Assembly (NCBI GenBank): GCA_964187785.1 | Contig: OZ076413.1 | Location: forward strand, 59,768,001-59,832,000 | Source: Amphiscolops sp. MND2022 | Taxonomy: Eukaryota | Direction: 5' to 3' | Length of the DNA stretch: 64,000 nt | In this document: piece after piece, positions 1-64,000 of the stretch | Layout: every line of letters starts with the position of its first letter | How positions within the stretch are numbered: the stretch's first letter is position 1 | Translations under genes and position numbers: made by a program | The notes under the pieces: generated by a model | Database searches by the model: none | What the model was told of the DNA's origin: nothing | Seen by the model: the letters and a program-made list of their open reading frames with translations, nothing else

Positions 1-10
1 GGATTATCAC

Positions 11-1123
11 ATGGTGACAGGAGCCAACCGACAACTCCATAGGCAAAGCTCTCAAAAGTTAAACGACACTCTAGGATCCCGCGCAGACCAAAACACATCA
101 ACATCGACTACAAATCCATTTGACCCAGTCAATCAAATTGCACTTGCAATAGAGAAATTAGCCAACAAAAACACTCCACAATCACTCTTTCATCCAAAAA
201 ATACACTCACGTTTAATGGCAAAAATGAGAAAAATGAACAATTCGAGTACTTTGAAGATCTATTTCATACAACTCTTCGCATGCAACCCAACCTCACTGA
301 GGAGATGAAGGTCAATCATTTCCATGCACACCTCAGAGGTCTGGCACTCAAAACATTCAAAAACATACAAAGAACCCCCAATACAACACTGGAAGACATC
401 TTGAAGGTGTTCCGCAGGAAATATGTAAAACCGGAGTCTAGTGCATCAGCAAAACACAGATTTCATAGACTCTCGTTTCAACCCGAGAACCAAAAACTTC
501 CTGACTTCCTCGAAGAACTCCAGGAAAATGCAGAGAAAGCATTTGGAGAAAACGCACATCAAATGATAGAGAATCTGCTCTACGCAAAGATGCCTCCCCA
601 CCTTAAAAAATCCATCAATCAAGCTTATCTTGCAAATGGTACTTATGATCAAATAGTTAAACATCTTGAACGAGAAATGGAACTTAACGGTCTAGAGGCA
701 GATGAACCCCTCGTCAAAACCCAAATGACTGCTACTAAAAAGGAAGAAAACAATGAGAAAACCAACAAAAAACAAAATGAAAAGGCTAAAAAACAAACCG
801 CAAAAACAGTACCCGATAAAACCCTCAAGAATGATCAATGCCGTTACTGTAAAGAGACAGGTCACATGATGAACTACTGTCCTAAACTAGCCAAACGGCG
901 TAAACTTGAGGAAGATCCAGACGCTGAAAAATGTCATAATTGTAAAACACCAGGACATGACGAAGAAAGCTGTTATTTTGGTGCCAATATGGAAAACCGT
1001 CCACCAAAATGGACCCTCACAGACGCACAAAAGAAAATCATAGAAGCATACAAACAAGCAAAAAAAACAATCAGACCTAAATCAGAAAAACACCAACAAT
1101 CTTCGTCACAGGATTTAAACTAG
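11..1123 (+). CDS. gag: Gag, copy 1 (open 370 aa; probably extended upstream into the LTR)
   Basis: Capsid-like LTFNGK...FEYFEDLF...LRGLA. CCHC knuckles CRYCKETGHMMNYC and CHNCKTPGHDEESC. Ends at slippery TTTAAAC then TAG. Confidence 0.92.
   Translation: MVTGANRQLHRQSSQKLNDTLGSRADQNTSTSTTNPFDPVNQIALAIEKLANKNTPQSLFHPKNTLTFNGKNEKNEQFEYFEDLFHTTLRMQPNLTEEMKVNHFHAHLRGLALKTFKNIQRTPNTTLEDILKVFRRKYVKPESSASAKHRFHRLSFQPENQKLPDFLEELQENAEKAFGENAHQMIENLLYAKMPPHLKKSINQAYLANGTYDQIVKHLEREMELNGLEADEPLVKTQMTATKKEENNEKTNKKQNEKAKKQTAKTVPDKTLKNDQCRYCKETGHMMNYCPKLAKRRKLEEDPDAEKCHNCKTPGHDEESCYFGANMENRPPKWTLTDAQKKIIEAYKQAKKTIRPKSEKHQQSSSQDLN
12..23 (+). promoter_or_regulatory. Primer-binding site TGGTGACAGGAG (again at 1699-1710 and 46711-46722)
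   Basis: TGG directly follows the LTR-terminal CA in both elements. Complementary to a tRNA ending CTCCTGTC-A-CCA; discriminator A is compatible with tRNA-Leu but the identity is unverified. Confidence 0.85.
1114..1120 (+). promoter_or_regulatory. -1 ribosomal frameshift heptamer T TTA AAC (second copy 2779-2785)
   Basis: XXXYYYZ in gag phase immediately before the gag TAG. The -1 frame (FKLETPRLYIK...) leads toward the protease region. Confidence 0.8.
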
Positions 1124-1487
1124 AAACGCCACGCCTTTACATAAAATCACCACACAAAATCAACTCCGCTGATGACTGGCAGCATCAGCCGAACCCAAAA
1201 CCTACAAAAAACATAACACATGAATCTTACCAAACAACACAAAACTTTCAACTCTCAACACAAGAAACTCAACCTGAAGTCACATACGAACTTCTCCGTG
1301 ATGCACCAGACAACTACTTTGTTAAACCACCAACTAACACTGAAAACGACTCAAACCCGGAAACTCACCATGAGTCACCCATTAAAAATCATGTCACCAT
1401 AAAAACTTCTTGAGATGACAGATAAAGTCAAACAGGAGCCAATCTGCAGTAACAAACCCCAGGTCACAAGTTAACGAAACAGAGGAT

Positions 1488-2788
1488 ATGCGACCGTCAG
1501 GATCCAGGAGTAAAGAACCTATAGGAGTTCATGCATCCAACATAGAAAGTTCTGAACCTGAAGATGAGGATAATCCTATTAGAGCGTCCAAAATGACGGA
1601 GTTAAAACATCCTGCGAAACCTTTGTTTCGGAGCGAGTCTGATATAGACGTAACTATACATTCAGATGAAGAGTCCGATATAGAAGAGGATTATCACATG
1701 GTGACAGGAGCCAACCGACAACTCCATAGGCAAAGCTCTCAAAAGTTAAACGACACTCTAGGATCCCGCGCAGACCAAAACACATCAACATCGACTACAA
1801 ATCCATTTGACCCAGTCAATCAAATTGCACTTGCAAAAGAGAAATTAGCCAACAAAAACACTCCACAATCACTCTTTCATCCAAAAAATACACTCACGTT
1901 TAATGGCAAAAATGAGAAAAATGAACAATTCGAGTACTTTGAAGATCTATTTCCTACAACTCTTCGCATGCAACCCAACCTCACTGAGGAGATGAAGATC
2001 AATCATTTCCATGCACACCTCAGAGGTCTGGCACTCAAAACATTCAAAAACATACAAAGAATCCCCAATACAACACTGGAAGACATCTTGAAGGTGTTCC
2101 GCAGGAAATATGTAAAACCGGAGTCTAGTGCATCAGCAAAACACAGATTTCATAGACTCTCGTTTCAACCCGAGAACCAAAAACTTCCTGACTTCCTCGA
2201 AGAACTCCAGGAAAGTGCAGAGAAAGCATTTGGAGAAAACGCACATCAAATGATAGAGAATCTGCTCTACGCAAAGATGCCTCTCCACCTTAAAAAATCC
2301 ATCAATCAAGCTTATCTTGCAAATGGTACTTATGATCAAATAGTTAAACATCTTGAACGAGAAATGGAACTTAACGGTCTAGAGGCAGAACTAACGGTCC
2401 TAAAAAGGAAGAAAACAATGAGAAAACCAACAAAAAACAAAATGAAAAGGCTAAAAAACAAACCGCAAAAACAGTACCCGATAAAACCCTCAAGAATGAT
2501 CAATGCCGTTACTGTAAAGAGACAGGTCACATGATGAACTACTGTCCTAAACTAGCCAAACGGCGTAAACTTGAGGAAGATCCAGACGCTGAAAAATGTC
2601 ATAATTGTAAAACACCAGGACATGACAAAGAAAGCTGTTATTTTGGTGCCAATATGGAAAACCGTCCACCAAAATGGACCCTCACAGACGCACAAAAGAA
2701 AATCATAGAAGCATACAAACAAGCAAAAAAACCAATCAGACTCAAATCAGAAAAACACCAACAATCTTCGTCACAGGATTTAAACTAG
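1488..2788 (+). pseudogene. gag: Gag, copy 2 (frameshifted near 2390; ORFs 1488-2534 and 2531-2788)
   Basis: Same protein as copy 1 with an LTR-encoded N-terminal extension. 32 bp are replaced by 10 bp, shifting the frame before the zinc knuckles. Confidence 0.9.
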
Positions 2789-5700
2789 AAACGCCACGCC
2801 TTTACATAAAATCACCACACAAAATCAACTCCGCTGATAACTGGCAGCATCAGCCGAACCCAAAACCTACAAAAAACATAACACATGAATCTTACCAAAC
2901 AACACAAAACTTTCAACTTTCAACACAAGAAACTCAACCTGAAGTCACATACGAACTTCTCCGTGATGCACCAGACAACTACTTTGTTAAACCACCAACT
3001 AACACTGAAAACGACTCAAACCCGGAAACTCACCATGAGTGACCCATTAAAAATCATGTCACCATAAAAACTTCTTGCGATGACCAAAAACAACCCTTAC
3101 TGGATGAAGACCTCACCGAACATATACAGTTTGACAAAGAACGCAACCTGTCGTATTTACCAATTTCCACCTCTTTAACACTGAAAAGAAAACCCCACAT
3201 GTACTACATACCAATGGATTTCGAAAAACTCACACTTGATGGTCTTATTGATACCGGAGCTCTCACAAGTGCCATATCTGAACAAGACCTCAACAAAATT
3301 AAATTGCTCGCTAGCGAAGCAATCAAAGAAACCGGTCCCCCACCAAACTTGCAAATCATGGTGGCAAACGGCCAATTAGAAGTCCCCATTGGTACCGTTC
3401 TCTTAGAATTTGAAGTGGCTGATTTCTTGTTAAAAGAAAATTTCATAATCATGAAAAACCTGCCAAACCCGCTAATCGGACTGTGTTTCCTTCGCAGAAA
3501 CAACGCAATTTTTGATGTCACACAAGGCATCCTAACCTTCCCCTATCAATGCAACTCAAACCTGACACCCAGACATCCATCCGGAAAGCAACACCATTGT
3601 TTGCTGAAAATAACTACACTCTACAACCAGGCGAAACACTCGCCATAGCAAGCAAAATGCCACATTTGATGGACCATAACGCAACAGGAATCGTCACTCC
3701 ATCACCTCAATTTGAAAACCATGATAGCATTTTCATCACAGCGTCTTTTAGCACAGTCAACAATAACGCTATTGGGTACCAAACTTTTCTGAATTACCCT
3801 ACACGATAACTATCGATACCCATTTAGCTGATTTCAAAATTTTCACTCCCGAACAAATCAAACACATACAGCCTGTTGACCCCGCGATGCTATCCTTCAT
3901 GATACAACATGAGGAAACAACGGATGTATACATAAATGAACTTCTAAAAGTACCACAACCAAACCCTGAACAAGAATCGTACTGGTTTCCTACTCCGGAA
4001 GATCCAGGCGATCCCGCATCTTATACCCCCATACAACAACGTATCTACAATGAACTTCTTGAATTAAAAGAACTTGAAAAACTGAACCCACACGATAACG
4101 AATCATCCAGGACAACATTCCTCTCAAACTTCGACTTGTCCGACACCACCCTCAGCCCAGTCGAACGTCAGGAAATCGAAGAGATTCTCGTCGAATTTCA
4201 CGATATTTTCGCCAGACACCGTTTTGATATAGGTATAAATCGTGAGTTCAAGGTAAAACTAACACCAAATGATGACAGACCAGCATACAGCCAAAGTCTG
4301 CCAACTCCAATCAACTGAAAGATGATATCACAGTAGAACTTGCACTTCTCCACAAATATGGTATAATTACAACTTTACCATTTTCCAAATACGCCAGCCC
4401 AATTTTTGCACAACGCAAACCGAATGGGCACCTCCGACTCCTTGTGGACCTCAGAAAAATCAATAATCTCATCACTGAAGATTATGCAAACAATAACCAC
4501 CCGGTAAGCACCTTATCAGATGCAGCCCAACATATGGCGGGGAAAAAACTTTTCTGCAAATTGGATTGCTCCCAGGCTTACCACTGCCTCCAAATGGCAG
4601 ATTACCAATCAATCCAAATGCTTGCCTTTATTTTTGCTAGCAGAACATTTGCTTATCGCCGTCAAGCCCAGGGGCTCAGCAGATCTCTATCTGCATTTTC
4701 GAGCTTCATGAGAGAATATCTGGATAGAGCAATCAAAGCAGATCAATGTGCCCAATACGTCGACGATATTGGCATAGCAGCAAATGACACAAAACAACTA
4801 TGCACCAATATCAAAACTGTCTTCGAATGCATCCGAAACGCCGGTCTGAAACTCTCCATGTCCAAATGCCATTTCGGAGTTAAACAAGTCGACTTTCTGG
4901 GACGAACAATCACACCTGAAGGAGTGTCTCCGCAAGCGAACAAAGTGAAAGATTTTATCTTAAAACTCCGATTCCCTAAATCCAAAAAGGCGCTACAAAG
5001 GTATATTGGATTCTTAAACTACTACAGGAACTACATACCTCGCCTGTCGGAACGGCTTGCTCCGTTCTTCAAACTTCTCAAAGAAACATCTAAATTCTAT
5101 GTACCAACAAATCTGGTAGAAGATTTCACCAACCTCAATAAACTCTTGGAAAATTCTTGCCGATTAGCGTTAAAACAGCCACTCAAAGACAAACAATTAA
5201 TAGTAATGTCTGACGCAAGCTTTACAGCAGCCGGATATGCAATCATGATAGAAGATGACCCAATCCAGAAACTACAATCAAAACGTAAAACATATGCACC
5301 AATAGCCTTCGGGTCAAAAACCTTCAACCCGACACAAACCAAGATGTCAATTTACGCAAAAGAATTTCTTTCAATATATTTTGCGTTCGTTGAATTTGGA
5401 CACTTGATGTGGGGATCTACTTTCCCAGTCATCGTCTTTACTAATAACAGATCAGTAACCCGATTTTTTCAAGCAAAATTAATTCCTCCAGCCCTCTGGA
5501 ACGCTTGTGATTACGTGCTACAATACAATTTTGTTATTGCCCATGTCGCTGGATCAATGAATACTGCGGCTGATTTCCTCTCAAGAACCGAAGTCAACCC
5601 CACAGAGAAGCTTGAGATGACTCTTCGCAATGATATCCACACAAAAGCCATAGAGGTCAACATTCAATCCTCAGGTATCGTAGACGAAGAACAAATCTAC

Positions 5701-7676
5701 ATACTTCCAGATGATGAGGTTGACGAAAATCAATTATGGCAAGAGAAACACAACGTACGTGAACAAGCACAAAATGAAACACATAATGAACCCGAAAATG
5801 ACGTTAATGAACTTCAACAATTCCACAAACCCACTTCCGGCCTAATCTCCTGTTCATCAGGGCACTTCAAAGACAACGCTCGAATTAGACTTGAACAAAA
5901 TAATGATGTTGTCCTCAGAAACCTACGAGCTAAACTCGAAGGTAACCCCTTCGACGAAAACGAATTAGCATCGGATCACCGATACCAACATTACCTCCAA
6001 AACATCACCAGAATCGAGATAAAACAAGAAGTCCTTACCCGTAGATACTATACGGATACAGGAATAATATCACACTACCAAATTCTACTCCCGAAACAGC
6101 TCCTGAAAGAATTCCTCCACGCCCTACATGGTCACAATTCTAACCACCCAGGAATCACAAAAATGATTCAGGAATCTCGACAAAAATATTATTACCCCTG
6201 TATAGCCAAATACAATAAAAAATGGGTAACAAACTGCCAAACTTGCATCCAAAACAAGCGCATTAACAATGACCTTCTCCGAACCGAACTCCTAAATTGC
6301 CCAGAATGGGATTTAGGGCCAGAGGACATTCTGCAAATGGACATCCTACCGAACCTTCCTACAAGTGGTGGCTATGACCATATTATAACAGCAATAGACG
6401 TCTTCTCGAGATACCTGTTTGCATATCCAGCAACCCGTATTAATGCAACAGCGGTCTCGAAAGTCATTATGGACATTCTATGTAAACACACCTACCTCTC
6501 AACAACCATTATACCAGACTTAGGAACCCAATTCAATGCTCATGAAATCGCTGGTGTGCTTGGAATTGAATTAAAACACGCTACCATGAAGCATGCACAA
6601 ACAATAGGTCTCCTTGAACGAACTCATGCCTCAGTCAAAACACACCTAAAAGCCGCCACAGGCGAGTTTAGGGATAACTGGCATAAATACCTTCCACTGG
6701 CAGTCCTTAATCACAACACGACATACCATGCATCACTTGGTTGTGAACCTTCAAGAGTGTTTCACGGACGTATACCTCATAATATTCTTGATTATAAACT
6801 TGGTTACAACCCAAATCCTCGATATCAACCGCAAACCGATATCGCTGAAGAAGTACAACGCCGAATGCAGATTCTCCTAGACCAAACTAAGAAAAATATC
6901 ATGCAGTCCTATCTTAGATACAAAGCCTACTACGATAGAAAAGCAAAAGCAGCCCCGCTGGAGACTACGGATTACTGCTACATTCTAAACCCAAAAGCAG
7001 ACACCCAAACGACTAAGATTCCGTTCCGTGAATTCAGATGGTGCGGTCCTTATAAAGTCGAAAAAGTTCTCCCTAACAACAATTATATAGTCAAAAGACT
7101 CGGCACCAATAAAACTCAGTTATTACACAGAATTCGCCTACGAAAATTTACACCGCAAGCACCCCTAGCAGACATCTTCGTTCGTGAAACGGACTGGCAA
7201 AAAGATGACCAGATGATAGTCTCACATGACGATCTATATGCCCAATCGTGGAATACGAACTTTGGCCCCAATCCATTTGAGGAAAGCCCTCATGAATCTA
7301 CACTCAATACAGACAAAATAGAATACGTTCCAATCGAAATACCTGAGCAAAACCGCCCCCCTCCCCGAATTCTTCAAAAAACAGCGGGGGGAGCCCAGTG
7401 GAACAAACCACTGCTCCAGAAGTGGAGAATAGAAATATAACCCCACAAGAAATTCCTGATGATACTCCAATTATAGAAGAAACCCATAAAAGTAAAAACA
7501 ATACAACTGAAATAAAAACCCCAGAAAATACCCAAAATGTTCCGAAAAACACACAAAAATCCCCAAAAAATTCACAAAATACCCCATTGCAAGAAGAACC
7601 CATAAAAACTCGTGGCGAAAAATACAACTTACGCCCAACTCCTAACCCCAATTACTCAGACTCATATAGATACTAA
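2779..7676 (+). pseudogene. pol: Pol polyprotein (PR-RT-RNaseH-INT), mildly disrupted; longest open piece 4444-7440
   Basis: Protease LIDTGAL; RT AQYVDDIG; RNase H MSDASF and YAKEFL; integrase HGHNSNH...CQTC, QMDILP, IIPDLG, GLLERTH; GPY motif CGPYKV. Nonsense at 3040-3042 and frame breaks near 3550, 3780, 4315 and 7385. Confidence 0.95.
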
Positions 7677-7721
7677 AAAACACTGACAATCAGACTTTTT
7701 TTCAATCTCTTTTCTGGAGCT

Positions 7722-7760
7722 TTGATGTCTTAGCATCATCATTGATGTCTTAGCATCATC
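7722..7760 (+). repeat. 20-bp tandem duplicate TTGATGTCTTAGCATCATC, each unit a small hairpin
   Basis: Units at 7722-7740 and 7742-7760, each TGATG-tcttag-CATCA. Lies between the convergent pol and cargo 3' ends. Confidence 0.85.
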
Positions 7761-7878
7761 AAATAAATACTGCTCCTTTAATACAGTTGAACCAACAATT
7801 GTATAAATAAACAAAACACAAAGTATGCAACAAGAATACATGAAACGTACGATTAAATAACAAACTATGTTAAAAAAA

Positions 7879-10830
7879 TTAGTTCTTCTTTTCCTTGGAC
7901 GCCTTAGATTTGCTCTTAGCAGCACTTCTTCCTACTCCTTCTTCCGAACAGCGGGAAACGGTAACAGAAACACGCCCCAAAGAAGGCCCTGTTACGGGGG
8001 AACTACTGGAACTGGTAGTTCTACTCTCACTAGGCGACGTCATGTCCAGAAATAAAGGCAAACCTTCCCCTCGAAGCACGGACTTCTTGTAGGATATCTC
8101 CAATTTTCCGAATACAGCACTGCGACGAACTTCACTCCCCTTGAGGAAATTCCACACCGAAAATTTCCTATCGCGAATTAAACTAGGTCCTCGTCCAAGT
8201 AATCTGAACACGCGACTGATAGTTTTCGGACTCCTGTATAAGCTGGAAACGTTGGGAACTGTAACATAAGACAATTGCAGACTCCTCACTACGGAACGGA
8301 AAGAATGATCATCTGATTCCAAGCCAGGAATCGAGACGTGAAACTTAGGAGGTTCGATGACAACAGGCGGCAGGCATAGACACGCATTTCTAAATAATTG
8401 AAGCAACTCAGGACGACTCTGCATTTCATAATGAGAAATGAGGAATTGAACCCAATCAGATCTGATAATTCCACTTTCAGCACGAAGTTTTATAGCGAAT
8501 GATCGGTATTGGCTCACAGCTTTAACCTTATTGCTAGTGGTCATCCATCCACAAGAAACAAAATAACTTGTTAGACTTTCGACAGCAGAGACATAGTTTT
8601 CCTCTGGTCCATCAAGTAAAACAGCATGATCGAATGATGAGAGTCTCAATCAGGCTAGAAGCTTCTTCGAGGGAGTACTGCAAACTGATCACACACTGGA
8701 AACAAACTGAAGTAAACACAAAGAAACAAAAACATCAGGAAAACGAAATTGACGATATAATACCTTGTGCAATTGAGGTAGTGAATGCAACCAGTCTTTA
8801 TCTAGGGCCGTCCTCAATTTCAGCAGGAGGTAATCGAGAATACTTCTGAAATCGTGTCTCTCGATAATTTTGGCAGTTGGTAATGCGAGACACCTCTCGA
8901 ATTCGTCTTCGCCAAAGTTGTTGATGATTATAGGCCGAGGATGCCCAGGTAAAGTCGTTGAGAGACAATGGCTGAGCCGCTCTCCTAACCCAATGAGGCT
9001 GATACATGGGGGCGCTGTCTCAAATAAACTAATGAATGAAGCAACAAGAGATAAGATCTTGCGAGGAATCAGGATTCCTCTTGGTCCAGTTCCAATGCAT
9101 ACCTGATACAGGACATTTCCTGACCAGAAACTGAGATATAAGGTGTTCTCGGTGGGATGGCTCATCAGGGACAGAGAATAGACCCCACTAGCATTTACGT
9201 TGGTCACACAATAGTTGAGCAATTCCGTGAACATGTGAGTGATGATTCCCTGAAAAGAAAACTACGTTCGGACTTGGTAACGATTGAATATGATATCATG
9301 ATTACTCAAAAACTTCTGGTCACATGAATGTCAAATACCTGAAGTAGTATTGTGGGATTGATGAAAATTGAGATCACTTACAAATATGCGGTAAGGACTC
9401 CAATTGAAGGTGATTGCTTGTCCTTCCCCGCCTGAAAATCGGTTGATTTCGTCATAAATGTCAGTCACGCAGGAAATGTCGCCCCCTCTGCGCAACCCGA
9501 TCTCGATGATACAGATCTGTGAGGAAACTGTTTCAGTGGGACTCTTGTCTGTTCCGAAATGTGGCAGTGAGTCTTGTCCTACCAATAGGCGAGAACAGTC
9601 CAATTGGGGGGCGATAGGATATGTATCCCTAGCGATTCTCTTCGCTCCTGCTAGAGCTAGACCCTGTAGTTCACACTCGTCTTTATCGTATAGTGCCATG
9701 CCCGGGGTTTCCATCCTAATTCGGTGTTCCCTAACCAGGTGTGATTCGGTTTTATAATGAGCCATTAACTCTAACACTCCTCGGCTCATAAGGGAGAGTT
9801 CAATTCGGCACACACGGCAACTCCATTTGTAAGGCGTCTTGTCTCGATTGACTGGTCCAGTAGCGGAAAACTTTAGGACAGGGTGCTTGCGAAGCATAGA
9901 CCATTTAAGTGAATAGCGAGGCCTCGGTCGTTTGTTGCAAATAACCGGTGCTTCATTGAGTTCTTGCTCTGAATGGGATATGTTAGGCCCACTATTAGTT
10001 GCATGCTGATCTTCCTCTGGATTACCTCTGGGAGGCTTTTGAAGTGTGTCTTCAACGACCGAGAAAGATATCCCCTGATCGTTTTCAGTTTCAGTCCCAC
10101 CGATGTAAGATTGTGGGAGTTTTTCGATAACGTTTGTTATGGCCACCAGCTCATTTCGTGTATTGTTGACACTCTGAACGTTAGGTCTGTGAACTTCAGT
10201 GGTTTCGGAATCAGTGGGTACCTCATCAGCTTTGTCGTTACTTTTGTTAAGAGAGGCATTATGTTTTTCTGGATCTAGATCAAGTTGTTCAACCAGGGCA
10301 GTTAGAGAAGGTAACAAGAATTGAGTCAACAGAGATTTGCTAGCCTGCTGTTTGGGTAAAGGAACACTAGTCCCTACATTCGGAGCAGTAATAACCTCAG
10401 GAGAAGTATCCATGGTCATAGCATTAACTCCAGATAAATGTGGTTCTACCAGATTTTCATGGATGGAGGCTAAATGTGGAGTATCCTCTTCTTTAGAAGT
10501 TTCTAAATCTTCAGGATTAATGGTAGAATCCAATAAATCAAAGTTAACTTGAGCCGGACTATGGACGATACCATCTGGATCAATTGTATCCTCAACTGTA
10601 TCAACAACAGTTTCTCCTTGGGGTTCTTCTAATTCAACTGCCGCACTGTCCGATGCAATAGTGGAGCTACCAATGGTGATAACAGAAATATGCTCTGGAT
10701 TCGCGGTGGGGCTTGGAACAGTAGGCTGTCCTGGTGGAATGACCTCCAAGGGTGTATAAATCTTGGTAGGGGAACGAACTGGTGATTTTTCAGTAGCCCC
10801 AAGTTCAACTAAAACAAATAAATTTGACAA
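7879..10830 (-). CDS. Antisense spliced cargo gene A: disordered N-terminus, BED-like Zn finger, degenerate hAT-transposase-like domain (one apparent frameshift near 8650)
   Basis: Three long minus-strand ORFs (9331-10830, 8689-9234, 7879-8649). In-phase GT-AG intron 9381-9250 (PYRIF|GIITH) and GT-AG intron 8763-8696. Zn-finger-like WSCRVC...MAHYKTESH. Colinear homolog in element B. Confidence 0.8.
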
Positions 10831-11504
10831 ATCTCACCAAGGGAGAAAACAAAACTGAACTCAGCTCTCTACTCTTCAAGAATTTTCTAATCCGGACGCG
10901 GTTTTAGAAAACATAAATTAGGCGGAAGTAGCTGAACAAATTTGACGGAAGTTGCTGACTTCCGTAAGAAAATCTGAATCAAAAGCATAATATACAAGAG
11001 TAGCTTATTCAAAACATCAGCCTGGCCAGCTGATGAATAAAATTTTACCGATCGGAAAACAAATCAGCAACAATGGATCTCAGAAGAAACTTAAAATTTG
11101 AACTTACGTGGCGACACAGAAGTAGGAGATTTGTAAAGTCCAAGGACTAATGAAGAATGTGTTTAAATAAAAATCCAACAAGTGATAAAAGACTGACTGA
11201 GTACTGGAAAAGAGGTTGAATAACTAGACTTATAATGGACTAAAACTGTAGACTAGACAATGTACGATATGACAGAAATTTAGCAATATCAATGGAGTAA
11301 AGACGTGGCGTATCAAACAAAAGGCCAAAAGCAAATGAACTTTAATTCGGCAAAAATGTACACATTTGAGCTGGACGCTGATTGGTCAATTAATCATTCA
11401 GTTTACTTCTGCCAGAGTGATTGACTGGTTGATTGACAACTTTCAAACTTATTCAACACGCTATAGTACAAAGCATACTTATTTCTGAATCACGCATGTA
11501 CAAT

Positions 11505-11717
11505 ATACGGTAACATGCGTATAAAGGGAAAACGAGTATGCGGCATCATACGGAAATTGTTGAAGAGAATATGCGGCATGGTACGCATCGAGCGATTACG
11601 AATATGCGGCATCATGCGGAATTCAATGAAAAAATATGCGGCATCATGCGGAATTCAATGAAAAGAATATGCGTCATCATACGCATTGAGAGAAGACGAG
11701 CATGCGGATACATGCGG
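11505..11717 (+). repeat. Degenerate 33-bp-period array of paired ATRCGG motifs
   Basis: Unit starts 11505, 11538, 11571, 11604, 11636, 11669, 11702. Most units have a second motif 10 bp downstream. Ten exact ATRCGG. Confidence 0.85.
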
Positions 11718-12483
11718 ATTGTAACACAGCACATGTGCAGCGATGGACAGGCTTAGTGAATACGAACACACAGTATTAGGCTAGCTGCGATGTGCGTAAG
11801 GAAGCTACAGCTAACAACTATACAAGAAGTAAGCTATATAGCAGTTTGCATCAATATAGAGAGATACATCACAAGGGAGTTATATGTTCCCTTAAGAATC
11901 TCTGGCACACAGATACAACGATGTACAAACATGCATTATCCTATGATATGTGTATTTCTTCACAAGATGGTTCTTTGAAAAACAATAATCTGATTGCAAG
12001 GTGTGTGTTTTTTTTAGAAATTAGTTGAATTAGTCATGTGAAGTATATTTATAAAGATCTCCCATTCATATTTTCATAAATAAAGTTACATGCAATCGAT
12101 GATCCATTCATATTGTGTATGAATCTGAATTAGAACAGATTTGTTTACGTCGAGTTAAAAACGTTGAAGTAAGATTAAGAAGATTAAAAGGAAATTGTCG
12201 ATTCATGGAGGTGATGAATAACCCCAAATCATTTTGTTTATTTGCTTTTACGAGTGGAAATTCAAAGGTGTTGCCGCCTGAATATCAGAAGAGAGATACC
12301 TTGCCCTTATATGGGGTTCGGTAAACCCACGCAACAATGACACTCGATTTTTCCGCGGGAATTGGGAAATCGAAGAAAGCTTGAAGAGGAGAATCACAGT
12401 GTGATACTGATAAGTTTGAAAACCAGTCGCCTAGATCTTACTAAAACTCAAAGCGCATTCTAAAACTCATTCTTTGGACCAAG

Positions 12484-13506
12484 ATGAACAGTCTACAATT
12501 CAATTTTGATGAAGATTCTTTGTACTCACCGATATCGCCAGATGTCATTGACATATCCAGCGATTCGGACAATGCCTTTCCCGTCGCTCCTGGGGATGTC
12601 GGCCAGCTCGAAGAGAGGTTCCGAATAAACCCAGTCGGAAGCAATTTGATGTCAGCTTTCTTGGGCTCAACATTAGCTTCATTATACCCTGACGCAACAA
12701 TGACAGCAGATCAAGGAGAAGAGATGACAACCACGGGGACAGAACTTGAAAAAGACCTGGCTGAGCTCATAGCGGACCCACCAGAAGCTCAAATGGATTC
12801 ACCAGGATCGTTTGTGGCCAGCGAGTTTGAAGAGGAGAATCTGTTCCCCTGGACTGTGAGTAACACCCAGAATACGAGCGTAAACAGCTTTGGTCGTCCG
12901 ATTGCCGCCATCCCTCCAAATGTGAGAGCGGACCGTGAAGCAAGAGGGATATTACCACGACCGATACCCAATTATCCACCCAACCATAGTCCCGAGTCTG
13001 CAGCTTTTCAGCAAACCCAGGTTAGGGAACCTATGGAACGAAATAGGCAAGATAACAATATGCAACCAAATGGTGGGAATCATAATGCTGTCCAGGGATT
13101 CAACTTGTCGCCGATGCTCTTCCCTGTTCCTTTGAGGGGGACAGCAGCAGATACTTTTCTAGCTCCTGTACAGCCCCTGACACAGATAGGTTTTCCGTTT
13201 AGTGCGACCCATAGCACGAACCTTATCCTAATCCCTGCTCAAGAAAGACAGAGTATCAGGCTCTTGCCAACAGTCATGCCCAACGTTGCTGGGTATTGTG
13301 ACATTTGCGGAAAATGCTACGACCAGATAGCATTGGAGACGCTTGGTGAGTACCTGGTTGCGACTGAGTACGAGAATGAAACAGTCAAAGAACGGGCAAT
13401 TCGATCAAGAGCCTTTATTCATGGCTTTGAGGCCTCACTGTTCCTCTTCAAAAACGCGGGACTGTCACATCCAGCTAGATGTGATGGTTCCGTGGTGCAG
13501 CAGTAA
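12484..13506 (+). CDS. Sense orphan accessory ORF of element A (340 aa)
   Basis: Uninterrupted ORF; acidic, Pro-rich, disordered N-half with DVIDISSDSD; C-terminal YCDICGKC and a helical segment. No family recognised. Confidence 0.7.
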   Translation: MNSLQFNFDEDSLYSPISPDVIDISSDSDNAFPVAPGDVGQLEERFRINPVGSNLMSAFLGSTLASLYPDATMTADQGEEMTTTGTELEKDLAELIADPPEAQMDSPGSFVASEFEEENLFPWTVSNTQNTSVNSFGRPIAAIPPNVRADREARGILPRPIPNYPPNHSPESAAFQQTQVREPMERNRQDNNMQPNGGNHNAVQGFNLSPMLFPVPLRGTAADTFLAPVQPLTQIGFPFSATHSTNLILIPAQERQSIRLLPTVMPNVAGYCDICGKCYDQIALETLGEYLVATEYENETVKERAIRSRAFIHGFEASLFLFKNAGLSHPARCDGSVVQQ

Positions 13507-13746
13507 AGAGGAACGAGTGATGAGACCCTTGATACAAACATTTCAAAACTCTAAAAGACTCATTTCTAAACAATCTCTTTTGATGAAGTCATGTAATTTA
13601 TTTGTTTGCCTTGTCTCTTAAATTTATTTAAGGGTTCGATTGTAGTCCTTAAGGTGCTTCTTTGATTGCATTAAACCCATTAAATAATAAGGCACGTGCT
13701 GAATTGTTACATAAGATTGATTAAGTCTACCATCATCCAAATCATC

Positions 13747-13992
13747 ATACATCATGATACGGTATTTTGAACATCTGATATGCGGTAAGAAGCAGTTTTA
13801 CAATATACATCATGCGGCATTATGCGCAAAAAGGTATTCAGCATATACGGCAACATGCGGTTTTAGATTTGTCATTCATGCGGTAACATACGCTTTTTAC
13901 TATTATCACTATTCATTATCATGCATTTTGAATAGGCTTAGTTATACGTTAACATACGGTATTAGGTGATGTGTATATGCGGCATTATACGG
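13747..13992 (+). repeat. Second 33-bp-period ATRCGG array, in the putative U3
   Basis: Unit starts about 13747, 13780, 13812, 13845, 13878, (13911), 13944, 13977, with paired motifs 10 bp apart. Nine exact ATRCGG. Shares AGGCTTAGT..ATACG..GTATTAGG with 11750-11790. Confidence 0.85.
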
Positions 13993-14415
13993 TTTTCGTC
14001 CAAAATGGGAACTTTTGAATGTCATGTATCTATGCATCATTTGAACAGTGTTTGTAGCACCTAATATATCATTTTGCAGCATTTTCCTAGGGTCTTTAAG
14101 CTTTGTAGTCATAATTCCGTGACTATTGGAAAGCTATATATAGGATGAAGTAATGTTGATGTCATTCTATTTTTATGATTCCAGGACCCAATGATGTTTA
14201 GAAAAAGTGCTTGTCATCGTTTTATTTTTTGATTGAAGAAAAGGTTTGTAATAGAGACTCAGTTGAAAAATAACCTTCTCAAAGTGCAGTTGACCCAATT
14301 CACTGAACCCTTTAAAACACTTCCTGATTTGCTTTCCTGACTTTGGATTGTTTTTCAATTTGGATTCTAATTCAAATTCTTCCCCAATAAACCTGATCGT
14401 TTTGATTGAGCAAAG

Positions 14416-14979
14416 ATGGGAAACAAGAGAAATAGAAGATCGAGAAGACTAGAAATCCCGTCTCCTGAAAGAGAAGGGAATAGGACTCTAGTTGATTCTC
14501 CAGAGACAGGTATTTAACTAATTCTAACTCAAATGTTGATGAGAATTTAGGTGGGCTTAACCTGGGAAGTCAACTTGTTGAACCAAGCCAAACTAGTTCT
14601 GAAATACAAGCTTGGACTGAGATTTTCGAACGAAAAAACAATGATAGGATAGAAAAAATGAGAGAAGAAATGGAGAATAAACTAGATACTATTCTGAAAG
14701 AGATAAAGTCAAACAGGAGCCAATCTACAGTAACAAACCCCAGGTCACAAGTTAACGAAACAGAGGATATGCGACCGTCAGGATCCAGGAGTAAAGAACC
14801 TATTGGAGTTCATGCATCCAACATAGAAAATTCTGAACCTGAAGATGAGGATAATCCTATTAGAGCGTCCAAAATGACGGAGTTAAAACATCCTGCGAAA
14901 CCTTTGTTTCGGAGCGAGTCTGATATAGACGTAACTATACATTCAGATGAAGAGTCCGATATAGAAGAGGATTATCACA
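14416..14979 (+). pseudogene. LTR-encoded Gag N-terminal extension, 3' LTR copy (about 188 codons, one frameshift near 14515)
   Basis: ATG 14416 (MGNKRNRRSRRLE...). The frame from about 14515 runs open to the LTR end (...EEDYH), the same frame that enters gag at 1698. Confidence 0.75.
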
Positions 14980-15131
14980 ATTACTTTTATGCTATTTGAC
15001 TGGTCTGCTTGTTAGACGCACTCCTTTATTAAGTAAGGTGGATTTCATGGCTACATACATGTTACTTTACCTAATTTCATACAGCACTCCGTATCTATTC
15101 TTATTTCATCATATCATAATCTTATTCAAGT

Positions 15132-15205
15132 TCTAAAATTTCAGGACGGGAATACGATCTAAAGGGAATACTCCTTTAGATTTTTTCCCGTCCTGAAATT
15201 TTAGA
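15132..15205. repeat. 74-bp hairpin: 21-bp perfect inverted repeat with a nested 9-bp stem
   Basis: TCTAAAATTTCAGGACGGGAA (15132-15152) vs TTCCCGTCCTGAAATTTTAGA (15185-15205); inner ATCTAAAGG/CCTTTAGAT. Confidence 0.9.
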
Positions 15206-17785
15206 TCTAATTCCCTTTAGATTCATTTAGAATCTTATTCCTTTCAGATCAAAAACGTTTGTTCTAAAGTAAAGTTCTAAACGGATAGTTTTAAAGTAAA
15301 CCATCCATTAGAAGAGAAGTTAGACATTTTTCAGATATTTCGAGGCTATTACATCAAAAATCAATTACAAAGTACAGCAAATCTAAGATCCAAAAGAAAG
15401 AAAAACCTCTAAATACCTTCAAATATTTAGATACTAGTATAATATTAAATGAAAAAATAAAAGCATCATTGATTGAACGAACAGTCATTCAGCTTGAAAA
15501 CCTGAAAATCTGAGTATTCCTCATTCCCGTCCTTTTTTGGATCCAGGGTCAAATCGGATTTCGTTTTCATTGGACAAACTTTCCCTCTTCTCAGAAGTCT
15601 GTTCTTTCGTAACTATAACTTTCAAGTGTCTTGTTTGTTATGTTTTTTATCTATATCTTTTGGGAGGATTTAATGTTTCGCCATTTTTTCGACGTCTGAA
15701 TTTATATCAGCCTTATTAGATTGCCTTTCCCTTTGCTTCTGTCTTCTAGTTGAGTAAAAGTTAAGGGTTTTGCCTCGCAGTTACTCTAAAAAGGTTCGAC
15801 ATATCAATCCGAACAAATGACAGGCCAACCGAAGTAATTGCCAGAAACAGAAGAAAGCTGAGTAGCTCAACACTCGTTTGTACCAGTGACTTGAAAAATT
15901 GCTTTTAACCTATTTTGACATATTTTACCTCAGCTAAGGGTTTTTCCAAATAACTTGCTTCACTTCTAGTGCAGATTTATAGACATATTTTCTTTCATAT
16001 GGCGACATGAAACATGTCATATATGCGTTTCTCAGATTTTCAGACGCGAGACGCGGAGTAAGCGACGGAATGTGCCAACAATTACATGCAGGCACGTACA
16101 TTTCTCAGATTTGCCTTTATGCACCCAATGTGCACGCATCATTTGAAATGGAGAGATTTTTTGAATTGACTATATTCGAATACAACATTTCTGCAGATAT
16201 TAGCGAAGAAACTCAGCAAAAATTGATGTATAAGAAGGTTGGAAGTTAAAGTTAAATTTGTTTTAACTTTCGTTTGGAACATTTTTGCGTTTTGATTTGA
16301 CCTTTGAATGCTCCTTTTGGGCGAATATTGTGACCTAAAGTTTCGGCCCCTGGTTTCTACTGAAATGACAGTGACTAAAAGTTGACATTCATTATGAAAA
16401 TGCTATAAATAGTAGCAAGTCTCAAAGAAGATCATCTTTATTGTCTATTGTCTGTGTCCTGGTTGGAATTGCTTGCCTTTTTTGCATGCACATTAATTTT
16501 GCCACCAACGTTTATCGATTTCTTAAAACTCTTACGGAAATTTTCATGCGAAAATACTTTTCTGTTGCATTCGACTTTTATCAAGCTGCTTGAAGGATCC
16601 ATAAATGTTTTGACCGCAATTTTGAGCCTTGAAGTTTGGCAGATTCCACTACGAAACAGTTTTTCTATTTTAAATAAGGATGCTACCAGTTTTACTGTCA
16701 TTTAAATTTTCAGTCGCTGCAAACTAGCGTCATGTTTAGTGTCCTATTTGAGAAGCAGTGAATCACATCAGATGTGTAGTTGAGAAAACAAAGTGTGAAC
16801 AAAAAAACGATTTGGTCGGCAATAAAGTGGGATTTATTTTCAAATTTAACTGCAGTGGTGGAAAATGCATCTTAATTCTCACGATTTACTACCCGAACCG
16901 TACTGAATTTTCTGGGTTTCAGAAAAAATTTTCCTGCATGCAGGCCTGCAGCATGTCAAACATCCCAGCAGTCTCAAATAGGCTGAACTAGGATGCAAAA
17001 GCTATTGGTATGTGAATTTATCCAACATCATCCAGTACTAGAAAAGAATACTGAATAATTCATCTTCAATTCACCTGCGATAATCATATTTTTCTAGTGG
17101 CAAAATTCCCTATAATCGATCACACCTCTCTTCAATGAGGCCATCGGAAGCTTAAATGGACCAATAGGTGTTCTCGAAATTCTGCCCTAAATATTAAGCT
17201 CGGGTGAATATGAAATGGACCTGTTTAAAATCTGTCTAGTTCAGCCACGAAACATTTTTAAGAAAAACATTTGGCTTAATGATCTTAATCGTGTTGGCAA
17301 AGGACGCAACCGTAGTATTTTAGGGATCTTTTCGTGGACCTTATCGAACTAGTGTTTTTGCATGTTTTTTCACCTTCCGCGTTTCGTAGTTCTGTTTTTG
17401 CGCCACTGTTTCGGTCAATCCACTTACCACATGCTAAGATTTGCAATTTGTTCAATTTACATATACAGAGGTGAGACGTTTATGTGAACCTACAAATGAT
17501 TCCAGTGAAAGTCAAAAGAGTATAGGTGAGGACCGAAATGCCGGGCCAAGCCTTAGCCTTACATTCTTGAAGGGACATGTCCTTAAAGGTTACAAAAAGT
17601 CAATTGTTTACGCTCGGAGAACTAAACAAGTAAACAAAAAAGCTCGACGTTGACTTTGCTGGTTTGAAATGCAATACGAACGTGGATATTCCCATCTCGC
17701 GCACTTTTTTCGGCTTGGCATTTTTTCGACATCAAACGAACTAGTATTCACACAGCAATCGTTCACTGAGAGCTTCGGCTTCGGA

Positions 17786-17913
17786 NNNNNNNNNNNNNNN
17801 NNNNNNNNNNNNNNNNNNNNNNNNNNNNNNNNNNNNNNNNNNNNNNNNNNNNNNNNNNNNNNNNNNNNNNNNNNNNNNNNNNNNNNNNNNNNNNNNNNNN
17901 NNNNNNNNNNNNN
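17786..17913. other. Assembly gap (128 N)
   Basis: Run of N bases. Confidence 1.
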
Positions 17914-18782
17914 TACGAAACTTCCAATCAAAATTACTAAAATTGCTTCTTCGAGAACAAATTTTGAAAAATTGTTGGGAACCGGGTGATTTTTCCCACA
18001 ACTTTTCAGGGGCAAGTTCCTTAAAAAACATATTTTCGAAACTTGCAATTAATTTGCATTCAGAGAAATAACAAGTGGGCGATTAGGGTTAATTTTCTCT
18101 TATCAGTTGAAATCAAAAAGCGATAATGATTTCTATCATGATCACACATGAAAATGACCAATAATTCATTGAACAGAATTTGCAAAGTTATCATGAGAAC
18201 CAGCTTTCAGGTTAGACTTGGTTGTTCATAAAAAATAGAATGCGTCCATGAATCGTGGCAACTTTTAATACTCATAAAAAGGTTCTCTACAAGTGAAACC
18301 TTTGATTCATGGGATGATTTCTAAAGGCTAGTTTTTCTGCTGTTCATTTATACTAGTAGGAGAACGTTAAAATTCCAACACAAAAAAGCTGCAATTTTTG
18401 AGTATCAAGAACTGAAGATACCCAGCTTTTCTGTGAAACCGTGAAAAACGCTGTGAAAACATCCAGCTTTTCAGTTCGCAATGCAATTTTGCTCGGCTAA
18501 AAATCTTGTACAGTCATTGTTATCTTAGCAAAATAAAACACATCCTTAAGAATTTTTTCGATGTTTGAAAAGTGATGTTCTAGACAATTCACATTTAGTG
18601 AATTCACATTTTTGGGGGCTTCAGAATACGTTTACTTCGCCCATATGATCGAGTTGATGCTTGTCAAGCAAGACGTCAAATTGCTATCAACTGTCATATC
18701 ACGGGTTTTACATCAGCAAATTAAGGTGACATTGAGTTTTATTGTTACAAAATCTAATCACAAACCATGCAGTTTGCTATTT

Positions 18783-19260
18783 GAAAAAACAATCCGGGAC
18801 CGGCCTAAGTCGGCGCCATATCTAAGGCTCGAAAATAGCAAAAGGATTTCAAAGTGTCAAAGTCACAGCAGTCAAAAAAGTAATCAGTCACAATCAATAA
18901 CAATGAAAACTCAACCGATTTCACCTGACAGGCTTCGGGCAGAAAAACAAAGAACGTACCTGAAAAAAAAGAATTGGAAGCGGAGGAAATGTCAAAAATT
19001 GAAGGGGGAGCCTTTGTTGAAACAAAAAAAAATTGAAAAAAAGTCGCATAGTGCCGAAAAAAAGCGGGGCTAAGGGGGATCCTTAGTGTGTTTTCGAAGT
19101 TCTGGACGTGTTTTGTTTTTAGACGCGCTTCTGAGGTTCGAGTGTTTTGAACCTCCATAGTTCAAGTTGTTGAACAAATGAAAAAAGTGGACCTTACGCG
19201 AGTAAAAAAACTACCCACTGTAAGAGTCGGCCACATTTTCTACTAAAATGCGCCGACTAA
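18783..19260. mobile_element. Non-autonomous repeat, Helentron/HINE-like, copy 1
   Basis: AGTCGGCGC at 18808 is inverted to GCGCCGACT at 19250-19258. End hairpin AGTCGG...CCGACT. Matches 27590-27670 and 28150-28195. Confidence 0.55.
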
Positions 19261-21993
19261 CAACAACCAGTTTCTGTCAGTGATACAGAGCGTGTGTTTT
19301 TTATTTACAAGAATGAGAAAAATATGTACCTAGTGTGTCGTTCCATTCGAGAGGTGCCAGTCCAGCTGCTTCTCGCACTTTGTTGTGGTAACATTGAATG
19401 ACAGTGGCGAATTTGTCCATCGCGTGTAGACCGGGATGCTCGAGAATTCAAACTCTGAAATGGATTAAAATTTCCCATGTCGACCAAACGTCTTTCGAAA
19501 AGGTTGTTGAGCATGAAAGAGCGCGAAGATGAACTCTATGGACATTCACACCCAGAAATCAGGTGAAACATGTAGTAAAATTGCATGAAACTGTCAAAAA
19601 ATTATATTTTCACTTTTGGGGCACTTTTCGAAAAAAAAGCAGCTTTAGGGCTTGTCGTCGCCGTACTCTCTAGGTTTTCAAGCCCATGAAAGCAAACGTT
19701 CACATAAAATACCTGATACTCACAAGATTATAGTTCGGATTTTCGGGGTTGAAAGTAGATTGAACTAAATATTTACCTCTGAAAAATTTCCAAGTGAAAG
19801 GGTAAAAAGGAACGTATACGTATCAAACTCTATTTTTTAGAACTTTCAACGAGCTTTTTCAAAACAACTCTAAGTTTGTATTTCTTTCTGTCTAATTCAA
19901 AACAAAGAGTTCCAATATCTGTATAAAGAATGTGCATAACTTCATAGGTTTACAACTTGCTAACGGAGTGCTGTTTTAGACAGTCGTTTTAATTCTTTTA
20001 AGAGTCGATGTAGAAGCAAAAGCATCTTCAGCTTCGTAGTCTGAATCTTCTAGGGATGAAATGTTTTTTTTTTGCCGTGGGAGCTATTAGTTTCAGCATT
20101 TTCTTTTAGTATCGACCAGTACTTTTGTCAAGTCAGACATGATTTCCTGGCTGACGGACGTTTTGATCATGTCTATATTTCCAGAGTGGAGTTTAGGAGA
20201 TTTACTACGACCAGAAATTTGGCTTTCAACTGGGTTTTTTCAGCTAGAGATGCTTCGAGTCCATCAAAAACTGATTTTTCTACTTCGTTTCTTTCCTGAC
20301 TTCGGGTTGTCATTTTCGGTTAACAACAAAGCTGTCGCAGCCACGCAGAGCTGCGAGGAACAAAACTACATGCGATTGTCCGAGGAAAAGGATCGAGAAA
20401 AATGAGCAGAACACTAACGAACACCATTCGAAAACTGAAGTAGACGGCAAACAAATATCTGCTAAAGAACTTAAATATTTTTGTGAAGTACCACTTGATA
20501 ATAAAACTAATGATGCACAGTAACTAAATGCAAACATCTGAAAAACTAAAGAGTAATATTTGCGGCACATTATTTCCCGTCAAACTATCAGCGCGTTGAC
20601 TGAAACTAACCAATAAGCGCTTTGACTGGAGTGCTACAACAGATTAATGGTAGCACTTGTTGGTCTATTTACTAGCCAATCACAGCGGAGCGCAATCATT
20701 CTCAGTTGGCTTTGTTGCTGTCCCGGGCAGCCTACCGGGTGAAAAGAACTGAGTCAACCATTCAGTCAACCGACAAGTGTGCTCACTTTTTGGATGCCGT
20801 TCAACCCTATTGTAGTACAAAATTCATACCAATCCACGGCATTGAAAAAAACCGAATTAAAGAGAGATAGGGAATATGAATCGAAGAAGCAATTTTTGAT
20901 GATGTTGTTGTAAGTGTTCCTTTTGATGTTTTGATGTTATCCATTGTAACTAAGTGATTTTTTGTTTCAAATGTTTTGAGTCAACACTCTGGTCAACTGT
21001 TGTGTTGCCTAAAAATTGAAACTTGTTGACTGGTGCTTGACCAGGATATTTTTTTGCTCAATATTGCCTGGAATGCTAATCATATGTGCTGATTGATCCT
21101 GTTAGGCTCCAAAAATGATGGTTTCTTATGTTTAAGTGCATTGTGCTGATTCAATTGTCACACTTTCTTTTTTTGGAAGCAAATTTCATTTCTTTTCACT
21201 TGTCAGTAGCTATATTCGTGAACTTCTGTGGCAACGTCAGTTAGTTTCGGCATCCCGAATTGGCGGGGAATGGAGATGAAGGGGCGCGGGATTGGGACTT
21301 CGACAGGGAGTTGATTCCCACTTTTCCTTGACAGTGAGTTGATACTGACATTGAATCCGAAGGAAAACTACGGAATTTGGATTTCCTTCCCGCGTATCTA
21401 GTGCAAAGTAATTTCGTGTCATTCTTGATTTTATTCAACTGGACAAATCCTTTTCTGATTTTGCACTTTTGATCCCATTTCAACCAATTTTTCCTAGTTG
21501 TACAGTTTTGTTTCTTCGTAATTACAATTTTTTATGCCAATTCAACAAAACCCAGTAAAATAGACAGCAGGAAATCGAAAATCGTTAACGAGGATCCAAA
21601 GCAAAACGATGCACAAAGTCCATGACTATCCTGCCGTAAACATTCCTTTGTCAGTCATGCCCGAACTGTCGAGTGAGAACAATTTGAAGAAAATTCGCCC
21701 CAGGAGACAAAATGACACGTAGACTACAGTGATCATCAAGCAAGTTAGAACCCGATACTGTACGAGAGGGATACTATGAAGAAGATTTAAAACAAAGTCT
21801 CTAGAAGACTTGAAAATGCAGGACTAAGACAACATGAACCAATAAGGCTGTATGAGAGCCTGTCGTCTAATGTCGACAGTTTGGCCGGATCTCAGTTAGG
21901 ACTTCGCACTCGTAGAGAGGTTAATCGAGAGAAGACTCAAAGAAGGAAAACTCAAGAGATGTTGAAGATCTAGTTGAAAATGTTCAGCGGACT

Positions 21994-22390
21994 AGTTATG
22001 ACATCATGGAAGGAGTCCCAGTGAGCGACAAACATGAAGTTCATCCAGCTTGCCGCCACCAAATCAGCGTCACTCAGACGAAATGTCAAAGACCAGTTAT
22101 GACATCATAGAAGGAGTTCCCAGTGAGCGACAAACATGAAGTCACGCCCGTTCATTCGGTGTGTCGCCACCAAGTCAGCGTCACTCAGACGAAATAACCG
22201 AAAAACTACTAGAATCTCTATACAACACAAACAAACAAAGTACAGGCATCCCCACCAACCAAAAGCACAACGATGCCTACTTTCGATGGACGAAATGAAA
22301 AATTTGAACAATTTGAAGAACTACTTCAAACGAGCCTCAAGACGTATCCTCACAATACAGAGAAAGAAGAACGATTTCATTATTTCCATT
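21994..22390 (+). mobile_element. Gypsy relic: probable LTR end, decayed PBS (duplicated with 101-bp period) and gag fragment
   Basis: TATGACA followed by TCATGGAAGGAGTCC (compare TGGTGACAGGAGTCC); repeat units start 21994 and 22095. ORF 22273 MPTFDGRNEKFEQFEELL...HYFHSL resembles gag A and B. Confidence 0.65.
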
Positions 22391-24980
22391 CTCTACATAG
22401 TTGTGAAGATCTTGTTGAAATAGTCCATCGGAAAAGATGTGACAAGACCGTTTTAAAAAGTTTATGAAATTGGCAACAAAATCGTCTTAGTAGTGATGCA
22501 ACGAGAATATCGCTCTAGTTGAATTGATATTTACAAACAGATTTTTATTCCTTCTTAGCAATCTTTGTTCCTCAACTAAAAATTCCTGGTATCGAGAAAA
22601 TAGACTTGTTCACCAAAAAACACTTGTTGGCTTATATTATTCCAGTCCGGCGTCTAAAATCAGGTATGCAAAGTCCTAGTTGCGTCGACAATGCGTCGCA
22701 CATGTTGAAAACAACTTCATTCAATTGATTATCATTCCTGAAGTCGCGACAAATTGGCGGTTTTTCGAAAGTCTGTTCAAAATTGGATGATAAAACTTAT
22801 ATGCGTGAACAATTTTTGTAGAGAGTTTGAGAAGCTTGGAATAGAAGATGACCTGCTAAATTGTTCGCGGGACTAAAACGGAAGAAAATTTATCCTAACG
22901 AAAGATGGCTGAACGATAACGGAGAGGAAAATTAACTCAAAAGGGTTATAAATTCAACCAAGAATATACTCAAAGTAATACAATTTTACTCCATTAATAA
23001 AACCTCATCCTAAGTAAAAACGCGCAACATAATCTTTTAGTTAGAAACATCAATACATAACGTTGAGTAAAAATACAACGATGACTCTACGTCCACCAAT
23101 CCAATGAAGCATCTTAAATTGGGAGCAATTCCCGCTTTTTACACACAAGATCAGTACTTTGCACTTCGCAATGTGCAGATAGTAACAACAGCACATTTGA
23201 CTAAACATGACCATTGTTGACGTTGACCTTACGTTACATCACATACTGATATTAAGGTAGCATGCAATTTATTCATAACTAGGTCCTTTTCGTCATTCAC
23301 TCAATTTTTATAATACTCAAACTGAAATGCCCACTGACACTCAAGTTGAATTTAGGGAAAAACTCAGATGTGACGTACTGTTAACGTGTTTTCCAAGTCA
23401 CTTTGTGGTTCTATGAAATTGGTAAACATACATCAACTTTGGTTGACTATCTCAGGGACTGAGAATATTTTCATTACCTCTCTCACGACACAGCTCTCGC
23501 GAATGAACGAGATACAAATTATGTCATTCTACATTTCTCATGAACGAAGATGATTTCGTAGAAGAAGTTCCATTTAGTGAGCAAGGTAGCACACAGATCG
23601 AGCCAACCTTCAGATCTGACGTAGTATTGACGTGTTTAGTTAAATTAGCTATACATGACAAAGGGCTGACGAAGACATCACGTCAAGCTTTTGAAATGCT
23701 CCCGATTCTCTTACTAGTGAGGTCACAAATACCAATTCTCTCGGCTTGAGCATGATTGCGTCGTACCATTAACGACGTCATTGGTTCACTATGCTGCCAA
23801 ATCTGAGTATTGATTTTTGTTTAAAAAATCGTTTCTATCTCGTCACAATTGTTTGTTTAGACTAGGGCTTTGTAATCATGATAATTTCATCAACTGTCCT
23901 GAAAAGACCTTTTATACTATGAGAGTATTTTTTGTTTATATCATGTCGTACATTGTCCTTTAAACTGTGAGGTAAATATGTTTTAGTTTTTTAGGTTGAA
24001 AATTGATATACAAATTTTTCTTTTCAAATTTCGATTTTTGCTTAAAAGGTTACCTTGTTATGTATATTGACGAAAAAAACGGAAATCTAGATGCGTTAAG
24101 CCTGAAATTTTACACCTGAAGTTTGTCGAAAAGTTTCACCCAACGGAAAAACATCATTGTACGTCAGTTTTCAACAACTATTCATCGTCTTGAAAAACAA
24201 TCCTTGCATTTTCTTTAGTTGCGTTGGAAGTAAACCTTTCCTACAAACTTAATACTTTTTGAATTTGTCGTGCCCAAGTCCAGTTGTTCTCCTATGAATC
24301 CCATGTTGGCAATACTTGCACCAGCTGTGAGCAGGCTGTGACATACAGTAAGTGAATTTTTCATAGTCCCTAGAAGCTTAAAGAAAAGGAACGTTCACTT
24401 GTTTTCGCATGATCTTCGGGACGAATCAAAATATTCGAATTTTTACCAAGTTGTTGTCAATTTGCCAAACCCTAACAAACTTTTGATTAAAATCAAATAA
24501 TGTGTCACGAGTCATCAGTGAGGTTATTAGTTATTGTCGGCCGAAATGACACAAATTTCACTAGTTTTTTTACGAAATGTCAGGAGAAGCCCGATTTCAA
24601 AACACGACTGTTTATACGACTTGTTTCAGTCGCAAAGCACAAAGAATGAAGCACAATTTTCCGTGAAGTAAAAAATTGATAATCAGTTGAGCCGAAGTAC
24701 AATTGACATTATATAATAAGATGTAAGGGACTTCTGTTGCCACATCAAAAAGCTTGAAAAACTCGTTCAAGTTGATTTTGGTTCTTGACAGAACATGTTA
24801 AAGTACCTGCCAGAAGTATGAACAAACACAAAAAGTCGCCACGGGAACGAGTAATCAATAAGAAAAGTTAAAAGGACAAAAAAGGGAGTGAAATCACGAT
24901 TGGAGAGTGTGCCAGCGCTTAGAAAATTAATTCTTTTTTTACATATTGCAACTACAGTGCCGACAACCCAAAATGCCGTT

Positions 24981-25290
24981 TGTAAGGAGATAAGTCCATA
25001 GGTTATTTCTCTGATATCAAATGCAGACCTAGAATCCTTCTAATTTTGCAATAGCCCGCTTGATTTGTTACCGATTCCTTGCTTGTCAGAAGACGTACCC
25101 ACCTCAGCATCTTTTTGGCTCAGAGACAAATTCCCTATTAAATTCTGAATTTCAGGAATTACTCTATCGCTAAAAGTGACCCTGTTGACCTGGGAATGCA
25201 TCACGTTCATTGAAGACTCCATTTCCTGAGAGAGCTTCATGTTCTTCTCGTTTGAGGTCATGTCCGAAGCCAGCGACGTGCTTAATGTCC
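24981..25290 (-). mobile_element. LTR-end relic of another Gypsy family with a coiled-coil-like ORF
   Basis: ORF 25040-25261 (MTSNEKNMKLSQEM...) and a decayed continuation run to ...CTCCTTACA, like the LTR-terminal ORFs of A and B. No PBS follows and the 5' boundary was not found. Confidence 0.45.
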
Positions 25291-25794
25291 ACTACTAGGA
25301 ACTTAGTTTAGAAGATTGTGAGAAGTAGCTCCTTCAAAAAAATGTCAAAACATGTTTACATCAAATTTTTACATGCTTACCGATGTGTCTTGTCGAATCA
25401 TTTCTTGAAGTTTGATTGAAAATAGCTGTTGTCACTTTATGACTGTGGTTAATGCTACGTAACAATGTTTTCATTGACTCAAACAACTAAGCGCGCTTCA
25501 CTCATAATCCAGACATACAACAGGAAAAATGCGTTATTTTAAAGAAATAATGCTCACCTGGTAAATGCTCCATGGATTTCAAGATTTGGCATTCCGTGCT
25601 ATTCCAAGTGTATATGGCCTCGGTTGTGGCGGCAAACGCGAGGAGAACCACAAAGTTCATTCGTAACATTTTTGAAAACAGAGCATTTGAATTTGAGTAA
25701 AGGCTACAATGACCAGCTTATATATACTAAGAGTCATATGGTACCAAAATGCACCTTATGGCTGTCAACAAACTCGGACTATACTTTAACTTTA

Positions 25795-25860
25795 TGAAAG
25801 ATTATATTATATTATATTATAATAATATATTTTATATTATATTATTTATATTTATAAAAA
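25795..25860. repeat. AT-rich low-complexity (TATATTAT-like) tract
   Basis: Almost pure A/T with repeated TATATTA. Confidence 0.8.
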
Positions 25861-26959
25861 ACTTCAAGTGACCGCAAAATTTAGCCTTTTACTGTTCCAA
25901 TTGGTGACGGCAGTTAGTTTTTTAATTAATATTGCAATTTTTGAATCGTGCCTCAAATTAACTGAGACTGATGTTATTTTTGCCTAAAATAACTCCTCAA
26001 AAAGTTACACAGTGACCGCTTAGAGATACACTACGAAATGGTAAATTGAATTGCAGAATTATTGATTATAATCACCAACCTGGCTCCGTTGATGCAGTGG
26101 CTGATGAAGGTGCTACGTAAACAACAAAACAAATAGGTACTCTACTAGCACGCTTTTCATCAGAGATTTTTGAACGATATGAAAAAAGCCCAAAATTGTG
26201 CGAAAAGCATGACTTTTAATTATTTTTTTTGCAACCGAGCACTTGTGAATTTAACATACAATATGACAGAAGAGAACTAAAGAACAATTGAAATTATTGA
26301 AAACAAAATGCTTAAAAATACCAGGAAGCCCTGAAAACTGTTAAACTTTTCGACATTTCCAAAGGTTTTGTGCAAGTTTCTCATGTGAAGTTTCACTGCA
26401 TTTAATTGGCTATGCGAGCCCTCAAAATGAATTGTGGCCAAATCAGGTTGTACTGAAAACATCATCGTGCTAAACTTGCTAAGCATCCTGTCTAGTTTAC
26501 TCAGACTCTCTGTTTAAAGGATTAGAAATCTCTCTATCTGTCAGTTTGTAGGATTCTAAACGGTCAACTTGTGAACCGGGTCCAAATTTAAACAGCTGCC
26601 AAGACCGGAAACTCGAAATTTCACATCCTTCAAAGTTTCGTTATTGGTAGTCTTTTAGCATTTAGATAGCGGAGCTCTCATATACTATGTTGTCAAAACA
26701 ATGCTCCCAGTGTTTCTCGATTTCCTGAATTTCTCACAGAGCTTGTCATTGCGACCGTGGAGAAGTGTACGGATGGGGATTCCATTCTCAAAACAGACCT
26801 GTAGACCAATTTGCGCTCAACATCTGTCGATAGGCCCATTACGCTTCGTAGAGTCAATGTCCCATTTAATTGTTACACTTTAAGGCATTTTCCTAAGCAG
26901 AAACACCGCCTATTTTTTCTTCAAGAACGCAAAACAATTGTTTTCTACGGTATTCTGGT

Positions 26960-28370
26960 AAAATGTAACAATAGTGGAACGTCTCGAGTCGGCGCCCCAC
27001 TTAAGGCTCAAAAAGCGCAAAGTTTTTCGCGCAAAAAAACATGTTCAGGACGTTTTCATCAAAAACTCACAGAAGAGTGTCAACAAACCCAAATGATTCG
27101 TTCAGGAACGAATAGGTTACCATGTATTCGAACCTTGAGCTCTTTTCTGGAAACAAGACGAGAACGTCTAAAGTCGGCGCCATATCTAAGGCTCAAAAAG
27201 CACAAAACATTTTTTTGGAAAAAATTGAAATATTTTTCTCCCAAAAAAAGTCGCATAGTGCCGAAAAATGTAAAAGGGGGACCCTTCTGGATTTATTAAC
27301 ATACATTCCGTTGCAAAATATCAAAAAACTCGAAGAGGGACCCTTTGGGGACATTAAATTTTTTTTGGAACAAAGTCGCACATTGCCGAAAAAAATCCAA
27401 AGGGGAGACCCTTGAGGCACGTCCGGAATTGTAGGGTACGTTGAAAAAGTAAAAAATGAAAGGGGGGGGACCCTTTGGACTAAGTCTCCCGTGCCCGGAC
27501 TTGGCCTCAGGTGCTCAGATGGTTTCATGATTGTTTCTAAAAAGTTTGAGGATTGTTTGAGAATCAGTTTGAGGATTGTAGTCTGAAGAAAAAAAACAAG
27601 CCAGGAACGGCTCAAGTCGGCGCCATATCTAAGGCTCAAAAACAGCAAAAGGACTTCAAAGTGTCAAAGTATTCTCTTCTACGGTACCGGAAAAACCCAA
27701 AAGTTGAACAGAATTGAGGCACCAGAGGGGACCCTTTGAGATTTTTCATCCATTCTGTGGCAAATCTTCAAAAAAAATTGAAGGAGAAGAACTTTTGGTG
27801 AAATTTTTTTTGAAAAAAGTCTGAAAATGCCGAAAAAAATTGAAATGGGGGACCCTTTGGGATTTTTCAACGTCCGTTCTGTCGGAAAACTCCAAAAAAA
27901 CTGAAGGGGGGACCTATGGGGAAAATTTTTTTTCGAAAAAAAAATCTCTCAGAGCCGAAACTACTCTAAGGGAGTACCCTTTGGTCCCTTTGAGTTTCTT
28001 AGATGATGTAAAAATACTACTTCGCAAGCCTTTGCGCCAGTATTTTCAATTTGCTAAGTAAGAATTGTAAGATTCTAAAGTTGTAAGAATTGTGAGAAAA
28101 GAGGACCGATCAGTGTGAGGATTGTAGTCTGAAGAAAAAAAAACAGTCACTGCAATAGTCGGACATTTTTCCCTTAATGGAAAAGCGCCGACTAGAAACA
28201 GTCACTGCTATAGTCGGGCATTTTTCCCTTAATGGTCCCCTCTTTCATTTTTTTTTACTTTTTTAACGTAACCTACAAAACTGGCCGAGGCTAAAGGGTC
28301 CCCCCTTTTGATTTGTTTCGGCACTGTGCGACTTTTTTTCGAAAATTTTTTAATGTCCCCCCTTTGGAGG
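26960..28370. mobile_element. Compound Helentron/HINE-like repeat with ~61-bp GGGGGACCCTTT subunits
   Basis: Three AGTCGGCGCC heads (26987, 27172, 27615). GGGACCCTTT subunits about every 60 bp. End hairpin TAGTCGG...GCGCCGACTAG 28157-28195. Inverted fragment 28232-28370. Confidence 0.6.
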
Positions 28371-30790
28371 TCTGAAAAATTCACAATGTCCACATGCCAT
28401 TTCGGTGTCAAACAAGTTGACTTCCTGGGCCGCTTAATTAAACAAGATGGCGTCGCTCCGCAAGACGACAAAGCCAAACACTTCGTTTCAAAACTACGAT
28501 TCCCCAATTCCAAAAATGTCTTCACAATAAATAGAATTCTTAAACTGTTACCGCAACTAACTTTCACAACACTCTGAACAGCTATCCCCTTCTTCAAACT
28601 CCTAAAGAAAACTTCCAAATTTTGCGTTCCCACAAACTTGGTAGATGACTTCACCAATCCGAACAAACTCCTCGAGAACTCATGCCAATCATCTCTGAGA
28701 CAACCTCTCAGAGACAAACAACTCATAGTCATGTCCGCCGCAAGCTTCACAGCAGCAGGATATGCTATCATTATAGAAGATGACAACCACAGCGTTTGGA
28801 TCTAAAACCTTCAACCCAACACAAACGAAAATGTCTACTTACGCAAAAGAATGACTATCCATATACTTTACATTTGTTGAATTTGGTTTGGAGAAGTACC
28901 TTTCCAGTTATCGTGCTCACCGACAATATAACAGTAACACGTTTTGTCCAACAAAACTCATTTCTCTGGCACTCTGGAATGCATGCGATTATATCTTACA
29001 ATACAGCTTCGTAATCGCCCATATGGCTGAATCGATGAATACTGCAACTGATTTTCTATCAAGAACGGAAAGCAGCTTAACCGAGCAATTCGAAATGAGC
29101 ATACGAAATGACATCCAAACAAAAGCCATCGAAGTCAACAAACAATCATCAGCAATCGTAGAAGAAGAACGAATCTACATCCTGCCTAATGATGAATTTG
29201 GTGAGAAACAACTTTGGGAAGAGATACATAATGTGTCAAATCAAGCTCAATAAGAAACAGGCAATGAACCAGAGAACGATATTACGGAACTCCATCAATT
29301 CCACCAACCCACATCTGGCTTGAACACCTGTTCCGAGGAATACTTCCGAGACAAGGCCAGAATTAGACTTGAACAGAATAAACATCGTCCTCAGAATTTT
29401 ACGAGCTGAACAAGAGGGACACCCTTTCGATGAAAACGAACTGACATCGAAACCAACATTACCAAAAAAACATCACTCGAATCGGAATTAAGCAAGAGGT
29501 TCTGACATGAATACGGACAAAAGAACCACTTCGCTTCACAATAATTTGTTACTAGTACCAAATCCTAGAAGAACTTCTCCAACCCTTACCTTGTCACAAC
29601 TCGAACCATACAGGCAACACCAAGAAGATACAGGAAGTTAGGCAGATGTACTACTGCCCAAGTATCGCTAAAAAATCAAAAACTGGGTCAATATTTGTCA
29701 AACATGCATACGAACAAAAAAGAAATAAAAACGATATCCTCAGGACTGAACTGTTCAAATGCCCAGAATGGGTTATAGGACCTGAAGACATTCTTCAAAT
29801 GGACGTCTGCCCCAATCGCCCACCCATCGTCGGGTATGACAACATAATAACAGCATGCGATACTTTTCCGCGATATCTGTTCGCTTACCCGGTGGCCCGT
29901 ATCACTGCAACAGCGGTGCCCCGAGTCTTATTGGACATCTTATGCAAGCATACAGACCTTCCAACAACGATTAATTTGGATCTTGGCACACAAATCAAGG
30001 CCCAAGTAACACATGGAATCACAGCAATCCTAGGATGTAAGCTTAAAAACGCAACACTGAAACACGCTCAAATAATAGGAACCCATGCTTCAGTAAAATC
30101 ACACCTCAAAGCATCAACTGGAGAATTCCGCCATAAGTGGCATAAACATCACCCGTTGGCAGTACTATATCACATCACAACTTGTCATGCATCACTTGGT
30201 TGCGAACACTCACGAGTCTTTCATGGGCTCATATCGCACAATATACTGGATGATAAGTTAATATACAACCCTGACCCGAAACATTAACTACAAACCGATG
30301 TTGCAGAAGAAATACAAAGAAGAATGGAAAAACTTTTGAACCAAACGGAAAAAAAACATTATGTAATCCTATCTTACATACAAATCCTGTTACCCTAGGG
30401 AAGCAAAAGCATCTACGCTAGAAACAACGGACTACTGTTATATCTTAATTGCGAAAGCAGATACACCAGCAACGAACGTACCATTTCGGGTCCTTATAAA
30501 GTGGATAACATCTTTCCTAACAACAAATATATAGTTAGAAGTCTGGGAACTAACAAAACACAACTGTTGCACCAAATTCGTCCGTGGAAATTGACACCGC
30601 AAGCACCCTTAGCTGAAATCTTTGTACCAAAACCAGATTGGCAAAAATATAACCAAATACCAGCAGCGCATGATGATTTTTATGCCCAATCATCAAATAC
30701 GAGTTTTGGTCCGAATCAAGTTGAGGACAACACTCCAGATTAAACACAAAATACTGATGACAATGAATACATATCAATAGAAGTACCCGC
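28370..30790 (+). pseudogene. pol: Highly degenerate Gypsy pol (RT C-terminus, RNase H, integrase) related to element A
   Basis: Colinear with 4850-7330 (CHFGVKQVDFLGR, LWNACDY, GPEDILQMD), with many stops and frameshifts. Confidence 0.9.
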
Positions 30791-33321
30791 AATTTTCAAC
30801 AACCCCATTCCGTTGAAGTGGGGTAACTGGCAAGGCCTTCTAAAATTCGGGAAATGGTGGGGAATCCCTCGGGAATGCATGGGCGAAAATTACTGTCCAT
30901 AACAGAAAACCTCGGAAACGCATGGGCGAAATCAACTATTGGTTGAACATAATTTGTCCATCAGTTTCTGACTAAGTGTGATTAATTTGATATAAATCTT
31001 GAAAATATAACATAAAATATCTAAATTGAGCCCATGCAACTGACGAGAAGTATTTGCCGAGAATCAGAAGTTTAATAACCCATTCACAGTAACTTTTTAT
31101 CCCGAAGTCATTTTGAACAAGGCTTACCATGCTTTCCTCTTTTCCATTTATCTACCCTTTCTTTATCCAGCGATAATCTATAATGGCTGATAAGGTGAAT
31201 AGTCGAAATTTACTTAATAGTTTTGTTATATAACTATCACTTTTTGATTAGCTAAATTCTCATAAGGGAATGAAATTGTTTTTGGAGTAATTTCACAAGT
31301 ATCAAACATTAAAAAGAAAACCCTCATTACTTTTTGTTTGACTCAAATCTTTAAAACCGATGGCTTCGATTCAATATGGTAGAATAATGTTGAAAAGTAT
31401 TACGGTGTCGCTCTACTGTTCTTTTGCCCTAAATCACAAACAAAATGATTCACATGAGACTGATTTAAGAAACGAATATCAAAAAAAAGAAAAGAAACAC
31501 AATTAAAATGGCAATGGATACAAATGATTCATTAAACTAAAAATTAAACTGATGTCTGCAATTACTGGCTGGGATACTGTCCCAGTCTGCATTTGCCTGA
31601 AACGTTTCTCAGTCAGAATTTAAATTCTTGGAAATTTAGTCAACTAGGCAAAAGTCTTGATTCGTCATTGCTCGTTTGGATTGAGATATTCTGACCAAAC
31701 TTTCAGCGCTGACACGTAATGAAAAGCTCTATTCACAGGTGAACAAGCTGCGGACAAGTCCAAAACTTTCTGCTTCATAAAGTTTGCTTCTGTCAACATT
31801 AGGTTTTCCGCTGGGTAACAGACCGAGTAGCTTCTGTCGTCTTACTCGACCAGTGTTGCCATGGCCTTTTTCATCTCCACGTCGAACCATACCTTCTCCA
31901 ATTTCAAAGTGAAGTCCGTGCGCCTGATGGTAATCGTAACGTGGTCACCTAATAACAGAACAGAAACAATTAATTTCATTTAGTATTACTAAACTTTTAT
32001 ATTACCATTTTAAAAAACTAAAATGAATATAAAAACAAGTTAATGAAGCCTTGAGAGAGATATATGCGACAAAGTTCTAGAAGCATGGACATTTTTCAAG
32101 AGGAAGCGTGTGGCCAATAACTTCTTTCTAAATTTTTTCCTATTCTTATTTTCTTAGTGTAGTGGAGGTTAGACTGGTATAAATCAAATTCATACACCTG
32201 CTGAAACGATATCATTCTAGCATGATACAATGTCCAAAAGTTCGTTTTGCTTAGCAAGACTCGCAATATTTGCATCGAGGTGAATCTTCGGTCTGGGAAA
32301 GGTTGTGGTGGCTACTGGGGCTGCATCTGTCTCCACTACTGTCTTTTTTGCTGCGATGGCTGGACATCTTTGGGCTCTGAAACACACTCTGAAGGCTGCC
32401 TTGTATCTGGATTCGGCCAGATCTTGGGACGAAATTATTGATAGTCGATGAACTCGATGTCCTTTGTGTCCCCGCCGAAGGAAGCAGCCATTTTTGCTGG
32501 AACGGGTTATTCTTGGCACCAAAACCTGACTTCAGCAGCTTCGAATCCTCGGCAAGTTTCTGACTTCTTCTAAACTAGGGATGTCCGCTGGGGATCTCCG
32601 AGACGTCCCCAGTGAAATAGATTCTGCCCCTTAGTTGGCGCTTTCTTGGGTCGGGGATGTCCAAAACTATTTATGTTGGCTTTTTGGATTTCCGGGGAGC
32701 GCGGACATCTCATGGTACTCTACATTTTCTGAAAGGACAGCAGTTTTGGGGTGTCTTGGGAAGCACTCCAATTCTGTCTGATCCCAATCGCTTCACAAGT
32801 TTATCTGGCCAGTAGAGGTCCTTTACACGGATTCCAAATGATCCTTCAAACTCAAGGATGCGAGCATCTTCTCAAATTTTTGTTCCAGGATTCAAAACTG
32901 GAACTTGCTCTTTCAAATCAAAAACACTCAGAAAGTCCATTTCAATTGATGAAGCTAGTGTTTTGTTTATCAAACAGTTGCTTTTTTTTCGAGTATTTTC
33001 AGTATTGCATGTGCCACTTATGTTTATCAAGCAGGTTTGAGCAAATGATTTTATTATTGGGTTTAATGTTTATCAAGTTGGTTTCATCGAGCTACATTTT
33101 TACATACAGGTGCATTTTGGTTGTCACACGCACTTTAATTGAATATCAGACGCATTTCAACTCACAATAATTCTCCAGAAACTTTTCCGCGAAACATGAA
33201 TAACGTAATAAAAAATTATAGTTTTTTGTGTACCGCTTCCCGAACAACCATACGCTCCACGTGAGTGTGAACACGCTAAAACTACAATTAGCCGTTTACT
33301 TTCCAATATAGTTTTTGACGT

Positions 33322-35371
33322 ATGACTATGAGCATGACAATACACTCCGAGCAGCTTTTGCACAGTTACACTAAAACAATTGAACGAAAGATTTATGTAG
33401 ATGCCAAAACTTTAGCTGTTTTTGCTGGGCATGTTACAAGGGGGAAATCTCGAAAACTGAAAAGCGCGATCGATACAGTAATTGACGGAGCTGAATTGGA
33501 ACTTAAAGAATGTGGAATAAACGAACAAAAAACTTGCTTCGTTGCCGTTGGAAATAAGCAAATAATAATTATTTGTGGTTTACAAAGTGGGTATCGATGG
33601 ACACAATTACGGAGAAAATGTGTGTCCTACTTTTTCCCAAAAACGCAACACCTAATTCCCGACTCACAACTTTTCGCCAATCCACTTTCAATCTCAGTTA
33701 AGCAGTGTTTTGAACCTGAATCAGGTTTCAGTCAGAAAATGCATACAATTCTCGCAACATTAGCAGCTACAGAACAGGAACGGATTCATGCTAAAGCGCA
33801 GAAGAACTCTCTATATCCATTTGAAGCCTAGGCTCTTTTGAATGGTGTTTTTTCAAACTATTCATCTTACGAAAAGCGGAAGTTAGATATATTTATCTGT
33901 ATTAAAACGGATAGTTGGATAAAATTGGTTGTTAACAAGCTGAAAAAAACTTTCCATATCGATGGACTCTCTCAAAAGCAATTATTTCATGAATATTTTC
34001 ATCGATATACAACGATCACAGAAATGTCGAAACCAACGACTTCCAAGTCTTTATCCCTATTCAGACCAAAGACCACTTTCTCGGGATTCCAAATTGATCT
34101 TGTACGTGCTATCAGAGCCATGACATTCATTCTGTTCAAAAGAAAAGATTTGCAAGGTCTGAAAATGATATTTGAGGAGATGGTGTTCAAATAAGGAAGA
34201 AAGATCAAACTCGAATGGCCTTCCGTTTTCTTGAAAGACCATCTATCAGCAATCAGTCATCTGATGCACTCTTCTCTTTTCCTGTTTTCCAAGGTAAATT
34301 CTAATACTTTAACAACATTCCCTGCTGAATCTCAATGTCATAGTTTAGCTCTAAAACTCTAAGTTAGTTTTGCATAACTTACAATACGTATTTACAGGTC
34401 ACGACGGTCGTTGGTTGCTAGAGCAAAATGTCGGGTACCTGGAACTAGGTGCGCAAGATTCCTTTTGCCTTTACCAGCAGAGTAAACAACTCCATGACGC
34501 CGGAGTCCGTTCAACATACAGTGGATTACCGCCATTCCTAAATCGCTTTCTCATCGGAACCTCGGTTGATCGACTGGAGAGTGAAGATTCTCCATCAAAA
34601 CAGCAGAAGTATCTTGTAATATGACAATTCAGTTTAACCAGAAACCGTGCTCGGAAAAAATGTCCATTGAGGTGATGTTCGCATACCATTTCGAGCTGCC
34701 GCTCCTCCTGAAAAATTGACGTTTTTGCCAGGCAACAGACGTTTGTCCCGACGACACTCATGCAAAAACAAGAGTTTTTACCGAGAACAAGACTGTCGAT
34801 GTATTGTCGGGTACGAAAAGTGCGAGCATGAATGTGTTGAAAAATCCTCTTCTCGAGTCTTTTAAAAATGTAGAAAGCCGATGTCATATGAAACTCTTGG
34901 ATGCAGCCGAACTCTGGAGAAAGTCGGTAAATCAGCTGATTCTACTGATGGGGACGAGGACGAACAGGACAGTTCTGACTATAAATACTGGTCAGAAATC
35001 CACTAGCACATTTCGATTGTGCTGTTCGATGTGAAACTAGGTTTGACGCCGTACAAACTAAAACTGTGCCTGAGTTCCAAGCTGTAGAAGGAGGCTATAT
35101 TTAGTCAAACTTTAACCACCTGTGTGAAGGCCCCGAAACATCCAATCATGATGTCCATAACGACTTTCATCAAAAGACCATGCGAGACGGAAGGAGAGTT
35201 CAACACGCCGACACGATGTTTCTCGAAATGTTTTTCACTTTCTGTTCTGATCTTCGGTTTTCGACTTTGATGGGCACCATCGAGGAACAACTCTTACTTC
35301 GTCATCAACGGCTGTTTGATGAACCCATTGAGGTGAACCTATCTTTTTTGGACTTCCTGGGACCAATCTAG
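33322..35371 (+). pseudogene. Decayed intron-containing gene of unknown family
   Basis: One frame runs from 33322 to about 34290 with only two stops. Donor-like AAG|GTAAAT near 34293 and acceptor TTACAG|G near 34397 lead into ORF 34370-34624. Confidence 0.35.
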
Positions 35372-36841
35372 AAAGCAGAAAGCCATAATTTCTATTGGAA
35401 ATGCCCGCCAGAAGTCCCGCGCTTTCTTGGGTGAATTTTTTTTGCTACCAATAAGAACACGTCGAGGTTTTCTGGTCATGGAATCTGAGTATTACAATTA
35501 GGCAAAATATAGTTGGGTAAACCGTCAGTATATTGTATATTTGGCTTTTCTTGTGAATCGGAAATGCATGGGATTGCTGAAAAAATGTTTGCTTGAGTTT
35601 TGCTGCATGTTCATGTTGATAGCTACTAGTCGTAAGTTATACTGATAAATGATTTTCGCGAAAAGCGACCGATTTCAATACCACTGGCATAGTGGTTATT
35701 TCGTGTGGCGTTCCGCTGCTTGTTCTGCCGCTCGTTCTCTCTTGGTATCGAGATTCGTTTCTCTGCGCCGCTATTGGTGCAGCTTTCTGTAGCCAGTGGC
35801 TGGTATTATGTGTGGTATTAATTGCCGCAGATTTCGATTGCCGGTGACGACAGCGCATTCAACAACTGTGGCAAGTAGTGAGTAGATTGAGATGGGAAAT
35901 CTCAATCTATTTACTTTTATGTTTTCAACTTAGTATTTGCAATTTGTTTTCACAGATGTAAATAATTTTCTGCTTGCTTCAGAATCGAGATTCTTTTTGT
36001 ACAGCAAGTTCAATAAAGAGCAACGAACTCAACATGAAAACTAAGATGGAGAGTCCCAAAAAAGTTACCGAAAATGCTGGAGAGAAAATTTTAGAACGAG
36101 CAGCAATGAATACGCTCCTCTTCAGACACTTCAAGTTGCCACAAATTTATGAGATTCTCCAAACTGACACAGATCTTATTAGTTCACAGACGTCTGGTGA
36201 AACATTGCCACAAGTGACAGAAGTATTGGCTAGGGATGATGCAAAAAAAAGAAAACAACATGAACCTTTTTGATTTAGTTACATTTTACGGCACCTGACC
36301 AGTCGTGGATTTACGTTTTTATTCGTTGACTTTATCTTGAAAAGTATCGAAACTTCAACATTTTTTATGTGTAGTCTTTTGCGTTCAAACCAGGGCCAGA
36401 CGTTCCATCAACTACTGTTCGTGACCATTCTTCAAAGGAATCCCGAACTACGAAACACAATTTAAGCGATAACTTTGATACTAGCAAACGACGAGAGTTG
36501 CTGAAAAGCGTGAACAAGAAGAAAAAAATGATAAAAAAACGACGAAGCATCCTCAAATTAATCGAACTCAGAATCTTTTAACTATTATAAAAGATAGGTT
36601 GTGAAAACTTTGATTCAATCAACTTTGAAATCTTTTTCCTTGTTTTCGGTCATATTTTAATTGAATCAATCGCATTATTCTAAAATATTTCAAAATGTAA
36701 AGGTAGCAAAACTTAACAGCTAAAAAACAAGTAAATATAGATAAGGCAGAATGGAAATAAGTCTTTCAAAGACTCAGAACTGAAATTCCAATTTCTAAAA
36801 CACTACTGTAAACTTCGCCGAATTTCACTCCATGGGGACAG

Positions 36842-37335
36842 CGAAAAAATGTGAAATTAGAAGAAGTGCTAAAAAAGTTAGTTGAAAAAACGTTTTGAGA
36901 TTTTATAATAAAATATAAAAATAAAAAAAGTGAATTATTGTAAATGTTACAGAGAAAATTTATTAAATCACATATTTACGCTCGAAAGTGGTTTTCAACA
37001 AAATAATCAGCTACGAATCCAAAAATTGTTGAATTAAAACAATGAAAATATTCCCATTTGAATTATTCACAATGTGAATCATAATCTAAACTCACCCTCT
37101 TTGAGAGTGCGAAAGAAATGTGAAAGTAGAGAAAATTAGAACAAGTGCTGAAACAGTTCGTTGAAAACCAGTTTAATATTTTTATATAAGAGAAAATGAA
37201 GTATTTTGATATATAAGATATAAAGAATTTTCAAAATAAAATATTTTGTCTCAAAAATGGTTTTCATCGAAACAATCAGCTGAGAGACCCTAAATTGTTG
37301 CAATAAAATAGTGAAAATATTCCCATTTAATTCCG
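36842..37335. repeat. Two diverged ~270-bp AT-rich tandem units
   Basis: Shared AATGTGAAA..TAGAA.AAGTGCT, TGGTTTTCA..AATCAGCT and GAAAATATTCCCATTT blocks. Confidence 0.7.
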
Positions 37336-37393
37336 CTGTGAATTTACGCTATTATGTAATCTTCTATTCTCAAGACTCTACCAAGTTTTCCGG

Positions 37394-37663
37394 CAACAAT
37401 TTGAAACATTTCATTAAACGATTTGTTCCTGTTTGAGAATTTGTCAGGCATGTACCGATTGATAGTTTGCACAAACTTTCTTCGATTGTTCCTGGTTCGG
37501 CTGTCCTTTGTTGAATGAAGTTGAATGTTTCAACAATTTGAAACTTTTCATTAATTGATATGTTCCTGTTTGAGAATTTGTCAGACATGTACCGATTGAT
37601 ATTTTGCACAAAATTTCTTCGATTGTTTCTGGTTCGGTTGTCTTTTGTTGAATGGAAGTTGAA
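37394..37663. repeat. 137-bp tandem duplication
   Basis: CAACAATTTGAAAC at 37394 and 37531; units highly similar throughout. Confidence 0.9.
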
Positions 37664-37985
37664 GACAATTAGTGCTTGGCAATCCAGCAGCCTGCATTCT
37701 CCAATGGTACTCTCGGGTATCACTTTTGTCATTAACGATAAGAAACTTGGGAAACAATTCTCCAGAGGCTTATCAATGTCCCGTTCCCTCTGGTAAACAG
37801 TCAACGTCGTGCCTAAACTAATGCACAAGCATTAGTGAAACTGTATTGAACATTTGTTGACGTTCTACCTCAAACTGGCAGATTATAGAAAAGTGGCATA
37901 AGTAGTTGTATTGGCGAATCAATGAGGAATAGCAAAAACAATGAAACAAATTTCTCGCGCTGTGTTTTGACAGGTACGTACTGAA

Positions 37986-38514
37986 CTAAATATACTTATA
38001 ATTACCCAGTTCAAATATGGTCAGAAAACTGAATCCCTTGGCCACACTGTCCTCACAGATTCTAGCCATATGTATTATGCCTGCTGGCATGAATAATGAC
38101 TCCCCGCATGTTATCGTCACTTTAAACACTTGACATTGGACTTTGGGGCTCACTTGGTAGGAAAACCATATCTTTTCTTGCCTTAATGCACCAATTCTTG
38201 AGAAATTTTTGTTTTCGAACTGTTCCAGGAATCACGAGAAATTCTTTTTTACCGTGAACAAGCTGTAAAAGGCGCTGATATTTGTGTAGTCAGCATGCCA
38301 AGGCGTAATGGAATCACTTTGACTGAGGAGAACGTCGCACTGTTTCTCCAGCTCAATATCAAACAAATTAGACACTGAAAGATCTTTAAGGGCTTTTGGC
38401 ACTGCGAAATGCAAATTTTTCGTGAGTGTGGAGTTGACATCGAGGACATTCATTGGGCCGCCCATGGCTCCGAAAATTCTTGCCATACAGTGTTAAACAG
38501 ATGAGTATTTGCAG
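37986..38514 (-). pseudogene. JmjC domain, KDM2/KDM7(PHF8)-like, with at least two frameshifts
   Basis: Frame-corrected translation: FAVPKALKDLS...SDSITPWHADYTNISAFYSL / GKKEFLVIPGT...FLKNW / CQVFKVTITCGESLFMPAGIIHMARICEDSVAKGFSFL. Matches the T-x-F-H-x-D...G-x-K-x-F...IPSGWIH layout. Acceptor TTTCAG precedes 38514. Confidence 0.8.
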
Positions 38515-38889
38515 CTGAAATAGACAGCTAAATGAACACAAACCATGCACTTTAAAGACCTAATGTTTTGATTTTATAATTCGACTTTCCTTGGTGGAAA
38601 TAAAATGAGGAAATCTAAAACGTACATTTACAACTTTGTACATTCGGACAGATAATATTATATCTTCTCCGTATAGGCCATCTTCGAAGATGCTTCTCTA
38701 AGCTCCAAGTTCAATGTTTGGCAATTTTTTGCCATCCATATGGCCTCGGACTTGTCTTGCTCTTTTCCGCCGCAGCTCCTTCTCTATTTCGCTGCTGGTA
38801 ATAGTGGTGCAGCTAACTCTCATCTCGGAAGCGGAACAATCTCTAATCACAACCAACAGCTGATAACGCTCTGCTTCATCCACAAATGC

Positions 38890-39700
38890 AACCAGAGAAT
38901 CTTATTCTTCTTCTGCTGCTGAAATTTGTTCGTTTCTGTCGGAATCTGAAACAAAACCCCTCAATATCACGAGAAAAATTTTGTATTGAAAATAATGGCC
39001 GATGTTGTTCAAATAATTTAAACAAGTATCAGCGGAATCTGTCGTCAAGAAGTAAAAATAGTACATAGTGAAATCGATATGAGTAAAAAACAGGATTTTA
39101 TTGTACTTTGTAGAACTTGTTCTTCTGGGAAATCTTCGGCTGGACCTTTTGAGTCTCCTACAACTACCTTTTGCTGGGGGGCCTCTTCGATGCTGTCGGA
39201 ATCTGGAACAAAAACTGTCAGTATACTGATTAAATTTCTTTCGCCAAGATTGGTGAACGGTTTTTAAATATTTTCGATAAGTATCAGAGGGATCTTTTGG
39301 CAAGTAGTCAAATTAGTATATAGTAAAATCGATATAAGTAAAACAACAGGATTTTATTGTACCTTAGGGAACGTGCCATTACTTCTGTGCTACACCTTCG
39401 TCTTTATCGACAATCTCTCGCTCTTCGTTGCTGTCGGAATCTGAAACAAAAATTGTCACCATCATATTAAAGTTTTTATCGAAACCATTAGTGGACGGTT
39501 TTTGAATGTTTTCGATAAGTATCAGCGGAATCTTTTGGCAAGTAGTAAAATTAGCATATAGTAAAAGCGATATAAGTAAAACAACAGGATTTTATTGTAT
39601 CTTGGGGAACGTGCCTTTCTACTTCGCATCTACACCTCCGTCTTGTTCGACGTTCTCTCCCTCTTCGTTGCTGTCAGATTCTGATTGGTTGTAAACTCGA
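38890..39700 (-). repeat. Four tandem exon+intron cassettes (238-257-bp spacing) encoding acidic DSDS/ESDS peptides
   Basis: CTGTC(G/A)GA(A/T)TCTG anchors at 38936, 39193, 39431, 39671. On the minus strand: ..CAG|ATTCCGACAG exon starts and AAG/AAA|GTACAA donors. Confidence 0.8.
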
Positions 39701-40052
39701 CAATACCTTCTTTTCTGTACCCTTCCTTCTCCTTCTCGAGATTTTCTGCCTTGGTATTTTGGATGCTCGATCTTCTTCCTTGGCGACCCTTTGATCTTCA
39801 TCAGGTCTTAGATGCGATGGTGCAAGACACTTTCTGTTCCCGCCGTCTCCTTTCAGACCAGCTATACTCCCCTGGTTCGTTGCCTTTGCGCTTTATTTGA
39901 AAAACAGCGTATTCTCCTTCAAGGTAAAAGGATTTGTAGTTTTTCTTCAGGCTATGGTAACCAGACTTTTCATTTCACAGTTTTGAATGTTTTCCGCTGA
40001 TGGTTTCAACAAATATCCAGGGTACCATTCGTCCCTTTGTAACTCAAACACT

Positions 40053-40352
40053 TCAGAGTGCAGGTTCTGCCGAGGCAGTGTTGAGCAGTTCTATGGTAGC
40101 TAAAGAACGGTTGTCCGTCTTTTTTGCCACATCCACAGAAACGTCAATGAATTTTGCCCGACTGTAAACTTTTGGTGTGATACAGGTGGAATCTTGCTGG
40201 TGCTCTGCGAGAGATCGTTTACTTAGTGCCCAGTCTTTGTACATGTGCCTCTGACAGGCACACTTTTGGCTGAACTTTTTCCGGCATTCGGAAACATGTA
40301 TTTTGATAATCAACGGTGATAATTTTGTTTTAAAAAACATTCGACATTTCAA
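40053..40352 (-). pseudogene. Exon-like ORF with a degenerate C2H2-finger-like segment
   Basis: HVSECRKKFSQKCACQRHMYKD resembles CxECGKKFSQKSxLQRH but lacks the first Cys and last His. Confidence 0.35.
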
Positions 40353-40505
40353 TTTTCATGTAAGTTATCTGAAAAGATCATCAAGATAACGCCATTTGAA
40401 ACTCGGAAACTCATGGGCTTTTTCAAACTCAGAAATACATGCACCATTCCTTGCAAACTCGGAAAAGGAAAACTTCACTTCCTATTATGCCAATAAGCTG
40501 AAGTT

Positions 40506-40716
40506 CTTTCATACCTCAGTTTTTATCACCTATTCGAACCAAAAATTGAGTAATCACACGTCAGCAGTTATTTGTTATCACAGTTGATTTGGAAAGCGTC
40601 TGTAAATGAGGTCTTTCATAGCTCAGTTTCTATCCTCTATTCGAACCAAAAATTGAGTATTCACACGTCAGCAGTTATTTATCATCACAGTTGATTTAGA
40701 AAGCGTCTGTAAATGA
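40506..40716. repeat. 107-bp tandem duplication
   Basis: CTTTCATA.CTCAGTTT at 40506 and 40613; near-identical units. Confidence 0.9.
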
Positions 40717-42584
40717 TTTCATATTTATCCAAATCTAAGTAGCACATTCGCAAAATTATTAAATCGGTATGTACTTATTTTTCCATACATTATTCTTTTT
40801 CAGAACTATATAACCATAGTGTATGTACAATATACTATGAAGATTTCCCTTTTTCATAGTCGATTGACTAAGTGTCCGTGAATTGGTTCGAGTTTTGATC
40901 GATCAATACGTGGATTGAGCTTTTACCATTCAATCCAAACACTAGCTAGAAAACAGTCTAATTTTACACAACGATGAACCCTCCTCAACCTGGGTAAACT
41001 CTCTCTTACACTGTATTGGGGACTAGCCAGTCTGTCACAAAATCAGTTGCTCTAAAGGAAACGTTGGAATTCGTTTCAACTCCGTTTTGTGTGATAGAAT
41101 AATAAAAACAATCAACAGCGTATGAACGAATGAAGGAGAATTTTGGGAACATACAGTTTCTTGTTTTGAAAGTTCCACAATATGACTCAAAAACAGTTTC
41201 ATCAATTGAATTATTTCTTTGCAATACTTGAAGAAAATCTGAAAGATGTAGTTGGTAAGAATGTTCAGGAAAACGTATATATTGTGTCAGTTTGATTTGA
41301 TTCTGCGAACATTGACAATTTTTGTTTTAAAAAATTCTTCATGCATATGCAAAAACGTTTCCACAAAATTCTTTTGAATAGTCGACAACTTCGGAAAACT
41401 TTAATCTTTTGTTAGTTTTCTAAGCTATTTCTCTAAAATTTTCAAGAGAGTTCGTACCTTAGAAATCCAAAATTGTTCAAGAACACAGAGCACAGTTTTT
41501 TCTGGAAAAAATCCACCATTGGGTGTTAGTAAGCGTCTCGCCAAACGTAACCCCAAAGTATTCCAAAACGTCGAAACAACATAAACTTTGGGTGTTATTA
41601 GTGACTTCTGTGAGAAATTAGAAAACTTTTTGTGCGTTAGCCGGTTCAAAAAACTCCAGAATATTTAACAAGGTGTGCATTAAGGTATTAAAAGCGAATC
41701 TCGCAGTGAGTTTAAAATAAAAATTGTTCTGAAAACCTCTCCAAATGCTTGCAATGCCAGTGTAAATCCACCAACAAACTTGTTATAGTTTGCTTTTCGA
41801 AGTCCCAGATAACGCAGTCATTTCAAGAAACATTAGAAAAAGTGTAAGGAGAATGGATTTCCTTCATTGGCCTTAGTCCAAAATAGTGAGTTCCGAAAAC
41901 GGTCATGATTTGAAAAAATGAGTTGCATGAAGGCTAACACATAAAATTTTGGAGTCCATAAAAGGCCCAGACATTAGAAACTCGAGTCTTCAAAACTTGA
42001 GAATGTCATGCTGCAAAAACCATAGTCCGGAATTTCAGCAAAACCAAACACCAAAGAGCTAGCCCTTTTCCCTCTTCCACTATAACTCCTACGTTTCTTG
42101 TGGAAGCGTTGCTTATTCATGGAAGCGGAAGCGATGTAAGAAAATGGATCTGAAACAGCAGGATTAATTTTACTACATTTTAATGATATTACAACCAATG
42201 TAGAAAGTTCTGCTTTTTTTACTTAGGCGACAGTGGAGTCGAAACCCGCCGCTACACTGGGGGTTACTCATTGCTTCGCTTCAGCTTTTAGGGCCCTCGG
42301 AGTATGTTGACTTAGCCGAGTACGTTATAATAATAATATATTTTCAACGGATTTCAGGCCTCGTTTCCTTTTGAATGAAATCCATTCTATATCAAATTCC
42401 AACCAGGACATCGTTGCAGCCTCGCACTATTGGTCAAATCTTGTACTTCGAAAATCATTACATGCTGCTGAAACGAAATTACCAAGGAATGAGGAGAAAT
42501 CAAACAACAGAGAAATATGCAAAAACTTTTTAGAGGGAGACAGCGCTGATTTAATTACCACCTTAGCTGATTCAAGGTCTACCA

Positions 42585-43200
42585 ATGAACTTTTCAAATA
42601 ATTCCGAACATTCAAAGGAACAATTTCGACCTTTGAGCACCTTAAATGTGAAAACACTTCAGACCCAATATCACACCGTTTTCTTTCGTCATAAAAAGAT
42701 TTCGTCATCTGATGTGTCACTTCAACCTGTAGTTATTAAAAACTTCGAAAGCTGTCTCTTCATGCATCTATACCCTATGCTGAAGCCCCTGCTTCATCTC
42801 GTTCAATAGAGTGTTAGCCAGGGTAGTTCCTGTACATTTCAAAAGCTGATATACATTGAAACTTCATTGAATGCACGCGAGCCGACAAACTGTGTAGTTA
42901 TCGTTTATACTGACGATGCACAAGCGTTCAATAACGATAATTAAAACTCTCCAAATGTTGATTTCGCGCCAATTTATTGAAGCTGCTTGAGCTGTTTCCT
43001 AAAAAGAGTCAACGAAGAGGTCGGGTAAATGTTTTTTCCTTTATAATTCAAGAGAGTAGTGGTTATCCTACGGTTCAATTCAGCCTTTTTAATTTTTTTT
43101 GGATGAACAAAAATGATCTCTCACTGCAGTCTAAAACTTCTCTACCTTTACATTACGCAGATTACGCAAAGTTTGTCATCCTGTAAATGAACAAAAGCTC
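42585..43200 (+). mobile_element. Degenerate non-LTR (CR1/L2-type) reverse transcriptase fragment
   Basis: SLQPVVIKNFESCLFMHLYP..LLHLVQ (RPISL..K.FE..QHGF), VIVYTDDAQAF (D.SKAFD), SGYPTVQF (SGVPQGS), LHYADYAK (YADD). Confidence 0.7.
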
Positions 43201-44339
43201 AAAGTTCGATTAGAGTTGCCTCGAATCAAGAGATGGAGTGATGAACATAAATAGCCTCCTCATGTTAACAAGTATTCCAGTCTTTCATTTCATAACAGCA
43301 ATCTTCATTCCCATTTTGTGGGAAAAAATTAGTCACATTAACATTATAGAAGATCTTGGCATTTTTGATGTCAAGTGGACTATACTTATTAAAACTGCAT
43401 CTTAAAAGCCCCCTGGATGCTCTTTCTGCTGAAGGAGAATTCCTCTTCACCAGCCAAACTGAAATTAAATGAAAAAATTGTTCAATATGATTTAATTCAT
43501 GGTAGCGTATGCTGGTATGCCTGCCGAAGTTGATTGTACAAAATACTTGGAAAAAACTCAGAGAAAATGATTGACAAGAATTGGTTGCTGCAGTAGAAGC
43601 AACTATTAGAAACTGTTACAGCGAAGTTTAAATTAACGCTTTTCTCTGTATCTTCGACTGCAACACCTGTTGATGCTCCGGAAAATGTTTACCAGAAACT
43701 TTGATTTTGATCCTTCAAAGTATGTCTTTTCTAGACAACCAATGACGACAATGCGATCATCAGATGAACTTCCAAACTTCCATTCCAACATGAAAAAGAA
43801 GACTTCACTTGCGCGGACAAAGTTTCTTCTGCCGAACAACGAAATTTATCAAATATGTATCTACCTAGATATATGAATTTTAGTGAAAAAGAAAAATTGA
43901 AACATGTATTGTGTCCTTCCGAGAAAAATCATTAAAAAATTATCAGCTTTACGTGGGAATTAAGAACTGAAACCACAAACAATATATTGAAGATTATCCC
44001 TGTACCTGCTGAAGACTCATCGGATCCATAAATTTTCTACTAAAGAGCAGAATGCAGGATGAAAAAATTGCTTTTTGAGATGAATTTTTCATTTTCTGGT
44101 GTTTCCACGCATTAGGAGTTCCCTGCCACAACTAGTCATTGTATTAAATGTGACACGCTGCTCTGCTTCGCTCCTGAATATATGGCACTGGAAGTATGCG
44201 AATATAGCTTACCTCGTCATATTTTTTAAATTTACGAATGTTTCACATGTTAACATATTTTTGAAAAACTGAAGAAAGCGAATTCAATGGCAGATAAAAT
44301 CAAGAAGTGCTTTGTGATGTTGAACTGTCAATACTTAGG

Positions 44340-44441
44340 TGCACTTGTCTGATTTCTTGTGAGACCCCTTTAGAAGACAGCTGTCAGGCATGGCATCCTC
44401 TCCACAATCACAAGATTGTTCTCGACGACGTAGAGACGAGC
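44340..44441 (+). mobile_element. CR1/L2 LINE RT C-terminal fragment, left flank of element B
   Basis: LVRPL(L)EDSCQAWHPLH...LDDV resembles LVRPHLEYCVQAWSP...LERV; continues at 60215. Confidence 0.75.
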
Positions 44442-46710
44442 TGTCACGACCCGCACCCGGTCGGTGTTCCTACTGTCACGAAGGAATACATAACTGCAAC
44501 AAGGGACTTGGTCATGGGAGAAACTTTTAAAACGTAAGATGTTTAAATTCTACTTAGAGTAGAGCTAAATAACAACCGAAATTTTCACGCAACAAAATAG
44601 ACAGAAGGACGACGTAACGTTTGGTTTGGTCATTTCCAACCTAATGAAACTCCCGGCCTATTGACTTTCCGCGTGACCTTTTTTCACTTCCGGCCTGGTC
44701 GACAGAAAGTTTGCATTCCAATCTAAATAACAAAACAGAAAATAATCTTAAAATGAGAAATTAGTTCTTTGATTCCTCACCCTGGAACGAAAATACCGAG
44801 ACAAAAATTAATCCCGTGGTCAATTCCGAGCTCATACGCTCTAAAATGAAAAATACATACAAAGTAATATAGCTGAGTATACTAGAATAGCTGTCAAAAT
44901 TCACTTAAAATGCATCGGGGCAATTTAAACAAATAATCACAACGTTATTGCTGCGTCAATCAATAAGAGTCCGCAAAGAAAGCTTTATACTCTTACGAAC
45001 CAATAGCAATGCTTCACAGCTAAAAGAGTTTTCCTTACCGCCTTCTCAACGAGATAGCGACGCTGCTAACCAGCCTATATTACCGTGCTCAAAATAGAAC
45101 GAACGATTTAATGACGTGACAATAAATCATTTTGGAATGAACTTTACCAGCAAGTGACGTACCAGCTACGTCACGCAGTTGGTCAGCAACAGTCCACTAA
45201 AATACACACGTCACTGCTGCGTCACAGCTGAAGGTTGAAAATGAACGACAGTTTATCTGTACCGGCTGAAGTGAGAAAATTTTAAACACTTTTGTGCATT
45301 TTGCACACTTTTAGGGAAGCTGTACTGTAAAATAGGAAACCAAATGATCTCAAACTTCAGTGTGTGGTAAAAATCCTTTTTTGAATCGCTACAAAATCCA
45401 AACGAAACGAAATGATTGGAATAAAAATTTGGAAATTACGTTGACCAAAGGAAGCTACAATCTCATTTAGGATGGCATTATTTCAATGGAAATTGCTCAT
45501 TTTTTAAATTTAACATCACAGTGCATGACGTAAGGTCAACGTGTTTTCCTCGAATGGAAAGGTGCAAAATTGCTATTAATTCATTGATACACATGTAATT
45601 AGAATCATTTGCTTTTGCTTTTGCAGTTTTATATTTTTGTTTCACTACTGTTGTAATACTGTGTTAGTTTATACTAAAGGAAGCCTCATGATCTGGCGAA
45701 CTTATGCTCATGAAAGTTCTTTATTATTACGAGTGACTTTCGTCAGACAACAGACAATGTTGTAAATTTTGAATATGTACATCTCAGGCCTCTTAGCATC
45801 TTTTTCCTTATTATTCCCTCAATCTCAAATATGAAATTGATATATTTTTTCGTCTCAATTGCGAGGCTTATATTTTGAGTGTCATGATTTATTCAACAAA
45901 ATTCGATTCCCAAATTCCAGTTAGTTGAACAATTGTTGACGCAGGCGTGCCTTTGCCGCTAAAACAACAGGCCGACTTTTCTTTTGCCGTAATTTTAACT
46001 CTCAAACAGGAAGTGATTAAGGATGAACAAAAATGTTTTCAGAAATAACGACGTAAGCATGGCGCATCTCGGAATTCAAATAACTGATTTGGGAACGCAG
46101 GGTTGAAAAAATCTGAATCACTCAAGATTCCTTATGAACAAACGCGATTTTTAGGATACCTAGGAATTTTTAGGTGAGGAACAAATGATGCTAAGAAGGT
46201 ATAAAGATGTAGACTTTTAGAGTGAGTTCAGTTAATGTTTCTGTTGTTCAACCTGAATATTTGTCGTTTGCAAAACGTAAAACAAAATATTTTCTTCGAA
46301 GAATGCACTATTACCGAAGACTTTCATTCTAAAGATGACAACTAGAAGTCAGTAAAGGAAAACAGCTGAGGAGCTAGTTTCTAGAGACGCAGACACTCCC
46401 ATAACTGGAGTCAATTCTTAGGAAAACATGGTAGAATGTCCCAGTAAATCACCCAGAGTGCAACCTGAAATTTTAGACGAGATAAAAACGTCGCTTAGAA
46501 AAGAGATTATGTCTGATCTTTCAAAAATTCTTACTGAAAACCAATAAGAAATGCAAACATTATTGGCACCTACCACCAAAATTCAAAGTAACCACCTTAG
46601 CGTTGAAAACTCCGATTCTGAAACGGAAATTGCACTTCCTGCCATCACTTCTACATCCGTTAAAAATAAGGCGACCATGCGTAAAAACACCCTGACAGTT
46701 AGTCGTAACA
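44442..46710 (+). repeat. 5' LTR of element B (2269 bp)
   Basis: Direct repeat of 57977-60214; followed immediately by the PBS. Confidence 0.95.
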
Positions 46711-47740
46711 TGGTGACAGGAGTCCTTAACGATTCCACGAATCTGGGGAAAAAGAAAACACGCCCACACCGTCCACAACGCCTGCCACCCAATGAACGTC
46801 CAACAACATCGAGGATACAGTTCGCACCACAAACGGACACCCAACAACTGTCCACCTTACCCCCTTGCCAAAACGGCTTACAGCATCACTACTAGTCTTC
46901 GATGGTAAGTCGGAAAATTTCGAACTCTTTGAAGACCTATTCAGAAACTATATTAAGGTGTATCCACACCTAGCCGAGACACAATAAACAAACTACTTCC
47001 ACTCACTCCTTACTACGGGGCAATGCACTCCAAGCATACTGCAATCTGGATGACGCGAAAGAAGATAATCTCGAAGAGGTAATTACGGCATTCAAACGCC
47101 GTTTTGGAGATTTCCAATCGTCCGCCAAGGCTAGATGTGAGTGGGACGCGCTACATTTCGACCCAACCAAACAAAAACTCCAGAAATTTCTGGATGTATT
47201 GCAAAAGACTGCAAAAGAAGTGTTTGGTTCAGAGGCACAAAAATTGATCGACCGAGCGATATACGCAAAAATGCCGGACCACGTCAAAAAGATCCTCAAT
47301 CGGGCCTACCTAGAGGACAAACCATATAATGATATAGTCCTACACCTCGAACGGGAGATGCGTCTCAATGGACTGGGCGCCCCTGATGAAACAACATTAG
47401 TACCACTAATTTCGGTTGACCCAGCCTCACAGGAAGTCAAGAAAGAACCGAATCAGAGAGGAAATTGCTTTTACTGCGGCAAAGAGGGCCACTACAAAGC
47501 ACAGTGCCGTAAGCTGAAAAAATATAGGTACTACGAGATTGAAACGCAAAATGGCGCCTCCAAAACAACTGAACCCCGAAACCGAAAGGTGACACTTGCG
47601 GGAAAACCCACAAGACAGAAAACTGCTGGAATTGTGCAAACGCGGCAAACGACCCCAGAAAACGACGACACGAGTTCGCAATACCCACAAATCAAATAGC
47701 TGACAAACCAATCCCGACCATAGAAATTCAGTCAAAAAAC
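46335..47740 (+). pseudogene. gag: Gag of element B, including the 125-codon LTR-encoded N-terminus; disrupted
   Basis: ATG 46335 is in frame with the ATG formed at 46710 (MVTG). VFDGKSENFELFEDLF, HLEREMRLNGL, CFYCGKEGHYKAQC. Several stops and frameshifts. Possible slippery AAAAAAC at 47734-47740. Confidence 0.88.
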
Positions 47741-50700
47741 TACCATCGCCGCGCCTACGCTTCGGAGAAACAGTAGACGCGAGGGCATATACAATGGAAG
47801 ACCCCCAACCAATACGAGGAGGACGATCTCACCGAATGCAACGAAGAGCCAACCCAGGACTGGCAACGACTCTGGAACGTGGGCATGATCCTCAATGCCG
47901 GACATCCGGATGACCCCAAGCCACTCCCCACATGGATAACGGAGTCACCCGACAGTTACGCCACATTAAAACGCCCACTACCCGAATCTAAAAATGACAT
48001 GATATACGTTTACGACACAGACTACAGGTGTGACCCCCGGGACGAACCAGACATATACGACACCAACTCCCTTTCATTCAAAATCGATGTACAAAACCCA
48101 ATACAATCAGAAAAAGAAATAATACCGCTAGCTACTCCACCCTCATCAATATTAAAAAACACGAGAACCACTCTCATAACACCAGTAATGGTGACGTCCA
48201 CACCAATAGTTGCGGAGAACATCATCTGCATAGAGGACAAAACGATATTGTCACGACAAGCGAGACAACAGAGAGAGAATACTCTTTCTCCCCCATCACT
48301 AACACAAACTGCACCCACCTCTTAAGCACCAAACGACAAAGAGAAAACAACGGAGTGTCCCACATCACTACCCGAAGATCTCGATGTCATTAAAGAATTT
48401 ATCCAACACGACAAGGACGACGACTACATCCCATTACTATCGGCAATAACACTAAAGAAGAAATGGCGAATGCTTTTCTTACCCCTGGAATTCCACGAAG
48501 TCAAAATTGATGCACTCGTAGATTCAGGTGCATACGTCAATGCCATCAGCGAACGAGACGCAAAAAAAGGACATGAAGCCCCTCAGTGTATCATCCACAA
48601 AGCACCGCCTCCTCCCTTTAAGGTAGAATACGCCAACGCCGCTCGAACAACCTATAGAAACCTACACCATGAAATTTCAAATTGGAGATTATAACTTTAA
48701 GAAACCTTCATCGTCATGACGAAAACGTCAAACCTATCATAGGACTGGCATTCCTACGAAAACACTGCGCTGTACTTGACACGGCACAGGGCATAATCGA
48801 CTTCCCCAAAATACACATCACAATGGCGGTGACAGACGAAATGCAAAATTGCAACCTCAAACCTATCACAGTCCGATCAGAGAATGAACACACCATCCCA
48901 GCGCAGGCCACACGCACCATCTAGGCGTCAATTCCTGTAAGCAACGACCATCCAATACAACCTCTGCCACAGTTTGACGAAAACGCAAAACTCATAGTGG
49001 CCGCAGCTATAACAACCGCTAGAGATAAAAGAGTCGCAATCAAGATAGCTAATACAACCGACTTCCCTTACACCATCATAGCAAATACCAAACTAGCTGA
49101 ACTGCAAATCCATGAACCAGAAACGAAATCTATACGACCAGTCGATAGTGCAACGCTAAATCTCCTGACCGACCACGACGATGTAGTAACGTACGTCAAT
49201 GCTCTCATGAAGATAGACCGTAATGAAAAAAATGACACCAAATTCTGGTTCCCCACACCTGACAACCCTGGAACTGAATCAGAACATACACCCATACAAC
49301 AGAGAATACTCCGAGGACTGAGAGAACTTGAAGTCTTCGAAAAACTCAACCCCAAAGAAAGCGATGAATCACGAAACAAATTTCTATCAATGTTCGATTG
49401 GGATGATTCCCTGAAATCTGGAGAAAATCCTGCAAACCTCGAATCCATCATCGTGGAATTCAACGACATCTTCGCAAGACACAGACTAGACATCGGAATG
49501 AACACACAATTCAAAATCAGCCTAACGCCGAATGACGACAAACCAGTCTACACCAAAACCTACCAGTTCATATCAACCTCAAAGGTGATCTCAAAGTAGA
49601 ATTGGCCCTCATGCACCGGTATGGTATCATTACGACCCTACCTTTTTCCAAATACGCCAGCCCTATTTTCACACAACGCAAACCCAACGGCAAGCTGAGA
49701 TTGCTCGTCGACTTACGAAAAATAAATGCACTCATATCTGACGACTACATCAATAACAACCACCCAATCAGCACCCTCACAGATGCAGCACAACACCTAG
49801 CGGCAAAACGACTGTTCTGCAAACTCGACTGCTCCCAAGCCTATCACTGCCTCCAAATGGCAGATCAAAGGTCAGTAGAACTACTTGCTTTCAATCTTGC
49901 CAGCAGGACGTTCGCCTATCGCAGGTTAGCTCAGGGACTAAGCAGAGCCTTGTCACCATTCTCCAGTTTCATGCGTGAATACCTCGACACTGTCATTAAA
50001 TAGACCAATGCACACAGTACGTAGACGACATTGGAATTGCCGTCAACTCTCCAGAACAACTTATTCAAAACATCAGAGCAGTTTTCAAATGCATCAGAAA
50101 AGCGGGACTAAAACTGACAATCGAAAAATGCCATTTTGGAGTGACCAAAGTAAAATTTCTCGAAAGAAGCATCACCCCTGACGGAATTGCACCGCAAGAT
50201 CACAAGGTCCAAGCATTCCTTGCCAATTACCATTTGTGTACATGTTTTCCGCAGAAGTTGTAAATCAAATACCTAATACTAGTGTAAGGAATCCTTTTAA
50301 CGGGGTTATATTTTAACAATCCTTGTGAATTGTATAACTTTTATTGATAACACGTATACAGGATCCTCCGTTTTCACCAATTATCAAAAATCCTTATGTT
50401 CGACGAAATTTTAAAACATTGAAATAGATAATGATAATACAAAAAATAAAACATAAGGGGCCAGTGAAATCTCTCTTATGAAGCGTTTGAGTATTGTTAA
50501 TAAATGTTTGAGGCTCTTGAAAGTTGTGTCTTGTAATGTGCAAAAATCTGCTTCCCAAAGTTGAAGAAACAAGTCCAAAAATACAATGGATTCGTAAATT
50601 ACTACAGAAACTACATACCCCGACTTTCAGAAAAACTAATAGGTATGTATGAATTAACTAAAAGCAGATGCCAAAATCACCATATTGGAAGAACTCGTCG

Positions 50701-53228
50701 ACAACTTCAAAGATATCAACACCAGTTTGGCAGGGGCCTGAGGATTAGCACTACGACAACCGATAGCAGGAAACCAATACGTCCTCATGACGGATGCAAG
50801 CTTCCGAGCATCCGGATATGCACTCATGATAGAAGAGAATGACGAAAAGAATATACTCTCAAAGCAAAAAACTTTGGCCCCAGTAGCTATCGGATCACGC
50901 CTTTTCTCTCCGTCACAAATCAAAATGTCAATATATTGCAAGGACTTCCTAGCAATATATCATGCCTTCCTTGAATATAGCCACATTCTATGGGAAACCA
51001 CAATACCCACACTTGTATTAACAGACAACAGATCAGTAACCAGAATTTTCTAAACGAAAACGGCGCCACCTACCCTCTGGAATGCCTGTGACCACGTATT
51101 TCAATTCAACTTCCGCATCATGCACGTAGCAGGATGTCAAAACACAGCAGCGGGTTTCCTATCCAGATTAGAACTAACGCCCAAAGAAAAGATACAACTT
51201 AAAATCCGTGACGACATATTAACGTCACCGATAGACGTTAACCGCCAATCGTCAGATGTCGCGGATGAAGAGCAATTATTCTTTTTACCGGATGAAAAAG
51301 AAGAGTCAGAACAAGAAATATTTGCCCGAAAACAGCTCAACAGATCACGAGCACAAGAAGAGAAAGAACAACAGAACCTAAACACCAAAGTCACAGAAAT
51401 AATCAAACTGCCACTCACTTCAGCAGTCTATACTTTTGGAGCCATTAAAGAAAACGCCCGCATACGAAACGAACACGACGCAGACCCCCTACTAAGGCAC
51501 TGAAATCACGCCTCCTATTACACGAAGAACATGATAAACACCTTTTAAATACGGAACCAAGAGGACGAAACCTATTGAGACATGCAGAAAGAATCATCAT
51601 GAAAGACGGAGTCTTCATGAGGAAATACTATAGAGAGGACGGAACAATTACGCACCACCAAGTCCTAATACCAAAACACTTAATAACAGAACTCCTAAGC
51701 ACACTACATGGCAAGCCAAACAAACACCCCGGAATACCGAAAATGATACAGGAATGCAGAACAAAATACTACCACCCCGGCTTGGCAAGGAAAATCCGGG
51801 CCTGGGTAACCAAATGCCCAGACTGTATTGCAAACAAAAGAATTGTTACGCAACAGATACAACCAAAGATGATTAGCAAAACCGAATTTACTCTAGGTCC
51901 AGAAGACTGCCTAGAAGTAGACATCCTACCAAATTTACCGCCCTCAAACGACTACAAACACATCATAAGGCTGATGGATGTTTTTGCACGATACCTGTTT
52001 GCCTACCCTACCCAAGGTATGACAGCAAAAACAGTAGGACGCTGCATCATCGATGTAATGACCAGGCATTGTTATCTACCAACAGTCATACAATCGGATA
52101 AAGGTTTACATTTCAGATCAGAAGTAATAAACCAAATACCAAAAACGCTCGACATTCGCATAAGTCACGCGTCAACAAAACATGCCCAGACCATTGCCAT
52201 ACTAGAGAGGACTCAGGCAACACCCAAAACCTCTCAAAATATCAACAGGCGAACGAAGATCGATGTGGCACAGATACGTCCAAATAGCAGTTTTGAATTA
52301 CAACACCAGCTATCATGAAAGTCGGGGCTGCGAACCTATGACGGTGTTCCATGGCAGGGTACCCTACAATATATTGGACATAAAACCTGGACTTAAACCA
52401 GGGTGGAACAGAAATCCCGACGAAGAACTAGCGGATAAATTACATAAGCAAAAAGTAGAAATCCACCAAAAAGCTAAAGAAAATCTTATGCAATCATACC
52501 TAAAATGCAAACGTTACTATGACAGAAAAGCGACTGCGACACCACTAAAAATAAATGACTACTGCTACGTCCTAAACCCGAACGTAGACAACCAATCAAT
52601 GAAATTCGCATTCAAAGATTGCATTTGGAATTGTCCCTACATAGTAGTAAAGACCCTGTCAAACAACAACTACGTCGTGAGAAGAACGGACACTTGATAC
52701 ACGCAAACCCTCCACAGAATTCGCCTAAGGCTATATGCGCCCAATCAACGATTACCTGACGTAACAGCCAGACCGGAAAAATACCTTCCAGATCCAGAGG
52801 TAAAAACAACCCACGACGATTGGTACGCACAAGCTTGGGGAACAGAATTCGGAGATGTACTGTTCGGACGATCGCCGGAAGAACACACCGAAGAGGCTAC
52901 AATAACAGAACTTGAAGACCATGACGAAGCAACAGCGCAGACGGAGTCGGTTAAAACAACCGAAAACGAAAGTCTAGATGAAGATAAAACATCCTCCATC
53001 AACAACAATTCGCTCAATTTGGATGTCAGTAATAACCCTTACATCATGTTGCCACCGCCTTTAGAAAACCCCGTCAAAACCCCCGAATTACCAGCTATAG
53101 TCATCGGATACAACCCGCGAAAAATCGGAAGATACAACCTACGCCCTAACCCAAAACCCAAAGCAAACCCTGATTTTAGAATGATTGACTCACTAACGAC
53201 GGAAGACAAACGTCAACCTCACTCATGA
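47734..53228 (+). pseudogene. pol: Pol of element B (PR-RT-RH-INT), multiply disrupted
   Basis: LVDSGAY; LVDLRKIN; CKLDCSQAY; QYVDDIG near 50020; MTDASF; GPEDCLEVDILP; IQSDKG; ILERT; terminal RYNLRPNPKP. Confidence 0.95.
50231..50549. other. ~319-bp AT-rich insertion interrupting RT of element B
   Basis: Splits the expected AFLAKLRFPK codons (TTAC^GCTTCCC); no TSD or terminal repeat seen. Confidence 0.75.
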
Positions 53229-53393
53229 TCAAAAACAATCAACCTGCCAAACCGAACCGGCGTGGCGAAGTCATATTATTGAACACAACTAAGCAGATAT
53301 AATACTAATGCTTAGACCCAAAATCAATAAGAAAGCAATAAAACAAAACAAAAATAATACAAAATGACAGAAGCACCGCAGTCCAACGCAAAG

Positions 53394-56300
53394 CTATTTC
53401 AACCTATGAAATACATCAGGGTCCACTTTTTTTACAATTTTCTTCTTCTTACTCTTGAAAGAGGCGGGCTGTTTTGACCCACCCTGACTATTGGTCTGAT
53501 TTCCTCCTTTTGACGCTGCAGCTTGTTGTTTCTTCTGCCTCACTACTGCGCTCAGGCCAACGTCCACTCTCCATTTCGAAGCACTACTCACACTACTGCC
53601 TGTCCCGCTACCTCCAGAACTTTCACCAAGTTAGATAAGACAAATAGTTTTGTTACTCTCTGTATAGAAAGTCTCGCCAGCTCTACGTCGCTCCTCAATA
53701 AAATCCACATAGAGGTTCTTGTGACGATGAACAAACTCATCATAACTAGTAGCACAGAATCTGGACCATTAATCGAAATCTGCAGTCACAAAATTCTGCC
53801 CCGGCAATAGCTCCACGTACTGTATCCAAAGTAGGGATAGTGAAAAAAGATTGATGCGCATACCCCGGGCACAAAACATATGATTGCACCAACAGCAAGC
53901 AATCATGGAAAACTTTTGGGTCGATTGCACAACCTTTCAACTCCAACGTAACAACAGGATGGATACTTTGAGGTATATTAATCACCAGGCAACATAATTG
54001 GAACACGCTGAGCAATCGATGCCTCGACTGAAAGCTGAAGTTTTGCATCAGAAAACTAATAACATCAGGGATATCGCAGGCAGAACGTCCAGAACCCACA
54101 TGTTGACGCCGCTTCTCTACCACATAGCTACTGTACTTTTTAACAGCTGCTTTACTTTCGAGATAACATCACACTTCCTCAGTAACGCGCACAGGTCGGA
54201 AAAGAGCCCAAACACTGTACTGTCATCGCCTTCAAGCATTATCTCAGGGCAAAAACTATAGAGACCTCTTGAAAATTCTGAAGAAGTACAGGGTCTCTCC
54301 AGAAGCAGATAAATAAACCTATCGATGAAGTCTTTGCAACGGGTGCGAAACTCTTTAACATCACTCGTTGAAAGTCGTACTCAGAACGTCCTTGGAGATA
54401 CTTTGCGAAGTTACAATGAACTGAAACACAATATCATAACTACGACGCAACATGAACGCAAACCCAAGAGATCACCCCAATACTCACATGTGTCAAGCAA
54501 CAACTGCAAAAACCCAAAACGAAACACGATGAGTGTGTCAGCGAAGATGTACCAATCTGTCTTACGCAACTGAAACGAACACAACTAAGTGACTGAAAAT
54601 TAAAAAAGAAGGAACAACAAGAGAACGACCAAGACTAACACTGTCGACCCTATCCTTGACATGAAGGAGATCAGTATTCCGGATATATGGTCGAATTGAA
54701 GGCCACAGTTCAGTCAAATCTGACACCACAGAACGAAGGTTACGGAAGGGAACAGATCCTTGACAAAAGCACCTTCGCAACAATGTTTTGTCTTCATTCC
54801 AATCTTCATAGAAGATTGCTCCGCATCCGTAAAATAACAAAGAGAGTGACAACCTCGATCATGCCAAATACATCTTGGTGTGCTTGATGGAACACCTCCA
54901 GAAACAGATTTTCGCCGAAACTTTGCTGGATAGCGAAACGACGCCCATCAGCCCGCTCGTCGCCAAGAACCCGCAGCAATGAAAGACTGATACCACGAAC
55001 TGCCACAGGAAGTTGCTGACCCTCCACACTTTCGATGACGCGCGACAATGGTTTCAACTCTGACAACGGCATTGGGCGTTCCAGGCTTTCGCTGCCCACG
55101 CACACTTTCTTCAGGTGACCATCCTCCCAGAAGACGACGTAACATCGCTCACAAGAATCGTCCTTCTCGAACTGCACACTATAGTCTTTATCACTAGAAG
55201 CACCAGCAAGGACAAGACGTACCACGCGTGGAGCGAGACCGTGACACAACAAGGCCTGGAACAGAAAACCTCATGAAAGATCCAAAAAAAAGAAGAATAC
55301 CACAATACAATAACAAGAATCAAAAAGGCCATCAAAGTCAGAAGTAATTATGAAACGCACAAAACTACAACTAAACAACGTTTCCGAACGGCTCCAATTT
55401 AGTTTGAACTCAGGCTCACGCGTTCCCAGCGCAACACAAAAGTGACTCCAGAGTCGGCGGACCAAGTCAAAGTCACCACCACTGCGCAGGACATCACAAA
55501 GGCTTGAGCTCAGGGTCATAAACGGAACTTTTGAGTCTACTTTCGAATATTTCGGCAGTAAATCTTCAAGGAACGGGTATCCTTCCGCAAGATCCTCAAT
55601 AGGTCGCACGCTATACTCAGTCCGTTGTTCAGCAGTCAGTTCCGTCCGTTCCATCAGACTATTGTAAATTGGGATGCCCATGTGAACCCTGTATGTAACG
55701 TCACGGACCCAATGCCCCTCGGAACCAACATGTCGTTTGAATTCAGTTGCCCCCCGTGTCGCCATCGACACGTCGCGCCGACAAACTTTGCAAAAAAAGA
55801 AGCGACCAATGCCACTCTTGGGGCCAGACACAAATTCGGGGTACAAGGGGTCGAGACTCAGCATCTGTTTACGCAAATAGTGACGACTACTATATTTGCG
55901 CTCTTTCTGTTTGTCCGCAAACTAACTCTCCACCTACTGAGTCAATTCGTTGAATCCTAGAACAACACACAATCCATCCAATAAAAAACGCCGAAGAGGA
56001 AGACAAAAAAATGTGACTACTCACCAGTCTGGATCGTACGGACTGTACGACTCTCAACGTCCTCAACGACTCGTCGACTAAGTGTGGCAACGTCCTGAGG
56101 ACTTAATCCAGTGTGACCAATGGCAGTCGCAAATGCGTCATCAGAACCTGATCACCAAATGAGTAACACCATGTACGAAAATAGACGGAATGAAGAATAA
56201 ACAAAACTAACTGGTCCACCCATTCCGTAATGCACCAGCAAGTAATGGCGTCGCATCTCCAGTCTGATCAGGGGGTGTTTTGAAAGACACTGAACGTTTG

Positions 56301-57035
56301 GGAAAAGGAAACACCAGACCACCCAAAATCACAACACCCATGACAATCCTCAAGGATACAACACTACAAACGGCCCCCCTCCCTTTACAAATATCTAGTC
56401 TCTTCCCCATTTTACCAACCCACGTACCTTCTTCGTCGAGAGACGGGGAATCAGTCTCGTCTTCACGAGACTCTTCGGTACCCAGATCATCTTCACAGGA
56501 CTTCCCAACAACGGAACCATTTCCACGAGATTTTTCGACTCCAGAGTCATTTCCAAGTAGCCCTTCAACGCCGATAAACCCTGCTGGAGGGGCCTCGATG
56601 GCAGCTGAACACGAAGCAATGTTGGATGCCAAGATACTATCCGGAACATAAGGGGTAGAAAACCCGAATGATCGATCACCGAACACAACAGAAGCCGCAT
56701 CACGAACGTCGACTTCTGGCACAGCAGTGGCAGTGACACTGGCATCAGGTTGAGGTACTGAAAATCAAGATACGGTTCAGACGCGTCAGCAAATCTGGTA
56801 AGACAAAAAGGGATGATCACCCAATAATAGTCCAATTACCCATGGAAGTCGGAAAAATTTTACCAACCTGTCAAAGGATGAATCTCAATATCAGTCAGAC
56901 GAACATCATCGTCCGTCCAGGCGACGTTAGTTTCGTTACAACTAACAAAACCACCAGAAACACGAAATCTCATCGTCCATCGTGAACACGAAAGCTTCAA
57001 AACAATCTGAAAAAATAAGACACAAAGGAATTTAC
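53394..57035 (-). pseudogene. Antisense spliced cargo gene B, homolog of cargo A; partly decayed
   Basis: Zn-finger-like FFCKVCRRDVSMATRGATEFKRHVGSEGH. Blocks YVVFWEDG..VCVG, SFGENLF, LYSFCPEIMLEG and DVISFLMQNFSFQSRHRLLSVF align with cargo A. GT-AG intron 56024-55957; acceptors ending at 55256, about 56150 and about 56757. Confidence 0.82.
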
Positions 57036-57342
57036 CATGCCAAGAAAGACCAAAATAAAAGATAGAAAAACAGTCATGACGTCATATTGACGCAGTCCTA
57101 AACGAAAATCGGTGACGTCATAACGACGCCATTGAAGAGAAATGAAGGTCATACACCACTCCATATTGACCGATCAAAACGAAAAAGAAAGCAAAACGCT
57201 TTCACAATGAGAATGGAAAAAGAATTGGCCAATTAGAAACCACTTTTTTATCACCGAAGAAAGAAAAGTCAAACGGTCAATTGCCGTTCAAACGACTAAA
57301 AGAATTAGTCTGATCAACAATTCCTTCAGGAACAAGTACAAC

Positions 57343-57924
57343 ATGAGTAAATTAACATCTTATCACCACCTCGTCGTCGATATTTTGTCAGATGAAAAGG
57401 AAAATTACGCGCACAGTACACCATTAGAAACTCTACCACTTAACATGATAAAGACTTTAAATTTGAGTGCAGAATCAACGAAGGCTGCACCCGGAAGTGA
57501 AAGAGATAAAAAGAATTATCGGCTTCTACGTTCGAGTCAGATCCGTCTCCCAGTAAATTTGGCGTCGATATTTTTCCCTGACAAGATCATACCGAACCAA
57601 GACAAAGAAGCATTCACAGTGGAAGGCCACACTGTAGCAGAAACTGGAACAAGCTACTACGAAGAGCCAGATTCGCCACGACGATTGCCGCCCCTACAGC
57701 CTGCCCCCTTTTTAAGAGATATGACAAATAAATCCCCAGCTAACTCATTTCCTCCAGAAAAGGCAGGAAGGCTAAACGACCTAGATGAACCTTCTGTAAA
57801 AAATAGAGAAAACTTGGGGCATCTCCCTAGACGAATCTACCAAAAACTATACCCTGGCCGGACGAGGATGCAGCTTCACATCAAGCGAACTACGCAGAGC
57901 ACGCAAGCAGCCCGTGCGCTGTGA
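57343..57924 (+). CDS. Sense orphan accessory ORF of element B (193 aa; may be frameshift-truncated)
   Basis: Same position as 12484-13506 in element A, just before the 3' LTR; contains VVDILSDEKE. No family recognised. Confidence 0.5.
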   Translation: MSKLTSYHHLVVDILSDEKENYAHSTPLETLPLNMIKTLNLSAESTKAAPGSERDKKNYRLLRSSQIRLPVNLASIFFPDKIIPNQDKEAFTVEGHTVAETGTSYYEEPDSPRRLPPLQPAPFLRDMTNKSPANSFPPEKAGRLNDLDEPSVKNRENLGHLPRRIYQKLYPGRTRMQLHIKRTTQSTQAARAL

Positions 57925-57976
57925 GAGAGAAATTCCCATTGCCCAACCCATGCCGTAACAAAATGCAGAGGTGCCC

Positions 57977-60214
57977 TGTCACGGCCCACTCCCGGTCGGC
58001 GTTCCTACTGTCACGAAGGAACACACAAATGCAACAAGGGACTTGGTCATGGGAGAAACTTTTAAAACGTACGATGTTTAAGTTCTACTTACAGTACAGC
58101 TAAATAACAACCGAAATTTTCACGCAACAAAATAGACGTAAGGACGACGCAACGTTTCGTTTGGTCATTTCCAAATTATTGAAGCTTCCGGCTTTTTAAC
58201 TTTCCGCGTGACCTTTTTTCACTTCCGGTCTTTTCGTCAGAAAGTTTGCATTCCAATCTAAATAACAAAACAGAAAATAAACCTAAAATGAGAAATTAGT
58301 TCTTTGATTCCTCACCCTGAAACGAAAATACCGACACAAAAATTAATTCCGTGGTCTCTACGGAGCTCATACGATCTAAAATGAAAAATACATACAAAAT
58401 AATATAGCTGAGTTTACTAGAATAGCTGTCAAAATTAACGTTATGGCAGCGTCAATCAATAAGAGTCCGCAAAGAAAGCTTTATACTCTTACGAACCAAT
58501 AGCAATGCTTCACAGCTAAAAGAGTTTTCTTTACCGCCTTCTCAACGATATAGCGACGCTGCTAACCAGCCTATATTACCGTGCTCAAAATAGAACAAAC
58601 GATTTAATGACGTGACAATAAATAATTTTGGAATGAACTTTACCAGCAAGTGACGTACCAGCTACGTCACGCATTTGGTCAGCAGCAGTCTACTATAATA
58701 CACATGTCACTGCTGACTGCTGAGTCACTGCTGAAGGTTGAAAATGAACACAGTTTATCTTGTACTGGCTGAATTGAAATTTTTCTTAGCACTTTTGTGC
58801 ATTTTGTACAATTGTAGGGAAGCTGTACTGTAAGATAGGAAACCAAATGATCTCAAACTTCAGTGTGTGTTAAAAGTCCTTTTTTGAATCGCTACAAAAT
58901 CCAAACGGAATGAAATGATTGGAATAAAAATTAAGAAATGACGTTGACCAAAGGAGGCTATAATCTCAATTAGGATGGCATTATTTCAATGGAAATTGCC
59001 GTTTTTGTCCTATTTAACATCACAATGCATGCCGTAAGGTCAACGTGTTTTCCTCGAATGGAAAGGTGCAAAGTTGCTATTAATTCATTGATACACATGT
59101 ATTTAGAATCATTTGCTTTTGCTTTTGCAGTTTTATTTTTTTGTTTCACTACTGTTGTAATTTTGTGTTAGTTTATAATAATGGAAGCCTAATGATCTGG
59201 CGAAAATATGCTAATGAAAGTGCTTTAATATTACGAGTGACTTTCGTCAGACAACAAACAAAGTTGTAAATTTTGAATATGTACATCTCAGGCCTCTTAG
59301 CATCTTTTTCCTTATTATTCCCTCAATCTCAAATATGAAATTGATATATTTTTTCGTCTCAATTGCGAGGCTTATATTTTGAGTGTCATGATTTATTCAA
59401 CAAAATTCGATTCCCAAATTCCAGTTAGTTGAACAATTGTTGACGCAGGCGTGCCTTTGCCGCTAAAACAACAGGCCGACTTTTCTTTTGCCGTAATTTT
59501 AACTCTCAAACAGGAAGTGATTAAGGATGAACAAAAATGTTTTCAGAAATAACGACGTAAGCATGGCGCATCTCGGAATTCAAATAACTGATTTGGGAAC
59601 GCAGGGTTGAAAAAATCTGAATCACTCAAGATTCCTTATGAACAAACGCGATTTTTAGGATACCTAGGAATTTTTAGGTGAAGAACAAATGATGCTAAGA
59701 AGGTATAAGTATGTAGAATTTTAGAGTGAGTTCAGCTAATGTTTCTGTTGTTCAACCTGAATTATTGTCGTTTGCAAAACGTAAAACAAAATATTTTCTT
59801 CGAAGAATTCACTATTACCGAAGACTTTCTCTTTAAAGATGACAACTAGAAGTCAGAGAAGGAAAGCAGCTGAGGAGCTAGTTTCTAGAGACGCAGACAC
59901 TCCCATAACTGGAGATAAGTCTGAGGAAAACCTAATAGCAGGTCCCAGTAAATCACCAAGAGTGCAACCTGAAAATTTAGACGAGATAAAAACGTCGCTT
60001 AGAAAGGCGATTATGTCTGATCTTTCAAAAATCCTTGCTGAAAATCGAGAAGAAATGCTAAGATTATTGGCACCTACCACCAAAATTCAAAATAACCACC
60101 TTAACGTTGAGAACTCGGATTCTGAAACGGAAAATGCATTTCCTACCATCACTTCTACACTCGTTAAAAATAAGGCGACCATGCGTAAAAACACCCCGAC
60201 AGTTAGTCGTAACA
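57977..60214 (+). repeat. 3' LTR of element B (2238 bp)
   Basis: TGTCACGG...GTCGTAACA followed by the TSD. Confidence 0.95.
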
Positions 60215-60300
60215 CGAGCAACCAGATTTACTCCCTCTCTCACCGTCCTGTCATACAAAGAAAGAATAAAGAAGTTAAAGCTGCCCACTCCAGATTATAG
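59839..60300 (+). CDS. LTR-encoded Gag N-terminus (125 codons, open) reading out into the flanking LINE
   Basis: MTTRSQRRK...TPTVSRN is open to the LTR end at 60214 and continues to the stop at 60300. Confidence 0.55.
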   Translation: MTTRSQRRKAAEELVSRDADTPITGDKSEENLIAGPSKSPRVQPENLDEIKTSLRKAIMSDLSKILAENREEMLRLLAPTTKIQNNHLNVENSDSETENAFPTITSTLVKNKATMRKNTPTVSRNTSNQIYSLSHRPVIQRKNKEVKAAHSRL

Positions 60301-60494
60301 AAGAAGAGAGGTAGAATCATTGATGTGTATAACATACTTAATCGAGAGTTTGACGAGATACTGGAGATATGCTGATATAAAACGGAAAAATAAAACGAAG
60401 AAATCAAAAAAAGTCATGGGTCAACTAACAAGAACATCGACAAAGACAACACATTTTCACTGTACAAGAGACAAACGCCCGGAACAACTTGGTG
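60215..60494 (+). mobile_element. CR1/L2 LINE RT C-terminal fragment, right flank of element B
   Basis: RATRFTPSLTVLSYKERIKKLKLPTPDYRRR (compare LSYEERLK.L.L.SLE.RR) and RQHIFTV..TNARNNL (compare F.F..RV...WN.LP). Confidence 0.8.
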
Positions 60495-60880
60495 TGTATA
60501 AAATCCTTGGTTCTCGATAACTAAGGTTCAAATACAAAGACTAACAGAATGATATTTATTGAACTTGCATCAAAATAATTTGAATATTTGTAGAATATTG
60601 GAGATTAAAATAACAATGAATTGAATGAGAAAATTATCATTGCCAAAACGAAAACTTGATCACACAAACATGAGAATATGAGTCACTTTTTAATCTGAAT
60701 TGCAAGGCTTTTTCGAGAGTATTCTTACCGAAATCGGAGAAATATTTCCAAAATATAAAATATTTTACATGTCCGGGAGTCGAACCCGAGACCTTATGAC
60801 CGGAAGGCTAACGCGCATCCTCTATGCTATAGCGCCTTATTCTTTGTTTATTTTAAAGTAACGATATTGCTACCGCAACA
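60495..60880 (-). repeat. Putative 3' LTR of the BEL/Pao element
   Basis: On the minus strand GGGCCCGGAGGA (PPT-like, 60892-60881) precedes TGTTGCGG. AATAAA at 60560-60555. Candidate end ...TTATACA at 60495, where the LINE frame stops. Confidence 0.6.
60772..60836 (-). other. tRNA-derived sequence (SINE head or pseudo-tRNA) inside the BEL LTR
   Basis: GGCGCTATAGCATAGAGGATGCGCG...CTTCCGG...CGGGTTCGACTCCCGG has an A-box, a B-box and a paired T-arm; the acceptor stem does not pair. Confidence 0.7.
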
Positions 60881-61031
60881 TCCTCCGGGCCCATGAAGAT
60901 GAATGTTTGATAGTGCAAAAAAAATTTTTTTAATGTTTTGTGAAACATGTTTTTGCATGAACATTCTCTTTTTTTCATACATGTTGATACATGAAGCATA
61001 AATGAAGGAAGTGGAGGAAACAGAACATTGT

Positions 61032-64000
61032 TTATTCGGGAAGGTAAAGGACGGGAGCGAGTTTAATCACTGGGCGTATATGGTTACCAGATACTGTTCT
61101 GACTTCAGCGGACCTGGCGACGGCGTCTGTGCCGAAGTTAAGCCGTACGACACGAGCTAATGGAGAGTGCCCTCTAGGTGATGTCGGTTCAACAATCCAC
61201 ACGAGATCTCCGGTCTTAAGATCTCTGTTTGGGTGCGATGACCACTTCGAACGGCGGTTCAGAGTGGGAACGTATTCTCTTAACCACCTGTTCCATATTG
61301 TATCGGAATAAGCTTGCGCTCGAGCGTAACGCTTGCGATGGTCGATGTCTGCTTGCTGATGCGAAGGCAGTACTGAACTTGAAGTTCCATGTTGAAAATG
61401 ATTTGGAGTTAAGGCGTCCAAATCGGTTGCAACTGCACTAGCAGGTACTAACGGTCGTGCATTCAAACTTTGTTCCACGAGGCAGAACGTAGTTGCAAGG
61501 ATTTCGTCTGTCAGACGTCTATTTCCGATGACAGCGTAGAACACGTGCTTGAAACTACGTACTAAACGTTCCCATACACCTCCATGATGCGGAGCACTGG
61601 GTGGGTTAAATTTCCACTGGATTACTTTCTTGACAAGTGATTCAGTGAGGACTTGTTGATTCCACTTTCTGACGTTCTGTAACAGTTCTTTGTCACTTGC
61701 AACAAAGTTGGTGCCGTTGTCGGACCAGAGAACTGACGGAGTGCCTCGTCGGGCAGCAAATCGTTCAATTCCCATCACACAACTACTAGAGTCCATTGAC
61801 GGCACAACTTCAAAATGGACGGCTCGAGTAGTCAGGCAAGTGAAAAGGAATCCCCAGCGTTTCTCAGTAGAACGTTTCACGGACACGTAGAAGGGACCAA
61901 AGTAGTCGATTCCTGTGTTGCGGAATGGAGGTTCTCTGTATGCAAGTCTTTCCCGGGGAAGATCGGACATCATGGGAGTTAACGTCTCAGCCTTGCGCTT
62001 ACGACAGGTGATGCACCTGGATACAATTGATCTCAAGGTTGGTCTCAATTTGACGATTGCGTATTGTTGCTGGATCAAAGCCCTCAAGTATTCAACACCC
62101 TGGTGGCATTGATTAATATGAAAGTTCTCAAGGAACAACCGAACTAAGGGATGACGGCTATCTAGTAGAATTGGGTGTTTCATGTCAAATGAAGCAACAT
62201 CTAGCTGTTTTGTTCGACCAGAAGCTCGCAGGAAACCATTAGGTCCAATGAAAGGGGATAATTCAACAATTTTAGAAGACTTGCTGAGGGGGAGCGACTT
62301 CAACAAGCATTTCTTTTCAGTGTTAAAAGACTCGAGTTGTACCAGAGGGAACAATCTCTGTTGGGCATTGTCGAGTTCAGTTGGATCTGTAATAAATCCA
62401 GTGTCAGTGCGCTTGGATTCGTTCTTGGGAAGGAGTCGCAACATGTAAGCCACAATGCGCAGAAGTTTATCATAAGAACTGTACTTCTCCCACTCGAAAG
62501 TTGTCGCAATTTCGGTTGCTGTTGCAGAATATGAAGTAGACTGATATTCATTGGTTTCGATAACTTCAGTGGAATGAGCGCCTTTGTTAAGCTTTACTTT
62601 CTGACGAAATTCTTCTGGGGGTTTGAACGGGAAGTCGGATGTTTTTAGAAAGTCCGGTCCTGTCAGCCAACAACTGTTCAAAAGATCAGTTGCAGACATT
62701 CCACGTGTGCCCGCATCAGCCGGGTTGTGAGCTGTAGGGACGTAGTGCCACTCATCAACAGTTGTTAAGTCTAGAATTTCGCATACTCGGTTAGCAACAA
62801 AGGTGGGTTGCTTTTCTAAAGAAGTTAACCACTGAAGCACAGTTGAACTATCGCTTCACATGAAAGTTCTGTCTATCTTCAAAGACAGTGCACGGAGGAC
62901 CTCTGCGCGAAGTCGTGCTGCAAGTAATGCGGCTTGTAGCTCCAACTTTGGAATAGTTAGTGCCTTCATAGGAGCCATTCTTGCTTTTCCAAAGACGAAA
63001 GCTAGCTGCGTCACAACACCGTGGTCGTTTATTAGTTTTCCGCGCAAGAAAGCGATTGCGCTGAAAGCATCTTGTGAGCTATCACCAAACATGTGCAGCT
63101 TACTTGTTTCAACCGTTTGACAGAAGTATCTTCTTGGTATGGTAATTTCATTCAAAGTTGACAACTCTTTGCTCCATTCCAAGAACTTTGTTACAAAATC
63201 GTCTGGCAAGTTGTCGTCCCACTGCTGGCCACTGAGCCTCCAAATGTCTTTCAAAAGCAGGCGCGCTTTGATGGTGAACGGCGCAACGAGACCAATTGGG
63301 TCGTATACAGCGGATACCAAACTCAGAACAACCCTTTGAGTGACATTTCGGTCGGTGTTTGGACTTGTTCCTCTGCTAACAACTAATGTGTCTGTTGAGT
63401 GATTCCATTTCAGTCCAAGAACGTGTGAGAATTTCTCTGCAGTTGGAAGTTCTTTCTCTTCCGTGGTTCTGTTGTCGCTGCTCGGATCCACTTCGATGGG
63501 GATGCTTGGTACATTAGACACAAACTTTGTCAGTTTAAACCCTCCCAAAGCAAGCATTTTAACAAGATCCTTCGCTTTGTTCGAGGCTTCGATAGCTGTT
63601 GGACTTGATTCGAGGTAATCGTCCATATAAAAGTTGTTGTGAACGCTTCGTGCTGCATCTGGGAAGTTGGCTTGGTTATCTGTGGCAGTTCGTTTCAGTG
63701 CGTAGTTAGCGCATGTTGGCGAATCTTTAGAGCCGAAAATGTGTCGAACATACTCAAAAACAGCAACTTCAGCAGCTGGGTGCTCCCGTCACAAAAATCG
63801 AAGTGATGGTCTGTCATGTGGGATAACTCCAACTTGGAGAAACATTCCTTCGATGTCCGCAGATACAGCAAAAGGATATTGACTGAAACGGAAAAGATTG
63901 TGAATTAAGCTCTGCAGCAAATCTGGTCCTGCTAGAAGAGCACTGTTCAAGGACTGACCATGAAATTTTGCGGCTCCATTAAGAATCCTACGGACTTTGC
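61032..64000 (-). mobile_element. pol: BEL/Pao retrotransposon pol (RT-RNaseH-INT), cut by the window end; one premature stop at 62856-62858
   Basis: FYMDDYL; Pao-type LHMFGDSSQDAF and TIPKLELQAA; INT H..QCHQG..CITC, GIDYFGP, WSDNGTNF, GVWERLVRS. ORFs 62856-63626 and 61032-62840 share one frame. Confidence 0.95.

Follow-up and report, generated by a model that had tools for sequence, protein, structure and literature searches.

In Ty1 of Saccharomyces cerevisiae, Gag starts in LTR-derived RNA and the primer site lies inside the GAG ORF, according to an extract of the source (PMC4974528), and a further extract gives the 5' UTR as 53 nt (PMC3592414). A longer LTR-encoded segment has been described for Tca5 of Candida albicans, a Ty5-like Ty1/copia element, whose ORF opens at nucleotide 382 of a 685-bp LTR and thereby covers ~100 LTR codons; the section on Tca5 in that review calls the start site unclear (PMC4139406). 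Most Ty3/gypsy Gags begin with the capsid, with Cer1 of C. elegans as an exception that carries a large N-terminal domain, as set out in the excerpt of PMC10309623 used here, in which no statement was found that this domain is LTR-encoded. Coding sequence at the other end of an element has been reported for V-clade1 of pufferfish, where pol overlaps the 3' LTR, so that the LTR doubles as protein code (PMC11117352, in part). LTRs and primer sites are usually treated as non-coding. HIV nef and MMTV sag overlap the 3' LTR. An exact-phrase search of the open-access literature (that is, outside subscription journals, Repbase reports and supplements) yielded no description of a Gag start inside the LTR of an animal gypsy element, and none for gypsy Gag was found in the portions covered of PMC4402516, PMC13524379, PMC2678813, PMC8278194, PMC12992720, PMC2238898, PMC4202319 and PMC3601003.

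The window, i.e. the whole stretch of 64,000 nt that was analysed, contains two LTR retrotransposons, A and B, both of which belong to Ty3/gypsy (Table 1). They have TG...CA LTRs with target-site duplications, as do eight of ten further elements, the pol domains follow the gypsy order (Pfam, 3199-3645 and 4534-7437), a 12-13-nt complement of a tRNA adjoins the 5' LTR, and Gag combines a capsid fold with a CCHC nucleocapsid (Pfam, structure match, Atlas); only short G-rich runs are present where a polypurine tract is expected before the 3' LTR. The 5' LTR of element A lies upstream of the window (G000:C5:59763136-59764659), is 98.5% identical to the 3' LTR and shares with it the flanking duplication ATTAC, and the LTR pair of element B is 91.6% identical. 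In the eight further elements a second LTR copy ends exactly at the primer junction and a 5-bp target duplication is present, while of the other two one LTR pair ran past the fetched stretch and one was without a match (the ORF count of L074 was left out of this ten-element check, owing to an alignment-overhang offset). The primer corresponds to host tRNA-Leu(CAG), which ARAGORN called in two of six loci taken from a pattern with 857 genome matches. tRNA-Leu-type 3' ends, belonging to the predicted primer tRNA, also form a dense tandem array with a spacing of about 300 bp at G000:C8:35587799-35639269 and beyond. The original prediction had noticed that the end of the LTR and the primer site together read MVTG, and this is borne out: TGGTGACAGGA(G) follows the LTR-terminal A at positions 11/12, 1698/1699 and 46710/46711.

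Table 1. Features of elements A and B in the window (all coordinates are window positions).
Feature	Position	Strand	Basis or remark
Element A, internal gag of tandem unit 3: 370 codons from MVTG, capsid and two CCHC knuckles, ending on slippery-type G GAT TTA AAC	11..1123	+	capsid fold taken from a relative
Element A, last 279 bp of LTR, in tandem unit 4; 93 open codons in Gag frame	1420..1698	+	98.9% identity to 14701-14979
Element A, internal gag of tandem unit 4; frameshift after 278 codons	1698..2534	+	
Element A, primer-binding site, 12-nt complement of host tRNA-Leu(CAG) 3' end including CCA; with A1698 reads ATG GTG ACA GGA G	1699..1710	+	
Element A, pol, broken: protease, RT, RNase H, integrase (Ty3/gypsy order)	3199..7440	+	
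Element A, 3' LTR (TGTCA...TCACA, 1517 bp), followed by ATTAC	13463..14979	+	LTR pair comparison
Element A, TATA box, 281 nt before LTR ATG; initiator-like TCATTC ~29 nt downstream	14135..14142	+	
Element A, AATAAA, 30 nt before LTR ATG	14386..14391	+	not conserved across relatives
Element A, putative LTR-encoded Gag N-terminal ORF, 3' LTR copy, broken by 7-nt gap near 14513	14416..14978	+	
Element B, 5' LTR (2269 bp), preceded by target-site duplication CGAGC	44442..46710	+	
Element B, TATA box; initiator-like TCAGTT 30 nt downstream, 105 nt before LTR ATG	46200..46205	+	
Element B, LTR-encoded ORF, 5' copy, 125 codons with three in-frame stops (46353, 46419, 46545)	46335..46709	+	
Element B, primer-binding site, 13-nt complement of tRNA-Leu(CAG); MVTG with A46710	46711..46723	+	
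Element B, 3' LTR, followed by CGAGC	57977..60214	+	
Element B, LTR-encoded ORF, 3' copy, 125 open codons and 28 more into flanking DNA	59839..60213	+	

Judged from sequence, the LTR ORF is very probably the translated N-terminus of Gag. A Gag start deep in the LTR, with a primer site that is itself coding, had been proposed in the original prediction, and the conserved frame, purifying selection and a TATA box further upstream strongly support it; taken together, the earlier observation was partly confirmed and its interpretation partly supported. Transcription would start ~30 nt after the TATA box, near 14164 in A and 46230 in B, inside the LTR and upstream of the LTR ATG, so that the ORF would be located in R/U5 and copied into both LTRs via a minus-strand strong-stop DNA as long as ~820 nt in A and ~480 nt in B. 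One long Gag would then be translated from the LTR ATG across the LTR end, over the tRNA-Leu primer site and on into the capsid, with Pol presumably produced by -1 frameshifting at the end of gag. In the LTR replication scheme, U3 derives from the 3' LTR and is absent from the RNA ahead of the primer site; together with a selected frame that is locked to Gag, this implies that the ORF must lie in R or U5.

Of 48 copies, 38 have a TATAWA motif at a distance of 100-300 nt ahead of the LTR ATG, compared with 4 of 48 in a control window (three of 51 copies, in which the first Met was evidently wrong, were dropped). The distance is family-specific, with the box at about -280 in A and at -115 to -165 in two other groups; it is present in only 2 of 10 copies of one cluster and in neither of two singleton families. 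Initiator-like motifs were counted in 28/48 copies without a control and carry little weight. The AATAAA had been located correctly by the original prediction, which had taken it as compatible with an ORF in U5, but as a marker of U5 it is not supported: the motif is unconserved and lies within 60 nt of the ATG in only 11 of 48 copies, five of them close A-subfamily relatives, with 0/48 and 4/48 in controls. One genome search for retrocopies returned no match with an A-tail within 30 nt after the A-family AATAAA, which is uninformative, as few retrocopies of this kind are to be expected. Between the inferred start and the LTR ATG, family A carries 2-4 short ORFs (6-13 codons), which count against the simple picture because a scanning ribosome must pass them; an intron in the 5' UTR or trans-splicing could strip them from the RNA. 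In L005, L030, L095 and L141 a pyrimidine run ending in AG, reminiscent of a splice acceptor, is found just before the LTR ATG.

The LTR-encoded segment of each family starts out basic, with 3-7 Lys/Arg in residues 1-20, contains polar and acidic linkers and is poor in aromatic residues. The AlphaFold2 model, based on 32 natural A-family Gags, contains one helix in this segment (residues 61-103; pLDDT of the block 58-83) and is weak as a whole (mean pLDDT 46), and the segment is predicted to be disordered but for this one long helix. Capsid folds are matched after the primer site, from about residue 220 onwards (RSV capsid, 239-416, Z 8.9; copia capsid, 332-418, Z 9.1), with Z 9.1, rmsd 2.3 and 85 aligned for the capsid C-terminal domain, so that the LTR-encoded segment sits in the matrix position. 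With its basic N-terminus, one long and probably amphipathic helix and acidic and polar linkers, it would fill this position, probably serving RNA, membrane or nuclear targeting as well as oligomerisation. Pfam matched gag to Retrotrans_gag (E 9e-4) and zf-CCHC (E 4e-3), both below the curated cut-offs, and Gag scored 0.93-0.94 to gag/CCHC clusters in Atlas. For the LTR-encoded segment Pfam gave no family and the best Atlas score of 0.76 is not meaningful, while a sequence search of the PDB matched only the zinc knuckle and Foldseek, in which the LTR part was searched within the whole model, returned nothing at E 0.001 or better, although the 30 matches listed were all capsids. With the LTR-encoded domain itself as query, 336 representatives reach E 0.001 or lower. 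No similarity was detected between the LTR parts of A and B (E 0.53), and those of some other groups show weak similarity.

The junction would be translated as a fixed (D/N/H/Y)-M-V-T-G linker read from the att end and the primer site, the codon before MVTG being GAC, AAC, CAC or TAC at 89 of 90 sites. Whether the ATG of this linker serves as a start bears on a reading in which two Gag isoforms are made, namely the long form starting at the LTR ATG and a short one of capsid and nucleocapsid starting at MVTG, by leaky scanning, a second start or internal entry. Such a short form would add to the long Gag and not replace it, and we regard its existence as rather unlikely. The ATG is formed at 7527 (94%) of 7993 exact primer-site matches in the genome, which directly follow CA, the 343-411 codons after MVTG hold all of the capsid and nucleocapsid, and its +4 position is always G; a purine at -3 is as frequent for this ATG (29/48 copies) as for the LTR ATG (26/48), which counts against the reading of a long Gag. 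However, the ATG is forced by the att end (..ACA) plus the primer site, so that the conservation of MVTG is no evidence of protein function, -3 is C throughout the A family, and 16 ATGs precede MVTG on the inferred RNA of an A copy. Downstream, slippery-type heptamers end most of the gag frames examined, which suggests that Pol is made by a -1 frameshift at the end of gag. This leans on the rules known for retroviral slippery sites. In the A-family element L086 (G000:C1:3823873-3826886), the LTR ORF and MVTG run via an internal deletion into the pol frame, giving 504 codons.

The long Gag, translated from the LTR ATG, predicts a frame that stays open up to the primer site. At least 100 open codons precede MVTG in its frame at 68 of 90 primer sites, compared with 0/90 and 0/90 in the other sense frames, and the antisense frames were stop-free at 0, 4 and 0 of these sites, which are the first 90 of 100 listed on contig C1 and were unselected. 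They fall into 37 DNA clusters, 25 of which contain an open copy. In the 51 copies whose frames are open for long stretches on either side, the LTR-encoded part spans 103-216 codons, and their internal Gags form groups that are mostly 25-47% identical to each other. The best 120 homologs in the protein database, which may derive from the same or a close organism (ENA records), include 116 with MVTG and 100 with at least 150 residues ahead of it. In the A family 22 of 30 LTRs are open for 190-192 codons (the best 30 matches fetched, with 40 scored of 1788 candidates), and in the B family at least 125 codons are open in 7 of the 27 LTRs that reach the LTR end, three of 30 matches without it having been left out. 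Like the count at the 90 primer sites, these numbers lie well outside what chance would give. For the two elements themselves the predicted ORFs need amendment. About 188 codons had been assigned to element A from the copy at 14416; the true 5' LTR copy (L002) is indeed open, with 190 codons running into gag, but the 14416 copy measures 563 nt, which is not a whole number of codons, and is thrown out of frame by its gap. In element B the exact length of 125 codons stands, with 375 nt in both LTRs, but the 5' copy that would feed Gag is interrupted by stops and only the 3' copy is open. Next to the 3' LTR of element B, ORFs at 61032-63626 (+) resemble pieces of RT, RNase H and integrase, putatively of the BEL/Pao type.

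Besides conservation of the frame, the original prediction had named dN/dS as a test, and both came out in its favour. The median pairwise dN/dS (Nei-Gojobori) of the LTR part is 0.12-0.27 in seven of eight groups, the eighth being saturated; internal gag gives 0.05-0.20 in six groups, and four B-family LTRs give 0.16-0.28. The dN/dS set comprises 40 of the 51 copies, chosen for open frames, with pairs that are not independent and seven near-identical pairs skipped. Since this choice and the shared history of the copies bear on the values, the 30 A-family loci were also all compared with a single reference in a DNA-guided test, in which substitutions by codon position amount to 227/231/463 in the ORF vs 461/382/354 upstream. 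The sole indel shared within the ORF is 6 nt long, compared with none of six upstream being a multiple of three, while all five private ORF indels are frameshifts, as expected from decay after insertion. By these sequence measures, the LTR-encoded part evolves as protein.

Selection could also have acted mainly on a separate accessory protein made from transcripts of 3' or solo LTRs, with the fusion to Gag being incidental. No primer site follows 1372 of 2003 A-type LTR ends, and the ORF is kept open in 3' LTRs and in at least one solo LTR, L022 (G000:C4:62224169-62224861, flanked by the duplication CCCGG), where 192 codons are open and the frame continues for 31 codons into flanking DNA. Yet the ORF lacks a stop codon of its own and terminates wherever the random flanking DNA provides one (after 1-108 codons in the copies examined), it keeps a fixed phase relative to gag in families with internal Gags as diverged as given above, and its private indels are frameshifts without exception. 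Moreover, according to the established replication scheme, 3' and solo copies leave no descendants for the LTR ORF and cannot account for selection. This explanation is highly improbable. That the open frame is a by-product, whether of base composition, of RNA structure or of an antisense gene, is less credible still, although the ORF region is of low complexity and Pfam finds no family in it. In the Gag frame the last 100 codons contain 0.010 stops per codon, compared with 0.113 and 0.071 for the two remaining sense frames and 0.035-0.067 for antisense, the depletion begins at the family-specific Met, and the excess of third-position changes goes along with near-saturated dS, so that on sequence grounds the by-product reading is largely refuted.

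The long Gag starting in a genuine LTR is to be distinguished from the situation at 1420..1710, the stretch in which the original prediction had seen the Gag start. Its open codons do run into MVTG, but it is the LTR tail of a tandem unit and not the 5' LTR, and the tail (1420-1698) holds neither a promoter nor a start ATG. Within element A, four tandem units of 1665-1687 bp, each composed of the 279-bp LTR tail and ~1.4 kb of gag, span G000:C5:59764381 to window position 3084 and are 97.2-99.4% alike. A 22-nt gap is common to units 1 and 4 and absent from 2 and 3, which is odd for simple serial duplication. The array represents either a real rearrangement or a mix of haplotypes in the assembly. 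An internal duplication or assembly artefact in place of an LTR thus partly applies to 1420-1698, but is refuted for the family, and has next to no chance of being the general explanation, given that A, B and the eight further elements have genuine LTR pairs that end in TG...CA and are flanked by target duplications of 5 bp.

Up to a third of the protein would be lost in an annotation that lets Gag begin behind the primer site. The locking of the integrase end and primer site into one frame across many families offers a natural series for separating constraint at the DNA level from that at the protein level, and for asking how translation and priming compete on one RNA. It further predicts thousands of leftover LTRs with open N-terminal exons, a possible route to copy-number control or new genes. 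At the opposite priming end, element A has a sense ORF of 340 aa without a Pfam match (12484-13506, +) that crosses the weak polypurine tract and continues for 13 codons within the 3' LTR. In the same phase, at least 110 codons are open upstream in 12 of the 13 A-family 3' LTRs with a found start, and 161-238 codons are open upstream of the 3' LTR in five of nine other elements; both priming ends may be coding. Apart from the ORF in the window, the loci noted for this layout are L159, L163, L165, L169 and L173. Antisense ORFs at 7879-10419 (-) and 55271-55864 (-), between pol and the 3' LTR of A and B, encode zinc-finger-like CxxC...H...H patterns with a weak C2H2 match. A speculative and on balance doubtful extension is that an animal gypsy lineage has moved a Gag domain in matrix position into the LTR, perhaps also translating through the plus-strand priming end. 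The 3' and solo LTRs (more than 1,300 in family A) would then be portable units of promoter, start codon and a stop-less exon of 100-216 codons, either making shortened N-terminal pieces of Gag that hold back the element's own assembly, or fusing with host DNA and so seeding new genes.

Compared with the described systems, the layout is of the Ty1 type, with an ORF that is continuous from the LTR through the primer site and, in the elements here, under selection. Since the integrase follows RNase H, the elements are not Ty1/copia members, so that the layout works like that of Ty1 and Tca5 without belonging to either. Ty1 is copia-type and primed by initiator tRNA-Met, whereas the elements here are gypsy and use tRNA-Leu, and its primer site at nt 94-104 leaves, by our arithmetic, ~13 codons before it, compared with 103-216 here. 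The original prediction had called the segment far larger than precedent, which holds against Ty1 but not against Tca5, whose ORF lies ~300 nt inside the LTR in the section consulted (PMC4139406); with this ~100-codon inset in print, the size seen here is not unprecedented. Tca5 is, however, one low-copy copia element, and that review section mentions no selection test for it, whereas the present layout extends over several families of a gypsy lineage with ~7,500 primer sites, has longer insets and keeps gag and pol in different frames. Cer1, compared by description alone, resembles these elements as a gypsy Gag with a large domain in matrix position, but differs in that, in the excerpt consulted, its 5' UTR comes after the 492-bp LTR, with a tRNA-Pro primer site adjoining (PMC10309623). 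V-clade1 pol, nef and sag overlap the 3' LTR without making the primer site coding, as happens in the elements described here. The principle is known from Ty1 and Tca5; the novelty lies in its scale, in its occurrence in a gypsy lineage and in the evidence for selection.

Follow-up and report, generated by a model that had tools for sequence, protein, structure and literature searches.

An intron-containing antisense gene, probably derived from a hAT transposase, is inherited as an accessory gene of Gypsy retrotransposons in Amphiscolops sp.

The window analysed here is a stretch of 64,000 nucleotides from Amphiscolops sp. MND2022 (GCA_964187785.1, contig OZ076413.1, positions 59,768,001 to 59,832,000). 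It contains two Gypsy elements, A and B, both of which have TG...CA LTRs, a PBS and 5-bp target-site duplications (TSDs), and both of which carry an additional antisense gene (the "cargo") behind pol. Their features, in window coordinates, are as follows.

4276..7440, + strand: element A pol, with RT, RNase H and integrase
7879..11108, − strand: A cargo, exons 10808-9382, 9249-8764 and 8695 onward
11505..11716, − strand: phased array in which the A-type 15-bp motif occurs six times, immediately upstream of the CCAAT box of the cargo
12484..13506, + strand: element A second accessory ORF, with a VIDISSD motif and a CxxC near the C-terminus
13463..14979, + strand: element A 3' LTR, in which the A-type 15-bp motif occurs five times at 13812-13991; TSD ATTAC
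44442..46710, + strand: element B 5' LTR (TG...CA), followed by the PBS; 5-bp target-site duplication CGAGC
46974..53228, + strand: element B gag-pol, with zinc knuckle, protease, RT, RNase H and integrase; stops and frameshifts break the frame
53394..54420, − strand: B cargo last exon, helical, predicted transposase insertion/C-terminal part with a Lys-rich tail
54488..54569, − strand: B cargo mini-exon of 82 nt, its length and phases matching the A type
54640..55255, − strand: B cargo exon with a predicted RNase H-like core, without a conserved catalytic Asp; single frame change near 54818
55256..55375, − strand: B cargo intron common to the A type, phase 0, six codons after a conserved Trp
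55376..55956, − strand: B cargo zinc-finger exon, C-x2-C...H-x5-H, BED-like
56025..56980, − strand: B cargo 5' exons, predicted at 56980-56868, 56757-56212 and 56147-56025, encoding an acidic/low-complexity N-terminus
56981..57342, no strand assigned: likely divergent promoter of element B, between cargo and sense ORF, with TGACGTCA and CCAAT boxes; function putative
57343..57924, + strand: element B second accessory ORF in the env position, with an N-terminal VIDISSD-like motif
57977..60214, + strand: element B 3' LTR

The LTR pair of element B is 91.6% identical. The boundaries of the B cargo 5' exons are predictions based on splice signals and comparison rather than on RNA, and the start that is conserved among four B-type copies lies at 56980, not at 57035 as given in a preliminary description of this DNA. 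Both cargo copies of the window are decayed. That of B has an internal deletion and frame changes in its last exon, and that of A is missing ~1.15 kb mid-gene (i.e., the mini-exon, the large intron and the start of the last exon) as well as ~120 nt at its likely start. With both copies broken, the window alone hides two further shared introns and the 82-nt mini-exon.

Several other features were seen in and around these elements. The RT of element B is interrupted by a ~320-nt AT-rich insertion (50222-50543). A 1.67-kb unit of element A, made up of LTR end, PBS and gag, occurs as four tandem copies, 97-99% identical, at window 1-3084 and L071:6381-10000; these reflect either real unequal recombination or an assembly artefact. 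A third Gypsy pol fragment at 28377-30812 (+), 55-63% identical to A, has no cargo match behind it within the window; it is either truncated or from a cargo-less lineage. Bel/Pao-type element ORFs (Peptidase_A17, DUF5641 and integrase) lie at 61032-63788 (−), and a family of short dispersed direct and inverted repeats at 18771-19063 and 26950-28360 is probably a non-autonomous DNA element.

The preliminary description had paired short motifs of the two cargo genes as colinear antisense homologues. All of these are present in the minus-strand translations and in identical order, and the alignment of the A and B cargo is significant, with hhalign E-values of 1.9e-12, 2.2e-14 and 1.1e-21 for three exons and nearly no gaps. 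The relationship can be detected within the window (tblastn of the A exon against window B gives E 6e-10, 0.014 and 1e-4 for three pieces) and with outside copies: profiles made from other copies, with the window copies left out, gave E 3e-9, 9e-7 and 1e-6 for A against window B, and 1e-10, 7e-17 and 1e-13 for B against window A. On real B members, the A profiles score a minimum of 22-31 bits, whereas shuffled controls reach no more than 6.8 bits and reversed ones no more than 0.6.

The two types also share gene structure. The intron proposed to fall right after NWSxxxxx in both types lies six codons after the conserved Trp, and it begins with GT in 52 of 53 copies and ends with AG in all 37 copies where the search pattern located an acceptor (16 were not located). 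The window B acceptor is indeed the AG at 55257-55256, and the donor, suspected to be mutated, reads TT at 55375, the sole exception among the 53 copies examined. This intron is common to both types, as had been claimed, but it is not the only one: A and B have three intron positions in common, and the A cargo has one intron more than the B cargo. The 82-nt mini-exon was located in 17/20 A loci, always with flanking AG and GT, and in 30/36 B loci, 27 of which have GT at the same point. These conserved splice sites lend indirect support to a putative antisense transcript from a promoter of the cargo's own.

The third shared intron (after the mini-exon) is absent from loci L068 and L070, where the frame is open through, and the donor at this point is likewise missing from L088. 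The state of L068/L070 is an apparent intron loss, and the absences together suggest recombination with a spliced antisense copy. Separately, the first intron of the B cargo (window 56867-56758, −) is far more conserved than its neighbouring exons in four B copies and is a possible cis-element; the A-type first intron has conserved blocks as well, and Rfam searches of two loci gave no match beyond one chance-level hit. One copy, L058, has its cargo last exon and part of integrase duplicated internally.

A search of the 1.07-Gb host genome found at least 150 matches for each cargo type; we sampled 20 of the best 150 for A, 20 of the best 150 for B, and 16 of 238 for two divergent queries. RT, RNase H and integrase lie on the opposite strand directly behind the cargo in 56/56 sampled homologues (40/40 and 16/16). 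The preliminary description had considered that cargo homologues might mostly occur as free hAT elements. This is not what was found, as none of the 56 is a free copy outside a Gypsy element, with the caveat that the loci were chosen for diversity among top-ranked matches, a kind of sample that rare free copies could escape. When six of these were followed to both ends, each proved to be an LTR element (16-16.6 kb long, identity within the LTR pair 97.7-100%). A 5-bp TSD is present in 7/7 testable elements, the window copies included. The cargo elements have the Gypsy order gag, PR, RT, RNase H, IN. Inverted repeats flanking the cargo were at chance level in five of the six elements and borderline in one (12 bp, 4/100 shuffles), in a scan that covered inverted repeats and from which old TIR remnants could be lost.

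A profile of the last exon matched 976 representatives at 50% clustering. The best host-genome matches of two divergent representatives are just 29% and 38%, so these two likely come from other genomes. Scans of IMG/VR and JGI metagenomes gave no relative, and searches for longer relatives (alignments A4 and A3) gave none among 8000 candidates each, which is weak evidence.

A and B had been described as distant families with unrelated LTRs. Their LTRs are without significant similarity (best match 27 nt, E 0.42), but the elements are sister lineages: they have the same PBS start and LTR start, and their median identity is 81% in RT. It falls to 58% in integrase and 18-20% in the cargo exons, with pol at ~50% over 1575 aligned residues. 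The cargo is the fast-evolving part, and the same is seen within A, where RT is 94% and the cargo 60-63% identical at the median. Despite this rate, the cargo is under purifying selection, with dN/dS of 0.05-0.34 in bins with dS 0.1-1.5, compared with 0.03-0.06 for RT. Pairwise dN/dS gave no sign of positive selection, being below 1 in all bins, although dS saturates.

Phylogenies of pol and cargo, built from 39 loci having all five pieces, agree at depth but not above it. The A/B split is recovered in both, whereas among 21 last-exon splits with strong support 7 contradict RT, and pol-cargo distances within A correlate at just 0.32-0.37, compared with 0.90 between cargo exons. A case in point is L069 and L070: gag-pol is 95% and the LTR start 93% identical, yet the cargo is only ~55-62% identical (RT dS 0.10, cargo dN 0.35-0.45). 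The cargo is therefore exchanged as a cassette between pol backbones, presumably via template switching, and this is why the cargo and pol trees conflict below the deep splits. With complete linkage in the sample, three shared introns, selection and a common deep split, the earlier view of an old, selected, lineage-wide module is borne out.

These results also bear on a quite different account, in which a free hAT element inserted independently into A and B and was kept by chance. Cargo divergence that far exceeds that of RT, and trees that disagree at shallow nodes, would both be expected of it. However, the cargo sits in the same place and orientation in 56/56 homologues, the deep splits agree, purifying selection acts on a protein without catalytic residues, and no TIRs rise beyond chance in five of six elements (one borderline). 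Independent nested insertions are thus already largely refuted, and we consider them very improbable.

The inherited cargo is probably a hAT-derived transposase, an identification that we hold with good but not full confidence. Pfam searches of the cargo pieces gave nothing that passes the cut-off, PF04195 included, and PDB sequence profiles gave nothing credible, so the argument comes from fainter signals in three segments. For the zinc-finger exon, the nearest Atlas clusters are DUF659, Hermes DBD, zf-BED and ZBED1 at 0.75-0.79 (below 0.9 and thus a lead only), with zf-BED itself at Atlas 0.76 and, by Pfam, at only E 0.11 in 1 of 32. The middle exon has the predicted fold helix-b1-b2-b3-helix, and Foldseek ranks Hermes transposase first to sixth (best E 3.5e-3, prob 0.84-0.87). 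This model has a pLDDT of 60 and superposes on Hermes at TM 0.26-0.29 and rmsd 13, and VIA-align lists generic RNase H-like folds, without Hermes in its top 50. The helical last exon (pLDDT 74.5) was uninformative on Atlas, with low recognition; against Hermes residues 368-609 it aligns over 172 residues with Z 4.4 and rmsd 8.4, where unrelated proteins tie. Together, the three weak leads agree with the hAT domain order and suggest such an origin. The protein may resemble one hAT subgroup in particular.

Transposases of the hAT type have a DDE triad and a CxxH motif. The zinc ligands of the cargo (Cys41, Cys44, His61 and His67) are kept in 95-100% of 55 copies, but there is no Asp column conserved across both types, no acidic residue common to both at the end of strand 1 or after strand 4 (triad positions being placed from the predicted strands of the middle exon), and no conserved CxxH, the middle exon being without a conserved His. 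The cargo protein is therefore predicted to bind DNA but not to cut it. No active hAT relative was found among 10 other window ORFs and two sense ORFs.

Alternatively, the module came from a DDE superfamily other than hAT or from a ZBED-like gene of the host, or it is a still-active nuclease with an unusual site. The structural evidence for hAT is weak, many RNase H-like folds score alike, and the helical exon has some conserved acidic columns. We nevertheless regard this alternative as improbable: three segments independently indicate hAT in the correct order, and the strand-1 and strand-4 positions hold no acidic residue common to both types.

A candidate target for a DNA-binding cargo protein exists in the A lineage. 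The large introns of A types contain 32-33-bp repeats with variable flanks and a constant core, a 15-bp motif made of two CG(C/T)AT half-sites 10 bp apart. There are 3-8 copies in each of 20/20 A loci, 101/101 matches lie inside the large intron (where shuffling predicts 0.004 each), and 49 of 81 spacings are 32-33 bp; as the motif was derived from these intron repeats themselves, the independent clusters are those elsewhere. In 4/4 full A elements, these lie in the U3 and immediately upstream of the CCAAT box of the cargo, on the same strand. The motif is absent from B types in four full elements and 20 loci, with single matches in 5/16 others, and scanning four B elements de novo gave no equivalent. 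TGACG-type boxes are present in both types. CpG observed/expected over whole elements is ~0.8-1.1, which makes demethylation in the style of VANC unlikely.

The binder of these arrays need not be the cargo. The motif is kept while A zinc-finger exons are just ~63% identical, so a host factor could be responsible, and the cargo would then act by protein contacts or on other targets, e.g., as a silencing-factor decoy or a dominant-negative against hAT or rival subfamilies. A motif constant across divergent A cargo would fit this, as would TGACG-type boxes common to both types and a cassette swapped while the LTR start is unchanged. Confinement of the motif to the A type speaks against it, as do near-invariant zinc ligands and a phased direct-repeat layout that suits a multimeric zinc-finger protein. 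We rate host transcription factor sites as an unlikely explanation, though one to be taken seriously.

The position of the arrays allows one more account, in which the dead transposase serves integration as a scaffold, in nuclear import or as a tether of the pre-integration complex via arrays in the cDNA ends. U3 arrays lie within ~330-660 bp of the element end, like hAT subterminal repeats (PMC10368747), and nuclear import has been proposed for plant antisense ORFs (PMC7264820). But arrays of equal or larger size occur in the cargo promoter and intron, a long way from the ends, and B types have none, so we find an integration role rather doubtful.

Our preferred reading, to which we assign a probability of about 0.5, is that the cargo is an inherited Gypsy accessory gene, likely a disarmed hAT transposase, and likely a DNA-binding activator or anti-silencer of its own element. 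A DNA transposon gene would have entered the common ancestor once, in antisense. Antisense introns would escape splicing from the genomic RNA and hence survive reverse transcription, which may account for their persistence despite an RNA intermediate. The zinc finger and fold have been kept and the acidic triad and CxxH have not, consistent with binding without cutting. The cargo would be transcribed from an internal promoter and spliced, and its protein may reach the nucleus via the Lys-rich tail. There it would bind the phased repeats in the U3, its own promoter and its own intron, and the acidic N-terminus could act as an activation region, creating positive feedback that would sustain transcription against host silencing.

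A stronger form of this reading is that the hAT transposase was domesticated by the retrotransposon as an anti-silencing activator, with arrays built in LTR, promoter and intron and the cassette traded in an arms race. In either form, escape from host silencing, or competition among subfamilies, would be the reason for fast divergence and exchange. The stronger form is tentative and, on balance, we would not bet on it. The activator reading fits poorly for B types, which have no arrays (element B of the window included), and L069/L070, with shared pol and LTR start (93-99%) but very different cargo, fit poorly with tight cargo-LTR co-evolution. If true, however, it would take the VANC kind of system beyond plants and across transposon classes, with one class of transposon, and not the host, domesticating another, and it may help explain the gigabase genome.

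Among known systems, the cargo falls into the Gypsy class of antisense additional ORFs (aORF-3R). It resembles Retand TRP28/PF04195, Grande gene23 and RIRE2, which are present in nearly all copies of their elements, in lying antisense between pol and the 3' LTR (PMC7264820, PMC11963269), as all 56 sampled cargo homologues do. Those plant ORFs also have their own promoter, nearby tandem arrays and a proposed DNA-binding regulatory role (PMC7264820, PMC11963269), of which the promoter and the role are putative here. The cargo is not TRP28: it lacks PF04195 and has several introns, a recognisable zinc finger and a predicted RNase H-like fold. The plant antisense ORFs are described in PMC7264820 as without similarity to other TEs and of unknown origin, and that source treats as an open question where antisense accessory ORFs of LTR retrotransposons come from and what they do. 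In the present case the origin can probably be read, as a DNA transposase, and hundreds of copies have an intact gene structure. Accessory cassettes recombine between pol backbones, and one lineage (A) offers a candidate target motif, so that the regulatory hypothesis can be tested directly, using the zinc finger and the 15-bp motif.

As in hAT proteins (Hermes, ZBED), the predicted order is zinc finger, RNase H-like strands, helical insertion and C-terminal part. Unlike them, the cargo lacks the conserved catalytic Asp and CxxH, and no TIRs or 8-bp TSD were seen around it. It travels only within its LTR element and does not constitute a functional hAT transposon. The BED fingers of hAT proteins bind short repeated motifs cooperatively, as documented for Hermes (PMC10368747). 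Transposases have been described as intrinsic activators that turn into regulators by losing DDE, in a preprint whose available portion does not mention LTR or retrotransposon (bioRxiv 10.64898/2026.08.24.746577).

Possible functional parallels are VANC of VANDAL and TnpA of Spm. They share with the cargo a fast-evolving accessory protein and short motif arrays in introns and upstream non-coding regions (here in the A type), and tandem repeats in introns and upstream regions are the targets of VANC (PMC5735166). TnpA is also transposase-derived, as the cargo likely is (bioRxiv 10.64898/2026.08.24.746577). However, these are plant DNA transposons with their own proteins, acting on DNA methylation, whereas here a retrotransposon is likely using a foreign transposase, CpG is not depleted, and the activity is putative. 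The PMD, orchid AlkB and planarian Burro captures in Gypsy elements are likewise stable extra genes retained through subfamily diversification (PMC9289625, PMC6431247). They involve different proteins, and the accessible parts of those two papers describe no hAT-derived multi-intron antisense gene. Our literature search, which covered open-access texts, found no report of this combination.

These elements have further coding features beside the cargo. A second accessory ORF lies in the env position, in sense, in 8/8 full elements examined, and both the A and B types have an N-terminal VIDISSD-like acidic motif, which we take to resemble a SUMO-interacting motif. The A-type ORF has a CxxC and is 58-61% identical between A subfamilies; neither the A nor the B ORFs matched a Pfam family. 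The gag frame of A types (L031, L037 and L046 families; window 14496-14979) is open from within the LTR, with ~93 codons of this frame 61-65% identical between subfamilies, and an ATG overlaps the LTR end and PBS.
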